Below the pieces are notes generated by a model. The model did not search any database and was not told the DNA's origin. It was given only the letters and a program-made list of their open reading frames with translations. A program made the translations under genes and the position numbers. Of a stretch of 64,000 nucleotides of DNA, positions 1 through 64,000 are shown one piece after another. The stretch is taken from assembly GCA_965200205.1 (NCBI GenBank), contig CBDAUI010000002.1, positions 1,449,472 through 1,513,471 of the forward strand, given 5' to 3'. Origin of the DNA: Candidatus Poribacteria bacterium. Its GTDB lineage: Bacteria; Poribacteria; WGA-4E; WGA-3G. Positions within the stretch are counted from its first letter, which is position 1, and each line of letters opens with the position of its first letter.

Positions 1-66
1 ATCAACGTCTTGCACTCCAGCGGAGTGCCATGTAAGTAAATAGGTGGCAACTTGCGTTAGAATTAA

Positions 67-519
67 TTGATGCGCAGATTTCTAATACGTATCAAAAACA
101 TATCATTTATAGGGCCATACTCTATGAAACGTCACCAGATTGCAGGTATTTTTGCGGGGATATGTGCGATAGGTTTTGCAATACACAATGCCCTCTCAGG
201 AGATATTATTGAGGCACTCATATACTTCACTGCGTTATCTGTTATGGCCATTTCAAGCTTTTTTAGGGACAGATTCTCAATGAATATTGTCGGTATTTCC
301 ATTGGGATATGTGCGATAGGTTTTGCAATACCCAGTGCCCTCTCAGGAGATATCATTGAGGCACTCATATACTTCACTGCGTTATCTGCTATGGCCATTT
401 CAAGCCTTTTTAAGGACAAATTTTCACCGAGATGGTCTCAGTGGACATTACCGTTTTGGATGTGTGTTGTTTTAATTTGTATCTTCTTGTTTGAGTTCGT
501 TTTTGCTTTTCTTGTTTGA
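67..519 (+). CDS. small hydrophobic (membrane) protein containing an internal 49-aa tandem duplication
   Basis: 150-aa ORF; two nearly identical 49-aa segments (GICAIGFAI..SGDIIEALIYFTALS.MAISS); hydrophobic throughout; no recognisable family. Confidence 0.4.
   Translation: MMRRFLIRIKNISFIGPYSMKRHQIAGIFAGICAIGFAIHNALSGDIIEALIYFTALSVMAISSFFRDRFSMNIVGISIGICAIGFAIPSALSGDIIEALIYFTALSAMAISSLFKDKFSPRWSQWTLPFWMCVVLICIFLFEFVFAFLV
124..417. repeat. 147-bp tandem duplication (2 copies, ~95% identical) inside the 67..519 ORF
   Basis: tatgtgcgat at 161 and again at 308; near-identical DNA over ~140 nt in each unit. Confidence 0.8.
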
Positions 520-573
520 AGTAGTTGTTAACCATCTGCCGTCAAGCGGCAAAATTACCGTCATTTTGATAAA

Positions 574-1497
574 ATGGACACAAAAGATTTATCACTCAGT
601 GTGAATATCGGCGGGATCCAGATGCGGAACCCCGTCATGACGGCATCCGGCACGTTTGGCTATGGCTCCGAATATGCAGATTTCGTGGACCTGAACCGGC
701 TCGGCGCGGTGGTCGTTAAAGGCGTTACGAGCGTGCCGTGGCCCGGCAACCCGATGCAACGCATTATGGAAACCCCTTCCGGTATGCTCAACGCAATCGG
801 ACTCCAGAACGTCGGCGTAGACGGCTTTATTTCGGAAAAGCTGCCCTACCTACGCGATTTCGATGTACCCGTAATCGTCAACGTCTGCGGTAAAACGGTG
901 GAGGAATATCTAACAGTCGTCGAGAAACTAAACACTGCCGAAGGGGTTGCTGGTGTAGAACTCAACATCTCTTGTCCGAACTTAGATTGTGGCGGCATGA
1001 GTTTCGGTGTTGACGCGACATTAGCGCATCAACTCGTCAAAGAAGTCCGTGCCCAAACAGACCTTCCGCTACTGGTAAAACTCTCCCCGAATGTCACAGA
1101 TATTACTGTCATCGCACGCGCCGTTGAGGATGCCGGAGCAGACGGACTCTCTGCTATCAATACGCTCCTCGGGATGGCAATTAACGCAGAAACGCGGAGA
1201 CCGGAACTCGCAAACGTTACAGGCGGACTCTCCGGTCCTGCAATAAAGCCTGTAGCACTTCGATTGGTTTGGGAGGTCTACAAAAGCGTCTCTATCCCAA
1301 TCGTCGGAATGGGGGGTATCATGACAGCAACGGATGCTGTGGAATTTTTTATTGCCGGTGCATCCGCTATAGCCGTCGGGACAGCGAACTTCGTTAACCC
1401 GCAAGCATCAATGGAAGTGGTAAAAGGCATTCACGCCTATATCAAAAACGCAAATATGAAATCAATGAAAGAACTGATTGGCAGTCTACAAATCTGA
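574..1497 (+). CDS. pyrD: dihydroorotate dehydrogenase, class 1 catalytic subunit
   Basis: N-terminal NIGGIQMRNPVMTASGTFGYG and GAVVVKGVT motifs, FMN-binding TIM-barrel signature residues, 307 aa. Confidence 0.9.
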   Translation: MDTKDLSLSVNIGGIQMRNPVMTASGTFGYGSEYADFVDLNRLGAVVVKGVTSVPWPGNPMQRIMETPSGMLNAIGLQNVGVDGFISEKLPYLRDFDVPVIVNVCGKTVEEYLTVVEKLNTAEGVAGVELNISCPNLDCGGMSFGVDATLAHQLVKEVRAQTDLPLLVKLSPNVTDITVIARAVEDAGADGLSAINTLLGMAINAETRRPELANVTGGLSGPAIKPVALRLVWEVYKSVSIPIVGMGGIMTATDAVEFFIAGASAIAVGTANFVNPQASMEVVKGIHAYIKNANMKSMKELIGSLQI

Positions 1498-1585
1498 CAG
1501 CCTTGAAGCGTTCATGCAATCTCTCAATCGGTAGAGAAATATAAGCGATTAACGGGTATACTTACAAAATACCCAGAGGAGGAAG

Positions 1586-2665
1586 ATGCGGCATCTGGTA
1601 ACCCTCGACGATTTGTCGAATTTTGAAATTGAACAGATATTTCGACTCGCAGCAGGCATGCAGTCGCAGCAGGAGACCTGGGCAGGGATCTGCCGCGGTA
1701 AACTGCTGGCAACCCTTTTCTATGAACCGAGCACACGTACGCGGCTCTCCTTTGAGAGTGCTATGGAACGGCTCAACGGTAGAACCCTCGGTTTTTCTGA
1801 TCCTCGCGCGACTTCCACGAGCAAAGGTGAAACGCTTGCAGACACGGCACGGATGGTGACGAATTACGCCGACCTTATTGTTGTTCGACACAACTGGGCA
1901 GGTTCGGCACGTGTCATCGCACAGCATGCACACATCCCTGTCATCAACGGTGGTGATGGCAGCCACACACACCCGACACAAGCACTCGCGGACCTCTATA
2001 CAATTATACGTCGGAAATCACAGATACAAGGGTTAACCGTCGGCGTCTGCGGGGATCTGCAGTTCGGACGTGCAGCACACTCCTTCGCGCTTGCCGTTGC
2101 GCGGTTCGGTGGAAACCTGATTCATATCGCACCGAAACCGTTACAGATGCCACCGTGGGTGCTCGCACAACTTGAACACTGCTATGGACAAACACCCGTT
2201 GAGGTCGAAAGCGTTACAGAGGTAATTGACAAGTTAGATGTCATCTACGTCAACCGACTGCAAGAGGAGCGACTCCCGTCGAATATGGATGCGGCGACTG
2301 TCCGAGGAAGTTATCTCCTGAACGCAGCGGTCATGAAACATGCCAAATCCGATGCGATGATCATGCACCCTCTCCCGCGCGTCAACGAACTCGCTTATGA
2401 GTTAGATGACGATCCGCGTGCCGCCTATTTCGAGCAATCCGCAAACGCAGTCCCAGTTCGGATGGCACTGATTGCCAGTCTCATGGGACTGGAACAACTC
2501 ATCTTAACACAACCCCCAGAGCGAGACATCACTGCTTCTACACATACGTGTGAAAATGCAAATTGCGCCACTAATTATGAGACCTATTTAACTCCAGAGC
2601 GTGAAACGTTCGGTGGAACTGTCCGGTTAGATGCCTGTGCCTACTGCGGGTGCCTTCAGCCTTGA
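1586..2665 (+). CDS. pyrB: aspartate carbamoyltransferase catalytic chain with C-terminal PyrI-like zinc-binding domain
   Basis: STRTR carbamoyl-phosphate binding motif, HPTQ and HPLP motifs; ~50-aa C-terminal extension CENANC...CAYCGC matching the Cys4 zinc domain of the ATCase regulatory chain; GAGGAGG RBS upstream. Confidence 0.88.
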   Translation: MRHLVTLDDLSNFEIEQIFRLAAGMQSQQETWAGICRGKLLATLFYEPSTRTRLSFESAMERLNGRTLGFSDPRATSTSKGETLADTARMVTNYADLIVVRHNWAGSARVIAQHAHIPVINGGDGSHTHPTQALADLYTIIRRKSQIQGLTVGVCGDLQFGRAAHSFALAVARFGGNLIHIAPKPLQMPPWVLAQLEHCYGQTPVEVESVTEVIDKLDVIYVNRLQEERLPSNMDAATVRGSYLLNAAVMKHAKSDAMIMHPLPRVNELAYELDDDPRAAYFEQSANAVPVRMALIASLMGLEQLILTQPPERDITASTHTCENANCATNYETYLTPERETFGGTVRLDACAYCGCLQP

Positions 2666-2675
2666 GGTCATGCCT

Positions 2676-4055
2676 TCACTCGCCTTCGGCAGCTTCGCCA
2701 GTTCGCGGTATCTCCTTTTCCAAGATCGCCATCGCGGTCATTCGCAAGAGTATACTTTTAGAACCAACAGCATACCATTTCCCATCTGTGAATGTCGTGA
2801 CGGCGTAATCTCTTTCGTCAGCATCCGAGACTTCAGAAAAGAAATCATCGGGTAACCAGTTTTCATAAGTGCGGAGTTCGCCGTTATCCCATTGCCATTG
2901 TCCCTCATTTTCAGCATCGCTAAGTCCTATCCAATAGAACTCATGTCCAAAAACCGCTGAGAGCCACGCCTGCTCCTCAGCGTCGTTAATCGTGACGAGA
3001 TGCGCTTTTTCGGCTGTCGCTTGGGCAACAGCAACGTCGCGAGACTCACACGGAATCTTTTTATAGGCGTGCCCATTTGCAGGGTTCACTATCCAAACCG
3101 CGTTAAATGCTGGAACTGATAGCGGTTTGGGTGCCGGTGGCGTACCGGACGGATTGAATGGCATTCTCGGAGGTGACGGTTTGGGCGCAATCGGTTCACT
3201 ATCAAAAGTGAAAGTGAGTCCATCAAGTCGATCCCCCGGCTTAAGCAGCATAGGTCCCGCCGTCGCCTCAAGCTCTTGGTACGCCACCGAAAATGTGTAG
3301 TTTGCAGGGTCATCTTTCTCGTCTAAATAAAAGAGAAAGTAGCCATCAGCATCTGTGCGGGGATTTCCGCCTGAACTTCCATGGCCCTGCCCATCTGCAT
3401 GAGTGTAATTGAAACCGAGGCGGAGCCGCGCGTTGCGGAGCGGTGTCCCGTCTGTAAAGAGGACGCGTCCCCGAATCCGCATCCGAGGTTGCACAATAAC
3501 TTTCACGTTTTTAATATCGGATCCCGGTTCAACGCTAAACCCAATCCGACTAAAGTCATTACGCGGATAGAAGGTTATACCGCGGATGTCAATAGATAAA
3601 ACCTCAAAGTCGGGTTCAAAATCGTCCGTTTCCATCTCTGTAACGCCACTCGTGTATACCGCAGCGAAATCCTTCTCTTCTATAGCCTTCGCAATTTTTG
3701 TCTCAAGATCCTTTGGAAACAGTGCATCCACATTACGAGGGAGTGCGCTAAAGCAGGACATCCCTGCAGCAATACCTGTAATGGCAAACCGTCCCTCTGC
3801 ATCTGTGCGTGCGCGTCGCGTAGTTGGATAACTCATTGGCGAAAAAGCGGGGTGAATTCCGGGTCCGATAGCCATCGTGGGGCCAATCATAACGGGTAAC
3901 TCGGCGACTGGATTCCCTTCTACATCGACAACGCGTCCAGAGAAAGTTCCTGTCTCCACTTCCGCAGCAATACTACGCGAACCTAAACCGATGAAAAGCA
4001 AAACAACTAATATCAACAAAAACAAACCTTTTGTGTAGGATGAACGTTTCATCAT
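2676..4055 (-). CDS. secreted protein: signal peptide + carboxypeptidase-regulatory-like beta-sandwich domains + C-terminal C-type-lectin-like domain (paralog A)
   Basis: N-terminal hydrophobic signal; GRVVD..G.PV motifs; C-terminal WIGLSD..EGQWQWDNG motif typical of CTLD; 28 bp downstream of ECF-fusion gene (operon). Confidence 0.6.
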   Translation of the reverse strand: MMKRSSYTKGLFLLILVVLLFIGLGSRSIAAEVETGTFSGRVVDVEGNPVAELPVMIGPTMAIGPGIHPAFSPMSYPTTRRARTDAEGRFAITGIAAGMSCFSALPRNVDALFPKDLETKIAKAIEEKDFAAVYTSGVTEMETDDFEPDFEVLSIDIRGITFYPRNDFSRIGFSVEPGSDIKNVKVIVQPRMRIRGRVLFTDGTPLRNARLRLGFNYTHADGQGHGSSGGNPRTDADGYFLFYLDEKDDPANYTFSVAYQELEATAGPMLLKPGDRLDGLTFTFDSEPIAPKPSPPRMPFNPSGTPPAPKPLSVPAFNAVWIVNPANGHAYKKIPCESRDVAVAQATAEKAHLVTINDAEEQAWLSAVFGHEFYWIGLSDAENEGQWQWDNGELRTYENWLPDDFFSEVSDADERDYAVTTFTDGKWYAVGSKSILLRMTAMAILEKEIPRTGEAAEGE

Positions 4056-4083
4056 TTTTCTCCTTTTGCGTCGGACGTAAAAC

Positions 4084-6120
4084 TTACTGCTTCACCGGCA
4101 AATTTTCTTTCTCAATCAGTGCTGTCCGGATTAGGGATATTCCGCCATGTCCGAGGCCAAAGTCCTCCCATTTCCCTGAAGGACCTAAAATAACATAATC
4201 CTCTTCTCCGAGACTGGTATCATCCGGTTCTTGCAGTCCCCAATTTGTGTAGGTTACCGGTTCACCGTTGTCCCAGATCCATTGTCCCTCTTGTGCAATG
4301 TCGTTAAGACCAATCCAACTCGGTTGACCGCCAAAAACGGCTTGCAACCACTTCTGTTCCGCTTCGTCGTTGATGGTAACAAGATACCCACCTTCGGCAG
4401 CAGCCTGCGCTTGAGCATCCTCCCAATCCGCACACTGAATCCTTTTGTAAGCGTGACCATTTTCTGGACGGACTACCCATACGTCTTGTAGGCTACCACT
4501 CGCTACCGGGCGGGAACCGCTTGTTGAGGCTGACGTACTCGCAAAATTCCCTTGTCGCGGACGGAAAGCTGAGGCTGGCATATCGTCAAACGTGAAAACA
4601 ACCTCGTGCGTTTGATCTCCGGGTCTAAGGATAATGGGTTTTACGTTTACTGTTTGTCCTTGATATGTAACAGACAGCATGTAAACTGTTGGTCCCTCTA
4701 AATCCCTCCCCGCATAGTACGTAAAATACCCTTCGGTATCTGTATGAGCACTCCCGTCGCTGGAGGAATTTCCGTATAAACTCACTGTTCGCAAGCGGCG
4801 TTTGACTTGTGTATTGACGATGGGTGTTCCATCTATGCGCTGTACCCTCCCGCGGATGTGTGGTTGTTGTACTGTAACTTGAATGTTTTCAATGTGTCTC
4901 CCCGGGCTCGTGGCAAAGACAACGCCGCGTTCCATCATCCCGCTTGGGTAGAGAGACAGTCCTTCAATTTGAACGTCTAAAATGCGCACCGCAGATTGAC
5001 CGAATGGAAATAGTGATAATAACACAGGCCCATCAATCGCAGTGGTGATGCTGAAATGCCCTTCTGCATCACTTTCCGCTTGAGATGACGCGGAGTTGCG
5101 TTCTCGAATTGGGAACCAAGCCCCATTGCCATCTACAACAGGTGTAACGGCTATCTTGATCCCAGATATCGGTTCACCTCTTTCATCAAGAATACGACCA
5201 GAGGCAGATGGAAATAACTTTACATCAGGTTTCTGATTCGGACCCTCGTTCCTACCCGTTGCATCGCGCCGACCAAATTGGTTCTGCACATCCGGTTTTG
5301 ACTCAAGGTTCAGTACAACAGGTGCCTCAATCAACTCAACCGTCATTTCCGACGCTGCATCGAAACTGTACGGTTTCTGGAAACGCGATAGGTATTGATT
5401 ACTGGCACCTAACATTATAAATACCAGTGCTACTGTAGAAGCAGCGATCACCCACGGCACTAATGGTTTACTGCTGCCGGGGACAGCAGGTTTCAAATGT
5501 GAGATCTCCCGCATGATGTGCTCCGTGAACCCCGGTGTGATTTGATAATTGTCTAAAACCTCTCGAATCATCGGCTCCTCCTTCTTTAAACGCTGTTGTG
5601 CACGACGGAGGCGACTCCTAATCGTATTTTCCGATACACCTAAAAACGCACCAATCTCTACACTGGACATCTCACCGAAGTAATGTAGTGTGATGACGGT
5701 ACGTTCACTCTCTTGGAGTTTCGCAAGCAACTTTTTGACGGCTTCGCGTCGGGTTTCTACGGCTGCCTGTTCGTTCTCTTCAATGACATATCCCGAGTAC
5801 GTCGCCTTTTCTAACTGCACACCGCTCGTCTCTTCAAGGGACTGTGTCCGTAGACGCTTTTTACGCAGCCACGTGCTACAGTGATTCGCGGCAATCACAT
5901 AAAGCCAACTCGCAAAACTCTGCGGTTTTTTCAGCGTTGCCAACCCCTGATATGCCTTTAGGAATGTATCCTGTGTAATCTCCTCGGCGATGTGGAAATC
6001 TCCAATCTTACGCCACACAAGCGCGTGAACCGGCTTTTGGTACTTTTTCACAAGTTCACTGAAAGCAGTATCATCACCATCAAGGACACGATGGATAAGT
6101 TCAACATCAATATTTTTCAT
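4084..6120 (-). CDS. ECF sigma-70 factor fused to transmembrane anti-sigma-like segment and extracytoplasmic carboxypeptidase-regulatory-like + C-type-lectin-like domains (paralog B)
   Basis: N-terminal sigma-70 region 2 (FSELVKKYQKPVHALVWRKIGDFHIAEEITQDTF) and region 4 HTH (MSSVEIGAFLGVSENTIRSRLRRAQQRL); TM helix VIAASTVALVFIMLGA; C-terminal WIGLND..EGQWIWDNG; GGAGGTG RBS. Confidence 0.75.
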   Translation of the reverse strand: MKNIDVELIHRVLDGDDTAFSELVKKYQKPVHALVWRKIGDFHIAEEITQDTFLKAYQGLATLKKPQSFASWLYVIAANHCSTWLRKKRLRTQSLEETSGVQLEKATYSGYVIEENEQAAVETRREAVKKLLAKLQESERTVITLHYFGEMSSVEIGAFLGVSENTIRSRLRRAQQRLKKEEPMIREVLDNYQITPGFTEHIMREISHLKPAVPGSSKPLVPWVIAASTVALVFIMLGASNQYLSRFQKPYSFDAASEMTVELIEAPVVLNLESKPDVQNQFGRRDATGRNEGPNQKPDVKLFPSASGRILDERGEPISGIKIAVTPVVDGNGAWFPIRERNSASSQAESDAEGHFSITTAIDGPVLLSLFPFGQSAVRILDVQIEGLSLYPSGMMERGVVFATSPGRHIENIQVTVQQPHIRGRVQRIDGTPIVNTQVKRRLRTVSLYGNSSSDGSAHTDTEGYFTYYAGRDLEGPTVYMLSVTYQGQTVNVKPIILRPGDQTHEVVFTFDDMPASAFRPRQGNFASTSASTSGSRPVASGSLQDVWVVRPENGHAYKRIQCADWEDAQAQAAAEGGYLVTINDEAEQKWLQAVFGGQPSWIGLNDIAQEGQWIWDNGEPVTYTNWGLQEPDDTSLGEEDYVILGPSGKWEDFGLGHGGISLIRTALIEKENLPVKQ

Positions 6121-6279
6121 AAATCACCTCCGATTACCCTATAGTGACGCTTGTTAAGGGTAAAATCGGTGCATAATCAGAAAAAAAGAGGGCGTTTATA
6201 TATTTACTCAGATGTGCCAACGACGAAGTTTTCTTTTCTGTAGTGTGTCAAAAACGTTAGGAAGATTGATAAAGCGCAC

Positions 6280-7794
6280 CTACTCTTCATCAGGTACTTC
6301 CACAGCAAGTGCCTTGGAAACCAATCCATCCTTTTCGATGATTGCCTCTCGCGTGGCTCGCCAGAAATGGCTTTTGGGACCGATAGACTGCCATTCACCA
6401 TCTCTAAAAGTAATCACAACGTAATCTTTTTCGGTCTCTGGTTGTCCGTCAGGGAAAATCGGTTGGGTTGCCCAATTGGTATAGGTAACAGGTTCACCGC
6501 TATCCCATTGCCATTCTCCCTCTTTTTCCACGTCGGTAAGTCCGATCCATGAGGAATGGGACCTAAAAATGACCTGAAGCCAGTGCTGCTCCTCTTCATC
6601 GTTAATAGAGACGAGATGTGCATCTTCCTCAATCGCCTGTCGTTGTCCATCGTGCCAATCCTGACACTGAATTTTTTTGTAAGCATGCCCATTTGTCGGG
6701 TTAATGACCCACACGCTCTTCGGGGGTTTTGGGGGCTGCGGTGGTACAACCGCGCGAGCGACGACTTTAGGTTGGATTTCAACCTGTTCAACAACAATAT
6801 TGTCAGCACCAGCAGGGACTCTACCCTGTTCAATCGGAGCATCGACACCAGTTTTCTGATCGGTGGGTCGTTCGACGTTAGGTGGATTGCCGTCAAGCCT
6901 TAAAATCAGATTCTCTGGTGCCACGCCACCTTTGAGTAAAAAAGGACCTGCCCCTGCAGAGAGACCGTTATGTTGAAAAGAGAGCGTGTAATACCCCGGT
7001 TCATCTCTGTACACCGTAAAATGACCATCAACATCCGAAAAAAAGGACACCGATTCGTTCGATGTATGGTTCGGAAGGTTCGCCTCATTCTGCCATCTCG
7101 CTCTAATCCGTCCTTGGGTGTTGGTGAGGGGTGTACCGTCAGCGTAAAGAATCCGCCCATGAATCTGCATCCGAGACTTGACTGTAATTTTGACGTTTTT
7201 AAGCACTACACCGGGCTTCAACGCGAACGTAAGTCCATCCAAAAAAGCAGGGCCACGTATCTCGGTATGATTAAAAAAGGTGATTTTTCCGACCTGAATG
7301 GAGAGAATCCGCTTATCCGGCTCAAGCGTCCAAAGTCTCATCAATTCGGGCGGGACCTCGCCTTGACGTATTCTTTCCGGGCCAATTTTCTCAAATGCAT
7401 CCAATAGAACACTCGGGACCACGTTTAATTGGACGAGTCCGGGCTGGATATTGGCGGCAGTGAAAGTTCCATCTGAATCGGTTTCTACTCTGACACTCGC
7501 ACGCGGCATTCCTCGTCCGTCCATGCCTTCGGGCAGTTGTTGGAAAGGGTTTAGGAACATACCGTGAGGCTGTAGATGCCCCTCGCGGAGCTGCATGGGT
7601 TGAATAGTGAACATGAATCCGGCAATAGCGTTTCCTTCAGGGTCAATAACTTCGCCTGATATTCCACTCGGTGGTTCTAAAGGCACCTGCGCCGCGACAA
7701 CCCCCGTTACGGTAAATAAAACTGTTAGCATTAACACTGCAAATGTTTGTGTCGTGTAGGGACGACGCATCTCTATATCTCCTTTTATTTTCAT
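6280..7794 (-). CDS. secreted carboxypeptidase-regulatory-like + C-type-lectin-like protein (paralog C)
   Basis: signal peptide FAVLMLTVLFTVTGVVAAQ; C-terminal VWVINPTNGHAYKKIQC..WIGLTD..EGEWQWDSG; start may be internal Met (~7770). Confidence 0.6.
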   Translation of the reverse strand: MKIKGDIEMRRPYTTQTFAVLMLTVLFTVTGVVAAQVPLEPPSGISGEVIDPEGNAIAGFMFTIQPMQLREGHLQPHGMFLNPFQQLPEGMDGRGMPRASVRVETDSDGTFTAANIQPGLVQLNVVPSVLLDAFEKIGPERIRQGEVPPELMRLWTLEPDKRILSIQVGKITFFNHTEIRGPAFLDGLTFALKPGVVLKNVKITVKSRMQIHGRILYADGTPLTNTQGRIRARWQNEANLPNHTSNESVSFFSDVDGHFTVYRDEPGYYTLSFQHNGLSAGAGPFLLKGGVAPENLILRLDGNPPNVERPTDQKTGVDAPIEQGRVPAGADNIVVEQVEIQPKVVARAVVPPQPPKPPKSVWVINPTNGHAYKKIQCQDWHDGQRQAIEEDAHLVSINDEEEQHWLQVIFRSHSSWIGLTDVEKEGEWQWDSGEPVTYTNWATQPIFPDGQPETEKDYVVITFRDGEWQSIGPKSHFWRATREAIIEKDGLVSKALAVEVPDEE

Positions 7795-7856
7795 TAGGAC
7801 TTACGCATGCGGATCTTTTGTAGCACAAACTTCCCAGTTTGTGACTGTTGATACGT

Positions 7857-9164
7857 TCAAGGCTTTTCGACATCACCCTCTGGTTCAGGGGCACCAATGA
7901 TGAAGTTCTCTTTTTCGAGAATCGCTCGCTCTGTCATGCGTACCAGCGGGCTGCCGGGACGCGCCACCTGCCATTTTCCTGTCGTTCCAACGAGGACAAT
8001 GTATTTTTTTGCGTTCGCATCGCTGCCTTGATCGGATTTTAATATCTCAGCAGCCGCCTGTGGCAACATCCAGTTTGTATAGGTCACGGATTCACCATTA
8101 TCCCACTGCTGTTCCCCTGCCTCTGAACCGTTGACCAATCCAATCCAAAAGTGTTCTTCTTTTCCAAAAACTTCACGGAGCCATTCCTGTTCTGCTTCGT
8201 CGTTGATAGCAACGAGATGCGCGCCTTGCGCAGCCGCTCGTTTCTGTGCCTCCTCACGCGTTTCACAACGGATCATTTTGTAGGCGTGTCTATTGTCAGG
8301 ATTGATTGCCCACATACCTTCGCGTTCACGCTTCCGCACCGCTTCAAAGCGTGCTGGGTCGTGGACCTGAGGCGGTCGCACCACGATTCTCTCCGGTCTG
8401 GGGGCCGGCGGTCTATCTGCAAAGGTTAAAACGAGTCCATCAAGCCGCTGCCCATCTTCAAGCAAAATCTCTTCGGATTCTGCAAACTGCCCTTGATAAC
8501 TAACAGTGACAGTGTAGTAAGCAGCTTCGTTGACATATTCCACAAAGTAGCCATCCTCGTCAAGCATCGCTGAGCCACTGCTGCTCCCTCTGCCTCTACC
8601 CTCTACGTCGCGCCGTCTTACACCCAGCTGAACCCTTATGTTACGAAGGGGAGTGCCATCCGCGGAAAGAACGCGCCCGCGAATACGCATCCGAAGCCGG
8701 ACGGTTATCTCCACGTTTTCAATATCCGCCTCTGGTGCAATAGAAAAATTAAGACCGCCAAAAAAGTGCTGGCGTTGATCTAAGTAGACCGATATTCCCT
8801 CAATTTCGACAGAGAGCATTTCATAATCTGAATTGTGTTCAGGGAACAGCGTTAATCGACTCACCGAAGGTGTAGCGATGTTCCGAATCGAAAACGCACC
8901 TGTTGCGTCCGTCTCGCTGGGTGGTGCGGGTGGAAACATACCTTCAAACCATTCGGGCAACTCAACTTGCATCCGTTGGTGTCGGGCTGGTGGTGTATTT
9001 CCCGGAAATGACGGGAGGGCGACAATGAGACCTGCAACAGGTTGTCCGTCCTCGTCAACAACTCTACCTGAAAAATTTGCCGCTATGCTCGGCAAAGAAG
9101 TCGCAAACAAAAGTGCTATACTCGCGGCGAAAACGACAACGGATGCCACGTCCGATCGTTTCAT
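7857..9164 (-). CDS. secreted carboxypeptidase-regulatory-like + C-type-lectin-like protein (paralog D)
   Basis: start at MKRSDV with AAAGGAG RBS; signal peptide; FSGRVVDEDGQPVAGL; C-terminal WIGLVNGSEAGEQQWDNG. Confidence 0.6.
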   Translation of the reverse strand: MKRSDVASVVVFAASIALLFATSLPSIAANFSGRVVDEDGQPVAGLIVALPSFPGNTPPARHQRMQVELPEWFEGMFPPAPPSETDATGAFSIRNIATPSVSRLTLFPEHNSDYEMLSVEIEGISVYLDQRQHFFGGLNFSIAPEADIENVEITVRLRMRIRGRVLSADGTPLRNIRVQLGVRRRDVEGRGRGSSSGSAMLDEDGYFVEYVNEAAYYTVTVSYQGQFAESEEILLEDGQRLDGLVLTFADRPPAPRPERIVVRPPQVHDPARFEAVRKREREGMWAINPDNRHAYKMIRCETREEAQKRAAAQGAHLVAINDEAEQEWLREVFGKEEHFWIGLVNGSEAGEQQWDNGESVTYTNWMLPQAAAEILKSDQGSDANAKKYIVLVGTTGKWQVARPGSPLVRMTERAILEKENFIIGAPEPEGDVEKP

Positions 9165-9380
9165 AGTGAACGTCTCCTTTTGTGGGTGTTTGAGGTGAAA
9201 GGTTGAATGGATCAGATATAATTGCAACTATAACGAATTGTAACATTTGTGTTCGCTATCGTCAATATTAATCATTTATTGCGTCAAGGTCATTCAATTG
9301 TCCGTTTTTCGTGTTGTCCTTTTCGCAGGTGTTAACACTTAATATATGTTATGCTTTTAAGAAAATCGCAGAAAAATTCG

Positions 9381-9405
9381 CTAGATTTCGCTAGATTTCG
9401 CAGCA
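9381..9405. repeat. tandem 11-bp direct repeat (ttcgctagatt x2) in divergent promoter region
   Basis: cgctagatttcgctagatttcgcag seen directly. Confidence 0.6.
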
Positions 9406-9592
9406 TTTCACACCGGATCCTGAAAAAAGATGTCCAATCCAATAATTTCTTAAAATTGAATGATCCTGTTCATTGTGTTTAATTGTATTGACAAAATTCA
9501 GGACGAATGGTAACATAACGTCCAAAGTTCACGAAAACCTATCCTGAATTGCAGGCTGTTGCCTGTAAACCGTGTTACCTTGGGGAATCTGC

Positions 9593-10696
9593 ATGAAGAT
9601 AACAAAATTAGAAACATTTCTGGTGAAACCGCGCTGGCTCTTCCTTAAAATCCATACAGATGAAGGACTTGTAGGACTCGGTGAACCCATTTTAGAGGGA
9701 CGTGCGAAAACGTGCGCGCAAGCCGTTGATGAACTCGCCCCCTATCTCATCGGTGAAGATCCGAGACGTGTTGTCCACCACTGGCAGGCGATGTATCGCC
9801 ACGCATTCTATCGCGGGGGTCCCATCCTGACAAGCGCACTCAGCGGCGTAGAGCAGGCACTCTGGGACCTCGCTGGGAAATCGCTCGGTGTCCCTGTCTA
9901 CCAACTCTTCGGCGGACCGACGCGCGACCGCATCAGACTCTACAAAGGTGGCGGTGACCCAGACGGAATCAAAGAGTGGATTGACAAAGGGTTTACCGCT
10001 TTCAAGACAGGTGTCGCTGGCGGCAGACCCGCACGTATCATCGAAAATAAAGCCTTCATCGATAGAGCCGTGGATCACTTCGCAGCACTCCGTGAAGCCG
10101 CGGGTCCCGAAGTTGACTTAGCCATCGATTTTCACGGTGCAGTCAGTCCACAGACCGCAAAGGTACTGATTAAAGCGTTGGAACCCTACCAACCGATGTT
10201 CGTTGAGGAACCGATCCAGTGCCAAAATGTTGATACACTCGCTGAAATCGCACGAAGCACACATCTCCCGATCGCAACAGGTGAACGGATTTTCACGAAG
10301 TGGGGGTTCCGTGAAATTTTGGAGAAACAGGCAGCGTCTGTCCTCCAACCTGACCTCTGCCACGCCGGGGGCATCAATGAAGTCCGCATTATCGCAGGTA
10401 TGGCAGAAGCCTATTACGGGGGTATCGCCCCACACAATCCGCTCGGCCCCATCTCTTTAGCAGCATGTATCCAATTAGATGCCTCTATCCCGAACTTTGT
10501 AATGCAAGAGCATACAACACTCGGCGAAGGCTATCTCAAGAATCCCTTCGTCTTCAAAGACGGTTTCGTTGAACTACCGACCGGTCCCGGACTCGGTATC
10601 GAACTCGATGAGGACGCACTCGAAGATAAGATTGACCACGATTGGCAGAATCCAAGGTCCTATCACCCCGACGACGGCTCCGTTGTTGATTGGTAA
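9593..10696 (+). CDS. dgoD: enolase-superfamily sugar-acid dehydratase, D-galactonate dehydratase-like
   Basis: MKITKLETFLVKPRWLFLKIHTDEGLVGLGEP..RAKT...YRGGPIL..ALWDLAGK closely mirrors the DgoD/mandelate-racemase N-terminus and metal-binding D/E/D pattern. Confidence 0.8.
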   Translation: MKITKLETFLVKPRWLFLKIHTDEGLVGLGEPILEGRAKTCAQAVDELAPYLIGEDPRRVVHHWQAMYRHAFYRGGPILTSALSGVEQALWDLAGKSLGVPVYQLFGGPTRDRIRLYKGGGDPDGIKEWIDKGFTAFKTGVAGGRPARIIENKAFIDRAVDHFAALREAAGPEVDLAIDFHGAVSPQTAKVLIKALEPYQPMFVEEPIQCQNVDTLAEIARSTHLPIATGERIFTKWGFREILEKQAASVLQPDLCHAGGINEVRIIAGMAEAYYGGIAPHNPLGPISLAACIQLDASIPNFVMQEHTTLGEGYLKNPFVFKDGFVELPTGPGLGIELDEDALEDKIDHDWQNPRSYHPDDGSVVDW

Positions 10697-10715
10697 GGAA
10701 TAGTTATAAAAACTT

Positions 10716-11516
10716 ATGAAATTTATAATGTTTACAAAGCATCTGGAAGGATTAGAAATTCCAGAGATTATCACTGCCTTACAATCGGTAGGCGTTAGTG
10801 GCGCGGATTTATGTGTCCGTCCCGGCTACCCAGTGAACCCTGAAAACGCAACAGAGGCGTTATCCGCTGCTGCGAAACAGTTTGCCGATGCTGGGTTGTC
10901 GATCCCACTCGTCACAACACCCGGCGATTTCCTCGACCCGACACAGGAAAATACGCGGCGTGTCTACGCTGCCGCAGGTGAAGCCGGTGTCGAATACATC
11001 AAATTAGGATACTGGCACTGGCACGCCGAAGACGGCGGCTACTGGGCACAAGTTGACGCTATCCGCAAGCAGTTAGAAGGCTTCGCGAAACTCTCCGAAC
11101 AACACGGACCCCGGACATGCATCCATAACCATTCAGGTACCTCAATGGGACTAAATTCGTGTGCTGTGATGAATCTCGTCAAAGATTTTAATCCACAACA
11201 CGTCGGTGTCTTTGCCGATACCGGGCATCTCTCCATTGTCGGAGAACCGATCAATATGGCACTGGACATCGTCAGATCGCATCTCGCCCTCATCGCTTTC
11301 AAAGATTTGGCACGTACACCGGGCGCGCGCGGCGGCAGAGTCGTCCGAATGGGGAAAGGCTTCGTTGACTGGGAAACGACAGTAGCGACATTACAGACCA
11401 TCGGTTTCTCTGGCCCCATCAGCTTCCACAGCGAATACAGCGGAGAACCCGTAGATACGGTTATTGACCTTGCGCGTGTAGATGTCCGTTTCATTACAGG
11501 TTTATTAGAGAAGTAA
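10716..11516 (+). CDS. sugar phosphate isomerase/epimerase (xylose isomerase-like TIM barrel)
   Basis: size, HNH..G metal-binding-like motifs, family-typical N-terminus; adjacent to dehydratase. Confidence 0.6.
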   Translation: MKFIMFTKHLEGLEIPEIITALQSVGVSGADLCVRPGYPVNPENATEALSAAAKQFADAGLSIPLVTTPGDFLDPTQENTRRVYAAAGEAGVEYIKLGYWHWHAEDGGYWAQVDAIRKQLEGFAKLSEQHGPRTCIHNHSGTSMGLNSCAVMNLVKDFNPQHVGVFADTGHLSIVGEPINMALDIVRSHLALIAFKDLARTPGARGGRVVRMGKGFVDWETTVATLQTIGFSGPISFHSEYSGEPVDTVIDLARVDVRFITGLLEK

Positions 11517-11535
11517 CCCGAGCTATTACCTTTGC

Positions 11536-11576
11536 CAGAATCCACTTGTAGGAGGGGTTTGTAACCCCGATGTAAC
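11536..11576. repeat. REP-like intergenic hairpin element (TGTAGGAGGGGTTTGTAACCCCG)
   Basis: GGGGTTtgtaAACCCC stem-loop; related copies at 21121, 35526, 36151. Confidence 0.5.
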
Positions 11577-11606
11577 GCTTGAGTTAGAAAAATAAGGAAA
11601 AAGAGA

Positions 11607-12419
11607 ATGCCGCAATTTCAGTTAGGCTTAAATACCAGCACAATACGTCCCGCTGGGTTAATGGATAAAATTAGGATCGCTGCCGAAACCGGTTATTCAG
11701 CGATTGAATTATGGAACGACGATTTAACGGCTCACGAGGAACAAGGCGGATCGCTCGCTGATGTCAAAAAAGCACTTGACGACCACGGGCTTTCAGTCCC
11801 CACCGTCATTGCGCTGCACGGTTGGCTCAACACGGCAGGCACGGAACATCAGGAAGCCATTGAAGAAGCAAAACGACGGATGGCGCAAGCCGCCGCTGTC
11901 GGTGCAACCTACATTATCTCAAGTCCGCCGCGCGACGTGGCAGACCTCCAATTAGGCGGCAAGAACTATCGCGAACTTCTCGAACTCGGACGTGAATTCG
12001 GCGTTAAACCCGCCATGGAATTCCTCGGTTTCGTGGATGGTGTTAATCAAGTCAAACATGCGTGGGAAGTGATGGAGGTCGCAGATCATCCCGATAGTAC
12101 AATTGTCCTCGATCCGTTCCATATCTATCGCGGCGGTGGCGAAATAGAAGATATGGAAGGCATCCCCGGCGAGAAGATCGCAGTCTTCCACTTCAACGAC
12201 GCACCTGCCGAACCCGCACGTGCAGAACAATCGGATGCAGACAGAGTGTACCCCGGTGATGGCATTCTTGACCTCGGACGGATGATCACTATTCTAAAAG
12301 ACGCAGGATATGAAGGTGTCATCTCGTTAGAACTGTTCAACCCGAACTATTGGGCGCAAGACCCCACAGAAGTCGCACGCATCGGCTTGGAAAAGATGCA
12401 AGCTATCCTAGACAACTAG
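11607..12419 (+). CDS. sugar phosphate isomerase/epimerase (xylose isomerase-like TIM barrel), second copy
   Basis: GLNTSTIRP..GYSAIELW N-terminus typical of AP-endonuclease-2/xylose-isomerase-like TIM-barrel family. Confidence 0.65.
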   Translation: MPQFQLGLNTSTIRPAGLMDKIRIAAETGYSAIELWNDDLTAHEEQGGSLADVKKALDDHGLSVPTVIALHGWLNTAGTEHQEAIEEAKRRMAQAAAVGATYIISSPPRDVADLQLGGKNYRELLELGREFGVKPAMEFLGFVDGVNQVKHAWEVMEVADHPDSTIVLDPFHIYRGGGEIEDMEGIPGEKIAVFHFNDAPAEPARAEQSDADRVYPGDGILDLGRMITILKDAGYEGVISLELFNPNYWAQDPTEVARIGLEKMQAILDN

Positions 12420-12442
12420 AAAAGGTAATAAGGAGGTAACAA

Positions 12443-14296
12443 TTGCAGGACGGGCAGAAAACAATTAAAACTTTATTTGATAGTAGTACAATTTTCAATA
12501 TCCCCAAATATCAACGTGCTTATGCATGGGAAGAAGAACAACTTGATGCTTTTATTGAGGATATGGAAAATCAGGATTCCGACAAAGATCACTTCTTTGG
12601 TACAATTTTGCTTCAGAAACAAGAACCAGAAGGGGAATTTAACATAATAGACATTGTTGATGGCCAACAGCGGATTACAACGATTATTATCTTTATGAAA
12701 CTACTTTTGGCACAACATGAAAATATGGGGAACAATGTTAGAAGGCTAAGGCGTACTTATATTAAGGATGATGTATATAAACTCCGCGTTTTGGACATTG
12801 ATAACGACTTTTTTGAATCTTATATCTTGGAGGATAACGGGTCTGGCGATAATGAGGTGGAAACACCATCCCAACGCCGATTGCTCAAAGCTAAGGAATA
12901 CCTTGCTGAATGGATAGAAACACATCTTAATAGGGTCAAGGAATTCATAGATAAAATTGGAAACATGAAGGTTTTAACTTATTCAGTGGAGGATGATTCC
13001 GAGGCGGCTCTAATTTTTGAGACAACCAACAACCGAGGCAAATCACTGACTAGCTTGGAGAAAGTCAAAAGTTTCTTGATGCACAAGACCTACCTTGCAT
13101 CGAATAGTTCTGAAATTGCCGAAATTGGATTGAAAAGGCTCCAAAATCGATTCAGTAAGATTTACCGAGTTTACGAGGAAATTGAAGATTTTGGAAAAAC
13201 TAAAGGTGAATTCAGCAAGACTGATGAAGATTCGATTTTGCAGTACCACTCCATTGCTTTTGAAAACTGGAAAGGCAAGGAATACCAAGATTCCGTTCGG
13301 ATGGTTAACCAACAGATAAACGGTCTAATTAAAGCAAATAGAACCGCAGATGCAGCAGAGTTCATCAACAAGTACAGTCGGGAATTAAGGGAGAGTTTCA
13401 AAATTATGAACAAGTTGCTTCTGAGTCGTGACTCTTATCTCCTTGACATATTTGCTCTCAATCGCCCAGCGGCGTTTTATCCTCTTCTAATCACAGCTTA
13501 CAAACGCGACAAGTCAAATGGGAAACAGGATTTTGAAAAGGTTGCGCAATTAGTAGAAATTATATGTTTCCGGTTCGGTATTATTGGTGCCCGATCAGAT
13601 AAAGGCGTTAGTCAACTGTATGGACTGGCGAAGGATTTCAATTTCTTCAAGTGGAATTTCAATCGACTTATCCGCGCTCTTCAAGACTTTATTACAGATT
13701 ACTGCGGCGATTTTGTTTTCAAACATGCTCTTCAATCACCTTCCTTTTATTCTGATGTGAATTCAAACGATCAGCGATATCTCTTTTGGAAGTATGAGAA
13801 TTATCTCAGAGATATGGATGGTTACTCCGAGATGTCCTACGACGAATTTACCAATGACAACTCGCGGTCAAAATTCTCAATGGAACACATCATTCCGCAA
13901 AACCCTAAGGAGAGCAAGATTGTTGAAGATGATTCAATCCTATCAACCACCGATTTTGAATCTCCAGAATTTAAGGAGAACTATCTCCATAGTATCGGAA
14001 ATTTGACGATTGATCCAGTCTCAGCGAATGCCAGCAAATCGAATCAGAACTTTGAATATAAAGATCAAAAGTATTTCCGCAGAGCACCGCTCATGGCACA
14101 AAACGAATTGATCGATTTCCAGAACGATGAAACAGGAAAATGGGATAAAGTCTCTATTTCAGATAGAGCACGGCAGATTCGTTCTTTTGCTTTGGAACGC
14201 TGGAATTGTCAGAAACCAGGGCAGAAATCCTCGGAAATCGCTAAGATTATGCCTCTCACGATAGCTTTTGAGGAGGCGATGGAGGAAGGGTTGTAA
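12443..14296 (+). CDS. GmrSD-like type IV restriction/defence nuclease (DUF262 ParB-like N-domain + DUF1524 His-Me/HNH-like C-domain)
   Basis: N-terminal IPKYQRAYAWEEEQ and DGQQRITT motifs (DUF262); C-terminal SMEHIIPQNP ... GNLT motifs (DUF1524); TTG start after AAGGAGG RBS; AT-rich relative to flanks. Confidence 0.8.
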   Translation: MQDGQKTIKTLFDSSTIFNIPKYQRAYAWEEEQLDAFIEDMENQDSDKDHFFGTILLQKQEPEGEFNIIDIVDGQQRITTIIIFMKLLLAQHENMGNNVRRLRRTYIKDDVYKLRVLDIDNDFFESYILEDNGSGDNEVETPSQRRLLKAKEYLAEWIETHLNRVKEFIDKIGNMKVLTYSVEDDSEAALIFETTNNRGKSLTSLEKVKSFLMHKTYLASNSSEIAEIGLKRLQNRFSKIYRVYEEIEDFGKTKGEFSKTDEDSILQYHSIAFENWKGKEYQDSVRMVNQQINGLIKANRTADAAEFINKYSRELRESFKIMNKLLLSRDSYLLDIFALNRPAAFYPLLITAYKRDKSNGKQDFEKVAQLVEIICFRFGIIGARSDKGVSQLYGLAKDFNFFKWNFNRLIRALQDFITDYCGDFVFKHALQSPSFYSDVNSNDQRYLFWKYENYLRDMDGYSEMSYDEFTNDNSRSKFSMEHIIPQNPKESKIVEDDSILSTTDFESPEFKENYLHSIGNLTIDPVSANASKSNQNFEYKDQKYFRRAPLMAQNELIDFQNDETGKWDKVSISDRARQIRSFALERWNCQKPGQKSSEIAKIMPLTIAFEEAMEEGL

Positions 14297-14446
14297 AAGA
14301 TTTTACGTACAGAGGAATCTGTCCAATAGTAAGGTCCTTTTAAAAACAACTGAATATCTGAACAAAAGCATATGTCTGTTGTTTTTTGCGTTTATGTGTT
14401 ATAATAGGTAGTAAGTTGAGTTAGTAATAATTAAAGGAGATGTGAA

Positions 14447-14686
14447 ATGCCTATAGAGACAAGTGAACGTCTGACACTAAATGAAATGATAGAGAAGTAT
14501 CCTGATCAGTGGCTGTTTATTGTTGATCCTGAAATCAGTAGTGACACTTCAGAACTTATATCAGGCATAGTTACTGCCCGTAGCGATTTAAGGGATGATG
14601 TTTATCGTGAACTGAGCACCCTTAAAGGGGGTGCCGTTATACGTTATACTGGGGAGATTCCAAAAGGGAGATTGTGCCTGCTATAA
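14447..14686 (+). CDS. small hypothetical protein translationally coupled to downstream aspartic protease gene
   Basis: 79 aa, GGAG RBS, TAATG stop/start overlap with next gene; AT-rich island. Confidence 0.4.
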   Translation: MPIETSERLTLNEMIEKYPDQWLFIVDPEISSDTSELISGIVTARSDLRDDVYRELSTLKGGAVIRYTGEIPKGRLCLL

Positions 14687-15117
14687 TGCCTCAGACACGT
14701 TTCGAGTTAAGCCCTGACAGATTAATTATGGTCCAAGCTACAATACATGCATTGGACTATAGCAAGCATGTTACTGTAGATTTAATATTAGATACTGGTG
14801 CCTCGTTTACGACTATTAATCCAGATATTTTATCAGATTTAGGATACGACCTTTCAGATCCAAATTTGCATAGGATCGATTTTATCACAGCCAGTGGTAC
14901 TACCAAGGCTGAAATTATTGCAATAAGCAGATTATCGGTAATTGGTCATACTTTTGAACAAATGGAAGTTGCAGCTAGCTATTTGCCTGTCGAGACTTAT
15001 GCACACGGATTATTAGGAGCAAATTTCTTATCTTGTTTCGATATAGGTATTAGTTATTCTAAACATATCATTAATACCGAGCCAATTCCATCTACGATTT
15101 TTAGTTTTACACCGTAG
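14686..15117 (+). CDS. retropepsin-like (clan AA, DTGA-type) aspartic protease
   Basis: LILDTGASFTTINPD motif (Asp-Thr-Gly-Ala catalytic signature); size ~143 aa matches single-domain retropepsin-like proteins. Confidence 0.55.
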   Translation: MPQTRFELSPDRLIMVQATIHALDYSKHVTVDLILDTGASFTTINPDILSDLGYDLSDPNLHRIDFITASGTTKAEIIAISRLSVIGHTFEQMEVAASYLPVETYAHGLLGANFLSCFDIGISYSKHIINTEPIPSTIFSFTP

Positions 15118-15342
15118 GCAATTAGGATTGCGTGCAAGTTCAGTTTTCATGGGGTCGTTCATTTTCTTGCGTGTTTCGCCCATCGGTCGAACCCATAGGA
15201 AAGACAGCCCTCTGATGGAGTACTGTCTTTTGTAAGGGCGTTTCCCGTCCCGCTCAAAATTGTCCAAAGCGTAGTATAATAATGCAGAAATTATGTATAT
15301 TTTCACTCTTGAGACTGAGCAATTTTAAAAGGAAAAGTTTGA

Positions 15343-16476
15343 ATGACTTATATTGACGGATTATTGTCATCGTTGACGCGTGTTAAAAAGGCGCGTTCGT
15401 TACGTGCGTCTTCATGGGACACGACAGGAAGAAATAACGATGCATGGAACATCGCTCCGGGTGAAACGCGTGTTCTTGCAGATATTCAAGGTCCGGGATG
15501 TATCAATCATATCTGGATGACACAACCGAATGGTTACCGAAACGTCTTGATCCGAATGTTTTGGGATGACGAGGAACATCCGAGCGTTCTCTGTCCACTG
15601 GGCGACTTCTTCGGTCTCGGAAACGAGATTGTTAACTCTTACGATTCCATACTCTTTTCAGCATCCACGCACCAAAACAATACGTTTAATTCAGGCTGCG
15701 CGCTCAATTGCTATTTGCAGATGCCGTTTAATCGCAGCGCAAGAATTGAACTCGTCAACGAAGGCGATACGACCCATCGTCAATATTTCTACATCGATTA
15801 TGAACTATATCCCGAACCGCACGGTGAGGATATTGCCTATTTTCACGCGCAATTCCATCGTGAAAACCCGTGTGATGGATGGGGACACGAAATCACTGTA
15901 AATACCCCCGAAGCCGATATCGTCAATGCAGAACGGCTCGCTTGGGACAACAATTACCTAATCCTGTCCGCTGAAGGCAGAGGGCACTATATCGGTTGTA
16001 ACCTATCGGTCACCAATTTTCAAGGTACATGGTGGGGTGAAGGCGATGATATGATCTGGATAGACGGTTATAAATGGCCCCCCGATTTGCACGGCACAGG
16101 TTCAGAGGATTACCTCAACCAAGCCTGGGGCATGCAACAGAACACTTTTGCACATAACGGTTCCGCTATCCACGAAAGCAATACCGAGGGTTACCAGAGC
16201 TCTTATGTCTATCACATCGAAAACCCGATCCGTTTTGAAAAGGAGATTCGGGTTACAATTGAACACGGACACGGCAACCATCTTAGCAATGAAACATCTT
16301 CCGTGGCGTACTGGTACCAAATTGAACCGCACGCGCCCTTCGGGATTTTACCGGTCGCACAACGCACGCCGGTATTAAGAGACGAATCCGGCGCATGGCC
16401 CGCACTGCCCCCTTCAACGGAACCTGTGCTCAACGATGAAATGAAAAAGATGAAACAGAAATGGAGCCAGTTGTAA
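15343..16476 (+). CDS. hypothetical protein, possibly DUF2961/GH172-like beta-sandwich glycosidase family (tentative)
   Basis: 377-aa ORF with good coding statistics; family assignment from memory of DUF2961-type proteins only, unverified. Confidence 0.3.
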   Translation: MTYIDGLLSSLTRVKKARSLRASSWDTTGRNNDAWNIAPGETRVLADIQGPGCINHIWMTQPNGYRNVLIRMFWDDEEHPSVLCPLGDFFGLGNEIVNSYDSILFSASTHQNNTFNSGCALNCYLQMPFNRSARIELVNEGDTTHRQYFYIDYELYPEPHGEDIAYFHAQFHRENPCDGWGHEITVNTPEADIVNAERLAWDNNYLILSAEGRGHYIGCNLSVTNFQGTWWGEGDDMIWIDGYKWPPDLHGTGSEDYLNQAWGMQQNTFAHNGSAIHESNTEGYQSSYVYHIENPIRFEKEIRVTIEHGHGNHLSNETSSVAYWYQIEPHAPFGILPVAQRTPVLRDESGAWPALPPSTEPVLNDEMKKMKQKWSQL

Positions 16477-16595
16477 GCCAAAGCACTTAGCCTGAAACGA
16501 AGTGGAAGGGTTTTTGCTTGGGTGTTTTTTGGGCATACGGAAAGGCACATCGAATTTTCAACCCAGCTTATCGAACCGCAAGGAATAATTAAAAC

Positions 16596-19500
16596 ATGTT
16601 CACCGGTTTTCAACAAGTTTTAGCTGCATGCATCGCGAAAACAGAGGAAAATACAGATCAACCCGACGATGCACAGCACGACGACGAATCCCAAGCGGAA
16701 TTAGAAATCGCAACCGATAATAATTCCGTAGATAATACTGAACAGACAGACACCCCGGCTCCAGAGCAGAACGGAACCGAAGAGGGTGATGAAGTGTCGC
16801 CCGTATCGGAGGATGATACCTCATCTGATCCTGTAGACGAGAGTACGGAGACACACGCCGACGATGATCCGGTCGTCGTGGATGAAGACGCTGAGTCACA
16901 TGATAACGATGTTTCTAATAAGTCAGATGTAGAAGAAGCAGCTGGTGACGAGGTTTCTAACACAGCACCTCCAGATGCTGACGACGAACCTGATGAATCA
17001 TTAGCAGACGCTGATTCGGTCACAGAGGACGATACAACGTCAGAGCCTGCGGACGCTTCGCCTGAAAAGGAAACCGAAGACACTGCAGATGACAGTCCAC
17101 AGGTTGCCGACAACGAAACAATAGAAACGGAAGCACAAGAATCAGATGAAATAGACAAAGACGAAGATACCCAAACCGTACCCGTACCCGAACCTGATCC
17201 TCCAGCATTGGAACTCGGTATTGTTGAAGAGATTTATGATTTTGTGGAGATGTTTGACCAAAGCACCGTTTCGGGTACAGAACAAGCATCCGCAAATGGA
17301 ACGGATTGTGCAGGCGGCGTTACCAAACCTGCAATCTTTGAACATCCAATCCCAACAGAAACCGCAAAGATTGATTATACCGTCTCACTCCCCGATACTG
17401 ATGACCAAGAACGGCTCTGTTTACACTTTTTCATCGGTTTGCGCGACGGTGTCGTATTTGACGACGAGACGCGACAACCCGGCGGTGTGAAGTTCGCTAT
17501 CGAAATTTTCGACCTACACAATAATGTAGACTTGGAAGCCCCCCCAAATAGATGTTTTGAATCGACAGCTACAGAGTGTTGTTGGACAGAACATGGGATT
17601 GACCTGACAGCCTACGCTGGCAAAGAGATCGTCATATCTTTTTTGACGGAATGCAATGTAGCCGGTAACAGTAACTACGCATGGGCATTGTGGGGCAAAC
17701 CAGCGTTAGGGAAATTCAGACAGACACGCCTCCGAAAAGCGAGACGAGACCCAGAACCGGAAATCCGTTGTGGTGTGGCACTTCTACACTTCAGTGATGA
17801 AAAGACCGAGTTCATTGCGTTTAACGTGCCGACATCAACTGCGGTCTCCGAACTGACAAGTATTTGTCTTGAATCCTCGAAATCCGAAAAGTCGCCAGTC
17901 AAAATAGGACTATATACGGCAGTTCCTAAATTAGAAATTGTGAACATAGGTGCGACAACAGCCATTGTTGCTGCCGGTGAAGACTTTGAGGTTCAATGTA
18001 CTGTCCGGAATGTCGGTACAGCACCGCTCGGACGGTCAGATGATGCCCGGGTTTCTATTAACGGTGTGAAATTACGACGCGGACGCCCGCGACAGAGTAT
18101 TAAAGGGCTCGAACCGGGTGAAGAGTCCTCTATCTCTTGGGTAGCGCGCCGCTTTTCACAGCCGACGCTAACAACAGTCGGTGTTTCACTGAAATGTCTC
18201 ACCTCAGCCGGTGAAGATCGGAAAACGGTACAAGGACACATTGAGATCCGACCAACACCCCCTAAACTCAACGCCAAAGTTGTGAAAGAACTTTACACCT
18301 ACACAGCGGAAGACGGTAGCGTTGTGATGGGAAACAAAAATCTTCGGATCGTTTTTGTTCGTGCTATTGATGCACCCGCTAAAGCTAACAACGCCTCACC
18401 GGCCGACAGCGGTTTCGCTTATTATCTATTATTTGTCGCGAAGGGGGGCAACTATCAACAAGTTGCATCCTGTCCTGCGCTCTCTGAGGTTACTTATTTA
18501 GATGCTGCCCAGAACCGTCAAACAACCCGACTTGCCCCCACAGACTATCAACTTGCGGGAAACAGTCGCGGCGAATCTATCGTTCGATTTAGCGGCGCAC
18601 ATACCGATACCGACGGTGTGAAATGGAACTATGAGATGCAGTGGACACTCGCTGAAGATGCAACGCGAGTACAAACAGAATCTCATCTGCAAACCGATGG
18701 CGATAGAGAACTCCTCGCTTTCCGCGGTCCCATGCTTTACGCTGGACAAGGACGAAATCAAGAGAAGAAAACGGCAGCACTCTTTCCCGGACTCGAATTT
18801 TTAGAGAGCGACGAGATTTCTTCAAGCCCGCGCGATGCAGCACCACCCCTCAACAACCGCCTTGTACCGCATCCCTATAAAATTACGGTGCCAGTAATGG
18901 CAGTTGAGATGCAGAAATCGGTTGTCGGTATTATCTGGAATCCGCTTGACACTTGGGACAGCGAAAACCGGACGCTCTCAGCGATATTCGCCTCACCGAA
19001 TTGGCATCAATATCAGAAAAATCATGCCCTCGGTGTATTCCTACCCACTATACCCGAATGGGTTCAGGAAAATCACACAGAGGCATCTATCCCGTACCCG
19101 CTGATTTCATCACGTCCGCTCTCTATCAAAGCCGAAATTATTGTTGATGGCAGAGCCTCAATTGTAGATGCTGTGAAGCATTGGACAGATGCCTACGGCA
19201 CACCCGAACCGCTCCAACCACCGCGCAGCGACGAGGAAGAGGTACTGCTTTCACGGCACGGATTCATGCATACAACATGGGACGAAAATACCGGTAAATC
19301 GCAGCACTGTGTGGATTGGGCTGCGCACAATGAACCCGGTTTTGGCACACTTCTCTGGTACGATTACCTTGCTACAAAAGATGCACAAGTTAAGGAACGG
19401 GTGCAGGAAATTGTGAAAAATACTGTAGCCGACACCGGAGTGGAAGGTTTAGCTGCCCGCGGCTCCTGCCATATCTTACGATGGGAGTTCCCATTCTATG

Positions 19501-20660
19501 TCGGCAACGTCGCCGCAGCGTTAACTTATATGGAAGCAGAGGCACAGCAACGAATCACAACACAAGAGTCGGATGGAAGTTGGCGGTGGCATCCGAAAAA
19601 CGAGAAAACTGCGAGGCTTGGAGAAGCTGGAGAAGCAGTTCTCGGCACCTGTGCGGATGCTGCCCTCCTCCTCCTGAAACACGCGCGTATCACTGGTAAC
19701 CAAGCTTCGCGTGCGGCAGGTTTGAAAGCACTCGACTTCATGAAGCAATTCTCAATCCCACGCGGGGCGCAGATGTGGGAATGCCCGATGTATCAACCCG
19801 ATGTCCTCGCGGCAGCACATGCGATCGGGAGTTATGTTGAGGCTTACGAACTTACCGGTGAGAAAGCACACCTCAAACAAGCAACGTACTGGGCAAAAAC
19901 GTCGCTACCGTTCCTTTACCATTGGCATCTGCCGGACCGCCCCGGCATGCATTTCGCCTCAATTCCAGTTTTCGGTACAACTTTCTATACGCACCCTTGG
20001 TTTGGTGTGCCAGTCCAGTGGAACGGATTAGTCCTCGCCTACTATCTCCAACGCTTGAACCAACACGTCGGAGATGGACACTGGCATCAAATTGCTGAAG
20101 GGATTACCGTAAGTGCGATGTATCAACAGTGGGATGATGGCGAACTGAAGGGCACCTATCCAGATGGGTTCTACGGTTTCTGTACCGAAGGTAAAGGACC
20201 ACATCTGAACCCAGAAGATATTATGGTAAACGTCTATACACTCCGAGGTCTTGATCCCGGCATTAAAACTGCTATTGTTGACGACGTTCATCTCAGTTCG
20301 GGAGCAAAGATAGATAAGTTTACACGAACCGATGCTGGACAACTCAACTATCAACTCAGTTACGTTGAAGGGGAAGTCAGTTACACCCTTATTACGGGTT
20401 ACGGATGTTCACCACAAAAACTTCAAGCGCGCTACGAATTCGCATCACCTCCGGAGGAACTCGAAATCTCAGACGCAGCGGAAGCTCCAGAAGAGGATGC
20501 GTCTTCCAACACCCCAAAAAAATACGCTGAAACTGAGATACCAGCCGTGGAAACGCTCGAAAACGTTGAATCTGGATGGACCTATATTCAAGAGAAAGAT
20601 GCAATATTGGTAAAGTACCTGCACCCGACCACGGATGTGCAGTTTGAACTTTCGAGATAG
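16596..20660 (+). CDS. large (1354 aa) protein with ~200-aa acidic Asp/Glu/Thr/Ser-rich low-complexity N-terminus, beta-rich middle and alpha-helical (alpha/alpha-toroid-like) C-terminal region; function unknown
   Basis: continuous ORF, low-complexity acidic N-terminal region, no recognisable catalytic motif. Confidence 0.55.
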   Translation: MFTGFQQVLAACIAKTEENTDQPDDAQHDDESQAELEIATDNNSVDNTEQTDTPAPEQNGTEEGDEVSPVSEDDTSSDPVDESTETHADDDPVVVDEDAESHDNDVSNKSDVEEAAGDEVSNTAPPDADDEPDESLADADSVTEDDTTSEPADASPEKETEDTADDSPQVADNETIETEAQESDEIDKDEDTQTVPVPEPDPPALELGIVEEIYDFVEMFDQSTVSGTEQASANGTDCAGGVTKPAIFEHPIPTETAKIDYTVSLPDTDDQERLCLHFFIGLRDGVVFDDETRQPGGVKFAIEIFDLHNNVDLEAPPNRCFESTATECCWTEHGIDLTAYAGKEIVISFLTECNVAGNSNYAWALWGKPALGKFRQTRLRKARRDPEPEIRCGVALLHFSDEKTEFIAFNVPTSTAVSELTSICLESSKSEKSPVKIGLYTAVPKLEIVNIGATTAIVAAGEDFEVQCTVRNVGTAPLGRSDDARVSINGVKLRRGRPRQSIKGLEPGEESSISWVARRFSQPTLTTVGVSLKCLTSAGEDRKTVQGHIEIRPTPPKLNAKVVKELYTYTAEDGSVVMGNKNLRIVFVRAIDAPAKANNASPADSGFAYYLLFVAKGGNYQQVASCPALSEVTYLDAAQNRQTTRLAPTDYQLAGNSRGESIVRFSGAHTDTDGVKWNYEMQWTLAEDATRVQTESHLQTDGDRELLAFRGPMLYAGQGRNQEKKTAALFPGLEFLESDEISSSPRDAAPPLNNRLVPHPYKITVPVMAVEMQKSVVGIIWNPLDTWDSENRTLSAIFASPNWHQYQKNHALGVFLPTIPEWVQENHTEASIPYPLISSRPLSIKAEIIVDGRASIVDAVKHWTDAYGTPEPLQPPRSDEEEVLLSRHGFMHTTWDENTGKSQHCVDWAAHNEPGFGTLLWYDYLATKDAQVKERVQEIVKNTVADTGVEGLAARGSCHILRWEFPFYVGNVAAALTYMEAEAQQRITTQESDGSWRWHPKNEKTARLGEAGEAVLGTCADAALLLLKHARITGNQASRAAGLKALDFMKQFSIPRGAQMWECPMYQPDVLAAAHAIGSYVEAYELTGEKAHLKQATYWAKTSLPFLYHWHLPDRPGMHFASIPVFGTTFYTHPWFGVPVQWNGLVLAYYLQRLNQHVGDGHWHQIAEGITVSAMYQQWDDGELKGTYPDGFYGFCTEGKGPHLNPEDIMVNVYTLRGLDPGIKTAIVDDVHLSSGAKIDKFTRTDAGQLNYQLSYVEGEVSYTLITGYGCSPQKLQARYEFASPPEELEISDAAEAPEEDASSNTPKKYAETEIPAVETLENVESGWTYIQEKDAILVKYLHPTTDVQFELSR

Positions 20661-20758
20661 TCGTAGGCACACGCCGTGTGCCGTTTCGCCACATTAAGGT
20701 AAATACATACCGGCGCAGATTCTTCATAGATTCTCGCCAAAGTAAGGAGACGAATAAA

Positions 20759-21097
20759 ATGGCTAAAAAGATCGTTTTCACCACGTTCGTTCTGGTTACC
20801 GTAGCAATTGTTGCCCTCGTTATGTTCGCCCATAATGCAGATGCGCAAGATGGCGCAGCCGCGGCAGATGCTCCGATGGTAAATTTTAAAATCTTGGGCG
20901 GTTTTATCATTGAAGGCGTGGTCTTCAGCATCGTCGGTCTAATCATTCTGATGGTCGGCTATAAAGTCTTTGACCTGGCAACCCCTTATGACTTAAACCG
21001 TCAGATTGCCGAAGATAACAATGTCGCTGCAGGTATTGCTGTCGCCGGTGTCCTCGTTTCACTCGGTATCATTGTCGCTGCTGCGATGGGTGGATAG
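20759..21097 (+). CDS. small membrane protein, DUF350-like
   Basis: AAGGAG RBS then MAKK; two predicted TM helices; FDLATPYDLNRQIAEDNNVAAGI resembles DUF350 repeat. Confidence 0.45.
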   Translation: MAKKIVFTTFVLVTVAIVALVMFAHNADAQDGAAAADAPMVNFKILGGFIIEGVVFSIVGLIILMVGYKVFDLATPYDLNRQIAEDNNVAAGIAVAGVLVSLGIIVAAAMGG

Positions 21098-21120
21098 AAA
21101 CCTTTCGTAACTGCCCCAAA

Positions 21121-21218
21121 CACCAGACACTGCAGGCGAGGTTTGGAACCTCGCAAAACACTACAAGCGCGGTTTGGAACCCCACCAGACCTGCAGGCGA
21201 GGTTTGGAACCTCGCAAA
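21121..21218. repeat. three tandem REP-like hairpin units (CTGCAGGCGAGGTTTGGAACCTCGCAAA)
   Basis: GCGAGGTT-tgg-AACCTCGC perfect 8-bp stem; two near-identical copies and one degenerate copy at ~31-nt spacing; likely terminator/REP element after DUF350 gene. Confidence 0.65.
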
Positions 21219-21304
21219 TTTAAAGGCAATCGTGGATTTTACTATAACCGCTCCCATAACTGGCAGAACTATTTTGGGCAAGAAAAACGACAGGAGATAG
21301 TAAA

Positions 21305-22114
21305 ATGGCAGAAACAACCTATTTAGCGGGTCAGGTTGTCAGTGATGCGCAAATCCAAGAATGGGTGGAAACCTTCCACCAACAAGGCTGCCTGTTTCTG
21401 CAAAACGTCCTGACTCCTGATCATTGCGCGCAACTTCGGCAAGATTTGGAGTGGGCACTAAAAAATAACCCGAACGGCTTAAACAGCGGGAACGCCACCG
21501 CAAATATGCATTTAAGCCATAGGATGTTTGAACACAGCGAAGCGAACCGTCGCCTTTTCGAGCTCGAACCGATTGTCTCCTTCGCTGAAGCACTTGTTGC
21601 CGAAAATTGCCACGTTATTCACAACAATTCGTTTCAAACGTTCCCGGGCGGCGGTATTACCTCGTGGCATCAAGACGATGCACTGCACTATGTCGTAACG
21701 GACGGCGAACCACCGAAGAATGTCCGGCTGCCAGTGCTACTCTTTACCGCGAATTACTACCTTACAGACGTTACTGAGATTGAACACGGCGGTACGGAGG
21801 TGATACCCGGATCGCATCTTTTCGGGGCATCGCCACCGAACCCGATTGAAGGAACGCAATGGGAGGAAAAGATCCAGTATAACCTTGGAAACGCTGGAAG
21901 TGTTATCATGTTCAACAATCAGGTGTGGCATCGTGGCGGTCCCAATCGGAGCAAGCGCACCCGATATATCACGCAGGTGACCTACGCGCGCAGACTCGTC
22001 GGACATAAATATTATCCGTTCATGAACTACAATATGCCCGATTCTGTCTATAAAGACGCGAGTCCACGTTTGCGCCGATTACTCGGCTTCCTCAATCACG
22101 GTGCTTACGGTTAA
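21305..22114 (+). CDS. phytanoyl-CoA dioxygenase (PhyH) family Fe(II)/2-oxoglutarate oxygenase
   Basis: WHQDD..H iron-binding motif, distal His, size 269 aa. Confidence 0.75.
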   Translation: MAETTYLAGQVVSDAQIQEWVETFHQQGCLFLQNVLTPDHCAQLRQDLEWALKNNPNGLNSGNATANMHLSHRMFEHSEANRRLFELEPIVSFAEALVAENCHVIHNNSFQTFPGGGITSWHQDDALHYVVTDGEPPKNVRLPVLLFTANYYLTDVTEIEHGGTEVIPGSHLFGASPPNPIEGTQWEEKIQYNLGNAGSVIMFNNQVWHRGGPNRSKRTRYITQVTYARRLVGHKYYPFMNYNMPDSVYKDASPRLRRLLGFLNHGAYG

Positions 22115-22145
22115 TTTCTGTACTTACTGATAACCGATAATTAAT

Positions 22146-23192
22146 ATGAAAGCAATTGTTTTTTCAGAACAGGGCAGTGTAGAAGTGCTTCACTATACAG
22201 ATGTCCCGAAACCGGTACTGGGGGCTGACGAGGTTCTTATTAACGTCAAAGCCTGTTCGGTGAACTATCTCGACCTCCATGCCCGACGGAACCGACCAGA
22301 AATTGAAGCGAAACTCCGTCGAGGCGACACACCCCATATCCTCGGATCCGACATCGCTGGAACAATTGCCGAGATCGGTGCAGCCGTTGATTCCATTGCG
22401 GTTGGCGACCGGGTTGTCCTGGCACCCTGTATTCCGTGCGGCACTTGTAGTGATTGCCATCGTGGCGACGAAAACTTGTGCGACACACAGGTACTGATCG
22501 GTTTCCAAACCGACGGCGGATACGCGGAATATGTGAAAGCACCCGCCGTAAACGCGATTCAGATACCGGAATCCCTGTCGTTTGTTAATGCCGCTGCGAT
22601 GCCGATCGCCTATCTCACGGCGTGGCACATGCTGGCGACTCGTGCCCAACTTCGTCCCGGAGAGGATGTCTTAATTCTCGGTGTAGGCGGCGGTGTCGGA
22701 AGCGCGGGGCTGCAGATCGCTAAATTGAGCGGGGCGAGAATCTTTGCTACAGCAAGTAGTGATGAGAAACTCGCACACGCACGGAAAATGGGAGCAGATG
22801 TCACGATTAACTATAAAGATACGGACTTTTCAGAAGTTGTGCTTGATGCAACAGACAGACGCGGTGTAGACGTAGTCCTTGAGCATGTCGGTGCTGCGAC
22901 GTGGGCGCAGAGCATCGCAAGCCTTGCGAAAAACGGGAGGCTCGTCTCCTGCGGTGTTACAACAGGCAACATCGGTGAAATTAATATCCGAAAATTGTAT
23001 CAGAAACAGATAACGATAATGGGGTCCGCCCTCGGCACCGCACCAGAACTCCGAACACTCGTCACTCTCGCCGGACAGGGAAAATTGGAGCCCATCATCG
23101 ATAGGACGCTGCCACTTGAGCGTGCCAATGAGGCACACCTATTGTTAGAGAATCGTAAGAATTTCGGTAAGATCGTTTTGGTCAATGCTTAG
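22146..23192 (+). CDS. zinc-binding alcohol dehydrogenase / quinone oxidoreductase (MDR superfamily)
   Basis: GHE-like N-terminal catalytic domain, GxGxxG Rossmann motif (LGVGGGVGSAGLQIA), 348 aa. Confidence 0.85.
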   Translation: MKAIVFSEQGSVEVLHYTDVPKPVLGADEVLINVKACSVNYLDLHARRNRPEIEAKLRRGDTPHILGSDIAGTIAEIGAAVDSIAVGDRVVLAPCIPCGTCSDCHRGDENLCDTQVLIGFQTDGGYAEYVKAPAVNAIQIPESLSFVNAAAMPIAYLTAWHMLATRAQLRPGEDVLILGVGGGVGSAGLQIAKLSGARIFATASSDEKLAHARKMGADVTINYKDTDFSEVVLDATDRRGVDVVLEHVGAATWAQSIASLAKNGRLVSCGVTTGNIGEINIRKLYQKQITIMGSALGTAPELRTLVTLAGQGKLEPIIDRTLPLERANEAHLLLENRKNFGKIVLVNA

Positions 23193-23348
23193 AACGGCAC
23201 ATTCCGATGTCGTTTCAAAAGGGCGTAAATCCCGCGAAAGTTTTTCAGAACGATATGTGAATACGACGCTATTAGGAATGCACAGATCTAAGCAAAAACA
23301 ACTTAGGGCTGGGTAAAAAATTTGGCGTTAAGTCGTAAAACGCTTCCG

Positions 23349-23735
23349 TCAGGAAGCGTTCTCTTCAACTACCGCCTGTGTGTCCGCTTTTGTTTTCAGG
23401 AACTCATAGAACTCATAGAGCGTTTCTTTGTCTTTCTCTGTAAATTCCATCATTCCTTTGAACATAGCATTGACTTTAGGATCCGCCAACAGATCACTGT
23501 AACTTTTTTCAGTTTTTCCGAGCAGATAGTCGGTGGTAACTTTTAGGGCGTCAGAGAGACTTGAGAGTGTTTTAAAGGAAGGTTTTCGGGTCCCGGACTC
23601 GAATTGCGAAATGGCGGCGGGCGTTAGGTTTGCCTCTTTCGCGAGTTCGGTCTGTGTCAACTTCAATTCATGACGACGTGCTTTTATACGTGAGACGACT
23701 TTGTCTACGTTCGGTTGTTTCGATTCTTTGGTCAC
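23349..23735 (-). CDS. XRE-family (Cro/C1-type) helix-turn-helix transcriptional regulator
   Basis: LKLTQTELAKEANLTPAAISQFESGTRKPSFKTLSSLSDAL HTH_3 signature; divergent from the giant operon. Confidence 0.75.
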   Translation of the reverse strand: MTKESKQPNVDKVVSRIKARRHELKLTQTELAKEANLTPAAISQFESGTRKPSFKTLSSLSDALKVTTDYLLGKTEKSYSDLLADPKVNAMFKGMMEFTEKDKETLYEFYEFLKTKADTQAVVEENAS

Positions 23736-23818
23736 GTTTGACTCCTTTTGATCAGAAAGACATCGTTGGACTATCTTCCATTATTTCATTTTTCAGCATC
23801 CCAATAAAATTACAGAGA

Positions 23819-23852
23819 TGGCAAAATTACAGAGATGCAGTTTCAAGAAGTT
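23819..23852. promoter_or_regulatory. tandem 17-bp direct repeat (ggcaaaattacagagat x2) in AT-rich divergent promoter region; candidate operator
   Basis: repeat seen directly; located between XRE regulator start and the giant gene. Confidence 0.4.
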
Positions 23853-24167
23853 TTTGCTACGAAACGAGGCAAAAACGTGAAATATATTTTAACCCAAAAA
23901 GCCTCGAAATGCAAATTTTAATTTAAGTTTGACAAAAATTATAATATTAGGATAAAATATACACATTATTGCTAATATTGTATCAAAAAAGTTTGTATCG
24001 CAGACATTTAAACAAACCAAAATCGAAAAAAATAAGTGAACCGCGTACCATTATACATAGCAGTGTCTTATCTTCGCGGTGTGTGCCTTAGTAGGTAATT
24101 AAAAGAACACTCGCGTATGTACCTTGGAAAGAAGTGAAAAAATAAGGAAAGGTGAGGACTTTACAAT

Positions 24168-27100
24168 ATGAGAATGCGTAGTAGATGTGAATATCGCTCG
24201 CAATGTTTTGTTTCTGTAATCAGTGTGTTGACGTTTTTGGTGTCCGCGCTGTTATTTACCGGATTGTCGAATACGGTGCATGCGCAGACGGTTTCAAGCA
24301 CCGGCATGAAAACCGCTGCGATCCAGATTCGAGATGATCTCTCTATCGGTAACATCCGAAAGGATATTGCCCGTCTTTCGAGTCTTGAGAGCCGCGTAAC
24401 AGGGTATCCCCAAGCCGCAAGCGGGAGTAAGTACATCTTTGACCGCTTCGTAGAAATCGGTTTGCAAAACGTTGAGAGTCGTGAATTTCCGGTCACTGTC
24501 CCGATTGATCACGGTAATAGTGTCGTTGAGGTGCTTTCGCCTGATGCGTCCGTACTGCATACCTTTGAACTCACCCCACTTTGGCCGAACCTTGTACGCA
24601 CTTCACTTTTAGCAGACGCAATTAAACACACTGTATTAGCAGGGGAATCCCTCGAAGACATTGCTCACAGCTTCCAAGTTGATGAAGCCGCTATCCTTGC
24701 AGACGAACGCAACCAATTTTTGGCGACACCTGTGGTTGAAGGGAGTACTGTCTATATCCCGACAGGTGGGTTATCGGGTCCGCTTCTTTACGGTGATGAC
24801 GCTGAACTCGCTGATTTTAACGACACCAATATCGGTGGATTCTGGTACGAACTCCAAGATGGTGATACGCTCACAACGCTCGCACGACGTTACCGTATCA
24901 CTGAAGCCAGCATTACTGACGACATACTCAATGAACACTTGCAAAAAGCGTCCGATGGCATTGATAACGATGAAGACGGCACCATTGATGAATACGGCGA
25001 GATACCGCTGCTCTCGGAGATTCGAGGCTGGGCGACAGACGGTATCGATAACGATGCTGACGGTTGGACAGATGAAGTCCCCGGCGACGATACCGATGGT
25101 ATTGATAATAACAACGATGGACAAGTTGATGAAACAGGCGAATTCATTGCTGCAAGTGAATCAAATGTCTTTATCCCAAAAGGCGCGATTGTCCTCCTCG
25201 ACTTCAACTCCAGTACCCGCTACATTAACGCCGCAATGCTCGGCGGCACCGCAGTCATTTTCATCCAACCTGAAACGACGATTCGAGGCGAAGCGGAAAA
25301 CAAATTTGGCACCGTCCCCGCTAATATCCCACGTTTTTGGATTTCTAAAACAGATGCCGATGTCCTCACGGCTCTGCTTGAAGAACAGCACTCACAAGGT
25401 AATCAGGTCAATGTTCGCGTCCGAGGTAAAATGACTTGGGAACGCCGTGTCGGACAGAACATACGAGGTTTTTTAGAGGGCGGCGATCCAACGCTCAGCG
25501 ATGAACTCGTCGTTATCACAGCCTATTACGATGCTATGTCCGTAGTCCCCGCAATGGCACCCGGTGCGGATCCGACCTGTGGGATCGCAACGCTCATGGA
25601 ACTCGCACGCCTCTTTAGTCAACCCCAGTATCGTCCCGGCTATTCCGTCCTTTTTGTCGCAGTTGATGGACATTTCCAAGGACTCGCTGGTATGCGGGCA
25701 TTCATGGAAGGTATCGGGCAGGATATTGTCGGTGCTGATACAGACTCACCCGGTACACCGACAATGCACGGACTCCGACGCGGCCTCTCTACAGATATTA
25801 TTGAATTTGAGGAACTCGGTAGAAGACTCTTGCTCTCAATTGACCGGAGTGTCCTCGTTGATCTACCCTCCAATTTCTTCCACGGTATACACCAAGTCAA
25901 AGCAGATATCGAATCACTCGGAATAACACTCGACGGTTTAGCAGAGACCCGCGCCGAAATCGACCACCTCACGAATCAACAGCGCGATTTTTCCGAGCGT
26001 CAAAAGAAGCAAGCAGACAGGAATCGGAAACGAGAGAAACAGGGATTTACCGGCGAAGAGAAGAGCCTTTTGTTAGCGAATCTCGCACGTTCAAAGAAAG
26101 AGGCTTTGCAAACAACACACTTCCTTCGAGATGTCGTCGGGAGACTCGCTGAAGTCCGTACAGTCGCGCTCAACACAAGCCGAACCGCTCAAACCGAATT
26201 AATTGAGACAATCGCGCTCCCGACCGCACGGCTTGATGTGTGGGCAGTCAACAAAATTATTCGCGCCGTTGAAGCCGGTGAGGTAGATGAATACGCGAAA
26301 CATCCCAACGATGCCTATCTGCTTCCAGAACAACAAGGCTCAGACTGGTATATCCCCGTACCAGAAGACCTTCCAGAAGAACTCGCCCCTGACATAGAGA
26401 CGCTTAACAGAGTCCTCGCAGATTGGGAGATGAGCGATAAACGCAAATTTGCCCTGATGTGGACTCCCGAAAAAGTACTCGATCGACACCTCGACCTCCA
26501 CAGCCTCAATAAAGCGAAGAAAGCACGTAGCGTCCTAAATGCTGCTCCCGATACACAAGAAAATGCCGTCGAAAAAGAGAAGCAACTCCTCGAAAAAGTG
26601 CTCTCACAAATCTCTGACAGCCAGCCTATAGAAGATGAAATTAAGGCAAGCATCCGCAAACTTAAGGAGACAGCATTGTGGAAAGGTGCTGATGATGGAA
26701 AGCTGCTTTACGGCGGGGAATACCTGTCGAAAGCCGGTGTGGAACGCCTCAACACAATTGACACGCAACTCCGACAACGCTTCGCTGAATCCGATGATAC
26801 CGTTGACACAGGTGTATTGGTTGCAGACTTACTGAAAGATAAGCAGGGGATCTTTGAAATCGCCCTCCGAAACGCGCGATTGGAGCGAACCCGTATCCAG
26901 AATTTGCTAGCCACATCCCAAACGTTAGGACGTGAGTACCTCGCTGAAGAACAACTCATCCTGGAACACTATCTATCGGAGGGTGAGGTGGAACAGGCAC
27001 TTGATCTCCGTTCACGTGTTGCGGCATATATCAATGAAAAAGAGCTGTTAGCAACAGTTAAAAAACGCGCAGAAACGGATCTTGTGGCACTCGACAACCT

Positions 27101-30100
27101 GCTCAAACGTCTGCCAACATTGAATACGGATGTTGATGAAGAGACGAAAAACCTCCTACGCGACAACATGCTAACGCTACGGAATGCTCGCTTCCGCAAC
27201 ATTCAGAGTCGTATTGAAAAGATGTTGCGAATTGATACCGACGAATACAATCGAAAACTCGGACAGATTGAAGCAGCGATCGCACTCCAGGACCTGTTCA
27301 ACCGTTACTACACCTCGCTCTTTATTAGTGTTGACCTCTCCTCCCAATCGGATCAGTTCGGTGTATTCAACAAAGGGTGGTTCTACGATCAAGAACCCGA
27401 ATTTGTGCTCCGGCGTGAGTTTGCAAGTATCGGTAATAAACTTGCAACCTACGCACAAGATGCCGACTTCGGGGTCCGTATCCGTAAACTCTGGCAGTGG
27501 ACAGATGACCAAATTCGACAAGCCGTTATGGCGCGTCAATGGACAGTCGCAAACGGGATTTCTGATAAGGCTGCTCTCGAAGGGAAAACCCTCGAAACTT
27601 TGCTCAGTTCGCATTTCGGTAAACTGACTGGACTCAGCGGTGTCAGCCGTCTCATGAAGATGCAGTTCGAGCAGTGGCGCAATCAAGGCGAACCTTCCGA
27701 GGATATGCTCAAGGACATGGACTATATCCGAAAAGAGGTTGAACGCTTCATCCGAAACGATGTACGCACCGCAAAGAAAAATCGGAAGAACAGCATTCGG
27801 ACGCGCGAGCAGCTTGACGCAATGCTACGACTCCGACATGAAGACCCAGATACCTTTACCGATGATGAAATTGAGGACATCAAAACGCTGATTTCGATTG
27901 CTGGACTCGGCGGACAGTCGAATTTCGTGAACGCCATCTCGGCAAGCGGCGGAAAAACATGGAAAACATACATCCCGGGTAAAATCGCTTTTGATAGTGA
28001 AGTCGCGACGCTTGTCGGAAAAACCGGTATCGCTTTCGCAACGATTGAAGATGCTCGTGTTTTAACCGATACACCGCTTGATACAATTGATCGCGTCGAT
28101 TTACGTGAAGGTGGTAACCTGCATCAGCAGGCACAGACACTCGCATCAATACTCATCCAAGCACTCCGCGACGAAGAGATGCCGACCGCCGCCCGGGTCG
28201 GTAATTTCTATTGTAACTTGTTCGGTGATGTCGTGGAATTTGATGCACGCGAGTCCGCCCTCCCGAATAAACCGGTGCCTTACCCGATATTGACCCTCCG
28301 CAGAAAGCATAAAACCATGATGGGGGTCCGTGGCGACCTGTTTGTTATGGGAGATAACAAAGGCAACTTTGAGGTGCCTGGGTTAGCTATGGAAGGTAGA
28401 GCGACACGTCGCCTCGGTGGTGCACAAGAGGTTGAGGCATATATCCTTGACAAGGATTCAGGCGATATCGTCTACGCGCCAGATTTAGGGAACTACGGCG
28501 CGAAACTACTTCCGAATAAAGTACCTATTAACACGCGTCGCCGCGGCTGCCGTGTCGTTACATTCCCTTGTGTGTCCACAACTATCTATGATCTCGTTGA
28601 CCAGCGATACCTGCGAACCTTGCGAGAACTTGAAATTTACGATGCCCTCACCGATAGTGCACCGGAAAAATTCGGAATGTCCAAACCGTGGCAACAAGAG
28701 GGTGTCTCTGCAGCGGAACCGATCGCACTCGTCTATAGTGAACCGAACACCCGTATTAAAATCGGGATGGCTTATGGGCAAATAGGTAAACGCCTTTTGC
28801 TTATCAAAGCAACGAAGAGTGGTATGAAGAACCCGACGCTCTATACAGGTGAAGGGTTTGTCGTACGTGAAAACGGGCGAATTCGTATGACTCCCTACGT
28901 CGTTGTCCGAGATATGTGGTGGCTTGACGAGAACCGCTCACGCCTCTATAAACGCTTCGGTATCTCCAGCGACCGGCTTGATCAACTCCATCAGTATGCC
29001 AGCGAATATCTTGCACGCGCTGAAACGGCCCTCCTCCAAAATGACTATCAGCAGGCACTCAAACTTGCACGCGCAGCCTGGGGGTACGAATCACGCGCAT
29101 ACCCTGATGTCAAGCAGACCGGTAACGATGTCGTCAACGGCGTGATGTTCTACCTCGCCCTGCTGATGCCGTTCGCCTACTTCATGGAACGTCTCGTTTT
29201 CGGGTTCCCCAACATCCACAAGCAGATTATCGGATCGTTCGGTATCTTTTTACTTGTGTTCTTCTTCTTAAGTCAGGTTCACCCTGCATTCCAGATTACG
29301 ACAACCCCGATAATTATCTTGATCGCGTTTGTTGTACTCGCATTGACAGTTATCGTCATCAGCATTATTATCCGAAAATTTGAAGAGCAGCTCGAAAAAA
29401 TTCGGCAAGAAGGGAACAAGGTTTACAAGGCAGATGTCGGTCGATTGAGCGCAAGTTCCGCAGCGTTTAGCTTGGGAATCTCCAACATGCGGAAACGGAA
29501 AGGACGTACGATCCTGACCTGTTGTACACTGGTCATTCTGACCTTCACTGTCATTTCGTTCACCTCTGTCCGGACATTTATGCATCCGAACAGAACGAGT
29601 CTCCCACAAGTAACACCGCGCTATACAGGACTTCTCATCCGTGACCAATACTGGCGTCCGCTTGAGGAACCGGTATTGACCTCTGTGCGCAACGATATGC
29701 AGAAAACGCAGATCACAGTCCCAGACTTAGAACGGCTCCTGGAACGTAAAAACGAAATTCTTATCAAAGACGGACAACAACCGATCAATATCTCAGAAGC
29801 CATTACAGATTTAGAGCAGGAAGGCTTTATCCAACAGGTAGACGAAGAATCCATCGTGACTGTCAGGAATAGGATTGCCCCGCGCGCGTGGTATCAGTCT
29901 TCGGGTACAGGTGATCAGTCGTTTGTACAGTTGACCCGTACACCGAACGAAATAGATACATCACCACCAACACATCAACTGACAGGTGAAGCACTGACCT
30001 TCGCTGCGAATATGCTCGTCGGGATGGGCGAATCAGAACCGGATGTTACGGGTATTGATAGATACCTGCAATACGGAAAGTGGTTCGATCGTGCTGATGC

Positions 30101-31493
30101 CAGCGAATGGCCCACGGAGTGGCCTTACGCGATTGTTCTCCCGAAAGGGATGGCAGAATTGCTGAAGATTACCGAAAGCGATATGGGTAAAGCGACTGTT
30201 TCTGTTTACGGTGCAGATTTCACCGTCGTCGGCGTGCTCGGTATCGGGTTCAAAGACCTCACCGATAATGACGGCGAAGAACTCACGCCGGTCGATTATC
30301 AGTTGATGCAACAGCAGCGGAGTCGGGGTGCTACTGGCGATGAGACGCTGGAAGGCGAATTGCAGAAATACCTACACCTCACACCAGACAGCATAGCCAT
30401 CCTGCCTTATGAGGTAGTTATGAACCAAGGTGGCACACTCCGAAGTGTCGCCGTTAACATGGAACCGGGAGAAGACGATCCGAAGATGCTCGGTGCTATC
30501 GATAAGTTGGATCTCATCATGGCACCCCTCATGAACCGTATCGCACTCGATTTCTTCGTCGGACGTGATAAAGACACATACCTGTATAGCAGTATCGGGA
30601 TGACGAGTTTCAGCGGGATGGGGAACCTGTTTGTCCCAATTTTGATTGCCGCACTTATTGTCCTTAATACAATGCTCGGCGCAGTCTATGAGCGTGTCCG
30701 AGAAATTAGCATTTACAGTTCAGTCGGTCTTGCACCGGTACATATCGCGTTCCTATTCCTTGCTGAGGCATGCGTATATGCTATCGTCGGTGCTGTCTTG
30801 GGATACCTCATGGGACAGGCAATAGCAACAACGCTTGTCCACTTCGGTTGGCTCGCAGGGTTGACACTCAACTATTCATCGATGTCAACTGTCGTGGCGA
30901 CAATCATCGTCATGATCGTCGTGCTTCTGAGTACGCTTTATCCTGCAATCAAAGCCTCAAGAATGGCTGTCCCAGATATTGAGCGTAAATGGAAGCTCCC
31001 GGAACCGGAAGGCGACGTTTGGCATTTCAACCTGCCTTTCACAGTCCTTGAGGAAGAGGCACTCGGCTTGAACGTCTTTATGCGTGACTATTTTGAAGCG
31101 CACGCGGACGAATCCGCAAGCGATTTCTATACCGATCAGGTCGCCTTCAGCGAAGCAGCGGAAGATTCCTATCAGATCGGTATGATGGTATGGTTGGCAC
31201 CTTATGATTTAGGCGTGAGTCAGTCGATCCAGTTCGTTACATCGCCGGTCGGAGGCGAGGAGGAGGACCTCTACAAAATCACATTGGATGTCAATCGTGA
31301 AAGCGGTGAGATCGCTTCTTGGAAACGTGTGAACCGACGGTTCCTGAACCTCCTACGGAAACAGTTGCTCATCTGGCGTACGTTCAGCGTTGATGTTCGG
31401 GCGGAGTTCCATGAACGCGGTCGGACAGAAAGCACGGAAGCGTCGGAAGCAGAGACAGCACAGATGGATCCAGCATTGACACCGGCGGATTGA
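24168..31493 (+). CDS. giant (2441 aa) exported multidomain protein fused to a MacB/FtsX-type ABC permease. N-terminal signal peptide precedes Ca-binding-like DxDxDG repeats, a degenerate M28-peptidase-like domain and a ~1000-aa coiled coil. A TM bundle then leads into the MacB-like periplasmic domain and FtsX permease helices.
   Basis: signal peptide VLTFLVSALLFTGLSNTVHA; GIDNDEDGTIDE/GIDNDADGWTDE/GIDNNNDGQVDE repeats; M28-like PGADPTCGIATLMELARLF and FVAVDGHFQGLAGMRAF; long heptad-rich region; SLGISNMRKRKGRTILTCCTLVILTFTV (MacB TM1) and C-terminal FtsX-like helices. Confidence 0.8.
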   Translation: MRMRSRCEYRSQCFVSVISVLTFLVSALLFTGLSNTVHAQTVSSTGMKTAAIQIRDDLSIGNIRKDIARLSSLESRVTGYPQAASGSKYIFDRFVEIGLQNVESREFPVTVPIDHGNSVVEVLSPDASVLHTFELTPLWPNLVRTSLLADAIKHTVLAGESLEDIAHSFQVDEAAILADERNQFLATPVVEGSTVYIPTGGLSGPLLYGDDAELADFNDTNIGGFWYELQDGDTLTTLARRYRITEASITDDILNEHLQKASDGIDNDEDGTIDEYGEIPLLSEIRGWATDGIDNDADGWTDEVPGDDTDGIDNNNDGQVDETGEFIAASESNVFIPKGAIVLLDFNSSTRYINAAMLGGTAVIFIQPETTIRGEAENKFGTVPANIPRFWISKTDADVLTALLEEQHSQGNQVNVRVRGKMTWERRVGQNIRGFLEGGDPTLSDELVVITAYYDAMSVVPAMAPGADPTCGIATLMELARLFSQPQYRPGYSVLFVAVDGHFQGLAGMRAFMEGIGQDIVGADTDSPGTPTMHGLRRGLSTDIIEFEELGRRLLLSIDRSVLVDLPSNFFHGIHQVKADIESLGITLDGLAETRAEIDHLTNQQRDFSERQKKQADRNRKREKQGFTGEEKSLLLANLARSKKEALQTTHFLRDVVGRLAEVRTVALNTSRTAQTELIETIALPTARLDVWAVNKIIRAVEAGEVDEYAKHPNDAYLLPEQQGSDWYIPVPEDLPEELAPDIETLNRVLADWEMSDKRKFALMWTPEKVLDRHLDLHSLNKAKKARSVLNAAPDTQENAVEKEKQLLEKVLSQISDSQPIEDEIKASIRKLKETALWKGADDGKLLYGGEYLSKAGVERLNTIDTQLRQRFAESDDTVDTGVLVADLLKDKQGIFEIALRNARLERTRIQNLLATSQTLGREYLAEEQLILEHYLSEGEVEQALDLRSRVAAYINEKELLATVKKRAETDLVALDNLLKRLPTLNTDVDEETKNLLRDNMLTLRNARFRNIQSRIEKMLRIDTDEYNRKLGQIEAAIALQDLFNRYYTSLFISVDLSSQSDQFGVFNKGWFYDQEPEFVLRREFASIGNKLATYAQDADFGVRIRKLWQWTDDQIRQAVMARQWTVANGISDKAALEGKTLETLLSSHFGKLTGLSGVSRLMKMQFEQWRNQGEPSEDMLKDMDYIRKEVERFIRNDVRTAKKNRKNSIRTREQLDAMLRLRHEDPDTFTDDEIEDIKTLISIAGLGGQSNFVNAISASGGKTWKTYIPGKIAFDSEVATLVGKTGIAFATIEDARVLTDTPLDTIDRVDLREGGNLHQQAQTLASILIQALRDEEMPTAARVGNFYCNLFGDVVEFDARESALPNKPVPYPILTLRRKHKTMMGVRGDLFVMGDNKGNFEVPGLAMEGRATRRLGGAQEVEAYILDKDSGDIVYAPDLGNYGAKLLPNKVPINTRRRGCRVVTFPCVSTTIYDLVDQRYLRTLRELEIYDALTDSAPEKFGMSKPWQQEGVSAAEPIALVYSEPNTRIKIGMAYGQIGKRLLLIKATKSGMKNPTLYTGEGFVVRENGRIRMTPYVVVRDMWWLDENRSRLYKRFGISSDRLDQLHQYASEYLARAETALLQNDYQQALKLARAAWGYESRAYPDVKQTGNDVVNGVMFYLALLMPFAYFMERLVFGFPNIHKQIIGSFGIFLLVFFFLSQVHPAFQITTTPIIILIAFVVLALTVIVISIIIRKFEEQLEKIRQEGNKVYKADVGRLSASSAAFSLGISNMRKRKGRTILTCCTLVILTFTVISFTSVRTFMHPNRTSLPQVTPRYTGLLIRDQYWRPLEEPVLTSVRNDMQKTQITVPDLERLLERKNEILIKDGQQPINISEAITDLEQEGFIQQVDEESIVTVRNRIAPRAWYQSSGTGDQSFVQLTRTPNEIDTSPPTHQLTGEALTFAANMLVGMGESEPDVTGIDRYLQYGKWFDRADASEWPTEWPYAIVLPKGMAELLKITESDMGKATVSVYGADFTVVGVLGIGFKDLTDNDGEELTPVDYQLMQQQRSRGATGDETLEGELQKYLHLTPDSIAILPYEVVMNQGGTLRSVAVNMEPGEDDPKMLGAIDKLDLIMAPLMNRIALDFFVGRDKDTYLYSSIGMTSFSGMGNLFVPILIAALIVLNTMLGAVYERVREISIYSSVGLAPVHIAFLFLAEACVYAIVGAVLGYLMGQAIATTLVHFGWLAGLTLNYSSMSTVVATIIVMIVVLLSTLYPAIKASRMAVPDIERKWKLPEPEGDVWHFNLPFTVLEEEALGLNVFMRDYFEAHADESASDFYTDQVAFSEAAEDSYQIGMMVWLAPYDLGVSQSIQFVTSPVGGEEEDLYKITLDVNRESGEIASWKRVNRRFLNLLRKQLLIWRTFSVDVRAEFHERGRTESTEASEAETAQMDPALTPAD

Positions 31494-31582
31494 AGCATAG
31501 CAATCAGCAGTCAGCAATCAGCAGTCTGTGCGTGTTCTAAAGTCTCTTGTAGCTGACTGCAAATTAAAAAAGGACAGAAATC

Positions 31583-31777
31583 GTGGAAAGAGTAGCAGGT
31601 TTTATTATCATCCTTGGCACCTTGTTATGGCTATTTAGTGTTATCGTCTTTGAGGGACGTTGGCAATGGCAAATGTTCTCGGCTCTTGTGCTGACAATTG
31701 GCATCTTCTGTGCGCATTTCTGGGAAGAGTTACGAAACACTGACAGCAGCGAAGAGTCAAGCGACGGACAAGAGTGA
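31583..31777 (+). CDS. possible small 2-TM membrane protein
   Basis: 64-aa ORF with two hydrophobic segments and acidic tail; GGA-rich RBS weak. Confidence 0.3.
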   Translation: MERVAGFIIILGTLLWLFSVIVFEGRWQWQMFSALVLTIGIFCAHFWEELRNTDSSEESSDGQE

Positions 31778-31860
31778 GTTGCCAGAGGCATCAGTTATTA
31801 GGCGGAAGAAAAATAACCTCTTACTGATAACTGATAACTAAGAAAAGGAGAACATTCAAC

Positions 31861-33849
31861 TTGGCGAGAGAAAGAGTATCACAAGCAGATGAATGGCAAG
31901 CTTGGGCGCAGCGATACGACATTGAAGGCGGTATCCGTACCTTTGAGTCGGGGTTGACGGTTAAAGTGTTCGTCGGAGCACTCTTCGTCGGCTTGTTGAT
32001 GATGCCAGGCTCCATCTATCTCGGTTATGTATCCGGCGAATCCGGTGCGGGCGCAGCACCCTGGGTTGCGGTTATTCTATTCACCGAACTCGCGCGGCGC
32101 TCCTTTACAACCGCCCGGCGGCAAGAACTCTATATGCTCCTCGGTTTAACCGGGGCAGCTGTCGGGAGCGGGATGCAGTACCGGAGTTTTATCTGGTACG
32201 CCTACTTTATCAATACCCCGCAGGCGGCTTCTTACGAAATCGCAGATAAAATACCGGCGTGGGTTGTACCCGCAGGTGATTCTGTCGGTGTGCTAACCCG
32301 GAGCCTGTTACACCCCGATTGGATGCTGCCTATCGGTATCTACCTCGCGGGAAAACTCCTCGGCACTTTGCGATCTGTTAGTGCACAGTATATCCTGTTC
32401 CGACTTACAGCAGACCTCGAACGGCTGCCGTATCCGATGGCACCTATTACCGCACAGGGCGCAACCGCACTCGCAGAAACAACAGGTAAAGAAGAGACTT
32501 GGCGATGGCGGGTCTTCTCTATCGGTTCTATGGCAGGACTCATCTGGGGGTTCCTCTATATCGGTGTTCCATCGCTTACCGGGGTCATGATGAGCACCCC
32601 AATTCAGATCCTGAAAATCCCGTGGATAGATTTTACGCAGAGCATTGAAGGCTTCGCACCGACAGGTGTTTTCGCACTCCGAACCGATTTCGGACAAATG
32701 CTCTTCGGGTTCGTGCTGCCGTTCCCGATCGTAATGACAGAGTTCATCGCCGCAATGGCGACGCAATTCGTCTTGAACCCACAAATCCTCTACCGATTTG
32801 AAATACTCCACCAGTGGAAACCTGGATTGGACGTTCGCGCCGTCGGTCTGTACAACGGACTCGACTTCTGGATGTCCGCTGGCATGGGGAAATCTTTCAG
32901 TTTCGCAATCGTCGGGATGGCGGCTTCGATTCCGATGCTCTTTAAAATGCGGAGATCCAAGAAAACCGCAGGCGAACGCGGCTCCTTCGCACCACCACCA
33001 AATCGAGGCGATTTCCCGATATGGTTGATGGGATTGTTGTGGCTCGTCGGTATGGGTGGGTTCGTCTGGCTTATCCATTGGATGGTGCCTAATTTCCCAT
33101 TGAGTTTCTTGTTAGGCTTCGCGTTCCTATACACACCGCTCAACTCGTATATCACCGCACGGACTTTCGGAGTCTTAGGGCGAGACCTATTTGATATACC
33201 GTACCTCCACGAAATTACCTTTATCCTGAGTCGATACGAGGAGGTAGACATCTGGTTCGCACCGCTGCCTGACGAAGATTACGGACGCGGCACACAGAGC
33301 TGGCGAGTACTTGAATTGACAGGTACAACTTTCACCTCAAATCTTGCTGGCACACTACTGATTATGCCGATTCTAATTGTCAGTGGTATTGTGGTGATGC
33401 ACTTTATCTGGAAAATCGCACCGATCCCGAGTGCACAGTATCCTTATGCACAGATGATGTGGCCCATCAACGCTACAAACGAGTGTCTCTGGAAAACGTC
33501 ACTGCGAGATGGAAATAGCCAGATGCTGCAAGCGATTCGCGGCGATTATGTCGCCGCCGGGTTTACTGGAAGTCTCGCCATCTACGGGATGTTGTGGTAC
33601 TTCAAACTCCCCTCAATGTGGTTCTACGGCATTGTCGGTGGTATCGGAGCTGATCCCGGTAGTATGGTTGCCCGACTACTCGGGGCAATCATCGGGCGCT
33701 TCTATATGATTAAGCGGTTCGGTATGAAACGCTGGTATATGTTCAACCCGGTACTCGCAGCAGGATTCGCTTGTGGCGTGGGTCTCATCGGTATGGGAAC
33801 CGTCGCAATCGCGCTCGTCTCGAAAGCTGTCATTGTTAAACCGTTTTGA
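31861..33849 (+). CDS. large polytopic integral membrane protein (>=12 predicted TM helices), family unknown (possibly oligopeptide-transporter-like)
   Basis: 662 aa, many hydrophobic helices, AAGGAG RBS; in operon downstream of giant permease fusion. Confidence 0.55.
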   Translation: MARERVSQADEWQAWAQRYDIEGGIRTFESGLTVKVFVGALFVGLLMMPGSIYLGYVSGESGAGAAPWVAVILFTELARRSFTTARRQELYMLLGLTGAAVGSGMQYRSFIWYAYFINTPQAASYEIADKIPAWVVPAGDSVGVLTRSLLHPDWMLPIGIYLAGKLLGTLRSVSAQYILFRLTADLERLPYPMAPITAQGATALAETTGKEETWRWRVFSIGSMAGLIWGFLYIGVPSLTGVMMSTPIQILKIPWIDFTQSIEGFAPTGVFALRTDFGQMLFGFVLPFPIVMTEFIAAMATQFVLNPQILYRFEILHQWKPGLDVRAVGLYNGLDFWMSAGMGKSFSFAIVGMAASIPMLFKMRRSKKTAGERGSFAPPPNRGDFPIWLMGLLWLVGMGGFVWLIHWMVPNFPLSFLLGFAFLYTPLNSYITARTFGVLGRDLFDIPYLHEITFILSRYEEVDIWFAPLPDEDYGRGTQSWRVLELTGTTFTSNLAGTLLIMPILIVSGIVVMHFIWKIAPIPSAQYPYAQMMWPINATNECLWKTSLRDGNSQMLQAIRGDYVAAGFTGSLAIYGMLWYFKLPSMWFYGIVGGIGADPGSMVARLLGAIIGRFYMIKRFGMKRWYMFNPVLAAGFACGVGLIGMGTVAIALVSKAVIVKPF

Positions 33850-33853
33850 TATT

Positions 33854-33892
33854 AGTTATAAGTTGTTGGTTATAAGTTGTTGGTTTAAGAGG
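33854..33892. repeat. TTATAAGTTGTTGG-type repeat element (left inverted repeat)
   Basis: agttataagttgttggttataagttgttggtttaagagg; reverse-complement partner at 34397..34428. Confidence 0.6.
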
Positions 33893-33971
33893 TTTTTTGT
33901 GACAGGCTCGTTTAATGTAGCTGCCACAAAAACCCTCTTAACTAACATCTCTCCATTTGGTAGTTAAGAGG

Positions 33972-34358
33972 TATGCAAGATTTCAAGAAGTTGACGGTTT
34001 GGAAAAAATCTCATGATTTAACTATGAGAGTATATAATCTCATGATTTAACTATGAGAGTATATAATTTAACATCCCAATTCCCTCGTGAAGAGATATAT
34101 GGGCTTACAAGCCAAATCCGGCGCGCGTCTACTTCAATTCCAACGAACATTGCCGAGGGATGTGGAAGAAAGAGTTCTGCTGAATTCGCGCGTTTTCTTC
34201 AGATCGCAATAGGTTCAACGAGTGAAACAGAGTAGCTCCTTTTTCTTGCGCATGATCTTAAATATCTCGATTCTGATCAATATGATCAGTTACAGGATAT
34301 GATTATCAGCGTGAAGAAGATGCTAATTACCTTATTAAAAAGACTCGAAACCTAGAAT
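33972..34358 (+). pseudogene. four-helix-bundle protein (23S rRNA intervening-sequence protein family, TIGR02436-like) pseudogene disrupted by a 29-bp tandem duplication and a second frameshift
   Basis: MQDFKKLTVWKKSHDLTMRVYNL..., EIYGLTSQIRRASTSIPTNIAEG, and C-terminal ...IISVKKMLITLLKRLET in three different frames; duplicated ctcatgatttaactatgagagtatataat creates in-frame TAA. Confidence 0.6.
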
Positions 34359-34396
34359 CCGGTTATACTACAAGAGGCATCCTTCTAATCAGAAAC

Positions 34397-34428
34397 CTCT
34401 TTAACTTATAACTTATAACTTATAACTA
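34397..34428. repeat. TTATAAG-type repeat element (right inverted repeat, reverse orientation)
   Basis: cctctttaacttataacttataacttataact is approximate reverse complement of 33854..33892. Confidence 0.6.
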
Positions 34429-34435
34429 TTAAAAA

Positions 34436-35473
34436 ATGGATTGGACTGTTTTTGGCTGGGCGGGAATACAACTTGAAATCCCTACGACATGGGAACTGAG
34501 TGGTCTCAGTGGTGATCAGAAGACGGGGTATCTCCGGCTTGATGACGGTGAGATGCCGCGCCTCGAACTCAAATGGGCACCTACCCGAAAGAAAAAACCG
34601 GATCTCCACTCAACGCTTGACGAATACTTCAAGTTGATTCGCAAAACCTATAAAAGAGGCACCGACCTCTCCTTCCGCCGGAATGTTGACCTGATCAAAG
34701 ACGCTGCGTTTTTTGAGGGACGCACCGTGCTCGGTTTTAGCTGGAAGGGGAGTATCCGTGCCAACGGGTTGATCTTCCACGCAGGAAAACGGATTACAAT
34801 CGTACAGGTGATGGGACGCCTTAAAGAGAACTGGAGACCGACAGTACTACGGGTCTTTCAATCTATTATAGACCGCAGTGATGACCCGCTGACATTGTGG
34901 AGTGCCTACGGTCTGAAGTTGGGCGTACCAAAAGAATATAAATTGGAACGTCAGAAACTTCTCAGCGGCTACCTGCTGTTCGCGTTCGGCGCGAAACCGT
35001 CACGCTTTCAGATACCGATAAAAATAGCGAAATTGGCAGCGCACCGTCTACGAAAAACTGACGGTCCTCTGGGAAAAATAGACTTCTCACCACCCGACAG
35101 AGGACGCCTGAGCGTCGAGCGATACGGTCCAGCTGAAGTCATGCTCGGTGACTATAAAGACACACAGAATCCACTGGAGGCATGGTTTCGCGTCAAATAC
35201 GCAAAAGCGATTCGCGGATACGGGTTTGAGGTGTCAACTGACACAGAGACAGAAGATGAACGCCTGACACTTATCGGAGAACAGACACGCCTCTATGACA
35301 GTGTTCCCTTCAGCCCAGTGCTGATGTTCGATAAACTATCCAAGCGGACGGCACTTGTGTTCCATCTCTGGCATTGTCATCATTCCAATCGTATCTATGT
35401 CATCCAGTCTATCGGTAGTAACAACGCGCACCCGACAGTCGAAAAAGTCGCTAACAGTATTGAATGCCATTAA
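34436..35473 (+). CDS. hypothetical soluble protein (345 aa)
   Basis: continuous ORF in the operon; no recognisable motifs. Confidence 0.5.
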   Translation: MDWTVFGWAGIQLEIPTTWELSGLSGDQKTGYLRLDDGEMPRLELKWAPTRKKKPDLHSTLDEYFKLIRKTYKRGTDLSFRRNVDLIKDAAFFEGRTVLGFSWKGSIRANGLIFHAGKRITIVQVMGRLKENWRPTVLRVFQSIIDRSDDPLTLWSAYGLKLGVPKEYKLERQKLLSGYLLFAFGAKPSRFQIPIKIAKLAAHRLRKTDGPLGKIDFSPPDRGRLSVERYGPAEVMLGDYKDTQNPLEAWFRVKYAKAIRGYGFEVSTDTETEDERLTLIGEQTRLYDSVPFSPVLMFDKLSKRTALVFHLWHCHHSNRIYVIQSIGSNNAHPTVEKVANSIECH

Positions 35474-35525
35474 TAGTTGTCAGTTATAATAGAGTTTGAA
35501 AATATATTTACACTTTGACAGACAG

Positions 35526-35560
35526 TATCCCCCAATGCAGGCGGAGTTTGTAACCCCGCT
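35526..35560. repeat. REP-like intergenic hairpin element (TGCAGGCGGAGTTTGTAACCCCGC)
   Basis: same motif family as 11536, 21121, 36151. Confidence 0.5.
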
Positions 35561-35671
35561 ACTGTAAAATTAATTACGGGCTTTACTATAAAGAAAACTG
35601 ATTGCATCAGATTTCTGTTTAACCTAAGACTGATAACTAAAGATCAATAACCTTTTCCTGATTGGTAAAAA

Positions 35672-36133
35672 ATGATCAATAGACTCTTATATACTCTCAG
35701 ACTTAAGAAACGTCCTGATGTGGATCGCACGCAGGTTATGAAGTCTTTTCCGGTTCGGAATCAGGTCATAAATTGGGAAATAGACGACAAAGGCGAAGCC
35801 TCACTGGTCATTCCGCAGAAGGATAAACTCTGGATACGGCTCGCCGGTAGGTTTTTTATGCTGCCTGATAAAAGGGTGATTGTCTTAGATTCCATCGGAA
35901 CTTATGTGTGGAAGATGTGTGACGGCAAACATACGATCTCGCAAATTGTCAAAGGTGTACAAAACCAGTACCAGTTGACGCGCAAAGAGGCGGAAACATC
36001 GCTTTTTACGTTTATGCAGCAACTCGGAAAAAGGAACTTCATCCAGTTCGCTATCCCAGAACAGAACGCACACGCGACACCGGAATCCGAACCTCAAAAA
36101 CCGGGAATCTTTGGCTTCCTACAGCGGCGATAG
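35672..36133 (+). CDS. PqqD-like protein (RiPP recognition element fold)
   Basis: VIVLDSIGTYVWKMCDGKHTISQIVKGVQNQYQLTRKEAETSLFTFMQQLGKRNFIQF matches the PqqD winged-helix pattern. Confidence 0.55.
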   Translation: MINRLLYTLRLKKRPDVDRTQVMKSFPVRNQVINWEIDDKGEASLVIPQKDKLWIRLAGRFFMLPDKRVIVLDSIGTYVWKMCDGKHTISQIVKGVQNQYQLTRKEAETSLFTFMQQLGKRNFIQFAIPEQNAHATPESEPQKPGIFGFLQRR

Positions 36134-36150
36134 TATAGCATTTACGCAAC

Positions 36151-36176
36151 CCCCCTGCAGGCGGGGTTTATTGACG
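36151..36176. repeat. REP-like element, partial (CCCCCCTGCAGGCGGGGTTTATT)
   Basis: shares CTGCAGGCGGGGTTT core with other copies. Confidence 0.4.
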
Positions 36177-36194
36177 ATCAGCAAGGAGAAAAAA

Positions 36195-37007
36195 ATGAAC
36201 GAACAAACAGAAATGGGGAATATTGAAGCAGCTTTCGCCGAAACACCGGAACGTTTCGAGCGTCTACTTCCCAAAGAGAACACAGTCCGTGTCCGAAACC
36301 TCATCAAACGCTACGAGATGGGGACACAGACCGTCGATGCCCTCCGCGGTGTCAATTTCCAAATCCAGCGCGGTGAATACATCTCTATCATGGGTCCCTC
36401 CGGTTCAGGAAAATCGACGCTCTTCAATATGATTGGCGGCCTCGACAAACCGACTGAAGGCAGAGTCTACATCGACGAGGTAGACATCGCACAACTCGAT
36501 GCTTACGAACTCGCATGGCTCCGCTGCCGAAAAATCGGCTACATTTTTCAGTCGTTCAACCTCATCCCAGTTATGACGGCACTCGAAAACGTCTCACTCC
36601 CGATGATTTTCGCCGGTATGAGTGCCGACGACAGCAGAGAAAAAGGTGTTGATCTCCTGACGCTCGTTGGACTCGGAGACCGTGTACAGCATAAACCGTT
36701 GGAACTCTCCGGTGGACAGCAGCAGCGCGTCGCAATCGCACGCTCCCTCGCAAACGACCCCGCGATTGTCCTCGCCGATGAACCCACCGGAAACCTTGAC
36801 ACCAAAACAGGTTTAGAAATTATTGATCTACTCCGTCGTCTCAACGCTGAAAATGGTGTGACAATTATCACGGCGACACACGACCACAAGATGTTAGATG
36901 TTTCCGACCGTATCTTCCACATGGAGGACGGTAAAGTCGATAAAATCGAATCGCGCGATGAAATTGATCTACAAGTCGGTAAATTAGACGGCGAAGAGGT
37001 AGGATAA
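36195..37007 (+). CDS. ABC transporter ATP-binding protein, MacB/LolD/FtsE-like
   Basis: Walker A GPSGSGKST, signature LSGGQQQRVAIARSL, Walker B ILADEPTGNLD; AAGGAG RBS before MNEQ. Confidence 0.85.
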   Translation: MNEQTEMGNIEAAFAETPERFERLLPKENTVRVRNLIKRYEMGTQTVDALRGVNFQIQRGEYISIMGPSGSGKSTLFNMIGGLDKPTEGRVYIDEVDIAQLDAYELAWLRCRKIGYIFQSFNLIPVMTALENVSLPMIFAGMSADDSREKGVDLLTLVGLGDRVQHKPLELSGGQQQRVAIARSLANDPAIVLADEPTGNLDTKTGLEIIDLLRRLNAENGVTIITATHDHKMLDVSDRIFHMEDGKVDKIESRDEIDLQVGKLDGEEVG

Positions 37008-37011
37008 ATAG

Positions 37012-37040
37012 TTTTTAGTTTTAGTTATAAGTTTTTAGTT
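37012..37040. repeat. TTATAAG-type repeat element (third copy, forward orientation)
   Basis: agttataagtttttagttaagagg. Confidence 0.5.
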
Positions 37041-37130
37041 AAGAGGCTGCCGAGGGTTTACGATTTCTTTCTAACCGTTGTGAGCCACTTGCGTATGGAG
37101 GATTACCAAAAAGTGTTCAGCAATCCCAGC

Positions 37131-37162
37131 CCAGACTTATAACTTATAACCAACAACTTATA
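37131..37162. repeat. TTATAAG-type repeat element (fourth copy, reverse orientation)
   Basis: cttataacttataaccaacaacttataacc = reverse complement of ggttataagttgttggttataagttataag. Confidence 0.6.
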
Positions 37163-37173
37163 ACCATTAAAAG

Positions 37174-38301
37174 ATGAATATCTATGAACGCTTAGGCATC
37201 CGCACAGTGATTAACGGCAATGCAACGCTCACACGACTCGGAGGCTCCATTATGCCATCCGAGGTTGTCGCTGCGATGGCTGATGCTTCTAAGCACTTCG
37301 TAGACATCATCGAACTCCAAAAACGCGTCGGTGAAGAGATCGCAAAACGCACCCACAACGAAGCAGCTTATGTCTCTTGTGGTGCCGCCGCTGCCCTAAC
37401 CCTCAGCACTGCCGCGTGTATCACCGGACTGGATCCAACCAAACGTGAGAAATTACCGCATCTTGACGCGTCTATGAAAAGCGAAGTCATTGTCCATCGC
37501 CACGGTCGCGTCGGATACGATTTCGCCGTACGTCAGGTCGGTGTCACATTCGTGGAGATCGGCGACAAAAACGGAACAATGCCTGACGAATTAGAAGACG
37601 CTATCACTGAGAAAACCGCTGCGATCTTCTATTTTGCCAACCCCGGCAGAGAGCATCTCTGGGTCCCATACAAAGAAGCCATCGCAATCGCTAAAAGACA
37701 CGGTGTCCCACTCATCGTTGATGCTGCTGCGCAGCTACCACCCCCTGAAAACCTCTGGCGTTTCACGCAGATGGGCGCGGATTTAGCACTCTTCAGCGGT
37801 GGGAAAGGGTTGTGTGGACCCCAAAGCAGCGGACTGATCGTCGGAAATAAATCGTTGATTGAGGCAATCACTTTCAATGGACCCCCGCACCCTTTCATCG
37901 GCAGAGGTATGAAAGTGGGTAAGGAAGAATTGATTGGACTCCTCGCTGCTGTAGAGTGGTACTTGGGACAAAACCACGAGGAATTACAGCAGGCTTATGA
38001 AGATCAGGTTACCTATTACAACGAAGTTTTCACAGATATCCAAGGCGTTACAGTCCATCGCAGTTTCCCTTCCGAGGCTGGGCAGCCGATGCCACGCACC
38101 GAAATCAAATTTGACGAGGAACAACTCGGTATCACACGGAATGAAATCCTTCAACAACTCGCGGAAGGCGAACCCCCAATCGACATTGCAGGCGCAGGCA
38201 CGAACGGTGTCCTCATTAATGGACAAACCCTGATGCCCGGAGAAATAGAAATTATCACGCAAAGACTAATGGAGATTATTTTAAACTCGCGCAAGCTTTA
38301 A
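37174..38301 (+). CDS. PLP-dependent SelA-like / DgaE-family enzyme (tentative)
   Basis: N-terminus LGIRTVINGNATLTRLGGS and size ~375 aa resemble SelA-like aminotransferase-fold proteins; unverified. Confidence 0.45.
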   Translation: MNIYERLGIRTVINGNATLTRLGGSIMPSEVVAAMADASKHFVDIIELQKRVGEEIAKRTHNEAAYVSCGAAAALTLSTAACITGLDPTKREKLPHLDASMKSEVIVHRHGRVGYDFAVRQVGVTFVEIGDKNGTMPDELEDAITEKTAAIFYFANPGREHLWVPYKEAIAIAKRHGVPLIVDAAAQLPPPENLWRFTQMGADLALFSGGKGLCGPQSSGLIVGNKSLIEAITFNGPPHPFIGRGMKVGKEELIGLLAAVEWYLGQNHEELQQAYEDQVTYYNEVFTDIQGVTVHRSFPSEAGQPMPRTEIKFDEEQLGITRNEILQQLAEGEPPIDIAGAGTNGVLINGQTLMPGEIEIITQRLMEIILNSRKL

Positions 38302-38466
38302 AGAACAGTCTCCGCTTTCTAACTATGGGCACTTGGGGATGCGCGCCATTACATTACGAAAACTTCTTGATAGGTTCCAGCAGCCGTAATGAAATGGAGG
38401 CGAACCTACAGAGAGGAACGTTGGTTGTTCAACACACCTGAACGAACCGCAAGGAATAATTAAAAA

Positions 38467-39177
38467 ATGAGACTTAACAACGGTATTCGCCTGACATGGC
38501 TCGGACATTCGACTTTCAAAATCGTAGCGGACAGACAAACACTCCTCATCGACCCATGGGTAACAAACAACCCTGTCTGTCCCGATGCACTCAAAACCTT
38601 TGACGCACTTGACGTAATTCTCATAACACACGGGCACGCCGACCACATTGGTGACGCTGTACCACTCGCTAAAAAACATTCGCCGACAGTCGTATCTATC
38701 GTCGAAATCGCCGGATGGCTCGATAAACAAGGCGTTGACAACGCAATCGGGATGAACAAGGGTGGCACTGTTACTGTCGCTGGCATAAAGGCGACGATGG
38801 TTTCAGCGAACCATAGCAGCAGCTTCACAGAAGAAGACGGCACAACGGTATATCTGGGTGAACCGGCAGGTTACGTGATTGAATTTGCTAACGGCTACAA
38901 AATCTACCACGCCGGAGATACGAATGTTTTCGGAGACATGCGGATTATCGGTGAGATTTACGAACCCGATCTGGCACTCCTCCCAATCGGCGATCATTTC
39001 ACAATGGGACCGCGTGAAGCCGCGTACGCCGCGCAATTGCTCAATGTACCGGCGATCCTACCCATCCATTACGGCACCTTCCCACTACTAACAGGAACAC
39101 CAGAAGAACTCCGTCAACTAACAGCTTCTCAAGATGTGGAAATTGTCACATTAGCAGTCGGGGAAACTTTAGATTAA
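38467..39177 (+). CDS. metal-dependent hydrolase, metallo-beta-lactamase fold (UPF0173-like)
   Basis: LTWLGHSTFKI, LIDPW, HGHADH motifs. Confidence 0.8.
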   Translation: MRLNNGIRLTWLGHSTFKIVADRQTLLIDPWVTNNPVCPDALKTFDALDVILITHGHADHIGDAVPLAKKHSPTVVSIVEIAGWLDKQGVDNAIGMNKGGTVTVAGIKATMVSANHSSSFTEEDGTTVYLGEPAGYVIEFANGYKIYHAGDTNVFGDMRIIGEIYEPDLALLPIGDHFTMGPREAAYAAQLLNVPAILPIHYGTFPLLTGTPEELRQLTASQDVEIVTLAVGETLD

Positions 39178-40071
39178 GGCACCCCGATAGGGACCTTGTA
39201 ATCCAAAAGCGTTCACAGTCCTGAGTAATTCCTGTGGGTTACCTGTATCGTAACGCTGACCCGCGACGCGGTAACCGGACATCCCTTCCTGTTTGATCAT
39301 CTCTGACATCGCATCCCGCAATTGAATCTCACCGTGTGTTACAATTCCCTGCTTGTAGTTGTAATCGAGTATATCAAAAAGAAGCGGTGTAAGAAGATCT
39401 ATGCCAAAGTTACAGAGATACTGCTGCGCGGGTACGCCTTCAACGCGGAGGTGTTTTTGTGCAAATTCGACCATCGGTTTTTCGGAGATTTGTTGTAGTG
39501 TATAGAGTCGAGGGGATTCAACGCAAGGGCTGCCGTGAACGATGCCGTTGAGCGAAAGCTCGCTTTCATGACAGAGATCCAAACTCGTCACGGACTGGCC
39601 GACTTGTGCATAGACATCCACTAACTGTTTCGCGCACGAGGTCCCTGATTCCGAGATATAGAGATGGTCACCGAGCAGGATCATGACCGGCTCACCTGCG
39701 GCGAAATCTTTTGCACAGTAGATGGCGTGTCCGAACCCTTCCGGTTTCTCCTGAATAGCGAAATGCAGCCGTTCGCCAATTTCCGCCAATCGCTCTGCTT
39801 GTGTCGCCAACTCTGGTTTTTCGAGGATCGCGTCGGGAACGATGCCAGAAAAATAGTCGGTAATTGGATCGACCTGTTGCGGTTGAGCAACGATACACAC
39901 CTCTTCTACACCCGCTGATAAAGCCTCCTCAATAATCAACTGAATGACCGGTTTCGCGATCCCGTCCTCTGCGATGATCGGAAAGAGTGCTTTCGGTACG
40001 GCTTTTGTCGCTGGAAAGAGACGTGTTCCATATCCTGCAATCGGAATAATCGCTTTTTGAATCGGTTTCAT
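39169..40071 (-). CDS. sugar-1-phosphate nucleotidyltransferase, UTP--glucose-1-phosphate uridylyltransferase-like
   Basis: KAIIPIAGYGTRLFPATKAVPKALFPI NTP-transferase signature; likely start at MKPIQ. Confidence 0.7.
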   Translation of the reverse strand: MKPIQKAIIPIAGYGTRLFPATKAVPKALFPIIAEDGIAKPVIQLIIEEALSAGVEEVCIVAQPQQVDPITDYFSGIVPDAILEKPELATQAERLAEIGERLHFAIQEKPEGFGHAIYCAKDFAAGEPVMILLGDHLYISESGTSCAKQLVDVYAQVGQSVTSLDLCHESELSLNGIVHGSPCVESPRLYTLQQISEKPMVEFAQKHLRVEGVPAQQYLCNFGIDLLTPLLFDILDYNYKQGIVTHGEIQLRDAMSEMIKQEGMSGYRVAGQRYDTGNPQELLRTVNAFGLQGPYRGALI

Positions 40072-40146
40072 AAATTTGCCCTTAAGCGAAGATGCCCGCC
40101 AAATCTTGACGGACATCTCATTTTTAGTGCATATTCCGAGGAATAA

Positions 40147-40989
40147 CTATTGGGAGGACTTGAGTTGCCCCCAAGTCGTCGCTACTTTTCCAGCGGCATC
40201 AACAGCTAATGCACTTTCAAGCCCCCCGCCAAGTTTGGCGATTTCAGCATCGCTGAGCGTCACATTAAAGATTGCAACTTCATCAATAATACCGTTCCAC
40301 TGACAGCGTTTGCCGCAACCCGGGTCCGCACCGATGTATACCTCTTCTGGAGATGGCCAAGGCGGTCCCTTAGCATCTTCACTGTTCTGCAACTTGCCGT
40401 TAACGTAGATATGCAGCTGCGAACCGTCCCATGTACCGACGAGGTGTACCCACTCTTTTGCAGGAACATCGTCGCCGAGGACTTCAAGTTTCGCGCCACC
40501 GTTTGCGATTCGGATATGAAACGCGGCTTTTGTACTATTTTCGCCATTCTCGTGTGCGCCAGTTCCGAGTAAGAACTGCGACCAAGTCGAACATCCGAGT
40601 CCTTTCCAGATGACGCATTTACCGGTCGGGTCTTCTGCTGCATAGACCCAAGCGTGTATAGAGAATCCCTCCGATTCCTTAAAATCCAAGGCAGCTAACG
40701 TTTTATCTTCACCTTTGGTGCCGAGTTTGACCCAAGTATCCGCGCCGTCAAACTCTAATCCACCACCGAATTTGGCATCCACCCACTTCAGGTCGCCGAC
40801 AAATTCACCATCGGATCCGTTACCGGAGAGATCTGTTACTTCCTTACCTTTTCCTTCTTCAAACGTCCACATCCCCGCAATTGTCTTTTCATCAAGATTC
40901 GCATCGCTTGTAGTTACCATCGCGAAACTAAGCGCGATGACAGCAATTGCAACGAGTGTGTAATTCAGATAGCGTATTGCCAAAAACAT
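40147..40989 (-). CDS. secreted LamG-like (concanavalin A-like lectin/glucanase) domain protein
   Basis: signal/TM anchor; LSGNGSDGEFVGDLKWVDAKFGGGLEFDG motif of LamG_3-type domains. Confidence 0.6.
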   Translation of the reverse strand: MFLAIRYLNYTLVAIAVIALSFAMVTTSDANLDEKTIAGMWTFEEGKGKEVTDLSGNGSDGEFVGDLKWVDAKFGGGLEFDGADTWVKLGTKGEDKTLAALDFKESEGFSIHAWVYAAEDPTGKCVIWKGLGCSTWSQFLLGTGAHENGENSTKAAFHIRIANGGAKLEVLGDDVPAKEWVHLVGTWDGSQLHIYVNGKLQNSEDAKGPPWPSPEEVYIGADPGCGKRCQWNGIIDEVAIFNVTLSDAEIAKLGGGLESALAVDAAGKVATTWGQLKSSQ

Positions 40990-41146
40990 GTGTTTCCTCC
41001 AAGTGGTCCCGATTGAACGACCACTACGCTGTTATTTTTTTAAAAGATAGAGGGATAATCCCTCGACTTTAATCATTAGCGTACAGTATTACTTTAGACA
41101 TATTCATGCCTATTCGGTTCGTCAAAACCCGTTCATACATTTTAAC

Positions 41147-42178
41147 CTATGCTTTTTCGGTTGTCAAGTCAATTGCATCCGCTTCGGCAAGTTTCTGCGC
41201 AAGTGTAAGGTTATCCTCATAGACGGTTTTGATTAACTCCTCAATATCAGGTTCCTGAACCGATATATCTACGATTTTGAATCTTTGGAGTATCGCACCG
41301 ATGAGATCCGCCGTGCTAATTGCCTCTGGCGAAAACCGATACTCCACCCGCGTCCCTTCTTGATAGATAACTTGAGCGTTAGGAATACTGATATCAGAGT
41401 AGGTTTCGGCATAATCGACGCTCAAAATCCGTTCCGTCGAAAGCAACCGCCTGAGTGCAGCGAGTTCGCCATCAAAGCAGAGCCGCGCATTGTCAATCAG
41501 AATAACGCGTTTGCAGAGTTTTTCAACATCGTCTAAGTCGTGTGTTGTTAAGACGACCGTGACCTGTCGCTCGGCGTTAATTTGCTGAATGAACTCGCGG
41601 ATACGTGCCTTAGCAACCACATCCAACCCGATCGTCGGTTCATCAAGGAACAGTACCTCCGGATTGTGAAGCAGTGCGGCAGCGATGTCGGCACGCATCC
41701 GTTGTCCGAGGCTCAATTGACGAACAGGGGTCTGAAAAAACTCACCAAGACTCAGCAACGCATCGAACATCTCTACATTCTGATTATATTGTACCTGCGG
41801 AATCCGATAGATGCGCCGCAGCAGCTCAAACGACTCCTGCACAGGTAAATCAAACCAGAGGTGCGAACGCTGTCCGAACACCACGCCAATGTGTTTGGCG
41901 TTCTCCTTGCGTTGGCGATGCGGGATATAACCGTTCACAGCCACACGACCAGATGTCGGCACCAAAATACCGGTCAGCATTTTAATGGTGGTAGACTTTC
42001 CGGCACCGTTCGGTCCCAAGTAGCCGACGACTTCGCCGCGTTTTATGGAGAACGAAACGTTGTCCACTGCTTGGACAATACGGTGTTTGCGGGAGAAGAG
42101 GTTCACGAAACTCCCGAAAAAACCTTTGCGGTGGTGATAGACTTTGAAGGTCTTGCTGAGATTTTCAACTTCAATCAT
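41147..42178 (-). CDS. ABC transporter ATP-binding protein (ABC-2 type)
   Basis: Walker A GPNGAGKST, signature LSLGQRMRADIAAAL, Walker B LFLDEPTIGLD. Confidence 0.85.
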   Translation of the reverse strand: MIEVENLSKTFKVYHHRKGFFGSFVNLFSRKHRIVQAVDNVSFSIKRGEVVGYLGPNGAGKSTTIKMLTGILVPTSGRVAVNGYIPHRQRKENAKHIGVVFGQRSHLWFDLPVQESFELLRRIYRIPQVQYNQNVEMFDALLSLGEFFQTPVRQLSLGQRMRADIAAALLHNPEVLFLDEPTIGLDVVAKARIREFIQQINAERQVTVVLTTHDLDDVEKLCKRVILIDNARLCFDGELAALRRLLSTERILSVDYAETYSDISIPNAQVIYQEGTRVEYRFSPEAISTADLIGAILQRFKIVDISVQEPDIEELIKTVYEDNLTLAQKLAEADAIDLTTEKA

Positions 42179-42179
42179 G

Positions 42180-43028
42180 TCAATGCCCCGTGCTTTGATA
42201 ATGCAGTACTCCCCATCGCCAGAACAGCATCGTGATACCTAAAAACAGGAACCCCGCGAAGGGTGCTAAGTACACGCCAAACGACGAAACGCCTGAAGAC
42301 GTAACCTTTTCCATTAAAAAAAGAGCAGGAAAATAGTTGACGCACGCCAATGGAACGATAAAAGTAAAAAAATGTCGAAACCAACGCCGATAAATCGAAA
42401 ACGGATAACTCCCCATGAAAACACCGCCGTTGGTAAAAATATTGATGATCTCTATGGATTGAATTGTCCAGAAGCAGCTTGTCGCACCAATCACGAACAA
42501 CCCGATAAAAAAACAGGTACCACTGACCAGTGAAACCAGCAGATACCCGACTTTTACCAACGACCAAGAGATCGTCAATTGCGAATTAGCAATAAGTAGG
42601 ATGATAAACGCTTGCGAAAACCGGCCGACGCGACGAAGTAGAAAATCGTGTGAAAAAACTTGGAAGAAAGTACCGAGCGGACGGATGAGTATCGTATCGA
42701 AATCGCCGCGTACCACGCTATTCTGAAAGACATCAAATCCCCTACCAACCATTTCAGCAACAGCAAAACAGACCCCGATCATACCATAAAGGAATCCGAC
42801 TTCCCATAGACTCCATCCTGCTAATTCTTTGAAACGGTTAAAGAGCAGCGCAATCATGAAAAAGTCGATAACAGCGATACTCGCTTGGGAAAACAGGTCG
42901 AACACAAATGAGAACCGATATTCCATCTGCGATCGGATGCGAAGCTTGACAAAATGGAGATAGAGTGAGAGATGATGCATTTGAGAGGTACCTCTATCCG
43001 CCTTGTATGACGAGCCGAGAAAATCCAC
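42180..43028 (-). CDS. ABC-2 family transporter permease
   Basis: six hydrophobic helices, operonic with ATPase. Confidence 0.6.
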   Translation of the reverse strand: MDFLGSSYKADRGTSQMHHLSLYLHFVKLRIRSQMEYRFSFVFDLFSQASIAVIDFFMIALLFNRFKELAGWSLWEVGFLYGMIGVCFAVAEMVGRGFDVFQNSVVRGDFDTILIRPLGTFFQVFSHDFLLRRVGRFSQAFIILLIANSQLTISWSLVKVGYLLVSLVSGTCFFIGLFVIGATSCFWTIQSIEIINIFTNGGVFMGSYPFSIYRRWFRHFFTFIVPLACVNYFPALFLMEKVTSSGVSSFGVYLAPFAGFLFLGITMLFWRWGVLHYQSTGH

Positions 43029-43809
43029 GCCTCAAAAAAAAACGTCCCAGTCCAAGAAAAATGAAGCACCACATCATCTGTTTACCTATAGCCGTCCAGA
43101 TGGCGACCCCTGTAACCTTACTTAAATAGATACTAAACGGGACATCAATCAATCCAGCAAATGGTAGCCACTCCGCGATGTGTGCCAAACCTTCGGGCCA
43201 GAGTGCGATCGGAACCAACATCCCAGAAAATAGCATGATTACGGAACCGGACATCCCAGAAATTCCAGCTGTATCAAGTGTCCAGAACGCACTGCTAAAA
43301 ATTGTTATCGTGATTGCAGTACTCATGAGAATGGCAAGCACCATTGAAACTGCAAACGCTATAAAAACAGTAAATTGCTGTGGAATTGTCACTTCAAAAA
43401 AGAGGATACTAATCAGAAAGGTCGGGCACCCACGCATGAGCAGGAAATAGCAGGCTCTACCACATTCATCCGCAAACCAATAGGCGTGAAAATCGACAGG
43501 CTTCGTTAATTGGAGTGCGACACTACCGTCTTTAATCGCTTGTGTAACTTCAGAACGTCCACCCCAGAACGGCATCAACATGAAAGAGACCTGACAAAGA
43601 ACGAAATAGGTAATAATTTCATTCAGACTGAGCGGTTGCGGTTCGCTGCTTGCCGCATAAAAAGCCGTATAAACGAAAATATGCACCAGCAGAAAAAAGA
43701 AATTGGTCGTCAAACCAGCAAGGTTAGCAACCCGATATTGCATCCGCTTCTGAAACGATTTCGTCACAAATGCAAAATAGACATTGAAAGTTAGGTAGAG
43801 AGGTCTCAT
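42994..43809 (-). CDS. ABC-2 family transporter permease (second subunit)
   Basis: hydrophobic polytopic, overlaps downstream permease gene start. Confidence 0.6.
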   Translation of the reverse strand: MRPLYLTFNVYFAFVTKSFQKRMQYRVANLAGLTTNFFFLLVHIFVYTAFYAASSEPQPLSLNEIITYFVLCQVSFMLMPFWGGRSEVTQAIKDGSVALQLTKPVDFHAYWFADECGRACYFLLMRGCPTFLISILFFEVTIPQQFTVFIAFAVSMVLAILMSTAITITIFSSAFWTLDTAGISGMSGSVIMLFSGMLVPIALWPEGLAHIAEWLPFAGLIDVPFSIYLSKVTGVAIWTAIGKQMMWCFIFLGLGRFFLRRGFSRLVIQGG

Positions 43810-44852
43810 CCGTTAGGTGTGCTGAGATCGTCGATACGGATGGACCGTCCCTTCTCTGCGGATTCGTAAATACCGTCGAGCATCTGCATCAACATAATCC
43901 CTTGTTGCGCTGAAGATATCGGTTCCTCACCGTCTACTATGCACCCCACGAAGTGTTTAACCTCTTCGTCGAACCCATTTATCCGTGGTGCGTTGAGTGG
44001 TTTGTCCACTTCTTTGCCGTTTTCTTCGGTGTAAAGCGTAAACGGATTGAGTGTTGCCCCTGCCTTGGTTCCTGCCACTTTGATGTAGTTATCGCCAGGC
44101 AGGTTCAGTGCCCAGGTCGTCTCAAGAATAATGGTTGCGCCGTTTTCAAAATGGATCTGTGCAAAGGTTCCGTCATCAACATCGTATTTAACATCATCGG
44201 GTACGAGATGCCCAAAGTGAGAATAGACCGCACCCATAACTTCAACAGGTCTTGGGGAATTCATTAACCACCAAATACAATCCAAGGCATGTACACCGAT
44301 GTCAATGAGTGCACCGCCACCGGAACGCTCTTTATCCACAAACCACCCCTCTTTACCGATAGGAATACCACGACGGCGGACATAAGCCGCTTTACCGAAA
44401 TAGATGTCGCCGAGTTCACCAGCTGTGACGAGTTGTTTCAGGCGTTGTGCATTTCCGCCGAACCGCTGCACGAGTGCATACATGAGCGTCTTGCCGTTTT
44501 CGGAGGCTGCATCCGCCATCGCCTTTGCCTCCTGTGCGCTCCGAGCGGGTGGTTTCTCACAAAGCACATGTTTACCGGCGTTCAACGCGTCAATCGAGAT
44601 CGGCGCGTGAAGGAAATTCGGCAGACAAACACTCACGGCATCGATATCACTATTCTCTAACATCTCTAAATGATTGGTGTAGATATGTTGTATTTTATAT
44701 TCCGATGCGACCTCTTCAGCGTGTGTTTTGTCTAAATCACAGACGGCGATAACCTCTGACCGAGAGTCAGCGATATAACCTTTGAGATGTTGCATCCCGG
44801 GCCAACCGAGTCCGACAACTGCCGTCCGGACTTCTGTTTTTTGATTTGCCAT
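43806..44852 (-). CDS. Gfo/Idh/MocA family NAD(P)-dependent oxidoreductase
   Basis: N-terminal Rossmann VGLGWPGMQH.. and EKP motif. Confidence 0.85.
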   Translation of the reverse strand: MANQKTEVRTAVVGLGWPGMQHLKGYIADSRSEVIAVCDLDKTHAEEVASEYKIQHIYTNHLEMLENSDIDAVSVCLPNFLHAPISIDALNAGKHVLCEKPPARSAQEAKAMADAASENGKTLMYALVQRFGGNAQRLKQLVTAGELGDIYFGKAAYVRRRGIPIGKEGWFVDKERSGGGALIDIGVHALDCIWWLMNSPRPVEVMGAVYSHFGHLVPDDVKYDVDDGTFAQIHFENGATIILETTWALNLPGDNYIKVAGTKAGATLNPFTLYTEENGKEVDKPLNAPRINGFDEEVKHFVGCIVDGEEPISSAQQGIMLMQMLDGIYESAEKGRSIRIDDLSTPNG

Positions 44853-44916
44853 AATAGATTTTCCTTTATTTATTCGCTATTAGCCGTTGGCTGTTAGCAG
44901 GAAGGTTTTATTTTTT

Positions 44917-46152
44917 TTATTCGTGACGTAATGCCTCTGTAGGCGTGAGGCTGGCAGCTTTGTTTGCCGGGTAGAGTCCGAAGAATATTCCGATGAATGC
45001 AGAAACACTGAACGCGATTAATGCCGCTTGCACAGAGACGATAGCGGGCCAACTCGCCTGCATAAGTTTTGAAATGACCAGACCAGAAATAGAGGCGAGG
45101 CTACTGCCGATAAAGATACCGATGAGCCCCCCGCAAACACTTAAAACAATCGCTTCAATCAGAAATTGGATTAGGATGTCTTGGCGTCTCGCGCCAATAG
45201 CCTTCCGTAACCCGATCTCGCGAGTCCGCTCTGTTACAGAGACCAACATAATATTCATGATCCCGATACCGCCGACGAACAGCGCGACACTCGCCACACC
45301 GCCGAGGAGTATCTGAACAATCCGACTGACATTCCCTACCTGTTTTATAATCTGTTTCGCCGTAAAAAAATCAAAATATTTTTCGTCGCCGTGTAGCTGC
45401 CGCATAGAGACTTTGATCTCTGCAACAGCCTGCTCGACTTTTTCATAACTCTCGGCTTGGCAATATAAATAGATCCAACCTTTATATTTCCCAATAAAAC
45501 GGATTCCCAATGTCGTAATCGGAATAATGACGCGATTATCCCACCCCTCACTCGCCATGCTGTTCCCCTTTTCCTCCATAACGCCGATGACGGTGAACCG
45601 TTCTTGTCCGATTCTGAGCTCGAGTCCGATCGGATCCTGCATCTGGAACAGGTCTTTGTGGACTTCCGAACCGATCACACACACAGGATCCCTCCGCTCA
45701 ATATCGTTATCCGTGATAAACCGCCCTAATTGGACGTACCAGTTGTTGGCTTCTTGGTAAAACGGTGTGATACCATAGACCTCAAGCGACTGATTAACGT
45801 GTTTGTGCGAGACCGGAAGGTTTATCTGGGACTGTGCTACAGCGAGTTTAAGAGAGGGACAGTTGTCAATAATAAAGGCGAGGTCCTCGTATTCAATGAA
45901 TTCGGGGTGTTTGTTTTCAATATACGCGCCGTCCTCTCTTTGCAGTTTATCTTTCCTGAAACAGACAATCATGCCCGCGCCGCCGATCCGTTCTAATTCA
46001 GCGAGCATCAGGTGTTCGGCACCGCCGCCGACCGAAACAACGGCGACAACCGCGGCGATACCGATGATAATACCGAGTGTTGTCAGCACAGAACGCAATT
46101 TATTACGCAGGAGTGCTGCTAAACCGACGTTAATACCTTGTGTAATCTGCAT
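44917..46152 (-). CDS. ABC transporter permease, MacB/FtsX-like (MacB periplasmic core domain + FtsX)
   Basis: LRNKLRSVLTTLGIIIGIAAVV TM1, periplasmic domain, C-terminal three-TM FtsX domain ending ...TPTEALRHE. Confidence 0.8.
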   Translation of the reverse strand: MQITQGINVGLAALLRNKLRSVLTTLGIIIGIAAVVAVVSVGGGAEHLMLAELERIGGAGMIVCFRKDKLQREDGAYIENKHPEFIEYEDLAFIIDNCPSLKLAVAQSQINLPVSHKHVNQSLEVYGITPFYQEANNWYVQLGRFITDNDIERRDPVCVIGSEVHKDLFQMQDPIGLELRIGQERFTVIGVMEEKGNSMASEGWDNRVIIPITTLGIRFIGKYKGWIYLYCQAESYEKVEQAVAEIKVSMRQLHGDEKYFDFFTAKQIIKQVGNVSRIVQILLGGVASVALFVGGIGIMNIMLVSVTERTREIGLRKAIGARRQDILIQFLIEAIVLSVCGGLIGIFIGSSLASISGLVISKLMQASWPAIVSVQAALIAFSVSAFIGIFFGLYPANKAASLTPTEALRHE

Positions 46153-46194
46153 GGCTACCTAAGATTCCCTATCGCGAGCAGAGCTCGCTCCTAC

Positions 46195-47268
46195 CTACGG
46201 TTTCATGGATTCGCCGCGCAACAAGAAGGCTCGAATGTCATACCGCCCCGGACGTTCGATAGGCAGATCGCCATTCTCAATCATTAAATCAAGCGGATTC
46301 GCGTGTGTCCGTAGTGGCAATTGAACGACCTCGTGCATACGCGCCGATTCATAGATTCCCATAATAATCTCAACAGCGGCACGTCCGTGCTTCGCTTCGC
46401 CACGGTGTTCAGCACCGCCTTCGATCCACGAAACGAGTTCGGCGGCTTGTGCGACGTGCTGGTTTGTACCGTCGGACGGACGTTCCTTCCAATCCTTCGC
46501 CTTATTATTCAGAAGCCGGACGCGCGCCTCCGTTACATCTGCAATACCATCTGTTCCATAGACAATACCACCTTGATAATTCGGTCTGCCGATCTCTTGC
46601 ATAAGCATCCCGATACAGCCACCTGCGAACCCGACGATGCCAGCACTTCTATCCTCAATCTGGATGTCACGTTCATAACGCTCGGTTTTACGCTCAACGT
46701 TTCCGATAACCCACTCCGGTTCAGGATCGCCGAGGACGTAGCGCATCATATCAAACAGGTGTGAACAGTCATTCAATAACCCTTGCCCACCATGACAGAT
46801 GACCTGTCTCGGTTCACCGATAGCACCTTCAGCGATCAGATTGCGGGCATCTGTCCATGCAGAATTAAAACGGCGCTGGTGCCCGACGACGATCTTCACA
46901 TCGTTCCGTCTGGCGGCGATCAACATTTCATCGCATTCGCCTAAACTTACCCCCATCGGCTTTTCACAGAGGATCGCTTTTGGACTTCTCGCACACGCAG
47001 CGATCGTCATAGGGGCGTGGAGTTTATGCCAGGTCGCAACGCTGATAATATCAAGCTCTTCGTTATCCAACATCTCACGCGCATCCAAGTAGCAATTTTC
47101 AGCAGCGACATCATAAGTCTCTGCGAATTTGTCCAAGGCGACTTGAACCGGATCCGCAAGTGCGACGATCTCTGTCTGTTCAACGCCTTGATAGCCGCGG
47201 GCGTGGGCATTGGCGATACCACCACATCCGATAATTCCGACGCGATATTTAGAGGTTCCCATGTTCAT
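46195..47268 (-). CDS. Gfo/Idh/MocA family NAD(P)-dependent oxidoreductase
   Basis: YRVGIIGCGGIANAHARGY Rossmann N-terminus; EKP motif. Confidence 0.85.
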   Translation of the reverse strand: MNMGTSKYRVGIIGCGGIANAHARGYQGVEQTEIVALADPVQVALDKFAETYDVAAENCYLDAREMLDNEELDIISVATWHKLHAPMTIAACARSPKAILCEKPMGVSLGECDEMLIAARRNDVKIVVGHQRRFNSAWTDARNLIAEGAIGEPRQVICHGGQGLLNDCSHLFDMMRYVLGDPEPEWVIGNVERKTERYERDIQIEDRSAGIVGFAGGCIGMLMQEIGRPNYQGGIVYGTDGIADVTEARVRLLNNKAKDWKERPSDGTNQHVAQAAELVSWIEGGAEHRGEAKHGRAAVEIIMGIYESARMHEVVQLPLRTHANPLDLMIENGDLPIERPGRYDIRAFLLRGESMKP

Positions 47269-47589
47269 TACTTCCTATATTTCTGCCACGCTATAAATTC
47301 ATACCAGTGGCGATGAATCGATAAAACGAAACTACAATTACCAAATAAACGGCGTAATACGCCTCAAATTTTCCGTGAACGCAATTTTTTGTAACCTCTC
47401 TCCAGAGATTGCGTATTACAAAGCGCTTAGTCATATTTTATATATTATCAAAATATAAAAACGAAGAGAGGAAAATACAGATGAGCTTCTTGGTTGTTCT
47501 ATCTGTCGTTTGGATTAACGTGCTCCTCAGAATTTCCAGACACTCCTAATTTCAGGTTGCCTCTGGAAACCCGTTCCATTTTACGTTGT

Positions 47590-47633
47590 ATAGAGGCTAC
47601 AATGGGGGAACCCCATGTAGCCTCTATGCATTT
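47590..47633. other. long near-perfect palindrome (tatagaggctacaatgggggaaccccatgtagcctctatgca) in 490-bp intergenic region
   Basis: seen directly; stem >=18 bp. Confidence 0.5.
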
Positions 47634-47757
47634 AGCAAAACCAACACTTAATGGCACATCGGAGCATAGGAAACCGTTAGCTTCCTGTGGCATCTTAGTA
47701 GCGTATGCTGCCGGTCATCTGTATCAATAAAAGAGAACCGACAATCAAGGTTATTGA

Positions 47758-48891
47758 CTAATTGCTTGTGTCTTCACCGAAATGGGACGCAACAATGACT
47801 AAATCTTGGATATTCACTGTACCATCCCCATTTAGATCACCTTTAAGGTCTTCGCCAGACTCACCGAACTCGTTTGCCACAAGCACCAAATCTTGAATGT
47901 TCACAGTACCATCGTCGTTAACATCCCACGGTGTCGGCGGCGGTGGCGGCATCTCTATAGTCGTCGTCGTTGTGACTTTAGCCGTCATCGCGCTATCCGT
48001 GCCAGAAGTCGCAGTTACAGTGATAGCGTAATCATCCGGCGTTGTAAGTAGATCCCCAGCGACCATCAAGGTCACTTCTTCGGAGGCACCCGCTTCAAGT
48101 TCAACTGAACGTTCACTGAAGCTGCCAAGCACGGCACCTCCAATGCCGACCTCTGCTGACGCTTCAAGGGCGACCGTGTCCGTCATATTACCGGTATTCG
48201 TGACTTTGAGTGTGTAACTCACGCCTTCAACGGCATCCACTGTAGAAAGTGCTGCTTCTCCGACAATTTCCAACGACACGCCTGCAACTACCGGTTCTGC
48301 GGGTGTCGATTCCGATTCTGTAGTATAGATATAGTCGCCGGTAGTAAAAAAGTCATTATTCGCGGCATTTCCTGCAGCGTAGAAGGTAATAGAACCGATG
48401 TCCGCATCCGGTGCCGTCCACTGAAATTCCCAACTGTGCGCATCGTTTGTGCCCTGACCGGTTCCACTTGCAGTCTGCTTAATATATGGCTTTGCTTCTG
48501 ATAGTTTGGTATTCCCTGCTTCGTCAGCCGCAAAGGATCCAGCATGCGCGCCATCGGCATCCAACGCAGTCATCTCAAATCCCCAACGACTCTGTCCAGC
48601 ACGTTCCAGATTGACAACAATCGTATACACTTCGTTCGGTTCGTAGGTTTCAGGGATTGTCAACATGAGTGAACCCCCTGTGGCATTGAGGTCATTACCA
48701 CCGTGGCATTGTGTGCAGTTGTTCTCTGTGGGAGCTCCAGTAAGTTCGTCCGGCGGACCACCAGAGAAAGCGAACACGCTGCCAGTGCTTACAGCGAAAA
48801 GTAACAGAAACACCGCACAAACGGGCAAGGTATTTTTCAAGTAATTCAAATATCTTCTCCTGTGTATATTATATATTAAAAAACGCCCCAA
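47758..48891 (-). CDS. secreted protein with single CxxCH motif and C-terminal tandem dockerin-type repeats
   Basis: signal peptide; NCTQCHGG; DVNDDGTVNIQDLVLVANEFGE and DLNGDGTVNIQDLVIVASHFGE dockerin repeats; true start probably a downstream TTG (~48840). Confidence 0.65.
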   Translation of the reverse strand: MGRFLIYNIHRRRYLNYLKNTLPVCAVFLLLFAVSTGSVFAFSGGPPDELTGAPTENNCTQCHGGNDLNATGGSLMLTIPETYEPNEVYTIVVNLERAGQSRWGFEMTALDADGAHAGSFAADEAGNTKLSEAKPYIKQTASGTGQGTNDAHSWEFQWTAPDADIGSITFYAAGNAANNDFFTTGDYIYTTESESTPAEPVVAGVSLEIVGEAALSTVDAVEGVSYTLKVTNTGNMTDTVALEASAEVGIGGAVLGSFSERSVELEAGASEEVTLMVAGDLLTTPDDYAITVTATSGTDSAMTAKVTTTTTIEMPPPPPTPWDVNDDGTVNIQDLVLVANEFGESGEDLKGDLNGDGTVNIQDLVIVASHFGEDTSN

Positions 48892-49010
48892 CGCCGACTG
48901 CTAATCGGCGTTGATTCGCGGTTAGCTGAACCGGCAGGTCGGGGCGTTTAATTTTTGAATAGCACTTTTCGGCTTGTCAGTCTCGCCAAAAAGTGTTTTC
49001 GCTGCACAGC

Positions 49011-51662
49011 TTACTTCAGGATAACCATCCGTCGCGTTGCAGCAAAGTCAGCCGTCTGGAGTGTGTAGAAGTAGATACCACTTGCTACGCGCTCACCAAC
49101 AGCGTTCTTACCATCCCAATACGCCGCAGTCGCAGGGGTCATGTAGGAACCCACGGGCTGCAAGCCTAAGTCTAACGTCCGAACCAATTGACCCGCAATG
49201 TTGTGGATGCTGATCGTAACTTCAGTCGGTTGACTCAGCTGATACGGAATCCACGTTTCCGGGTTGAACGGATTCGGATAGTTTTGCGCGAGGATTGTGT
49301 CCTTCGGCTGCACATCGCCAACATTCAGTTGCAGGCTCAAGAAAGCGTTGCGGATGTCAGCAGTTGTGACGGTGCGTTGGAAGGGACCGGAGACGACAGT
49401 ACCGCGTTCGTCGTAGAGTGCGATTTCGAGTTTATCGCCAGCTTCGACGACGCTTTTACGATTCAGGTCTGCCCAAACAGCGGAGGAACGTTTCGCGTTG
49501 CTGGTAATATTCTCAGTAGCGATGGTACCGGTACGGAGGTTTTCAGCGACGAGTGTGTATCCCGTGCCTGCCTGCATACCGTGAATATCGCTGGTAACCA
49601 CGAATGCCCACGCACTCTTGAAGGTAGAAAGTGCTGGGGCAGCGGCGACTTCTTCTTCAGCATCAGCATCGGCATCAGCATCGGCGTCGGCATCGGCGTC
49701 GGCATCAGCATCGGCATCGGCATCAGCATCGGCATCAGCATCGGCATCGGCGTCGGCATCAGCATCGGCATCGGCATCAGCATCAGCGTCGGCATCAGCA
49801 TCAGCATCAGCATCGGCGTCGGCATCAGCATCAGCATCGGCGTCGGCATCAGCATCGGCATCAGCATCGGCATCAGCATCAGCATCAGCATCAGCGTCGG
49901 CATCAGCATCAGCATCAGCGTCGGCATCAGCATCAACGATCGGTTCCGTTGGCTCATCTGGCATCGGTTCCGGTTCAGGTTGGTTATCCCACGCGCTACC
50001 GGTGAACTTCACCATACCGCCAGCAGGTGTGTTGACGATATAACCCATACCACCGTCAATACCGAAACCATAACCTTCGTCAGCGATCGTGTAACCGACG
50101 AAACTTTGGGTTGCAGCATCAAGTTGGATAACAACGGTTGCGCCGAGCATCGCTGCCAACGATTTTGCTGTATAAGGTTCTTCAGGCATCAACGGAATGG
50201 AGATCATGTTCAAGCCGGGGGCGAGTGTGACATCAAAGCCAGGACCTTCGGGGATCATCGGTTCTTCAGGCATCGGTTCTTCAGGCATCGGTTCCGCAGG
50301 TGCCTCGACCGGTGTAATCATGAGCATCGCTACCGGTTCTTCCCAAGCAAAGGCATCACTGACATCAGCACCACCTTGGATACCTTCGTGTGCCGCAATC
50401 ACGCCACCTTCAGTAGGAACGCGAGCATTGCTACCTGCAGGATCGACTTCGGGGTCTAAACCGAGCGGACCCGGAATATCGGAAGCCATCTCCGTGTTAT
50501 CTTCACTACCCGCATCATAAGCCATCAAGTCGATGGTTGCAGTAACAGGCATGCCATCTTCATCAAAGAGTGGCACGTCAATAGCGGCGATGAACGCATC
50601 ATTGGTTGAGACCAACATTGTGCCGACAGACAGCGAAGAGTTCGTCATGTCAGCAGTTACGGTAACAGTCGTAGATTGACCCGGCATGGTATATCTGTTC
50701 GTCCCATCCTCATTCATAGCGATTGCGACGTTCGCGCCAGCAGCCTCTGCAAGTGCGGCGAGTCCTGAGACATCTCCGCCCTCAGCCATTGCGACAATCG
50801 CTGGACTTGCGGGTTGACCGACTTCAGCAAGTTTAACACCGGCGGGGTGTGCTGCAAAGATCGCAGGTGAGAAAGTTTGCCCACTCACACCGTGTTCGCC
50901 CTCAGTGAGGTTCGTGAGTGTAATCTCGAACATCTGGCTGACCGGCATTTCAACAGCATCAGCGTCGGCATCAGCATCGGCATCGGCATCGGCGTCGGCA
51001 TCAGCATCAGCATCGGCATCAGCGTCGGCATCAGCATCAGCGTCGGCATCAGCGTCAGCATCAGCGTCAGCATCGGCATCAGCATCGGCATCAGCGTCAG
51101 CATCGGCATCGGCATCAGCGTCAGCGTCAGCATCGGCATCAGCATCGGCATCGGCATCAGCGACAGTCACCATGCCATCTACAGTTGTGACTTCTAATGC
51201 TTCGGAAGCGGCATTAGAGATGACAACATCAGTCAGGCTGATAGTGGACGCTTTTGCCTCAACAACTTCAAACGTTACCGTGGCAAGCGTGCCATCACCA
51301 TCAGACGACGGGACACCAATGTTAGTCCCTCCGACTGTAACACTACTACCATCATCAGCAGGTTTTATCAGTGGAAAGAATGTTCCTGCAGCAGGGTCTC
51401 CCTGAAGGTAATCCCCCTTAGCAGCACTAACATAACTGAGCGCAGTCGAATCAAAGTTAACGGTCACTTGACCGCCAGCGACACCTTCGCCACCCGTTAT
51501 ATTAATATTCACCACGAGTTCTTCCCCAGCTGCTGGGGATTCGACTTCAGCAGGGTCCACAGAGACAACGGCTTGACCGTAACTCATGGCTGTAAACCCT
51601 AAACACATTACAACAGCTAATAAGGAAAATAGGACTTTCCTGTTAAAAAGCTGGTCTTTCAT
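49011..51662 (-). CDS. large secreted protein with two long Asp-Ala dipeptide-repeat tracts and a C-terminal T9SS-type (Por_Secre_tail-like) sorting domain
   Basis: AAGGAG RBS + MKDQLF signal peptide; (DA)n x ~45 and x ~60; C-terminus [17 protein letters not shown]...[23 protein letters not shown]. Confidence 0.7.
49640..49940. repeat. coding low-complexity repeat: (GAT/GAC-GCN)n encoding Asp-Ala tract 2
   Basis: 6-nt periodic catcagcatcggcatc on + strand. Confidence 0.8.
50950..51168. repeat. coding low-complexity repeat encoding Asp-Ala tract 1
   Basis: same 6-nt periodicity. Confidence 0.8.
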
Positions 51663-51961
51663 AAGACACTCCTTATAATTCATTAAATATTGTGACGTTT
51701 TCTCTACCTTAGTGGTAAGAGATTAGCCCCGTTAGCGAATATTAGGTCATCCTCAAGAATGGTATTTGTCTAATGTGCAGAGAGGACTCGCTAAAACGAG
51801 GTCTCTTTCAAAAGGTAAGTCTATCCTAATGTTAAAACGTTGTCAAACCAAATTCTGTTTCAGTTTAAATTGGACAATCCTTGGCAATTAGATGAACATA
51901 CCTTTGCGGTTATTTTTTAAGTATAGCACAAACCTAAAAAGAAAACAAATTAAAATAAAAA

Positions 51962-52618
51962 CTACTGACCCATGCGTGGCGCGAGCGCATTCCAGACATC
52001 GCCTAATTCAGCAGTCGCCTTGTAAACCGGATAGAGTGCTTCCCACATCGCCTTGCGCGCTGCGACAGCGGCATCCGTGTCTCCTTCGGTAATCGCAGTC
52101 TTCAGTTGATTGCCCATCTCTTGCTGGACAGCTGCACACGCTCGCGCCAGTTCTTCAAGCAGTTGCGCCGCATGTACCTGCCGCGCAACGAGTTCCGCAA
52201 CCGACACCTGCGTATCTGGCTCAACATCATAAGCACGAGCAGGCATAAAATTGTGAGACAGTCGTTCACCATCTTCTGAACGCGGTGTATGCGTCGGATG
52301 GATATGTGGTGTAACAGACAAATACATTGTCATCGGTTCATCACCAAGGACACGCACCGAGTGCGGTTGATCCGCCAAAGCAATACACATCTGCCCTGGT
52401 CCTAACGCTTCAGTTTCACCATCAATCTCAAATTCGACACGTCCTTCAAGAATAAGGAAAATCTCGTGTCCTAAGTCGTGGCTATGACGTTGGGCGCTCT
52501 GTCCAGGCTCCATCCTTAGAAACCGAGAGCGAATTTGTGGTGTCACCAGCACATTGCGAATATCTGTGCGGTAATCGTAAACAGGGAATCCCATCAGGTG
52601 CCTCCAAACACTTTTCAA
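51962..52618 (-). CDS. cupin-domain protein
   Basis: PGQSAQRHSHDLGHEIFLILEGRVEFEIDG cupin_2 motif pattern. Confidence 0.65.
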   Translation of the reverse strand: MKSVWRHLMGFPVYDYRTDIRNVLVTPQIRSRFLRMEPGQSAQRHSHDLGHEIFLILEGRVEFEIDGETEALGPGQMCIALADQPHSVRVLGDEPMTMYLSVTPHIHPTHTPRSEDGERLSHNFMPARAYDVEPDTQVSVAELVARQVHAAQLLEELARACAAVQQEMGNQLKTAITEGDTDAAVAARKAMWEALYPVYKATAELGDVWNALAPRMGQ

Positions 52619-52756
52619 ATGAATATAGCATTTTCGCAGAAAAATGTCAAATTAAAGCGGCTCGCCCCTTTTTTTGTTGACACCGGCTCTAAATATACAT
52701 AGAATATTCTTAAAAGACCGATACACGATTTTTGAATTTGGAAGGATATTTTAACT

Positions 52757-54040
52757 ATGGATTTGACACGTCAACCGCCTCGTCGTCCAACAAACCTCTC
52801 GGTCGCCGGGATTGTCGGGGCAGCACGAATGACAGACAAGGCACGCGCCTATAATAACGAAACCCTCGGCGAGTATGTCTACGGTGAAAACTCCGGGCTG
52901 GACCAGCGCGTCTTAGTGTTCTTAGGAATCTCAGCCGACGCTTATGCCGAGGCAGCTCGAGAACACGACGATACCACGCTCGGAAACTGGGTACTTAAAA
53001 CGAGTGAAAAGAGCGCAGCAGAAATCGCTGAATTTAATGATACCGAGCTGAGCCATCTGCCCGACACCGAAGACCACAAACAACGCTTGAAAGATCGGCT
53101 GGCTCGCTACGCCCCCGATAGAACTGACATCACAACCGTGTTACAATCGATGGAGCTCGACGATTGGGGCAGTTTCTGGCAGGCTGATCTCACTGTCGGT
53201 CCACCGCGCAGCGCACGCGCGAAAGATGTCGCCGGTATCTGCGGTGTCGCACGCATGGCAGATAAAGCACGCGCCGCACGCGCAGGGAAAATCGGGGATT
53301 ACATATATGGCGATGATTCCGGACAAGATGTCCGTATTCTGACCTTCCTCGGTATTTCGGCAGCCGATTTTCAAGAGGCAGCCGTGAACAATCCGAATGA
53401 TCTCGAAATCGGCGCATGGGTGCGTGAAAACTGTGATAAATCGGAGGACGACATTGAGACTTTCAACGAAACGTTGATAAACTACGCGCCCAATGAAGCG
53501 ACACAGGAGCGGTTCAACGCACGCCGACAAGAAATCGATCCCAACCGCACCGACATCACGACGTGGGTCGCACTCCAAGACTTTGATGATCAATTGAGTT
53601 TCGGCATCATAGACCTCAACCGCCGCGCACCGCGGAGTCCATACAACACCGATGTCTACGGGATGGTTCAACTCGCACGCCTGATTGACAAGGGACGCGC
53701 GTCTAACACCAACACACTCGGTGCCTATTTTTATGGTGAAGATTCAGGGATTGATCGAGCGACGCTTACATTCCTCGGTGTCTCTGCTACGGAATTCGCT
53801 GAGAAACTTAAAACGCTATCAACCGATGCAGAGGTGGAAGCGTGGTTGAAGGCTGACCATCCGAAAAGCGATGCCGATATTGCAACATATAACGAGCAGA
53901 TGACACAGATGGGACCCACAAATGAACGCTATAAAGCGTTAATGGCAAACATGATTAATAAGATTGCTCCAGAACGTACGGACATCAATACATGGTTTGC
54001 GTTAATGCTCCTCGACGATGAGAAAACCTTTGCATCATAG
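52757..54040 (+). CDS. protein composed of three tandem ~140-aa repeats of an uncharacterised domain
   Basis: repeats starting NLSVAGIVGAARMTDKARA.., KDVAGICGVARMADKARAA.., NTDVYGMVQLARLIDKGRAS.. each with YGE/DDSG.D...L.FLG.SA and ..RTDITTW motifs. Confidence 0.55.
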   Translation: MDLTRQPPRRPTNLSVAGIVGAARMTDKARAYNNETLGEYVYGENSGLDQRVLVFLGISADAYAEAAREHDDTTLGNWVLKTSEKSAAEIAEFNDTELSHLPDTEDHKQRLKDRLARYAPDRTDITTVLQSMELDDWGSFWQADLTVGPPRSARAKDVAGICGVARMADKARAARAGKIGDYIYGDDSGQDVRILTFLGISAADFQEAAVNNPNDLEIGAWVRENCDKSEDDIETFNETLINYAPNEATQERFNARRQEIDPNRTDITTWVALQDFDDQLSFGIIDLNRRAPRSPYNTDVYGMVQLARLIDKGRASNTNTLGAYFYGEDSGIDRATLTFLGVSATEFAEKLKTLSTDAEVEAWLKADHPKSDADIATYNEQMTQMGPTNERYKALMANMINKIAPERTDINTWFALMLLDDEKTFAS

Positions 54041-55385
54041 GTTGATTCGATTGAAACGCGTAGGTTGGGTTGAGCGCAGCGAAACCCAACGTTTGAACTT
54101 GGAAAGACGAGGTGACACTGTGAAAAATCTTGAAGCGATTGCGGATGTTCAGTCCGGGAAAAGCTCGGTCGCCAACGCCGCATGGTGGGGTTTCAACCCA
54201 GAGGATGCAACAGAGACCCTACAAGCAGCGATTGATTCCGGTGCGAAGCGGTTGGTCGTTCCGAATATGCGCACCGATTGGATCGTTCAACCCATTAGAC
54301 TTGCCGGGAATCAGGAGTTGATTTTTGAACCCGGAACGGTTGTCTCGGCAAAACGCGGGGCCTACCAAGGCAGAGGCGACTCTCTGTTCACGGCGCAAGA
54401 TGTAGAGAACCTCACGATCCGTGGATACGGCGCGACTCTCCGTATGTGGAAACAGGACTATATCACCGGACTTGTGCTAGAACAGATGGGCTGGAACCGA
54501 TGGTACGGACCGTACGAGAAGGCAGAATGGCGGATGACGCTTGCGATTCGAGGCTCTAAAAACGTAACTGTCGCAGGCTTAACGCTCGAAGATAGCGGCG
54601 GAGACGGTATCTACGTCAATGGCAGCAAAGAACGCTCGTACTCCGAAAACGTCCACCTACGCGACATCGTCTGCAATAACCACTACCGCCAAGGCATTAG
54701 TATCATCAGTACCGAAAACCTGAAAGTGGATAACTGCTCGTTTTCCAATACGTGGGGGACACCGCCTTGTTCCGGTGTAGACATTGAACCCGACAAAAGC
54801 GAACAACGCGTAAAGAATGTGGTCTTCTCAGGTTGTAAGTTTACGGATAACGCTGGCGACGGCATCGAAATCTTTCTTGCACACACCACCAACGAATCCG
54901 ACGACGTGACGATGCGCTTTGAAAATTGCTACATCAGCAGTCAACACGGAACAGGAATCCGTGTATCAAAGGTTAGAGACGATGGCCCCGGTGGTAGCAT
55001 CGAATTCGATAATTGCACCGTCGAAAGCACCATCGGTTTCGGCATCAAGGTGCAGGAAAAATCGGCAAAAGGTGCGCGGGTGACCTTCACGAATTGCAGC
55101 GTCATCAACACCGCCAGTGATCGGCAGTTCGGTGGCGAGTGGTCGCCGATTTCGTTATCGCTGCCGCAAACGAATATCGTCCAAACCATGGGCGGCATCG
55201 ACTTCATCGACTGCTTTGTTGAGGACAACCATGACCGTCCGGCAGTCGAGTTCACACAACGAGAAAGCGATCTTCCACTTCACGATGTCACCGGAACCGT
55301 CACAGTTTTGAATCCTCACAGTGTCCGTGCGGAACTCGGCAAACAGCGTGAGACACTTCCATTGATTGTCAAGGCATACAAATAG
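54018..55385 (+). CDS. right-handed parallel beta-helix (pectate-lyase-fold) protein
   Basis: periodic hydrophobic/Asn-Gly-rich turns (GGDGIYVNGS, NNHYRQGISII, DNAGDGIEIF); true start uncertain (overlaps upstream gene by 23 nt). Confidence 0.55.
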   Translation: MRKPLHHRLIRLKRVGWVERSETQRLNLERRGDTVKNLEAIADVQSGKSSVANAAWWGFNPEDATETLQAAIDSGAKRLVVPNMRTDWIVQPIRLAGNQELIFEPGTVVSAKRGAYQGRGDSLFTAQDVENLTIRGYGATLRMWKQDYITGLVLEQMGWNRWYGPYEKAEWRMTLAIRGSKNVTVAGLTLEDSGGDGIYVNGSKERSYSENVHLRDIVCNNHYRQGISIISTENLKVDNCSFSNTWGTPPCSGVDIEPDKSEQRVKNVVFSGCKFTDNAGDGIEIFLAHTTNESDDVTMRFENCYISSQHGTGIRVSKVRDDGPGGSIEFDNCTVESTIGFGIKVQEKSAKGARVTFTNCSVINTASDRQFGGEWSPISLSLPQTNIVQTMGGIDFIDCFVEDNHDRPAVEFTQRESDLPLHDVTGTVTVLNPHSVRAELGKQRETLPLIVKAYK

Positions 55386-55396
55386 GACGCAGAAAT

Positions 55397-56227
55397 ATGG
55401 CAAATGAACAGACGCTTCCTGCAGAACCGCTGCCACCGGACACGCTGAACACTATTTTGGAGGATTTCTACCGAAACGGTGTGACGATCGTCCGGAATGT
55501 GCTCTCACGCGAGACGTGTGAACAGATAGTCGCACGTGTTGATGAAATTTTCGCTGAACCCTACTTCATGCAGATGCGGAATGTCAAAGGCTCCAGACAA
55601 GATGGCAAAGATCCGATCGTCGTACACCGCCTTTTTGAATGCGACCTTATGTTTCGGGATCTGCTCGTGCGTGAACCGATTATCAGCATCGCCGAAACTG
55701 TGCTTGGTGAGCACTGCCACTGTATCGCCCAAGGATGTATCTTGAACCGAAAAGACCTCGGTATCAATCGATTTCACATTGACGATGGTGTGGAATTCCC
55801 AATCACACCAGAGATGGATCGGCACGATCCGAGGCTGCGGATGCCGGTCCTGCGTATGTCCGTGCAAATCGCGTTGAGCGATCAAGACGAAGTCAAATAT
55901 GGTCCCTCTCAATTCGTTCCGGGTAGCCACTACTCTGGCAGACAACCTAATGATCCAGAGCATCCAACATTTGAGGGTAAAGAACCTGTTTCGCTGCTCA
56001 TGAAAGCCGGTGACCTCTATCTACTCAACGGTCAGACGTGGCACCGGGGAGCACCAAATCAGACGGATCAAGTGCGTTACCTGTTCCACCAAGTCTACGG
56101 ACAACGTTTTGTCGCGCAACGGTTTTGGCCCTATCTAAACTACCGTATGCCCGATTACGTTTTGGAGGGTGCCGACGAACGCCTGCTCCGTGTTCTCGGT
56201 AAACATCCTGAAATGGCGTATGGATAG
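55397..56227 (+). CDS. phytanoyl-CoA dioxygenase (PhyH) family oxygenase, paralog of 21305..22114
   Basis: FHIDDG iron-binding motif, shared C-terminal ..Y.MP....L.....R.L....HGAYG/EMAYG tail with the other paralog. Confidence 0.75.
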   Translation: MANEQTLPAEPLPPDTLNTILEDFYRNGVTIVRNVLSRETCEQIVARVDEIFAEPYFMQMRNVKGSRQDGKDPIVVHRLFECDLMFRDLLVREPIISIAETVLGEHCHCIAQGCILNRKDLGINRFHIDDGVEFPITPEMDRHDPRLRMPVLRMSVQIALSDQDEVKYGPSQFVPGSHYSGRQPNDPEHPTFEGKEPVSLLMKAGDLYLLNGQTWHRGAPNQTDQVRYLFHQVYGQRFVAQRFWPYLNYRMPDYVLEGADERLLRVLGKHPEMAYG

Positions 56228-56393
56228 CATGGCACAAGGCCCGGTAGGTTCGGTTGCAACCGAACCGGATTTTACACAGAAACTTTGAAGATTTCAAAAC
56301 CCTCTTGAGTCGCATAGCGTCTATTTGCTTGGGTGTTTCTGCGGATTTCTTCAGCATCTACAGAAACCTATAACAAAGCAGAATTAACATAAT

Positions 56394-57116
56394 ATGAATT
56401 GTAGTCAAAAAACCAAGAATGTATGCGTATGTTGGGGATACGAAAAAGAAAACGGACCGGAGGTTTGGGGACAACTCAATCCAGAATACCGGATCTGTGA
56501 TACAGGCATACACCAATCACCGATCGACCTTGTGAACCCTACGCCTGTGGAACTTTCGGCTATTATTTTTCACTACCAGTCGGTACCCGTAAATATCCGC
56601 AATACAGGGAACACCATCGAAGTCGCGTACCCGAATAAAGGTAATTGGATTGAGATTGACGGAATAAAATACCACCTTCTGCAATTCCATTTCCACGCAC
56701 CCAGCGAGCACACGATGGCAGGGGAACTGTGCGATATGGAGATGCACCTCGTTCATGAAAGCGAAGATGGCACGTTGGCTGTCATCGGTGTACTCATTAA
56801 AAGCGGAAGCACTAACATAGCGTTTGACACCTTTTGGCACCTTATGCCGTCCGTTGCGGACGAATCCCAACAGGTTAGCGGTATCATCTTAAACGCTTTT
56901 GATCTGTTGCCAGACACAAAACAGACTTATCGCTATGACGGTTCGTTGACAACGCCACCCTGTTCAGAAGGGGTCAAGTGGCTCGTAATGACAACGCCGA
57001 TTGAGATGTCTCAATCGCAAATCGCAGCGTTTAGAGCGATCTTTGACGGCAACAACCGTCCGGTGCAACCTTTAAATGGACGAGAACTGCTCCTAATTTC
57101 CACCGCGGACGAATAA
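56394..57116 (+). CDS. alpha-class carbonic anhydrase
   Basis: QSPIDL, LLQFHFHAPSEHT (zinc His triad), MEMHLVH, GSLTTPPCSEGVKWLVM motifs. Confidence 0.9.
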   Translation: MNCSQKTKNVCVCWGYEKENGPEVWGQLNPEYRICDTGIHQSPIDLVNPTPVELSAIIFHYQSVPVNIRNTGNTIEVAYPNKGNWIEIDGIKYHLLQFHFHAPSEHTMAGELCDMEMHLVHESEDGTLAVIGVLIKSGSTNIAFDTFWHLMPSVADESQQVSGIILNAFDLLPDTKQTYRYDGSLTTPPCSEGVKWLVMTTPIEMSQSQIAAFRAIFDGNNRPVQPLNGRELLLISTADE

Positions 57117-57127
57117 TGGAAACATAA

Positions 57128-57769
57128 ATGATCGCTACAATATTTGATATAGATGGCACACTGGTTGAAAGTTTCGGTTTTGATGATGCCTGTTACATCT
57201 CCGCAATCAGAGAAGTCCTGGGTGAAGTTTACATCCATAATGATTGGAGCAACTACAAAAACGTCACCGACACAGGTAGCTTGCAACAAATCATGGAGGA
57301 GAATAAGATCCAGGAAAAAGAACAAATTAAGGAGGTTCGCACGAAATTCGGCGAATTGATTCGGCAGTACCTTCAAAACGGTGGAAAATGCCGTCCAAAA
57401 GAAGGAGCTATTCATCTGATTAATAAACTTACCACTGCAGATGGCTATGAAGTTGGATTCGCGACAGGCGGTTGGAGACATACTGCCGAAATGAAACTTC
57501 AACATGCAGGATTTGACTTGAGGAATATAGTCTTAACTTCCAGTGACGATGGTGATGAGCGCGTAACGATTATGAGGAAATGTTCGCTCATGTTAGGAAG
57601 TCGCTTTGACCGGATCGTATACATTGGCGATGCTGAATGGGATAGGCAAGCAACCCAAGAACTCGGATGGCACTTTATAGGGGTCGGCGCGCGACTAAAG
57701 GGAAAATGTGAATTTTGGGTTGAAGACTTTTCGAGTTACAATACATTCATGAAAATGCTATATGCTTAG
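57128..57769 (+). CDS. HAD-superfamily hydrolase
   Basis: IFDIDGTLVES motif I; conserved Thr/Ser, Lys, and GDAEWD motif IV. Confidence 0.75.
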   Translation: MIATIFDIDGTLVESFGFDDACYISAIREVLGEVYIHNDWSNYKNVTDTGSLQQIMEENKIQEKEQIKEVRTKFGELIRQYLQNGGKCRPKEGAIHLINKLTTADGYEVGFATGGWRHTAEMKLQHAGFDLRNIVLTSSDDGDERVTIMRKCSLMLGSRFDRIVYIGDAEWDRQATQELGWHFIGVGARLKGKCEFWVEDFSSYNTFMKMLYA

Positions 57770-57836
57770 AACGGGAATTGTGTTGTTTGTTGGAGCGGCT
57801 TTGAGAAAAAAAAGAAAACTTTGATTAGAATCTGAA

Positions 57837-58403
57837 ATGAAAGTCTCTGTTAAAATTCCAACGGAACTTAGCGATGGAACAATCACCATTCGCACTCACA
57901 AACCCAGTGACGTTCATCCATATTTTGAGGCTGTGCGAGAGTCGGTTGCAGAAGTATCACGTCACTTACCGTGGTGTCATCAAGATTATTCAATTGCAGA
58001 AGCACGGGAATGGATTGAAAAGATGATTCCGAGATTCTGGGAACAACGAAGTGAATACCACTTTGTCATTACCGATGCGATAACTGGTAGCGTTTTAGGC
58101 GGGTGTGGTTTAGATGGGATCAACTGGGTTAACCGAACGGCGAACCTTGGGTATTGGGTGAGAACGTCTCGAACAAGACAAGGCATTGCAACGGATGCGT
58201 CAAGGCTTCTTGCTCGCTTTGGATTTGAGCAGCTTCGACTCAAACGTATTGATGTGGTGACTTCAATTGAGAATGTTGCCAGTGCCCGAGTCATTGAGAA
58301 ACTCAACCCATCTGAGAAAAGAGGAATAAACGATAATTCTCCTCTCAAGGATGGTACATCGAATACTATAATGCTCTCACTATTCCCACAAGACATACTG
58401 TGA
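57837..58403 (+). CDS. GNAT family N-acetyltransferase (RimJ/RimL-like)
   Basis: size and N-terminal ITIRTHKPSD..; acetyl-CoA binding R..G.A motif (RTRQGIAT). Confidence 0.7.
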   Translation: MKVSVKIPTELSDGTITIRTHKPSDVHPYFEAVRESVAEVSRHLPWCHQDYSIAEAREWIEKMIPRFWEQRSEYHFVITDAITGSVLGGCGLDGINWVNRTANLGYWVRTSRTRQGIATDASRLLARFGFEQLRLKRIDVVTSIENVASARVIEKLNPSEKRGINDNSPLKDGTSNTIMLSLFPQDIL

Positions 58404-58665
58404 ATTTCAGGTTCTTCTGAACTTGTCCTCCCTCCCTAATTCGTGAAGATTTTACTTCTATTAGGGTTAAATATACACATTCAGGATTGGTTTTTGCTGT
58501 CAACTTTTTCTATAATCTCATAACACGGGAGCGTGATTATGGCCGTGATTACGCAACGACAACCTATACTGAACAAGAGGCGGTTAAAGAAGCTACAAAG
58601 CTTGAGCCAGACTTCCACTATGGACCAAAGTTATTCCGATGCTACACTAAAAAGGAGGGAACATA

Positions 58666-59628
58666 ATGTTTATCGCTACGAACAACGCTATCTATACCGT
58701 TGAAGATAACGGAAACGGCGAACCTACCCAAATCTATAACGGCACAGACCATCAAGGGCATGAGGCGATGGTTTCATTGTCAAACGGTCAAGCCGTGCTG
58801 TCTACCTTATCGGACGGCACACTACTATTTTTATCAGGAGATAACGAAAAACGGATTCCAACAGGTATAGAGGATCCGATCGCTTCGTTGCTCGTCGTGC
58901 GCGAAGAGCCGTTAACACTGCTCATCGGAACAGATGAAGGTGCTTACGTCTATCGCCTCGTTGGAGAAGAGGGACCGGCTGAACGCGTCATAGCGTTTGA
59001 CGAATTGGAGTGTCGAAAAGATTGGTATACACCGTGGGGCGGTCCACCCGCCGTCCGGACGCTTGCCAAAACCGGAGACGGTTTTTGTTACGCAGATATC
59101 CATGTCGGAAGTATCATGCGTTCCAAAGATGAAGGGATTTCGTGGGAACCCGTCACGCCAGATCTGAATAAAGATGTCCATCAGGTCGCGACGTGTCCTG
59201 TGGACGATCATCAGGTTTACGCAAGCACCGCCAACGGTGTTTATATTAGTCCGGATCGTGGAAATTCATGGGAACATCGGCTTGAAGGTTTACCACGTCG
59301 CTACGGCACCGGTATCGCTGTCCATCCAACAGACCCAGACCTTATGATCGCCACAGTCCAAAACGGTCCGAGAGGCGGTGGTGCTTGGCTCTGTCGTTCA
59401 GACAACAGTGGCGCGACATGGACAGAACTCAACGATCAACTCAAAGAATCCACCGAACGAATTCGGACAGGCTATATAGCGTTTACATCCGATGGAACGG
59501 CGTGGGCAGTTATCGGAAAGACGCTTTACATCGGAGAAGATCGAGCCACAGATTGGAACCCGTTCTGGACACCACCCGAACACGAGGCATCGTCAAACGA
59601 GTATCCGATCCAATCTCTCGCTGTTTAA
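58666..59628 (+). CDS. BNR/Asp-box repeat protein (beta-propeller, Ycf48/sialidase-like fold)
   Basis: SxDxGxTW-type boxes: SKDEGISWEPV, SPDRGNSWEH, SDNSGATWTEL. Confidence 0.55.
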   Translation: MFIATNNAIYTVEDNGNGEPTQIYNGTDHQGHEAMVSLSNGQAVLSTLSDGTLLFLSGDNEKRIPTGIEDPIASLLVVREEPLTLLIGTDEGAYVYRLVGEEGPAERVIAFDELECRKDWYTPWGGPPAVRTLAKTGDGFCYADIHVGSIMRSKDEGISWEPVTPDLNKDVHQVATCPVDDHQVYASTANGVYISPDRGNSWEHRLEGLPRRYGTGIAVHPTDPDLMIATVQNGPRGGGAWLCRSDNSGATWTELNDQLKESTERIRTGYIAFTSDGTAWAVIGKTLYIGEDRATDWNPFWTPPEHEASSNEYPIQSLAV

Positions 59629-59671
59629 CCTATTTAGGACTGACGCATTTCCGCTTAAAGTCCCCCTACCC

Positions 59672-59715
59672 CCCTGATAAGGGGGGATATGGGGGGTTGG
59701 GGGATTTAGGGGGTT
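59672..59715. other. G-quadruplex-forming motif (G6 N4 G6 N2 G5 N5 G5) overlapping a CCCCCC-tgataa-GGGGGG hairpin; likely terminator region
   Basis: ggggggatatggggggttgggggatttaggggg seen directly after BNR gene stop. Confidence 0.5.
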
Positions 59716-59788
59716 TAGAGAACGGGAATTCCAACTTTTTGCGTAAGTCTTGCTATTGTTTAGATTTGTAGTAAAAAGATAGTAAACT

Positions 59789-60154
59789 ATGAATGTATTA
59801 GGTATCGACTTTACTTTTTTTGCGGTGAGCGATATGCAAAAATCGCTCACCTTTTATCGTGACCTGCTCGGAATTCCACTGGCATGTTTGGTGCATGAAG
59901 GGACATGGGCAGAATTCGAGATAAATCCCGGCACATTGGTATTAGGACAGGGTTACGATTTCATACAACCCGGTGGTGGAACGGTCGCGCTCGCCGTTGA
60001 GGACGTGAGGGCTGCTTTGGAAGAATTAGAACAATTAGGCGTTCAGATCTATTCGCCGCTCGGTGAATCCGCCGTATGTTTCTGGGCAATCATCAAAGAC
60101 CCGGACAACAATTGCATCATTATACATCAACGAAAAGATAAGACAGTCGGCTAA
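59789..60154 (+). CDS. glyoxalase/bleomycin-resistance/VOC family protein
   Basis: 121 aa; N-terminal betaalpha-beta-beta-beta module with LTFYRDLLG motif. Confidence 0.65.
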   Translation: MNVLGIDFTFFAVSDMQKSLTFYRDLLGIPLACLVHEGTWAEFEINPGTLVLGQGYDFIQPGGGTVALAVEDVRAALEELEQLGVQIYSPLGESAVCFWAIIKDPDNNCIIIHQRKDKTVG

Positions 60155-60167
60155 AGGAGAACGCACA

Positions 60168-60641
60168 TTGGTTCAAAAGATTGAGGAACAAGACGGACAC
60201 ATGTTTCTCCATTTCGGTGATCCACCAGAGAATATAGGAAAAATTGAGTTCGTCAATTGCGTCGCGCATCAACAAAGCCAAATCCTCTTCTGCAAATGGC
60301 GCGATACCGACATCTGGGTGTTGCCCGGCGGACGCGTTGACCCCGGAGAAACGACTGAAGAGGCAGCACACCGTGAACTGCTGGAGGAAACAGGCGCGAC
60401 GCTGAAAAATCTCGAAATTCTGTGTTACGTACACTGCTTCATGTACAATCTCGACTACTGGGGGATCGCTTATTTCGGAGAAATCAAAACGTTAGGCAAC
60501 CCAACCGACCTGAACGAAGTCAGTGAAGCGGAATTGTTCTCGCACTTTCCAGAAAATCCTGGTAACCCCGGACCGTTTGAGAATGAGTACAAAGCATTAT
60601 ACGCCGCTGTAATGCGTAAGCTACCAGAAACAAAGGATTAA
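60168..60641 (+). CDS. NUDIX hydrolase
   Basis: Nudix box GGRVDPGETTEEAAHRELLEETG; probable TTG start after AAAGGAGA RBS. Confidence 0.75.
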   Translation: MVQKIEEQDGHMFLHFGDPPENIGKIEFVNCVAHQQSQILFCKWRDTDIWVLPGGRVDPGETTEEAAHRELLEETGATLKNLEILCYVHCFMYNLDYWGIAYFGEIKTLGNPTDLNEVSEAELFSHFPENPGNPGPFENEYKALYAAVMRKLPETKD

Positions 60642-60672
60642 GACATAACATTTGCAACAACAGAGGTGTTGA

Positions 60673-61791
60673 ATGAAAATCGACCGGTTCTCACAACCTG
60701 ATAATGCTTGGTGGATATCGCTCTCGACTGAAGATGAAGAAGATGTCAGTCGTCTTTTGCTCATTGAGTACCAGATGCGATTCGGGTCTACAAAACTCAA
60801 GATGGGGGGCATCGCCGGGGTTGGCACGAATGAGGAGCATCGTAACAAAGGGTATTCTCGGCGCGTTATGGAGGACTCCACAGCATTCATGACTGAGAAC
60901 GGATTCGATGTCGCGATGCTGTTTGGTATCCCGAACTTCTACCCTAAATTTGGCTACGCAACAGTGATACCGGAAACATGGATATATCTTGAAACGGAGG
61001 AGGCGCAAGCAGCTGTATCTACCTATCAAATCCGAAAATTTGAGAAGGACGACGCACCAAAGATATTGTCACTCTACGCAGTAAACAACGCCGAGCGAAC
61101 GGGTACACCTTTACGCGACGAAACCCGTTGGGAAAAATTCAAGATGGGAAGTACCTTTCAGGTTGCTGCTGATCCCTATGTTGTCATGGACGAAAGTGAT
61201 GCAGTAATCGGCTATTTCGTCTGTGACGATACGGAGGAAAACTGTATCCTCTGCGACATCGGATTTCAGGACAGAACGATTTTTGAGACAGTTGTCCGCT
61301 TTCTTGCGGATCGTGCCAAACACATTGGCGCAGCACAGATTCAGTGTCATATCCCCGCAGATCATCCATTCGCTATCTTCTGCCGACGCTATGGCTGCCG
61401 AACACATACCAATAACCCGAAGAACAGCGCGGGTATGATGCGGATTATCAACCAATCAAGCACCTTAAAAGGAATTAACAGTGAATTGGAAAAACGCCTA
61501 CAACGCTCCACCCATCTCTCACAGTGGAGTGGGAAGATTCTTATTTCGACGGATCTCGGAGAGGATTGCCTAAAAATTGATAGGGGCAGCGTTGCACACA
61601 CCAACAGCCGGGCGAATGCCTTCTATCTTGAAATACCACAAGACAAGCTAATCCAACTGATGATGGGGAGGCGAAGTATCGGAGATCTTGCCGTTGATCC
61701 CGATGTTTCCCTAACTGAAGGAATTATCCTTGTACTGGAAACCCTCTTTCCACTCGGTCATTCGCAAGTTTGGTGGCCCGACCGGTTTTAG
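60673..61791 (+). CDS. Eis-like GNAT acetyltransferase (GNAT + SCP2-like C-terminal domain)
   Basis: GVGTNEEHRNKGYSRRVMEDS acetyl-CoA motif; ~372 aa architecture typical of Eis family. Confidence 0.6.
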   Translation: MKIDRFSQPDNAWWISLSTEDEEDVSRLLLIEYQMRFGSTKLKMGGIAGVGTNEEHRNKGYSRRVMEDSTAFMTENGFDVAMLFGIPNFYPKFGYATVIPETWIYLETEEAQAAVSTYQIRKFEKDDAPKILSLYAVNNAERTGTPLRDETRWEKFKMGSTFQVAADPYVVMDESDAVIGYFVCDDTEENCILCDIGFQDRTIFETVVRFLADRAKHIGAAQIQCHIPADHPFAIFCRRYGCRTHTNNPKNSAGMMRIINQSSTLKGINSELEKRLQRSTHLSQWSGKILISTDLGEDCLKIDRGSVAHTNSRANAFYLEIPQDKLIQLMMGRRSIGDLAVDPDVSLTEGIILVLETLFPLGHSQVWWPDRF

Positions 61792-62009
61792 TGAAAGCGT
61801 GATTGCGCTATTTATACTCGTCTCAACGTTAATACCTTTTGGTGTGAGTTCATGCGGATTTTAAGAAATTTTGACATTTTTTGCAGATTTTTTTGACATT
61901 CACAAAAATTGTAGGTATAATTAAAAGATAATGAGATTCGTTATCATTTTTTAGAGACGAAATCTCTGGTCTAAACGTTCAGAATTTCACACTACCCGAA
62001 TAACCTAAA

Positions 62010-63269
62010 TTGATAATGAGTCTCAATATCAATTTTGTAAAACGTGTACCTATGAAGAAACAATTGGTTCTCCTCATCATCTGGGGAATGTCTATTTTAC
62101 TAATAAGTGTGAGTGCTATCGCTGAATCGAATCCGTTCTCGGTCTCTGGATACGGTGTAATTCACTACTCTCATTTTGATTGGGAGCTTGATCCTGACAG
62201 ACGCACCGCTATTGACGTAGAACGCTTCGTCATCGCACCGAAATATCGCATTAACGATACCATCCGACTTGAAGCAGAATTGGAGTTTGAGCACGGCGGT
62301 ACCGGTAGCACGATGGAATTCGACAAATTTGAAGAATTCGGTGAATTCGAGATGGAGGTGGAAAAAGGCGGCGAGGTGATTGTCGAAAAACTCGCGGCTG
62401 TCTTCTCGTTTCAACCCGCTTTTAACCTTCGCGTTGGACATATCATCGTTCCGGTAGGTCTCATTGCGAAACGACATCGACCCCAACACTACTTCACAAC
62501 AACCCGTCCGGAGGCAGAGACGCACCTCATTCCCACTATCTGGCACGAAACCGGTGTTGAACTGTTCGGTTCACTCGGTGCAATGAATTATCAAGCGCAG
62601 ATTGTTAACGGATTGGACTCAACAGGTTTCAGTTCGCGGCACTGGATTGTTCGCGGACACCAACTTCGCTTTGAAACCATCAACGCGGAAGCACCGGCAT
62701 TTGTTGGACGACTCGATTACGCGTTTCACGAGAATGCTACTGTCGGTATCTCTGGGTACTATGGAGACACCGCGGCAAACCGACCAAAACCTGATGTGGA
62801 TTTCGATGCTTATGTCGGCATTGTCAGCCTTCACGGATTTTACGAGATAAATGCCATAAAAGTCCGAGGATTGTTCCTGTGGGGAACGCTTGAAAACGCC
62901 GATCAACTCTCTAAAGTGAATCGAACCCTATCCAATAATCTCAATGTAAAGCGGACACCGATCGGCAGTTCAGCCTTAGGCTATTACATTGAAGCAGGCT
63001 ATGATGTCCTGTCATTTTTTAGAAAAGCAGAAACATCCTCACATATATTGGACGTATTTGCCCGTTACGATTATTACGATACAATGGCGAGTGTTGAAGG
63101 TATTATCTTTGATAATCCGCGGTGGGAAAGAAGCACATGGACCCTTGGGGTCAACTACCACGTTCATCCAACAATGGTTTTCAAGAGCCATTACTCCCTC
63201 CGACGATTGGCAACAAAAGATAAAAACAGGGAAAATACCTTTGCACTCGGTTTCGGTTTTCAATATTAA
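62010..63269 (+). CDS. outer-membrane beta-barrel protein (porin-like)
   Basis: signal peptide, alternating amphipathic strands, C-terminal ...FALGFGFQY aromatic terminus. Confidence 0.55.
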   Translation: MIMSLNINFVKRVPMKKQLVLLIIWGMSILLISVSAIAESNPFSVSGYGVIHYSHFDWELDPDRRTAIDVERFVIAPKYRINDTIRLEAELEFEHGGTGSTMEFDKFEEFGEFEMEVEKGGEVIVEKLAAVFSFQPAFNLRVGHIIVPVGLIAKRHRPQHYFTTTRPEAETHLIPTIWHETGVELFGSLGAMNYQAQIVNGLDSTGFSSRHWIVRGHQLRFETINAEAPAFVGRLDYAFHENATVGISGYYGDTAANRPKPDVDFDAYVGIVSLHGFYEINAIKVRGLFLWGTLENADQLSKVNRTLSNNLNVKRTPIGSSALGYYIEAGYDVLSFFRKAETSSHILDVFARYDYYDTMASVEGIIFDNPRWERSTWTLGVNYHVHPTMVFKSHYSLRRLATKDKNRENTFALGFGFQY

Positions 63270-63285
63270 TAACCAATAACTATGC

Positions 63286-64000
63286 CATGGAGATGTTTAT
63301 GAAACTCTATAAAGTTTGGACATTACTGTGTTGTCTACTCCTCACATCCGCCTTTGTCGTAGGATGTGGAAGTGATGAAGACGATGAACAAAACGACGCA
63401 CAGGTTGAAACCTTTGATGCAACTACGATGCTCAACGATTTTGCGAATACTGTCGTGTTAGCCACCTACATAGACCTTGATGACAAGGCAGGTGAACTGT
63501 TGACAGCTGTTAGAACGTTGGCGGCAGATACCTCACAAGCGAATCTCGAAAATGCGCAGCAGGCGTGGAAGGCAACGAGAAAACCTTGGGAACAGAGTGA
63601 AGCGTTTCTGTTCGGTCCCGTTGACACACAAGGACTCGATCCGGCGTTAGATAGCTGGCCCGTTGATCATATCAATCTACAATCTGTTTTGGACAGCAAT
63701 GATACATTAACAGTCGATTTCGTCAGTGGATTAGAAGATACACAGAAAGGCTTTCACACAATCGAATTTCTGCTGTTCCGTGATGGCGACCAACGCAAAG
63801 CATCGGATATAACCCAACGCGAATTGGAATATCTCGTTTCAACCACAGAAAATCTCAAGGCGAGTACGGCTCAACTACGGTTAGCATGGGCACCAGAAGG
63901 CGAAAATTTTAGTAACATCGTCGCGCAAGCAGGCGCGGGCAGTGCTGTCTATCCATCACAGAGCGCCGCAGTGCAGGAGATGATCAACGGTATGATTGTC
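63286..64000 (+). CDS. imelysin-like (peptidase M75 / iron-regulated protein A-like) lipoprotein, 3' truncated by window end
   Basis: lipobox LTSAFVVGCGS; AWKATRKPWEQSEAFLFGPVD and DSWPVD motifs reminiscent of imelysin family; open to window end. Confidence 0.45.

Follow-up and report, generated by a model that had tools for sequence, protein, structure and literature searches.

A transmembrane ECF sigma factor with a C-type lectin-like ectodomain in a lectin gene array of Candidatus Poribacteria

The 64 kb window analysed here, from the sponge symbiont Candidatus Poribacteria, contains four minus-strand open reading frames (ORFs), A, B, C and D, each encoding two beta-sandwich domains followed by a C-terminal C-type lectin-like domain (CTLD). 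Genes A (2676–4055), C (6280–7770) and D (7857–9164) encode secreted paralogs with a signal-like N-terminal segment in hydrophobicity analysis, and gene B (4084–6120) encodes a 678-residue fusion in which an ECF sigma factor, a linker, a transmembrane (TM) helix and a juxtamembrane segment precede the same ectodomain. The four proteins are 30–39% identical in pairwise BLASTP comparisons (E 1e-55 to 1e-82) and collinear along the whole ectodomain. All exceed the Pfam gathering score for Lectin_C (PF00059; 39.8–51.4 bits versus a cutoff of 22.6 bits; E 8.5e-10 to 2e-13), bearing out the four paralogs described in a first-pass annotation. CarboxypepD_reg was above its cutoff in A, C and D and slightly below it in B (31.8 versus 32.3 bits). 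Of the motifs said to be shared by all four proteins, WIGL is indeed invariant; EGxWxWDxGE occurs intact in A, B and C, whereas D has the degenerate form AGEQQWDNGE.

The array had been delimited as 2676–9227, and all four ORFs do lie there, but position 9227 is a TTG that marks only the mechanical limit of the D ORF. D more likely starts from the ATG at 9164, which has AAAGGAG upstream and aligns with the start of the orthologue in locus L001. Similarly, the mechanical ORF of C extends to 7794, and its second ATG at 7770 (MRRPYTTQ...) is the likelier start. Depending on the locus, between 3 and about 12 paralogs make up the array, and B orthologues are syntenic, between an enolase-superfamily gene and pyrB. 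A suggested search for gene conversion among the paralogs came out negative, with DNA identity of at most 72% and long near-identical tracts absent. Because the CTLD fold is used by diversity-generating retroelements, the array was also considered as a target of such an element; no reverse transcriptase was found among the window ORFs of at least 200 residues, and the paralogs differ throughout, not within one variable region. Rfam and tRNA scans of the 64 kb window gave no matches.

Residues 1–182 of B (5575–6120, minus strand) form the sigma factor, with matches to Sigma70_r2 (50.0 bits; cutoff 24), Sigma70_r4_2 (47.9; 25.7) and Sigma70_ECF (35.9; 21.1) in Pfam and to TIGR02937 in NCBIfam (94.6 versus 42.9 bits). 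Neither the r1 nor the r3 sigma domain was matched in B by Pfam, and the closest solved structure is SigW (5wuq, E 1.9e-24), which together place B in the ECF (group 4) branch of the sigma-70 family. Its score of 81.4 bits against TIGR02989, the Rhodopirellula/Verrucomicrobium family, is under the 124.55-bit cutoff of that Planctomycete/Verrucomicrobia ECF family. The core-binding and helix–turn–helix (HTH) residues of sigma-2 and sigma-4 are invariant. A short cytoplasmic linker follows (residues 183–219, 5464–5574, minus strand; EEPMIRE..ITPGFTEHIMREI..KP), in which no anti-sigma domain is recognisable. Hydrophobicity analysis shows exactly one TM-like segment, the helix at residues 220–240 (5401–5463, minus strand; Kyte–Doolittle peak 2.26), and P219, P222, W223 and G238 are invariant among B orthologues. 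On the periplasmic side lies a juxtamembrane segment (residues 241–280, 5281–5400, minus strand; QYLSRFQKPYSFDAASEMTVELIEAPVVLNLESKPDV) that is common to a whole family of related proteins described below. The proposal that B combines a complete ECF sigma factor, one TM helix and the ectodomain of its neighbours is therefore sound.

Beyond the juxtamembrane segment, residues 307–515 (4576–5202, minus strand) comprise two CarboxypepD_reg/prealbumin-like beta-sandwich 'stalk' domains, identified with Pfam, AF2 and Foldseek. These are the only confident part of the AF2 ectodomain model (pLDDT about 70–89), in which the CTLD is of low confidence, and Foldseek matched them to generic pilin and adhesin stalk domains with low TM-scores of about 0.2. 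A Pro/Ser-rich spacer then leads to the CTLD at residues 546–672 (4105–4485, minus strand; Lectin_C, 2.1e-13), which has the WIGL and W.W.DG core motifs and whose profile matches PLA2R (1.7e-55) and collectin placenta-1 (1.2e-18) in the PDB. The four cysteines of the two canonical CTLD disulfides are not conserved; a single cysteine column (C336 in A numbering) is invariant among A–D. At the canonical Ca2+/sugar site, B has an acidic yet non-canonical EPxD..ED..WED arrangement in place of EPN/QPD, a downstream Glu and WND, which make up Ca2+ site 2 in true C-type lectins. It is well kept among B orthologues: P632 and W651 occur in 30 of 30, D634 and E640 in 28, E631, D641 and D653 in 27, and E652 in 20. 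A, C and D lack these acidic residues, which only the B lineage, the sensor copy, has retained. Carbohydrate binding by the ectodomain, as first suggested, is conjectural.

Full-length fusions form 73 clusters across Candidatus Poribacteria, 44–89% identical to B, and come uninterrupted from many metagenome-assembled genomes (MAGs), one single-cell genome and complete chromosomes; a protein identical to B is on record as cluster representative P0001, although an exact search for the protein in the contig index gave no match. Judged by sequence conservation, sigma factor, TM helix and lectin ectodomain make up one conserved polypeptide. In some genomes (for example, L015), a free 415-residue version of the B ectodomain replaces the fusion at the same locus position, implying that the ectodomain also works without the sigma domain. 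Of the earlier claim that sensor, anti-sigma and sigma factor are united in one chain, the sigma–TM–lectin part stands and the anti-sigma part is not supported: the 'anti-sigma segment' was an interpretation of what is a 37-residue linker plus a TM helix, with no match to an anti-sigma profile.

Upstream of B, we predict an ECF-type promoter at 6137–6181 (minus strand, 45 nt; TCTGATTATGCACCGATTTTACCCTTAACAAGCGTCACTATAGGG) on the basis of conservation and a position weight matrix (PWM), in the place where such an element had been anticipated. It consists of TGCACC at −35, a 16-nt spacer and AGCGTCA, thus combining a conserved −35 with a CGT-containing −10 at the sigma factor's own gene, as in ECF families. 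The element is near-invariant in 13 orthologous loci, with an information content of about 1.8–2 bits per position compared with about 0–0.4 in the flank, and the sequence further upstream diverges. The PWM has its sole match in the 64 kb window here (score 53.9) and none in 20 shuffles; in 77 loci, 88 of 104 matches are found no more than 150 nt upstream of one of the family genes. The element precedes most family paralogs, and elsewhere family promoters also precede secreted non-sigma genes; by a regular expression, about a third of the family genes in these loci lack the motif. From one subfamily to another, the −35 hexamer and the recognition helix of sigma-4 change in step; part of this covariation may arise because a duplicated gene inherits its upstream region along with it. 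The second ECF promoter anticipated, upstream of 9164, was not borne out: instead of a family-type motif, the region before D has a match to a sigma-70-like promoter (TTGACG-17-TACAAT; 9237–9265, minus strand), which is a consensus match only. In four other loci (L001, L003, L008 and L012), unlike in this window, the array is headed by a copy of the B promoter; in L001, this copy brings with it the sigma gene's first ~10 codons.

Gene A begins 28 nt downstream of B, with a Shine–Dalgarno sequence (AAGGAG) in the gap, and an A orthologue (57–91% identity) follows the B orthologue in every locus compared. From this arrangement, A is almost certainly co-transcribed with B, as had been supposed, and it is the probable output gene of B. 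With an ECF-type promoter before B and only 28 nt between the genes, sigma–lectin B and downstream lectin A look like an autoregulated operon.

The N-terminal part of B belongs to a larger family. Comparing B with 139 paralogs that carry other ectodomains, we found 55–79% identity per segment: 77–79% in sigma-2 and sigma-4, 62% in the linker, where EEPMIRE and IMRE are near-invariant, and 79% in juxtamembrane residues 241–275. Identity persists to about residue 280 and then collapses, falling to 13% at residues 301–330. B also has the family signature that follows the TM helix, QYLxRFQKPYSxDA..E..VELI.AP.VLN. The ectodomains joined to this module include BNR/Sortilin, WD40 propellers, Big_5, CarboxypepD_reg, transglutaminase and lectin types. 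Among 1.84 billion representatives, the module occurred in only 256 clusters, in nearly all of which it lies at residues 178–299, and its named members are Candidatus Poribacteria, with at least 8–13 copies per genome. By sequence, the sigma–linker–TM–juxtamembrane module (about 280 residues) is thus a family seen so far only in Poribacteria. At present, family genes are annotated only as 'sigma-70 family RNA polymerase sigma factor' or 'hypothetical protein'. The literature library searched had no paper on these sigma factors in Poribacteria and none on an ECF–CTLD fusion.

The sequences show the architecture and its conservation, a promoter element specific to family genes and the layout of the operon; on this basis we favour, with some reserve, a model in which B is a one-polypeptide transmembrane signalling device whose sigma domain is released by proteolysis and drives its own B–A promoter. 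In this model, the ECF sigma domain would sit in the cytoplasm, tethered by the 37-residue linker and single TM helix and kept from productive use, and the juxtamembrane segment, the two-beta-sandwich stalk and the C-type lectin-like head would face the periplasm. On a signal to the ectodomain, the periplasmic part would be trimmed (site 1, probably at or near the juxtamembrane segment), after which an RseP-type protease would cleave within the membrane (site 2). The freed sigma domain would then direct RNA polymerase to the element at 6137–6181 (−35 TGCACC, −10 GCGTCA), raising expression of the B–A operon, that is, of B itself and the secreted lectin-like protein A. Put simply, whatever the outer domain of B detects would probably lead the sigma factor to activate its own gene together with the adjacent lectin gene. 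D and C would be older paralogs of the same secreted family, read here from a separate non-ECF promoter. That the tethered sigma domain is inactive and is then freed by proteolysis, and what kind of ligand is involved, we infer by analogy with studied systems; release by regulated proteolysis is plausible after IutY and the ECF52 member SCO4117. Genes for RseP, Prc or DegS were not found within the 64 kb window.

How the sigma domain is held in check bears directly on this model. The linker (residues 183–219, with the helix FTEHIMREI) may itself be a minimal built-in anti-sigma element that folds back on sigma-2 and sigma-4, like short class II anti-sigma factors, and is removed by signal-dependent cleavage or a conformational change; the 'anti-sigma segment' of the first-pass annotation would then be literally true. 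Its conservation among paralogs is in keeping with this, as is its helical form in a low-confidence AF2 model. Met184, conserved directly after sigma-4, might be a former anti-sigma start codon, and library proteins starting at 'MIRE' exist. These proteins look like truncated gene calls, however, and the short sigma ORFs in the loci are genes broken by frameshifts or stops rather than clean sigma/anti-sigma pairs. A profile of the linker, TM and juxtamembrane region (residues 178–300) matched no anti-sigma factor in Pfam or the PDB, Pfam detected neither zf-HC2 nor any other anti-sigma domain in B, and the linker lacks the Cys/His motif of a ZAS zinc finger. The full-length AF2 model (pLDDT 50) is unusable for sigma–linker contacts, its confidence being too low to show packing. 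We regard a built-in anti-sigma element as unlikely, if not negligibly so. Slightly less probable still is a sigma factor that is active while membrane-tethered, in the manner of the membrane-bound transcription activators ToxR and CadC, with ligand or oligomerisation altering RNA polymerase recruitment without proteolysis. There would then be no anti-sigma domain to remove, as observed, the conserved linker and juxtamembrane segment could pass conformational signals, and the locus has no linked protease gene. Against this, 37 residues make a short tether for a sigma factor that has to become buried in the RNA polymerase holoenzyme. IutY, the one sigma–TM hybrid studied by experiment, needs RseP cleavage (PMC5411451), and the ECF reviews examined describe no membrane-active sigma factor (PMC8999054).

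Whether the sigma domain functions at all can be judged from its conservation. Were B a membrane-anchored lectin or adhesin whose N-terminal part is a vestige serving merely as a signal anchor, the free secreted ectodomain at the same position in some genomes would fit, and so would the variable array size, which is frequent in surface and adhesin families. Yet sigma-2 and sigma-4 are the best-conserved parts of B, their core-binding and HTH residues are invariant, the ECF model cutoff is passed and a conserved, co-varying ECF-type promoter accompanies them; parts that had lost their function would not be retained in this way, and we consider a vestige improbable. The possibility that assembly error or a frameshift joined a sigma gene to a lectin gene is effectively refuted. 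A few long-read assemblies do contain interrupted or truncated copies (L009, L011 and L016), but the frame is continuous across the conserved linker, TM helix and juxtamembrane segment, P0001 is identical to B, the 73 independent clusters have sigma and lectin parts in one uninterrupted frame, B itself matches both CTLD and ECF profiles, and full-length orthologues span Candidatus Poribacteria down to about 44% identity.

A wider reading is speculative, and we give it only a modest chance of being right: Poribacteria may have at least ten 'plug-and-play' one-polypeptide transmembrane sigma sensors per genome, in which the constant cassette would be a shared docking or cleavage site for common activating machinery. 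The cassette would have been pasted repeatedly before pre-existing secreted proteins, turning them into sensors of their own ligands, and co-divergence of sigma-4 and the −35 hexamer would insulate the subfamilies; the lectin version would respond to a glycan of the sponge host or of particles by secreting more lectin. If so, a sponge symbiont has built a host-sensing circuit from a 'eukaryote-like' domain. Within ECF signalling, no branch is understood less well than the membrane-tethered sigma factors that carry their own sensors; the reviews examined present IutY alone as characterised for proteolytic activation and SCO4117 as partly studied. The Poribacteria family is a natural experiment: one sigma/TM/juxtamembrane cassette has been combined with a wide range of ectodomains, the covariation of the −35 with sigma-4 gives a promoter code that can be read, and the lectin member has secreted, sigma-free paralogs of its sensor domain as immediate neighbours. 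Possible uses include testing how extracellular ligand binding is converted to sigma release, orthogonal sigma/promoter pairs for synthetic biology, and clues to the host cues that an uncultivated sponge symbiont perceives.

As a design, the fusion is of a kind already known, but this version of it is new and specific to its lineage. The notion that such fusions are known mainly from Planctomycetes does not hold, as they have been described in Pseudomonas putida (IutY) and in the actinobacterial groups ECF48, ECF52 and ECF53 (PMC8999054, PMC5411451). IutY, a sigma/anti-sigma hybrid of group ECF243 (PMC5411451, PMC8999054), is a sigma–TM–periplasmic protein activated by Prc and RseP and constitutively active when truncated, and provides the experimentally supported model of site-1 (Prc) and site-2 (RseP) activation (PMC5411451). 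Like B, it is a single chain made up of a sigma factor, one TM segment and a periplasmic domain, with no separate anti-sigma gene. By contrast, the periplasmic part of IutY is a FecR-type cell-surface-signalling domain fed by an adjacent TonB-dependent receptor, and B has neither: Pfam gave no FecR match in B at E ≤ 1, and no TonB-dependent receptor adjoins B, whose neighbours are the lectin paralogs, pyrB and the enolase-superfamily gene. B also differs in belonging to another phylum and to a multi-copy modular family, and in its ectodomain of beta-sandwich stalk and CTLD. In ECF48, ECF52 and ECF53, the sigma factor is followed in the same chain by TM helices and then an extracytoplasmic region, which in the ECF52 member SCO4117 of Streptomyces coelicolor is carbohydrate-binding; proteolytic activation has been proposed, and a zinc-finger (ZAS-type) anti-sigma domain lies between sigma factor and TM helices (PMC8999054). 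B resembles SCO4117 in its sigma–TM–extracytoplasmic layout and also has a Pro/Ser-rich spacer before the CTLD, but only 37 residues stand where these groups have the ZAS domain, and the carbohydrate-binding domains are of another type.

In Planctomycetes, some ECF sigma factors (ECF01-Gob) carry large C-terminal extensions that are unrelated to one another, and duplications have been described for them (PMC7671368). [quoted passage not shown] In Poribacteria, the conserved unit is longer, taking in the TM helix and 40 residues of periplasmic sequence, and neither a CTLD ectodomain nor a shared, co-varying promoter is mentioned in the literature examined on the Planctomycete proteins.

Among solved structures, the sigma factor closest to B by sequence, SigW of Bacillus subtilis, recognises promoters of the shape TGAAAC-N16-CGTA, which resembles the TGCACC-N16-AGCGTCA of B. 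SigW and RsiW are two proteins under intramembrane proteolysis, RsiW having a full zinc-binding anti-sigma domain, whereas in B the sigma factor is itself the membrane protein. The CTLDs of the array are clearly homologous to those of animals (the mannose receptor family, collectins and CD23), with the WIGL and W.W.DG..Y.NW core, but have one conserved cysteine instead of the canonical four, and EPxD/WED at a site that is kept in B and lost in A, C and D. Among CTLD-bearing bacterial adhesins, intimin and invasin resemble the array proteins in presenting the CTLD at the tip of a beta-sandwich stalk.

Four collinear genes on the minus strand, termed here A (2676-4055), B (4084-6120), C (6280-7770) and D (7857-9164), encode the lectin-like paralogs. 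The start of D was placed at the ATG at 9164, with AAAGGAG upstream (the mechanical ORF reaches 9227), and that of C at a second ATG preceded by AAAGGAG (mechanical start, 7794). The sigma-factor, beta-sandwich and lectin domains proposed by a first-pass annotation were recovered by Pfam profile searches. All four products scored above the gathering threshold for Lectin_C (E 8.5e-10 to 2e-13) and contained CarboxypepD_reg-type beta-sandwiches, slightly below the cutoff in B; Sigma70_r2, Sigma70_r4_2 and Sigma70_ECF matched B alone. B also passed the NCBIfam ECF superfamily model TIGR02937 (94.6 vs 42.9 bits), with SigW as the nearest solved relative of its sigma domain (5wuq, E 1.9e-24). A hydrophobicity scan detected a single transmembrane (TM)-like segment in B (residues 220-240) and one N-terminal signal-like segment each in A, C and D, followed by AXA-type sites (SIAA/EV, VVAA/QV and SIAA/NF). 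Whole-ectodomain identity of 30-39% (E 1e-55 to 1e-82) agrees with the four being paralogs that share beta-sandwiches and a C-type lectin-like domain (CTLD). Gene conversion, raised earlier for these genes, left no tracts: A-D are old duplicates, and even their closest DNA repeats share just 66-72% identity.

When searched against the PDB, the B-type ectodomain profile strongly matched animal CTLDs, including PLA2R (1.7e-55, spanning several repeats), collectin placenta-1 (1.2e-18) and CD23. The canonical four CTLD cysteines are missing, and there is a single invariant cysteine column. The Ca2+/sugar site of B reads EPxD..ED..WED, compared with the canonical EPN..E..WND, and its residues are widely kept among 30 B orthologs: P632 and W651 in all 30, D634 and E640 in 28, E631, D641 and D653 in 27, and E652 in 20. 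The A, C and D proteins of the window have lost these residues. Lectin activity may be possible for B only among the four. An AF2 model of the ectodomain was confident solely for the two beta-sandwiches, whose structural matches were pilin/adhesin stalk domains with low TM-scores.

The N-terminal part of B belongs to a family so far found, by sequence searches, only in Poribacteria. Across 77 fetched loci, 180 genes begin with the same module of sigma domains, linker, TM helix and juxtamembrane segment, most of them encoding 900-1100 aa; several genomes hold 8-13 copies, a lower bound given that only fetched loci were counted. When B is compared with 139 paralogs whose ectodomains differ, identity is 79% for sigma-2 and 77% for sigma-4, 62% over the cytoplasmic linker of 37 residues and 55% over the TM helix, and it returns to 79% over the periplasmic juxtamembrane residues 241-275 (QYLSRFQKPYSFDAASEMTVELIEAPVVLNLESKPDV). 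It then drops to 36% across residues 276-300 and to 13% across residues 301-330, beyond which the family ectodomains are unrelated to one another. BNR/Sortilin-Vps10 propellers (55 genes) and WD40 (54) predominate, followed by the lectin type (14), a Big_5-containing type (12) and a short type (8), with CarboxypepD_reg repeats and a transglutaminase-like type also represented. Only 256 clusters were recovered when residues 178-300 were used to query 1.84 billion representative proteins; nearly all carry the module at residues ~178-299 of proteins of 400-1377 aa, and the named members are Poribacteria. Family-wide, the gene next after a sigma-module gene encodes another family member in 20 cases, an A-type lectin in 11 and some other secreted protein in 42.

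Aligning 13 orthologs with the window revealed an almost invariant block of ~60 nt up to the ATG of B, upstream of which all sequence diverges. Its core, GATTATGCACC-GATTTTACCCTTAACA-AGCGTCACTATAGGG, consists of a -35 element TGCACC, 16 nt and AGCGTCA, and a GGAGG Shine-Dalgarno sequence lies downstream. The same element precedes most family paralogs. A weight matrix built from 65 distinct sites had a single match in the 64-kb window (6137-6181, -; score 53.9) and none in 20 shuffles; of its 104 matches in the loci, 88 are located upstream of a family gene at a distance of 150 nt or less. Each motif position holds about 1.8-2 bits of information, compared with about 0-0.4 bits for the 24 nt that precede the motif. 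The -35 hexamer varies between subfamilies together with the sigma-4 recognition helix: TGCACC is paired with NT(I/V)RSRLRRAQQ (including B), TGAGAC with IKNRLYRAR, TGTGAC with IKTR(V/I)YRAR, TGAAAC with IKSRLHRAR and TGAGAT with IRNRLYRAR. Such covariation is what would be predicted for self-recognised promoters, with co-inheritance after duplication an inseparable contributor here.

Some of the other matches precede secreted proteins that lack a sigma domain and are of PD40/TolB-like (beta-propeller) and LamG-like types. A variant family promoter (TAGGCAAC...GCGTCACTATAT) stands before such proteins in several of the fetched loci (L052:4605-4649; L057:3222-3266; L066:1834-1878 and 4661-4705; L068:2332-2376 and 3271-3315); judging by this element, these genes are likely members of the family regulon. 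Further matches arise where the B promoter has been partially duplicated, with the second copy heading the lectin array just past the enolase-superfamily gene (L001:2296-2385; L003:774-818; L008:2110-2154; L012:2141-2185). The L001 copy extends through roughly the first 10 codons of the sigma gene (ATGAAAAATATTGATGTTGAACTTAT...) before it breaks off, a recombination scar. In genomes with the extra copy, the entire array may be under control of the ECF promoter. In the window itself, the ECF-type promoter element sought upstream of 6120 is present and that sought upstream of 9164 is absent; D is preceded only by a sigma-70-like consensus match (9265-9237). A short tandem repeat (cgaaatctag x2.4, 9377-9400) occupies the D upstream region, where relatives have the extra promoter copy.

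The gap between B and A, at 28 nt with AAGGAG, is too short for a terminator, and an ortholog of A (57-91% identity) always comes next after the sigma-fused copy in orthologous loci that have one, consistent with the predicted co-transcription of the downstream paralog with B. The C-B gap (159 nt) contains the ECF-type promoter and the D-C gap (86 nt) a short hairpin. The simplest reading would be two units, D-C transcribed from another promoter and B-A from the ECF-type promoter, with read-through from D-C into B-A possible.

We considered whether the fusion could be an assembly artefact. A few long-read assemblies hold interrupted copies (L009, L011 and L016), and at the position of the fusion, L015:7902-9149 (OZ244821.1) encodes a secreted protein of 415 aa that has a signal peptide and no sigma domain and is 71% identical to the B ectodomain. 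On the other side, a collection of 5.8 billion proteins contains a protein identical to B and, at 44-89% identity and 99-100% coverage, dozens of relatives that share its Pfam architecture over their full length, the named ones from Candidatus Poribacteria. A scan of one genome per species found 371 related stretches, and nearly every locus kept bears a Poribacteria title, the sources being MAGs, complete chromosomes and a single-cell genome. The array slot is fixed in orthologous loci, running from the enolase-superfamily gene (9572-10696 in the window) to pyrB (1586-2665) and holding 3 to about 12 lectin paralogs. The fusion is real: sigma factor, TM helix and CTLD ectodomain form one polypeptide, as first proposed. 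About 30 clusters of B-type ectodomains are 'free' of the sigma module. In a neighbour-joining tree of B-type ectodomains, computed with no bootstrap support, the deep branches are all fused forms and the free forms make up one shallow subclade, which suggests secondary loss of the sigma module.

The best-supported model is that B would act as a one-polypeptide transmembrane sensor, its sigma domain being freed by regulated proteolysis and then switching on its own B-A operon. To the observed architecture and conservation of B, its promoter element and the operon layout, this model adds a release step that we infer from IutY, a sigma-TM-periplasmic hybrid whose activation requires Prc and RseP and whose truncated form shows constitutive activity (PMC5411451). 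The same mode of activation has been predicted for ECF48/52/53 (PMC8999054). A sigma factor active while tethered was weighed against such release, as was a vestigial sigma domain. Conservation of the juxtamembrane segment matches that of the sigma domains irrespective of the ectodomain attached, and this segment is the obvious candidate for a shared site-1 or docking element. The membrane anti-sigma segment assigned to B in the first-pass annotation is unsupported as a domain: the linker contains no Cys/His motif, neither B nor 19 family segments matched zf-HC2, RskA, FecR or other anti-sigma models in Pfam, and a linker/TM/juxtamembrane profile matched no anti-sigma factor among all PDB sequences. 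A minimal inhibitory helix built into the linker is a less likely reading; the full-length AF2 model (pLDDT 50) was too poor to show any contact.

The remainder of the window is typical of Poribacteria, encoding cohesin- and dockerin-bearing proteins and Reeler, Spondin_N, Laminin_G_3 and Sortilin-Vps10 domains. Beside the conserved array locus, 12443-14296 (+) encodes a GmrSD-type restriction endonuclease (GmrSD_N 1.2e-36, GmrSD_C 4.9e-17) inside a stretch at ~12000-15500 where GC, otherwise about 51%, falls to about 39%; it is probably a defence gene gained by horizontal transfer. A giant 2441-aa ORF (24168-31493, +) has an unusual combination of LysM, Peptidase_M28 and a C-terminal FtsX-like permease domain, with an ABC ATPase gene further downstream (36111-37007). 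Two adjoining genes, 47758-48891 (-) with Reeler and dockerin and 49011-51683 (-) with cohesin, Spondin_N and FlgD_ig, possibly form a cohesin-dockerin pair built with 'eukaryote-like' domains. Also present are a free Sortilin-Vps10/BNR protein (58666-59628, +) of the domain type most common among sigma-family ectodomains, a Laminin_G_3 protein (40147-40989, -), a eukaryotic-type carbonic anhydrase (56394-57116, +) and a small hydrophobic ORF (67-519, +) with an internal duplication, …GICAIGFAI.NALSGDIIEALIYFTALS.MAISS.F… occurring twice. Four large plus-strand ORFs had no Pfam match at E<=1e-5 (16596-20660, 1354 aa; 31861-33849, 662 aa; 34436-35473, 345 aa; 62010-63269, 419 aa), and scans of the 64-kb window found no Rfam families or tRNA genes.

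In the literature searched, we found no description of this Poribacteria family, its conserved periplasmic juxtamembrane segment, a CTLD ectodomain on such a sigma factor, a shared family promoter with a co-varying -35, or a sensor whose gene sits in an array with free paralogs of the ectodomain it carries. The combination of sigma factor, TM helix and sensor in one protein is of an already known kind, represented by IutY, ECF52 SCO4117 and Planctomycete ECFs. The IutY group is defined by a FecR domain and a TonB-dependent receptor, whereas B has neither; ECF48/52/53 are defined by a ZAS domain, which B also lacks, and B scored below the cutoff for TIGR02989. SCO4117 of ECF52 is a sigma-TM protein with a carbohydrate-binding ectodomain (PMC8999054), and Planctomycete ECFs bear unrelated C-terminal extensions produced by duplication (PMC7671368).

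Follow-up and report, generated by a model that had tools for sequence, protein, structure and literature searches.

A giant Poribacteria protein carries an M28-like head and a MacB/LolC-type permease in one chain, within a conserved operon

The sponge symbiont Candidatus Poribacteria encodes a 2441-aa protein in which a secreted aminopeptidase-like head and a complete MacB/LolC-type ABC permease form a single polypeptide. Analysis of 64,000 nucleotides of its genome (contig CBDAUI010000002.1; hereafter, the window) and of related loci shows that this giant protein is an enlarged, Poribacteria-specific form of a widespread, uncharacterised family. We read it as the core of a type VII ABC mechanotransmission machine of new architecture that acts on a peptide-like envelope substrate. 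To this explanation as a whole, in which an ATP-driven permease, the M28-like head and a polytopic membrane partner together handle the substrate, we assign a probability of roughly 40%.

The giant gene is genuine

The 2441-aa protein noted in the preliminary description of this DNA is encoded by a single unbroken ORF of 7.3 kb on the plus strand (24168..31493; 2441 codons). GC content is even along its length, at about 49%; chance origin of an open frame this long at such a composition is implausible by a very wide margin, and the ORF is a genuine gene. From the N terminus, the chain consists of a signal peptide, a PA-M28-like ectodomain with insertions, a beta-sandwich region, three TM helices, a MacB-type permease, and a cytoplasmic C-terminal domain, laid out as follows with the supporting evidence in parentheses.

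24168..31493, plus strand: giant gene, 2441 aa (profile searches, family alignment, AF2 models)
24168..24287, plus strand: signal-peptide-like N terminus, aa 1-40 (sequence; Kyte-Doolittle scan)
24624..25178, plus strand: LysM-like module 1 (aa ~153-197) and module 2 (aa ~225-337), the latter split by acidic repeats (Pfam LysM)
25173..25715, plus strand: PA domain (aa 336-399) and first half of the M28 core (aa 431-516; AYYDA, PGAD, and GHFQGL) (Pfam; alignments to AAP, 2ek8, and Nicalin)
25716..27296, plus strand: helical insertion 1, aa 517-1043, ~530 aa (no counterpart outside Poribacteria; AF2)
27297..27497, plus strand: middle M28 segment, aa 1044-1110, with strand SLFISVDLS holding Asp1056 (AAP Asp179)
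27498..27917, plus strand: helical insertion 2, aa 1111-1250, ~140 aa, Poribacteria specific (family alignment, AF2)
27918..28172, plus strand: C-terminal M28 segment, aa 1251-1335, GIAFAT..D.R..TDTPLDT, with Asp1301 replacing the last His ligand (family alignment)
28209..28787, plus strand: beta-sandwich region, aa ~1348-1540; a helical hairpin follows at aa 1576-1623 (AF2, Foldseek)
29130..29366, plus strand: three extra TM helices, aa 1655-1733, highly conserved, with ERL and VHPAF motifs (Kyte-Doolittle; invariant alignment columns)
29439..30968, plus strand: MacB/LolC-type permease unit, aa 1758-2267 (profiles, Foldseek, Kyte-Doolittle)
31017..31490, plus strand: conserved cytoplasmic C-terminal alpha/beta domain, aa 2284-2441 (~160 aa), WLAPYDLGVS motif (alignment, AF2)

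Full-length copies of the protein were found in more than 40 independent Poribacteria genomes, at identities as low as ~50%, and more than 120 protein clusters hold full-length copies (2378-2474 aa) that are 69-100% identical to it. Taken alone, the unusual length and domain mix could point to an assembly chimera, a fused pseudogene, or a chance ORF, and a break near nt 29000-29500 had been raised as the mark of a chimera. However, the full-length architecture recurs in those independent assemblies, complete chromosomes being among the 44 Poribacteria-type loci; identity is spread over the entire length, and shorter homologues cross the proposed junction region as one polypeptide. The chimera reading was rejected on the strength of the independent full-length copies and these single-chain homologues, and the probability of any such artefact is negligible.

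A complete type VII ABC permease and its ATPase

The C-terminal third of the giant protein is a complete MacB/LolC-type (type VII ABC) permease. The unit comprises an amphipathic N-helix, TM1 (aa 1781-1799 by hydropathy), a periplasmic domain (aa ~1800-2150) with a local insert at aa 1846-1898, TM2-4 (aa 2155-2257, likewise by hydropathy), and an ERVREIS coupling-helix motif. Pfam FtsX matched aa 2156-2266 above its gathering score (8.2e-12), and sequence matches to LolC (1.7e-8) and MacB (4e-7) were obtained; Pfam MacB_PCD matched the giant protein below its gathering score (1.8e-3). Confidence in the AF2 models is moderate (mean pLDDT, 66 and 72; pTM, 0.41 and 0.48). Foldseek with the model of aa 1242-2441 returned MacB (E 4e-12), LolC/E, HrtB, YbbP, and BceB, and among isolated MacB/LolE periplasmic domains the model matched 5c59, 5lj8, and 5udf (prob 1.0, E 6e-4 to 1e-3). 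The hallmarks of type VII ABC systems are present, namely, a 4-TM FtsX unit with a C-terminal three-helix domain and a Porter/Sabre-type domain between TM1 and TM2. Profile and structure searches thus uphold the proposal that the C-terminal region is a complete MacB/FtsX-like permease fused into the same chain. The three extra TM helices carry the chain from the outside to the cytoplasm ahead of this unit. The C-terminal domain that follows it (aa 2284-2441) has no match in the PDB or Pfam.

The ATPase encoded at 36195..37007, whose ATG start fits a 271-aa homologue at locus L001, is an NBD of the LolD/DevA/MacB/FtsE class with all motifs present. It matched the LolD profile at 1.2e-70 and also those of DevA, YbbA, MacB, and FtsE, while the model for the darobactin exporter ATPase DarD gave 4.3e-65, under its cut-off. 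The FtsE model scored 213 bits against the ATPase (cut-off, 265) and FtsX_actino scored 20.7 bits against the permease (2.2e-4; cut-off, 250); the FtsE and FtsX models did no better than those for LolD/LolC or MacB and do not indicate FtsE/FtsX orthology. ATPase copies that are 65-94% identical occur in corresponding operons across phyla. This class assignment and co-location bear out the suggestion of a cognate ATPase, which is the conserved partner of the giant permease.

The head is a PA-M28 domain split by long helical insertions

The N terminus has a basic n-region and a hydrophobic core (aa 13-31) followed by ...TVHA/QT, in agreement with the signal peptide described previously. Pfam LysM matched two stretches of an N-terminal fragment (2.4e-7; weakly on the full protein). 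Three DGIDNxxDGxxDE copies, read from the sequence at aa ~263-320, correspond to the DxDxDG repeats noted earlier, and no repeat family matched them. Both stretches of this LysM-like/acidic region (aa 149-197 and 223-337) are missing from 25 family representatives, and the modules and repeats are Poribacteria-specific decorations.

The head is one PA-M28 aminopeptidase-like domain, split by the LysM-like modules with their acidic repeats and by the two helical stretches, all of them Poribacteria-specific insertions. A PA domain is inserted into its M28 alpha/beta fold: Pfam Peptidase_M28 matched aa 431-514 (2.4e-7), PA matched aa 336-399 weakly, and a family profile of the head matched 2ek8 (1.5e-27), YwaD (1.5e-23), AAP (1.7e-12), and Nicalin (3e-10). 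The AF2 model places long helices at aa 568-618, 629-702, 879-915, and 938-984 of insertion 1, together with a small helical bundle at aa 737-834, with a pLDDT of 80-93 over much of the insertion; helices in the modeled insertions are as long as 74 residues. A crude heptad test found no strong canonical heptad signal in these stretches; thus, "long helical insert" is a safer term than coiled coil. The insert is the least conserved of three protein parts (29-49% identity where the C-terminal part has 62-81%), and its length is near-constant across Poribacteria loci (~474-514 aa) despite this low identity. It is a fast-evolving element restricted to Poribacteria rather than a feature of the family, and since it interrupts the M28 fold it does not serve to join the head to the permease. 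The preliminary description had placed a continuous ~1000-aa coiled coil between M28 and the permease; instead, the helices lie at aa ~517-1043 and ~1111-1250, M28 segments (aa 1044-1110 and 1251-1335) follow them, and the sandwich and TM helices come after. Local Foldseek matches of the sandwich were to Ole e 1, pilin, and transthyretin-like domains (prob 0.89-0.97).

The M28 site is remodelled and conserved

Compared with the PA-M28 aminopeptidases (2ek8, Aneurinibacillus AP; 6hc6, B. subtilis YwaD; 1amp, AAP), the head is tethered in the membrane to an ABC permease, is divided in Poribacteria by large insertions, and has four of six site positions replaced (Tyr, His, Phe, and Asp for His, Glu, Glu, and His). 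In AAP numbering, His97 corresponds to Tyr453, Glu151 to His502, Glu152 to Phe503, and His256 to Asp1301, and the two positions kept are Asp117 (Asp468) and Asp179 (Asp1056). The co-catalytic zinc set His-Asp-Glu-Asp-His and the catalytic Glu are therefore incomplete in the giant protein, and the head is predicted not to be a canonical di-zinc aminopeptidase. Across 26 family sequences, His502 and Asp455 are present in all 26, Asp1056 in 25, and Asp1301 in 23; position 468, which is Asp in the giant protein and Glu in most relatives, is acidic in 22 of the 26. Position 453 holds Tyr or Phe. The substitution of metal and catalytic residues had been recognized before, and the domain was termed degenerate. 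In the sense of decay this term does not hold, because the replacing residues are themselves conserved across phyla, indicating that the head has not simply decayed. The metal site is thus remodelled but conserved, and a catalytic or metal-binding role may be retained. This conservation also separates the family from the noncatalytic M28 folds of Nicalin, Nicastrin, the transferrin receptor, and GPAA1, which are eukaryotic and have unrelated membrane partners.

A widespread family with a conserved operon

At E <= 1e-30, aa 1242-2441 matched 1,334 clusters formed at 50% identity, which puts the family at 1,300 or more such clusters; members were found in at least 577 species genomes. Besides Poribacteria, it occurs in Armatimonadota, Latescibacterota, Omnitrophota, and other phyla. 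Members are typically ~1,450-1,900 aa long and 35-50% identical across the whole 1,200 aa of the query, and those outside Poribacteria, at ~1,450-1,700 aa, have little or none of the helical insert. The order common to the family is a secreted PA-M28 head, a beta-sandwich, three TM helices, a MacB/LolC-type permease, and a ~160-aa cytoplasmic tail. Public annotation goes no further than "FtsX-like permease," "M28 family peptidase," or "hypothetical," and literature and database searches found no characterised system or paper matching this architecture, as the preliminary description had anticipated.

The neighboring genes in the window are as follows.

23349..23735, minus strand: XRE-type HTH protein, divergent (Pfam HTH_3, 3.6e-16)
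31583..31777, plus strand: 64-aa small membrane protein, conserved in Poribacteria operons only
31861..33849, plus strand: polytopic membrane protein, 662 aa (synteny; OPT matches in few homologues)
34436..35473, plus strand: 345-aa soluble protein matching no family, co-occurring with the PqqD-like gene (synteny, profile searches)
35672..36133, plus strand: PqqD-like (RRE-type) small protein (Pfam PqqD, synteny)
36195..37007, plus strand: cognate ABC ATPase, 270 aa, LolD/MacB/FtsE class (NBD profiles, synteny)

The synteny of this operon supports the earlier suggestion that the polytopic and PqqD-like genes belong to the module. The polytopic partner lies directly downstream of the giant gene at 39 of 43 Poribacteria-type and 23 of 29 other loci, usually less than 200 nt away outside Poribacteria; where it was missing, 10 of 11 loci checked had an adjacent DUF6785+DUF6784 membrane protein, a paralogous branch. 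The window's copy has no Pfam or NCBIfam match, and hhalign gave a probability of 44% in one run and 8% in another for DUF6785. Similarity of its homologues to OPT is weak (PF03169 in 1/17 and 2/41, best 1e-5; TIGR00728 in 2/17, 1.3e-7; precomputed PF03169 in 4/120), and NCBI names some family members "peptide transporter."

The PqqD-like protein contains a PqqD domain (PF05402, 8.3e-12; 45.7 bits versus a cut-off of 23.4), with all NCBIfam PqqD-family matches under their cut-offs. It and a 300-345-aa protein are frequent in the operon and missing from most non-Poribacteria loci, which marks them as accessory. The 345-aa family has conserved Cys/His positions, and a CxxC pair of relatives is missing from the window copy. 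A small 4-TM FtsX half-permease gene, adjoining the ATPase gene in every locus inspected, was present at 12 of 23 non-Poribacteria loci with sufficient flank (13 of the 23 held the ATPase) and at none of 41 Poribacteria loci searched within ~10 kb of the operon, 34 of which had the ATPase; its absence suggests a homodimer in Poribacteria. In most Poribacteria loci the XRE-type HTH gene is found on the upstream side of the giant gene (67-93% identity, variable distance); its product is a possible regulator of uncertain membership in the module.

Comparison with known systems and competing explanations

Like MacB, LolCDE, FtsEX, HrtBA, BceAB, and YbbAP, the system has a 4-TM FtsX unit with a large TM1-TM2 periplasmic domain, a coupling-helix motif, and a separate LolD/MacB-class ATPase. 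Unlike them, the giant protein places ~1,650 residues outside the cytoplasm and three additional conserved TM helices ahead of the permease, with a conserved cytoplasmic domain after it; it has a near-obligate second polytopic partner, and its loci lack partner genes of the adaptor, TolC, LolA, or EnvC type. In non-Poribacteria members, the asymmetric pairing with a small FtsX unit is reminiscent of LolC/LolE or of the paired halves within BceB and within YbbP (PMC5985334). A precedent for joining a type VII ABC engine to a hydrolase-fold extracytoplasmic component is YbbAP-TesA, where TesA is thought to receive substrates from YbbAP (PMC12646458); here, the hydrolase-like part is instead fused, adopts an M28 fold in contrast to the esterase/thioesterase TesA, and has noncanonical site residues.

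The preliminary description saw a collapsed EnvC-FtsEX module, that is, a single-chain analogue in which a coiled coil carries ATP-driven motion to a degenerate peptidase domain, which in turn activates a separate cell-wall hydrolase. The type VII fold with its cognate ATPase, the fusion of a noncanonical peptidase-like domain to the permease, and, in Poribacteria, the two LysM-like (peptidoglycan-binding type) modules and long helices fit this idea, and ATP-driven relief of autoinhibition is known for FtsEX-EnvC (PMC7668044). However, EnvC and PcsB are separate proteins of the LytM/M23 or CHAP type that dock on FtsX through a coiled coil and act on or with amidases. In our case the fold is M28, its substituted residues are conserved, the FtsE/FtsX models fall under their cut-offs, and the conserved neighborhood of the loci examined has no amidase or peptidoglycan hydrolase gene, the conserved neighbor being a transporter-like membrane protein; such a partner could still be encoded elsewhere in the genome. 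The collapsed-module reading is not supported, since it rests on a coiled coil that is a lineage-specific insertion within the M28 fold, missing from most of the family. The analogy is thus only partly supported, and we consider it unlikely. Equally unlikely is uptake of peptides or metal chelates, with the head as receptor or trimming enzyme and the ABC engine releasing cargo into an importing OPT-like partner. OPT/YSL transporters are importers, and the partner's OPT similarity and NCBI name would suit that role, as would the head's homology to aminopeptidases and receptor-type M28 proteins (TfR, Nicalin). Nevertheless, the case for OPT membership is weak, the cytoplasmic PqqD-like and 345-aa proteins are better suited to export or maturation, and type VII ABC systems are not known to drive import (PMC5985334).

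The PqqD (RRE) domain, the resemblance of the ATPase to DarD, and the Cys/His positions of the 345-aa family could also describe a RiPP-like cluster, in which the PqqD-like and 345-aa proteins bind or modify a precursor, the partner and MacB-type unit export it, and the head trims its leader. This is quite improbable, as neither a conserved small precursor-like ORF nor a recognisable modifying enzyme was found near the operon, most non-Poribacteria loci have neither of these proteins, and the window's 345-aa copy is without the CxxC pair. That MacB provides the closest solved structures would favor an unusually decorated MacAB-TolC-like tripartite efflux pump, but no HlyD/MacA or TolC-like gene was found near the giant gene in the window or at L001, L049, L054, L070, and L082-L084, making such a pump very improbable.

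A proposed mechanism

Under the preferred reading of a mechanotransmission machine, and by analogy with type VII ABC systems, the ATPase dimer would bind and hydrolyze ATP, and this cycle would act on the periplasmic domain and the fused head by way of the coupling helix and the TM helices. The head's conserved acidic/His pocket (Asp455, Asp/Glu468, His502, Asp1056, and Asp1301) probably binds or processes a peptide-like substrate, which the polytopic partner probably passes across the membrane or holds within it. An outward direction, by extraction, hand-over, or release of substrate, is favored. The Poribacteria head acquired a pair of LysM-like modules, the acidic repeats, and long helices that total ~670 aa and keep a conserved length; the helices may form a periplasm-spanning or peptidoglycan-engaging stalk, and the modules possibly keep a link to peptidoglycan in this lineage. 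A bolder reading is a new class of envelope machine, in which a type VII ABC engine fixed to an M28-like head works with a dedicated polytopic channel-like partner (OPT-like or DUF6785/6784) to move and process peptide or protein across or out of the inner membrane, with the Poribacteria head on a length-conserved helical stalk whose LysM modules link the machine to peptidoglycan. We regard this as tentative and somewhat doubtful; if true, it would be a division of labor not described for any ABC system.

The known type VII ABC machines form a short list, each defined by its periplasmic partner. To this list the family adds a partner domain fused to the permease, a near-constant second large membrane protein, and the conserved extra TM helices and cytoplasmic tail, and it is abundant and occurs mostly in little-cultivated phyla. 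The conserved Tyr/His/Phe/Asp replacement of the di-zinc site poses a defined question about re-use of the peptidase fold, and the changes in Poribacteria, where a helical stalk and LysM modules were gained and the small FtsX partner was lost, offer a natural experiment in machine remodelling.

In assigning the probability above, we counted against the explanation the small number and weakness of the OPT matches, the lack of an evident precursor-peptide gene, and the accessory status of the PqqD-like and 345-aa proteins. Counted as links to peptides were the weak OPT matches themselves, the PqqD match above its gathering score, and a parvulin PPIase insert present in one family member.

Family and gene integrity

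The giant gene (24168..31493, +) is a single unbroken ORF of 2441 codons with a uniform base composition throughout. In a public protein search, full-length relatives (2378-2474 aa, 69-100% identity) formed more than 120 clusters; where a source was named, it was a Candidatus Poribacteria MAG. The preliminary description had allowed that the ORF might be undone by an assembly chimera or frame change at nt 29000-29500. This is excluded because similarity to the giant protein extends over its entire length in 44 Poribacteria-type loci (scan of one genome per species), several of them on closed chromosomes. The segment in question encodes the transition from a beta-sandwich to a TM helix, which is conserved in all family members and present in every relative.

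The family extends well beyond this lineage. An exhaustive search with aa 1242-2441 as the query gave 1,334 clusters at 50% identity (E<=1e-30); for most, the length is 1,450-1,900 aa and identity across all 1,200 residues is 35-50%. Family loci in the species-genome scan numbered at least 577; taxa represented among 80 of these include Armatimonadota, Latescibacterota, Omnitrophota, WS1, Nitrospirota, Ca. Zipacnadia, Ca. Hebobacteria, and Fervidibacter. Public names are limited to "FtsX-like permease family protein," "M28 family peptidase," "LysM ... protein," and "hypothetical," cluster look-ups gave no informative names, and the literature searched contained no description of this family or architecture. 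We read the family as a variant within the type VII ABC mechanotransmission systems. Its interest lies in being widespread, wholly uncharacterised, and distinctive in architecture, with a function that we infer.

A MacB/LolC-type permease

The C-terminal third of the giant protein is a complete MacB/LolC-type permease, in agreement with the initial assignment of an FtsX/MacB-like region. Pfam FtsX matched aa 2156-2266 (8e-12), and the best PDB sequence matches of this third were LolC, MacB, YtrF, and LolF chains. In a structure search, an AF2 model of aa 1242-2441 (pLDDT 80-90 over the permease part) matched MacB (4e-12), LolC/E, HrtB, YbbP, and BceB, as well as the isolated periplasmic domains of MacB and LolE. 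Hydropathy placed TM1 at aa 1781-1799 and TM2-4 at aa 2155-2257, and the TM2-TM3 loop contains an ERVREIS motif that aligned with ERTKEIG of MacB. N-terminal to the permease unit are three additional TM helices (aa 1655-1733) with residues invariant across phyla; C-terminal to it is a conserved cytoplasmic alpha/beta domain of ~160 aa (aa 2284-2441), which matched no known family. At the N-terminus of the protein, a basic n-region, a hydrophobic core (aa 13-31), and the sequence TVHA/QT together look like a Sec signal peptide.

A PA-M28-like head split by inserts

We aligned the giant protein with 25 distant family representatives. Of its residues, ~852 fall in lineage-specific segments (aa 149-197, 223-337, 517-1043, 1111-1250, and 1846-1898). 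With the inserts taken out, the family consensus formed one contiguous PA-M28 aminopeptidase-like domain, and the family profile matched the Aneurinibacillus PA-M28 aminopeptidase 2ek8 (1.5e-27), B. subtilis YwaD (1.5e-23), the Aeromonas aminopeptidase AAP (1amp; 1.7e-12, chain residues 75-181, Asp179 included), and Nicalin (3e-10, ~360 profile positions covered) in the PDB. With a model of aa 425-1624, Foldseek aligned only ~90 M28 residues because the insert breaks the alignment. A beta-sandwich region follows at aa ~1348-1540 (AF2 model, structure search). Pfam scans of the isolated subregions aa 530-1081, 1080-1421, 1420-1701, and 2265-2441 gave nothing significant.

The ectodomain had originally been read as an M28-like domain followed by a ~1000-aa coiled coil. 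A continuous coiled coil over aa 560-1600 is ruled out, since the alignment and the AF2 model both place the helices as inserts within the M28-like domain. In the model, long helices lie at aa 568-618, 629-702, 879-915, 938-984, and 1184-1222, with a small helical bundle in addition. A crude heptad scan, which is a weak test, gave no strong canonical signal and nothing beyond shuffled controls; aa 517-1043 and 1111-1250 are therefore more safely described as long helical inserts than as a proven coiled coil. Within Poribacteria, the protein evolves fastest in the helical insert (29-49% identity versus 62-81% for the C-terminal part), yet the insert's length is nearly fixed among Poribacteria loci (~474-514 aa), a pattern consistent with a spacer or stalk. 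Near the N-terminus, two smaller inserts form LysM-like modules, the second broken by three DxDxDG acidic repeats; together with the helical insert, they may allow peptidoglycan to be reached or bound in Poribacteria. At the site of the Poribacteria helical insert, an Armatimonadota subgroup (~1,650 aa) appears to have a shorter helix-like insert, roughly 170 aa by consensus-line reading, and some family members carry Big_5 Ig-like repeats or a parvulin PPIase.

We compared the M28 site with that of AAP, counting conservation over 26 family sequences.

Site residues (AAP; giant protein; family)
His97, metal ligand; Tyr453; Tyr or Phe
Asp99; Asp455; invariant
Asp117, metal ligand; Asp468; Glu or Asp in 22/26
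Glu151, catalytic; His502; invariant, 26/26
Glu152, metal ligand; Phe503; mostly Phe
Asp179, metal ligand; Asp1056; 25/26
His256, metal ligand; Asp1301; 23/26 (VDTPLDT aligned to YHTPNDT)

By this comparison, the canonical di-zinc site is missing, and the substitution of catalytic and metal residues that had been suspected at the outset is borne out. Because the replacement residues are conserved across phyla, the sequences argue against decay and for a retained function of the pocket, in either altered metal binding or the binding of a ligand.

A conserved operon

The operon comprises the following genes, in order:

24168..31493 (+), giant gene
31583..31777, 64-aa small membrane protein
31861..33849, 662-aa polytopic protein
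34436..35473, 345-aa soluble protein
35672..36133, PqqD-like protein
36195..37007, ATPase

We set these limits because a relative at 70% identity keeps the gene order but has other genes on either side.

Neighbouring genes (Poribacteria-type loci; other loci). Counts for the polytopic partner are from loci with at least 2.5 kb of flank, and those for the 345-aa protein from loci with at least 6.5 kb.
Polytopic partner, downstream; 39/43; 23/29, gaps mostly <200 nt
345-aa protein; 37/41; 8/23
PqqD-like protein; 36/41; 9/23
ATPase; 34/41; 13/23
Small FtsX gene; 0/41; 12/23

These counts uphold the proposals that the downstream ATPase is cognate and that the intervening polytopic and PqqD-like genes are parts of the module. 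Outside Poribacteria, a small FtsX protein (a 4-TM half-permease of ~210-285 aa) adjoins the ATPase wherever the pair was inspected. No such gene was found within ~10 kb of the operon in Poribacteria loci, and this suggests a homodimeric engine there. No genes for a MacA/HlyD-type adaptor, TolC-type factor, or cell-wall hydrolase were seen in loci with annotated neighbours.

Among 11 checked loci without a 662-aa-type partner, which include L056 (too short for the partner counts), 10 have an adjacent 610-663-aa membrane protein instead; neither type was seen at the short locus L080. Two copies of this alternative partner were scanned and matched Pfam DUF6785+DUF6784 (E 1e-95 to 1e-134), and the remainder were identified as tblastn relatives of those two. 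The corresponding paralogous giant branch comprises L016, L021, L022, and L032 (Poribacteria) and L055, L056, L065, L070, L077, and L079. Some genomes carry both pair types; L030 and L032, for example, lie on one Poribacteria contig, so a single genome can hold both.

A few members of the 662-aa family gave weak recurrent OPT matches (TIGR00728, 1.3e-7; PF03169, 1e-5), and NCBI names some members "peptide transporter." The window's own protein had no match in family-profile scans, and no PDB sequence match was found for this partner. When it was compared with DUF6785 by hhalign, two runs gave probabilities of 44% and 8%. The 345-aa protein had no Pfam or PDB match, no detected relatives of known function, and no relation to the giant protein's C-terminal domain.

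Nine loci (L002, L008, L013, L015, L018, L027, L038, L039, and L084) have 2-4.5 kb insertions between operon genes with order kept. The PqqD-to-ATPase gap is 3.9 kb in L002, and a nucleotidyltransferase/HepT toxin-antitoxin pair separates the giant gene from the membrane partner in L084. In the window, broken ORFs with the peptide MRVYNL duplicated at the frame break lie between the 662-aa and 345-aa genes (33970..34240, +); they appear to resemble a "four-helix-bundle / 23S rRNA intervening-sequence protein," and the 70%-identical locus L001 has no element at this position. In four non-Poribacteria operons, a gene with a prepilin-type N-methylation motif, usually with SBP_bac_10/DUF1559, follows the polytopic partner (L054 17060..17791, L082 9657..10253, L083 17214..18002, and L084 17885..19235). 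This adjacency may be due to chance, since such families are abundant in those genomes.

Proposed mechanism

The system combines a type VII ABC permease and ATPase with a fused PA-M28-like head, which has a conserved noncanonical pocket, and a near-obligate polytopic partner. MacB, LolCDE, FtsEX, and YbbAP relay ATP-driven conformational change to the periplasmic side (PMC5985334, PMC7668044, PMC12646458). By analogy, such change would be passed to the periplasmic domain and head of the giant protein. The head would bind or process a peptide-like substrate handled jointly with the partner membrane protein. We favour outward action (extraction, hand-over, or release), since this is how known type VII systems work and since the PqqD-like accessory protein resides in the cytoplasm.

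The preliminary description had likened the module to EnvC-FtsEX. Its unusual core, a noncanonical peptidase domain in one chain with an FtsX/MacB engine whose ATPase is encoded nearby, stands; the specific analogy to EnvC/PcsB fails on several points. The giant's peptidase-like domain is M28, whereas that of EnvC/PcsB is LytM/M23 or CHAP, and its helices belong to a lineage-specific insertion, not to a docking coiled coil. In the loci with annotated neighbours, no gene for a partner hydrolase is conserved beside the giant gene, and the ATPase and permease do not qualify as FtsE and FtsX orthologs. An EnvC-like model is conceivable in Poribacteria only, because LysM modules are present there.

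Flanking regions

An Rfam scan of 23000..38500 found nothing, and promoter and terminator scans gave no excess over shuffled expectation. Within that unenriched scan, a near-consensus sigma-70-like match (23929..23958, +; TTGACA, 18-nt spacer, TAAAAT) lies in the divergent intergenic region ~210 nt 5' of the giant ORF. Upstream of the operon, an ORF of 1354 aa that Pfam did not match (16596..20660, +) and a DUF350 membrane protein gene (20678..21097, +) are conserved in close Poribacteria relatives only. Further upstream, a GmrSD-type restriction endonuclease gene (12443..14296, +; GmrSD_N 1e-36, GmrSD_C 5e-17) lies in a stretch (~12000..16000) of 41% GC versus ~49% elsewhere, which looks like an acquired defence island. 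Downstream, a separate ABC system (41147..46152, -), unrelated to the giant-gene operon, contains genes for an ABC_tran ATPase (41147..42178) and for a 411-aa permease of the ordinary FtsX type (44917..46152).

Follow-up and report, generated by a model that had tools for sequence, protein, structure and literature searches.

The stretch at positions 25,440 to 25,760 of the window (the whole 64,000-nt piece of Poribacteria DNA analysed here) is confirmed, on sequence grounds, as part of a real aminopeptidase-like (M28) domain that is devoid of its two-zinc catalytic centre. The domain forms part of a 2441-aa protein in which a secreted ectodomain is fused with a MacB-type permease. The reading that we favour, and to which we would give a probability of roughly 0.6, is that the extracytoplasmic portion, made up of the M28 fold and a protease-associated (PA) domain and placed without a co-catalytic two-zinc site on a type VII ABC permease, acts as a head that binds or regulates without hydrolysis and is driven by ATP-powered mechanotransmission. 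Type VII ABC systems (MacAB, LolCDE, FtsEX, YbbAP) form a small group of machines whose mechanical work takes place outside the membrane, and every partner that has come to be understood has revealed a new envelope process. The fused family would be a widespread and unstudied type VII member, whose tool is a dead aminopeptidase fold with an entourage of OPT-like and PqqD-like proteins. A literature search returned nothing relevant on M28 domains together with FtsX, on prokaryotic homologues of Nicalin, on Nicalin in connection with aminopeptidases, or on M28 domains in Poribacteria.

The Pfam model Peptidase_M28 (PF04389) matched the flagged stretch with 31.1 bits against a cut-off of 21.3 (E 2.4e-7), the match spanning only positions 1-78 of the 193 in the profile. 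The M28-like domain claimed by the original prediction is therefore there, although the flagged stretch takes in no more than its opening third. The match ends at position 78 because insertions interrupt the M28 fold. Splicing aa 425-530 to aa 1240-1345, with or without the N-terminal segment and the PA domain, left the match at positions 1-78 in a single-sequence scan of Pfam and PDB, and the second half of the fold was located with a 43-member family profile and hmmalign. When compared with PA-containing M28 aminopeptidases, the profile of the 43 relatives matched 2ek8 over the two halves of the fold, with an E-value of 3.9e-31, and YwaD (6hc6) with an E-value of 1.1e-25. The N-terminal segment, in which R76, G79, Y80, P140 and N141 are invariant, aligns with residues 8-96 of 2ek8, and core segment 3 with its residues 342-408 (sDHesF...yHTPnDTLDKi). 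Core segment 2 contains a confident strand (model residues 903-911), and D911 of the modelled fragment is nearly invariant. The Pfam PA model scored 17.8 bits, below its cut-off of 23.9, and many homologues carry a precomputed PF02225 (PA) annotation. The same fold and the same order of N-terminal segment, PA insert and M28 core are found in the PA-domain M28 aminopeptidases (2ek8, YwaD 6hc6 and the Aeromonas/Vibrio enzyme 1amp), whose scaffold motifs xYDS, PGA, LLELAR, nLD and TPxDT are retained in the 2441-aa protein. Unlike the latter, the enzymes are small, secreted, and free of any permease fusion or helical insertion.

Table 1. Features of the 2441-aa protein gene and its neighbours (positions in the window).
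Feature	Position (nt)	Strand	Basis or remark
2441-aa ORF	24168-31493	+	secreted M28-like/PA ectodomain fused with MacB-type permease
Signal peptide, aa 1-39	24168-24284	+	hydropathy and sequence reading; hydrophobic core aa 10-38
M28 fold N-terminal segment, aa 45-150	24300-24617	+	RVTGYPG and WPNLV motifs
LysM domain 1, aa 151-198	24618-24761	+	inserted between M28 N-terminal segment and PA domain
LysM domain 2, aa 225-337	24840-25178	+	Pfam LysM stretch aa 227-250
PA domain core, aa 336-399	25173-25364	+	family profile against 2ek8 and YwaD PA domains
M28 core segment 1, aa 425-531	25440-25760	+	flagged stretch; pLDDT ~88-96 (AlphaFold model)
Helical insertion 1, aa 541-1046	25788-27305	+	in the loop that follows the 'EE' helix
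M28 core segment 2, aa 1047-1077	27306-27398	+	strand ...LFISVDLS... bearing Asp1056
Helical insertion 2, aa 1078-1244	27399-27899	+	helical in AlphaFold model
M28 core segment 3, aa 1245-1335	27900-28172	+	FDSE...LTDTPLDT; pLDDT 86-95
Beta-sandwich domain(s), aa 1348-1545	28209-28802	+	strands at model-2 residues 13-210, pLDDT ~85-92
Helical linker and three extra transmembrane helices	28890-29414	+	hydropathy; model-2 helices 292-342, 348-369, 379-414
MacB/LolC/FtsX-type permease module	29442-30965	+	Pfam FtsX, profile, Foldseek
Conserved C-terminal cytoplasmic alpha/beta domain, aa 2284-2431	31017-31460	+	model-2 residues 949-1096
662-aa polytopic membrane protein, distant OPT relative	31861-33849	+	always directly downstream of the giant gene
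345-aa soluble protein, conserved operon member	34436-35473	+	order conserved
PqqD-like (peptide-binding RRE-type) protein	35672-36133	+	Pfam PqqD 45.7 bits, cut-off 23.4
LolD/MacB/FtsE-type ABC ATPase	36111-37007	+	Pfam ABC_tran 120.7 bits
Divergent XRE-type HTH regulator	23349-23735	-	Pfam HTH_3 59.4 bits

More than 120 near-full-length homologues of the giant ORF, with identities of 69-100%, occur in Poribacteria. The signal peptide ends in ...VHA/Q, a predicted cleavage site. Two stretches of the protein were recognized by the Pfam LysM model (PF01476; 26.0 bits, cut-off 20.9). LysM domain 1, which is missing from the short members of the family, displays a beta-alpha-alpha-beta pattern at residues 6-53 of the AlphaFold model, and LysM domain 2 is broken up at aa 262-322 (nt 24951-25133) by three acidic repeats, DGIDNDxDG, which gave a weak match to a MopE metal-binding motif (17.6 bits, below the cut-off) and were modelled with pLDDT below 50. 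The two LysM domains probably anchor the Poribacteria head to peptidoglycan. Besides them, this head has gained ~670 aa of long helices, inserted into the M28 fold as ~505 aa (insertion 1) and ~165 aa (insertion 2). As a consequence, His502 and Asp1056 are 554 aa apart, against a family median of 34, and Asp1056 and Glu1278 are 222 aa apart, against a median of 79. Insertion 1 is all-helical in the model, with helices of 48-74 residues, matched no sequence in the PDB, and reaches such a length in Poribacteria proteins and in a single cluster, of 2451 aa and unassigned origin. The insertions also account for the low Foldseek TM-scores of the first AlphaFold model (pTM 0.55). Neither the beta-sandwich region nor the C-terminal cytoplasmic domain had a Pfam match or could be assigned to a known family; in the latter, many residues are invariant between archaea and bacteria. 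The three extra transmembrane helices lie at aa 1655-1674, 1683-1704 and 1714-1749, and their odd number would put the ectodomain outside and the N-terminus of the permease inside.

Catalytic positions were mapped in Aeromonas aminopeptidase numbering from HMMER alignments to 2anp (chain residues 89-160) and 2ek8. The motifs on which the original prediction was built do occur where it had placed them, namely AYYDA at aa 452-456 (nt 25521-25535), PGADP at aa 465-469, LMELARLF at aa 476-483 and VDGHFQGLAG at aa 499-508 (nt 25662-25691). The places of His97, Asp117, Glu151, Glu152, Asp179 and His256 of the M28 enzymes are taken in the 2441-aa protein by Tyr453, Pro469 or Asp468, His502, Phe503, Asp1056 and Asp1301, respectively. 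The Zn ligand His97 of the HxD motif corresponds to Tyr453 of AYYD (Tyr in 108 and His in 73 of the 197 aligned family members), while Asp99 corresponds to Asp455, which is conserved in 100% of the family and invariant across archaea and bacteria. The bridging Zn ligand Asp117 of the GADD motif is aligned by HMMER to Pro469, and Asp116 to Asp468, in a loop that lacks one residue relative to the enzymes and at a column that varies within the family. The general base Glu151 is replaced by His502 (His in 173/197 members, or 88%; Glu in a single one), and the Zn ligand Glu152 by Phe503, at a column occupied by Phe, His, Trp, Tyr or Asn. The Glu-Glu pair has thus been replaced as predicted, although by His502-Phe503 rather than by Gly-His, since the alignments to both 2anp and 2ek8 place the substitution one residue on. 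The Zn ligand Asp179 is kept as Asp1056 (nt 27333-27335; Asp in 173/197 members by hmmalign), and the Zn ligand His256 (yHTpxDt) is replaced by Asp1301 in LTDTPLDT (nt 28068-28070). The His256 column holds Asp in 76 members, Gly in 51 and Asn in 28, and His is outside its eight most common residues.

In line with the original prediction, the alignments did not recover the full set of Zn ligands and the catalytic Glu at shifted positions, Asp179 being the one ligand that is clearly kept. A rescue of the active site by a shift in register was rejected, since the core segments do not contain the required His and Glu-Glu: in segment 1 (aa 425-540) His is found only at 502 and 534 and there is no Glu-Glu pair, segment 2 has no His, and the sole His of segment 3 is His1319, in the last helix. 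Two further residues stand out across archaea and bacteria, P461 being invariant and Y454 at least 88% conserved. The Zn1 pair (Glu/Asp152 and His256) is absent from all 197 aligned sequences, and none keeps the canonical catalytic site; a Zn2-like triad (His97, an acidic residue at 116/117, and Asp179) is retained in 64. These counts support the view that the canonical di-zinc set was lost family-wide rather than by a local accident. We infer that the M28-like head is non-catalytic, in line with the scaffold or regulatory role originally proposed. The conservation of His502, Asp455 and Asp1056, and the members with a Zn2-like triad, would also be compatible with an unconventional metal site or another chemistry, and the conserved residues at 151, 99 and 179 leave room for residual or altered catalysis.

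This conservation leads to an alternative that we regard as unlikely, in which the head would have retained enzymatic activity in a remodelled site, using either a different or mononuclear metal centre (Tyr/His453, Asp468, Asp1056, His502) or His502 as general base, and in which the ABC module positions or gates an exopeptidase that feeds the OPT-like permease. The His at column 151, the invariant Asp99, the prevalent Asp179 and the 64 triads are all compatible with such an enzyme, as are the PDB entry 2anp, whose title calls the E151H form of the Aeromonas aminopeptidase a 'functional' mutant, the strong purifying selection on the pocket-bearing segments, and the peptide-use genes (M20 peptidases and SBP_bac_5) that surround the archaeal loci. 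Against such an enzyme stand the absence of the Zn1 ligands Glu152 and His256 from all 197 members, with a column 152 that is mostly bulky and aromatic (Phe, Trp, Tyr), the Tyr at His97 and the Pro aligned to the bridging Asp117 in the 2441-aa protein, and nearest structural neighbours that are non-catalytic members of the fold. We know of no precedent for an M28 enzyme working with such a residue set.

Those neighbours are Nicalin, the best PDB sequence match of the flagged region (5.3e-6) and the best Foldseek match of the AlphaFold model (1.1e-4), followed in the structural search by transferrin receptor and nicastrin. We take Nicalin, transferrin receptor 1 and nicastrin to be non-peptidase homologues of the M28/PA fold. 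Nicalin (BOS complex) and the other two share with the 2441-aa protein an aminopeptidase fold joined to a PA domain and are, as its head would be, membrane-tethered binding modules devoid of catalysis; unlike it, they are eukaryotic, single-pass, and without an ABC module. Furthermore, Nicalin keeps His97 and has, in the alignment, Gly-Lys where the 2441-aa protein has His-Phe, and the profile of 43 relatives ranks 2ek8 far above Nicalin (3.1e-15).

Whole-gene dN values were 0.05-0.3 with saturated dS (>1.3 or undefined), and only contrasts in dN, with a rough omega of 0.01-0.05 for the closest pairs, were used. By this measure dN was 0.02-0.09 for the M28 core, 0.04-0.08 for the permease and 0.11-0.25 for the helical insertion. 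The M28 segments thus have the lowest dN in the gene, 2-5 times below that of the helical insertion and equal to or lower than that of the permease, and helical insertion 1 has the highest. The M28-like domain is therefore not decaying, and few parts of the 2441-aa protein are as constrained. A chance likeness of motifs, or a functionless remnant of a decaying pseudogene, could have explained why the Pfam match covers only 78 of 193 positions and why splicing failed to lengthen it. Such an explanation is refuted by the profile match to active M28 enzymes over both halves of the fold, by the intact 7.3-kb ORF in ~57 Poribacteria species genomes (in a genome scan queried with eight sequences) and by the dN values; with the confident fold prediction added, its probability is negligible.

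Related proteins form several hundred clusters, mostly of ~1450-1700 aa (396 clusters at 50% identity and E <=1e-30; 221 species genomes), in Bathyarchaeia, Thermoproteota, Armatimonadota and WOR-3. Public databases label them 'M28 family peptidase', a label that is likely to distort the number of peptidases assigned to Poribacteria, Armatimonadota and Bathyarchaeia when their metabolism is reconstructed. The archaeal members have neither the LysM domains nor the long helical insertions, so that the ancestral role was probably not the control of peptidoglycan hydrolases.

The C-terminal half of the protein is, by sequence and modelled structure, a MacB/LolC/FtsX-type (type VII ABC) permease, nearer to MacB/LolC than to FtsX. 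It consists of TM1 (aa 1778-1798), a periplasmic domain (aa 1802-2149) and TM2-4 (aa 2151-2266). Pfam FtsX (PF02687) matched aa 2156-2266 with 45.7 bits (cut-off 25.5), MacB_PCD reached 19.1 bits, below its cut-off of 27, and the NCBIfam FtsX models scored 12.6-20.7 bits against cut-offs of 225-255. The family profile matched residues 270-457 and 471-655 of MacB (5lil; E 4.9e-23), and the best Foldseek matches of the modelled permease were MacB (5gko, 7.9e-11), LolCDE, YbbAP and HrtBA, that is, the mechanotransmission fold shared by MacAB-TolC, LolCDE and YbbAP.

The giant gene is the first of a five-gene operon, followed by the OPT-like permease, the 345-aa protein, the PqqD-like protein and the ATPase. 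This order is kept in nearly all loci of Poribacteria and Armatimonadota with enough flanking sequence, and the pairing of the giant gene with the OPT-like gene is also kept at the archaeal loci. The conserved operon, uncharacterised so far, occurs in sponge-symbiont Poribacteria and Armatimonadota, and archaea have a shorter form of it. The 662-aa protein is distantly related to the OPT family by transitivity only, through an archaeal neighbour of the giant gene that matches Pfam OPT (PF03169; 9e-19, 67.9 bits, cut-off 25.8) and is 26% identical to it over the full length (E 3e-59); identity with the Armatimonadota neighbour is 44%. The 345-aa protein, 27% identical to its Armatimonadota counterpart (E 7e-28), had no match in Pfam or NCBIfam, and for the PqqD-like protein all NCBIfam models of the PqqD family were under their own cut-offs. 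The ATPase, in which Walker A, signature, Walker B and H-loop read as intact, is 72% identical to that of the Armatimonadota operon, and its best NCBIfam matches were LolD (237 bits), DevA, YbbA, MacB and FtsE (213-237 bits, all below the equivalog cut-offs). It is likely to be the motor of the fused permease. A scan of the intergenic gaps of the operon for small ORFs gave no precursor peptide gene and turned up nothing but a 23S_rRNA_IVP gene, which is truncated.

The established mode of action in the type VII ABC superfamily is mechanotransmission involving a periplasmic partner (PMC7668044; PMC12646458). In the mechanism that we propose, the LolD-type ATPase, whose gene lies four places downstream, would bind and hydrolyse ATP on the cytoplasmic face, and this would move the periplasmic domain of the permease without any solute being carried across the membrane, as for MacB, LolCDE, FtsEX-EnvC and YbbAP-TesA. 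We infer that this movement is passed on to the covalently tethered M28-like head, which would bind, present or release a ligand instead of cleaving it. The adjacent OPT-like permease and PqqD-like peptide-binding protein suggest, from the neighbouring genes only, that this ligand may be a peptide or a protein N-terminus. In YbbAP-TesA, too, such a transporter has a partner of hydrolase fold, to which substrates are passed (PMC12646458); TesA, though, is an active and separate SGNH hydrolase, whereas the hydrolase fold of the 2441-aa protein is part of the permease polypeptide and without the canonical catalytic set. In contrast to MacAB-TolC, neither an adaptor nor an outer-membrane component is apparent in the five-gene operon. 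The lack of an ATPase gene within 8 kb at the two archaeal loci speaks against our proposal, as does the failure of the 662-aa protein itself to match the Pfam OPT model, even at E 10. If the head is a peptide receptor, the system would link two transporter superfamilies without known cooperation.

The original prediction had likened the domain to the degenerate LytM domain of EnvC, and the logic of the two systems is indeed shared: FtsEX-EnvC (and also FtsEX with PcsB, CwlO or RipC) joins a type VII ABC system to a degenerate extracytoplasmic peptidase fold and long helices (PMC7668044), its ATPase is of the same class, and the LysM domains suggest a peptidoglycan context here too. The 2441-aa protein is nevertheless not a member of that system, there being no LytM domain and the FtsX models staying far below their cut-offs. 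In EnvC the degenerate fold is LytM, in a separate protein, whereas here it is M28 and covalently fused; compared with FtsX, the permease has three extra transmembrane helices and the C-terminal cytoplasmic domain in addition to its closer relation to MacB/LolC. A strict EnvC-like system, which takes the original analogy at its word and in which the LysM-held degenerate head of Poribacteria would switch on separate wall hydrolases through its long helices upon ATP hydrolysis, seems rather improbable to us. The two LysM domains, the helices of the head, and the FtsX-like fusion with an FtsE/LolD-type ATPase in the operon would fit it, and EnvC itself works in this way, by a coiled coil and a degenerate LytM domain (PMC7668044). 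It would, however, leave unexplained a degenerate core common to Bathyarchaeia and Thermoproteota, where LysM domains and long helices are missing, as well as a helical insertion with no detectable similarity to solved proteins. Moreover, the partners of FtsEX-EnvC are amidases, and the five-gene operon, in a family that reaches into archaea, encodes no amidase or other wall hydrolase, its partners being the OPT-like and PqqD-like proteins. Should the head be such a switch, the same logic would be extended to another degenerate peptidase fold.

Within the preferred reading of a non-hydrolytic head, a bolder and quite doubtful version can be sketched, in which the operon encodes an undescribed class of ATP-powered envelope machine of archaea and bacteria: the dead aminopeptidase/PA head would read free N-termini of peptides or proteins, the MacB-type module would open, close or move it, cargo would pass to or from a dedicated OPT-type channel, and the PqqD-like protein would be a cytoplasmic peptide chaperone. 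With its membrane-anchored, non-catalytic M28/PA receptor and its abundance in archaea, the family would possibly be the prokaryotic sister group of the eukaryotic Nicalin/nicastrin-type receptor domains. Finally, the XRE-type gene upstream of the giant gene keeps its place and orientation across 45 Poribacteria loci, even in distant ones where the other upstream genes differ, and its product may possibly regulate the operon in Poribacteria.

The region predicted to encode an M28-peptidase-like domain with substituted catalytic residues lies within a single 2441-aa open reading frame (ORF), here called the giant gene, which joins an M28-like/PA ectodomain to a MacB/LolC/FtsX-type permease (see table). 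The four short motifs quoted in the original prediction were all found in this ORF, and a Pfam scan bore out the M28-like domain, giving a Peptidase_M28 match of 31.1 bits (cut-off 21.3; E 2.4e-7) that spans only positions 1-78 of the 193 in the profile. The same scan returned LysM (two stretches), weak PA and MacB periplasmic domains and a C-terminal FtsX permease domain. The best PDB sequence match of the region was Nicalin (E 5.3e-6), followed by Aeromonas/Vibrio leucyl aminopeptidase.

Features of the window, the giant protein and related loci (family percentages refer to 197 aligned members)
Feature	Nucleotides	Giant-protein residues	Remarks
Giant gene	24168-31493 (+)	1-2441	
Flagged region	25440-25760	425-531	
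Peptidase_M28 match		431-514	
AYYDA		452-456	
PGADP		465-469	
LMELARLF		476-483	
VDGHFQGLAG		499-508	
His97 equivalent		Tyr453	Tyr 55%, His 37%
Asp99 equivalent		Asp455	Asp 100%
Asp116/Asp117 equivalents		Asp468/Pro469	Loop one residue shorter, placement ambiguous; Asp117 column variable
Glu151 equivalent		His502	His 88%, Glu once
Glu152 equivalent		Phe503	Phe, His, Trp, Tyr or Asn
Asp179 equivalent		Asp1056	Asp 88%
His256 equivalent		Asp1301	Asp, Gly or Asn
Three DGIDNDxDG repeats	24951-25133	262-322	Within second LysM domain; pLDDT < 50
Beta-sandwich region		1348-1545	
GmrSD-type restriction endonuclease	12443-14296		GmrSD_N 1.2e-36, GmrSD_C 4.9e-17
1354-aa ORF	16596-20660		
XRE-type HTH_3 gene	23349-23735 (-)		
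23S_rRNA_IVP remnants	33973-34235		Four-helix-bundle family
SelA/aminotransferase class-V-like PLP enzyme	37174-38301		
DUF6785/DUF6784 protein, archaeal locus L001	5811-7865		Directly upstream of giant gene
DUF6785/DUF6784 protein, archaeal locus L003	4521-6491		Upstream, one gene away
FtsX-domain-only protein, Armatimonadota locus L002 (CP070648.1)	16201-16848		215 aa; FtsX 6.3e-18
Giant-protein tblastn match, Armatimonadaceae locus L072	10001-19663		

Catalytic positions were counted along the HMMER alignment to the Aeromonas enzyme (2anp chain residues 89-160), and the same register was obtained when a 43-member family profile was aligned to the PA-containing aminopeptidase 2ek8. Since both alignments give one register, the Glu-Glu pair is indeed replaced, as had been claimed, but by His-Phe and not by Gly-His, the earlier reading being off by one. 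The last two ligands, equivalent to Asp179 and His256, fall outside the flagged region. That is, the second 2ek8 block (sDHesF...yHTPnDTLDK) pairs in the family profile with FDSE...LTDTPLDT of the giant protein, and both residues were assigned by hmmalign with 197 relatives. Of the six canonical catalytic residues, four are thereby clearly replaced; a fifth, the bridging Asp117, is doubtful. Ligands conserved at shifted positions were looked for and not found: the only histidines in the M28 core segments are His502, His534 and His1319, and no Glu-Glu pair is present in the relevant core strands. Rescue of the active site by a register shift was therefore rejected, as the core segments lack the needed His and Glu-Glu pair. 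By fold the giant protein is an M28 family homologue; it does not qualify as a catalytically competent M28 enzyme, and there is little doubt that the canonical di-zinc site is absent.

The giant protein comes from Candidatus Poribacteria, and more than 120 Poribacteria clusters (69-100% identity) cover it over its full length under the names "hypothetical", "M28 family peptidase" or "LysM...". The second of these names, borne by some database members, is probably misleading. An exhaustive search with aa 40-560 gave 396 clusters at 50% identity (E <= 1e-30), the best-scoring matches being mostly proteins of 1450-1700 aa, and in a profile search the M28 + FtsX architecture proved common to Bathyarchaeia, Thermoproteota, Alkanophagales, Armatimonadota and WOR-3 relatives. 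GTDB species genomes contained 221 relatives, the best 80 of which comprised ~57 from Poribacteria and ~22 from Armatimonadota and allies. The replacement of canonical residues across the 197 aligned members indicates that the degenerate site is, judging from the alignment, ancestral to this bacterial-archaeal family. None of the 197 has a Zn1-type pair. A Zn2-like triad is kept in a third of them (64 of 197), and this triad, the conservation of His502, Asp455 and Asp1056 and a PDB entry in which the Aeromonas enzyme carrying E151H is called "functional" would agree with a site that has been remodelled and is still active, a possibility that we nevertheless consider unlikely.

Selection was tested on nine Poribacteria orthologues, in which synonymous sites were saturated, so that only the dN contrasts are reliable. 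Few parts of the gene are under tighter constraint than the "dead" M28 domain: dN was 0.02-0.09 in the M28 core segments and 0.04-0.08 in the permease, versus 0.11-0.25 in helical insertion 1, with a rough omega of 0.01-0.05 for the two closest orthologue pairs. Chance resemblance or decay was excluded by the family-profile match, the spread across genomes and these dN contrasts.

The M28 fold is split in the giant protein, since the corresponding segment (GH...LDLS...DSEP...TPxDT) is contiguous in short family members. The His502-Asp1056 spacing is 554 versus a family median of 34, and the Asp1056-Glu1278 spacing 222 versus 79. The first insertion varies in length by degrees, from 34 aa in most members through 106-246 aa in some proteins 1600-1790 aa long to ~555 aa in Poribacteria. 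A single-sequence scan of Pfam and PDB with the spliced pieces did not demonstrate the split. When aa 146-1345 were modelled with AlphaFold from a 66-row alignment (mean pLDDT 74, pTM 0.55), the PA/M28 core was confident (pLDDT ~85-96), both insertions were all-helical with single helices of 48-74 residues, and two LysM-like beta-alpha-alpha-beta units were seen, the second broken by three acidic DGIDNDxDG repeats. These repeats look like calcium or metal-binding loops; their match to the MopE metal-binding motif is weak (17.6 bits, below cut-off).

From hydropathy and a further model covering aa 1336-2441 (pLDDT 81, pTM 0.72), the order from the N- to the C-terminus is a signal peptide, the ectodomain, a beta-sandwich region, a helical linker, three extra transmembrane helices, a permease of four helices whose TM1 and TM2 are separated by a large periplasmic domain, and a conserved cytoplasmic alpha/beta domain of ~150 aa. 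The best structural match of the permease was MacB (7.9e-11), with others to a pneumococcal MacB-like transporter, LolCDE, YbbAP and HrtBA, all of which are type VII ABC transporters, and the family profile matched the MacB sequence at 4.9e-23. The NCBIfam FtsX, LolC and MacB models all scored far below their cut-offs, so the permease belongs to the superfamily without being orthologous to any named system. We are highly confident that the giant protein is a type VII ABC component.

The giant gene is followed on its own strand by genes for an OPT-like polytopic membrane protein of 662 aa, a protein of 345 aa without known family, a PqqD-like protein and an ABC ATPase, whose Walker, signature and H-loop motifs are intact and whose best models are LolD, DevA, YbbA, MacB and FtsE. 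Nearly all Poribacteria and Armatimonadota loci with sufficient flanking sequence keep the genes in this order, and between these two phyla the ATPases share 64-72% identity. In two archaeal loci (L001 and L003) a homologue of the 662-aa protein, with a Pfam OPT match (9e-19) and 26% full-length identity to it, lies directly 3' of the giant gene; no ABC ATPase was found within 8 kb in these two loci, which also hold DUF6785 proteins, M20 peptidases and oligopeptide-binding proteins. The DUF6785/DUF6784 membrane proteins (656-684 aa) are encoded upstream of the giant gene, and URO-D-like, M20 peptidase and SBP_bac_5 genes are nearby.

In the type VII ABC superfamily, the periplasmic domains move when ATP binds to the ATPase dimer in the cytoplasm, and they thereby act on an extracytoplasmic partner. 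This partner is EnvC for FtsEX (PMC7668044) and TesA for YbbAP (PMC12646458). The giant protein is alike in logic to both systems and orthologous to neither; EnvC and TesA are partners of the transporter, whereas here the partner is fused to the permease. The operon ATPase would power movements reaching the fused M28-like/PA head, which would bind rather than cleave. We put the probability of a non-hydrolytic head at about 60%, because four catalytic residues are replaced and Asp117 is doubtful, position 152 is a bulky aromatic residue and receptors are the nearest relatives by structure. The modelled head resembles Nicalin, TfR and nicastrin, a likeness of fold. As the weakest step, a peptide or protein N-terminus would be the most plausible ligand, given the conserved OPT-like and PqqD-like neighbours, and joint handling of peptides with the OPT-like protein is suggested tentatively. 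In Poribacteria the head is probably anchored on peptidoglycan by its LysM domains and may be lengthened or gated by the additional helices. These additions agree with a strict EnvC-like hydrolase switch, but the archaeal distribution and the operon content do not fit, making such a switch improbable, slightly more so than a remodelled active site. The EnvC analogy originally drawn holds in its logic. Neither an M28-FtsX fusion nor the giant-gene operon was found described in full-text literature searches; we take the combination of a pseudo-peptidase domain with a type VII ABC machine to be new, each kind being already known.

Several further observations concern the neighbourhood. The XRE-type gene, upstream of and divergent from the giant gene, occupies the same place in 45 Poribacteria loci, even in distant ones whose other upstream genes are unconserved, and its product may regulate the operon. 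Between the OPT-like and 345-aa genes, which are 587 bp apart, there are truncated or frameshifted 23S_rRNA_IVP remnants, including a 60-aa ORF matching PF05635 (1.6e-25) over profile positions 15-73 of 106 only. The PLP enzyme gene directly after the ATPase is kept in 40 Poribacteria loci, and aminotransferase genes also flank L003. Further upstream, the 1354-aa ORF is conserved in 42 Poribacteria loci (58-89% identity) and had no match in Pfam and NCBIfam, and the gene for the GmrSD-type enzyme serves defence and has no connection with the M28-like domain. The FtsX-only protein of L002, encoded between the PqqD-like and ATPase genes, may be a second permease subunit; the window has no counterpart. 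In four Poribacteria loci (L004, L005, L024 and L045) the distance between the PqqD-like gene and the ATPase gene exceeds that in the window by 4-5 kb, which points to an insertion between the two. Finally, the match in L072 spans 9.6 kb, ~2x the usual Armatimonadota length, which suggests an even larger variant of the giant protein or a tandem arrangement.
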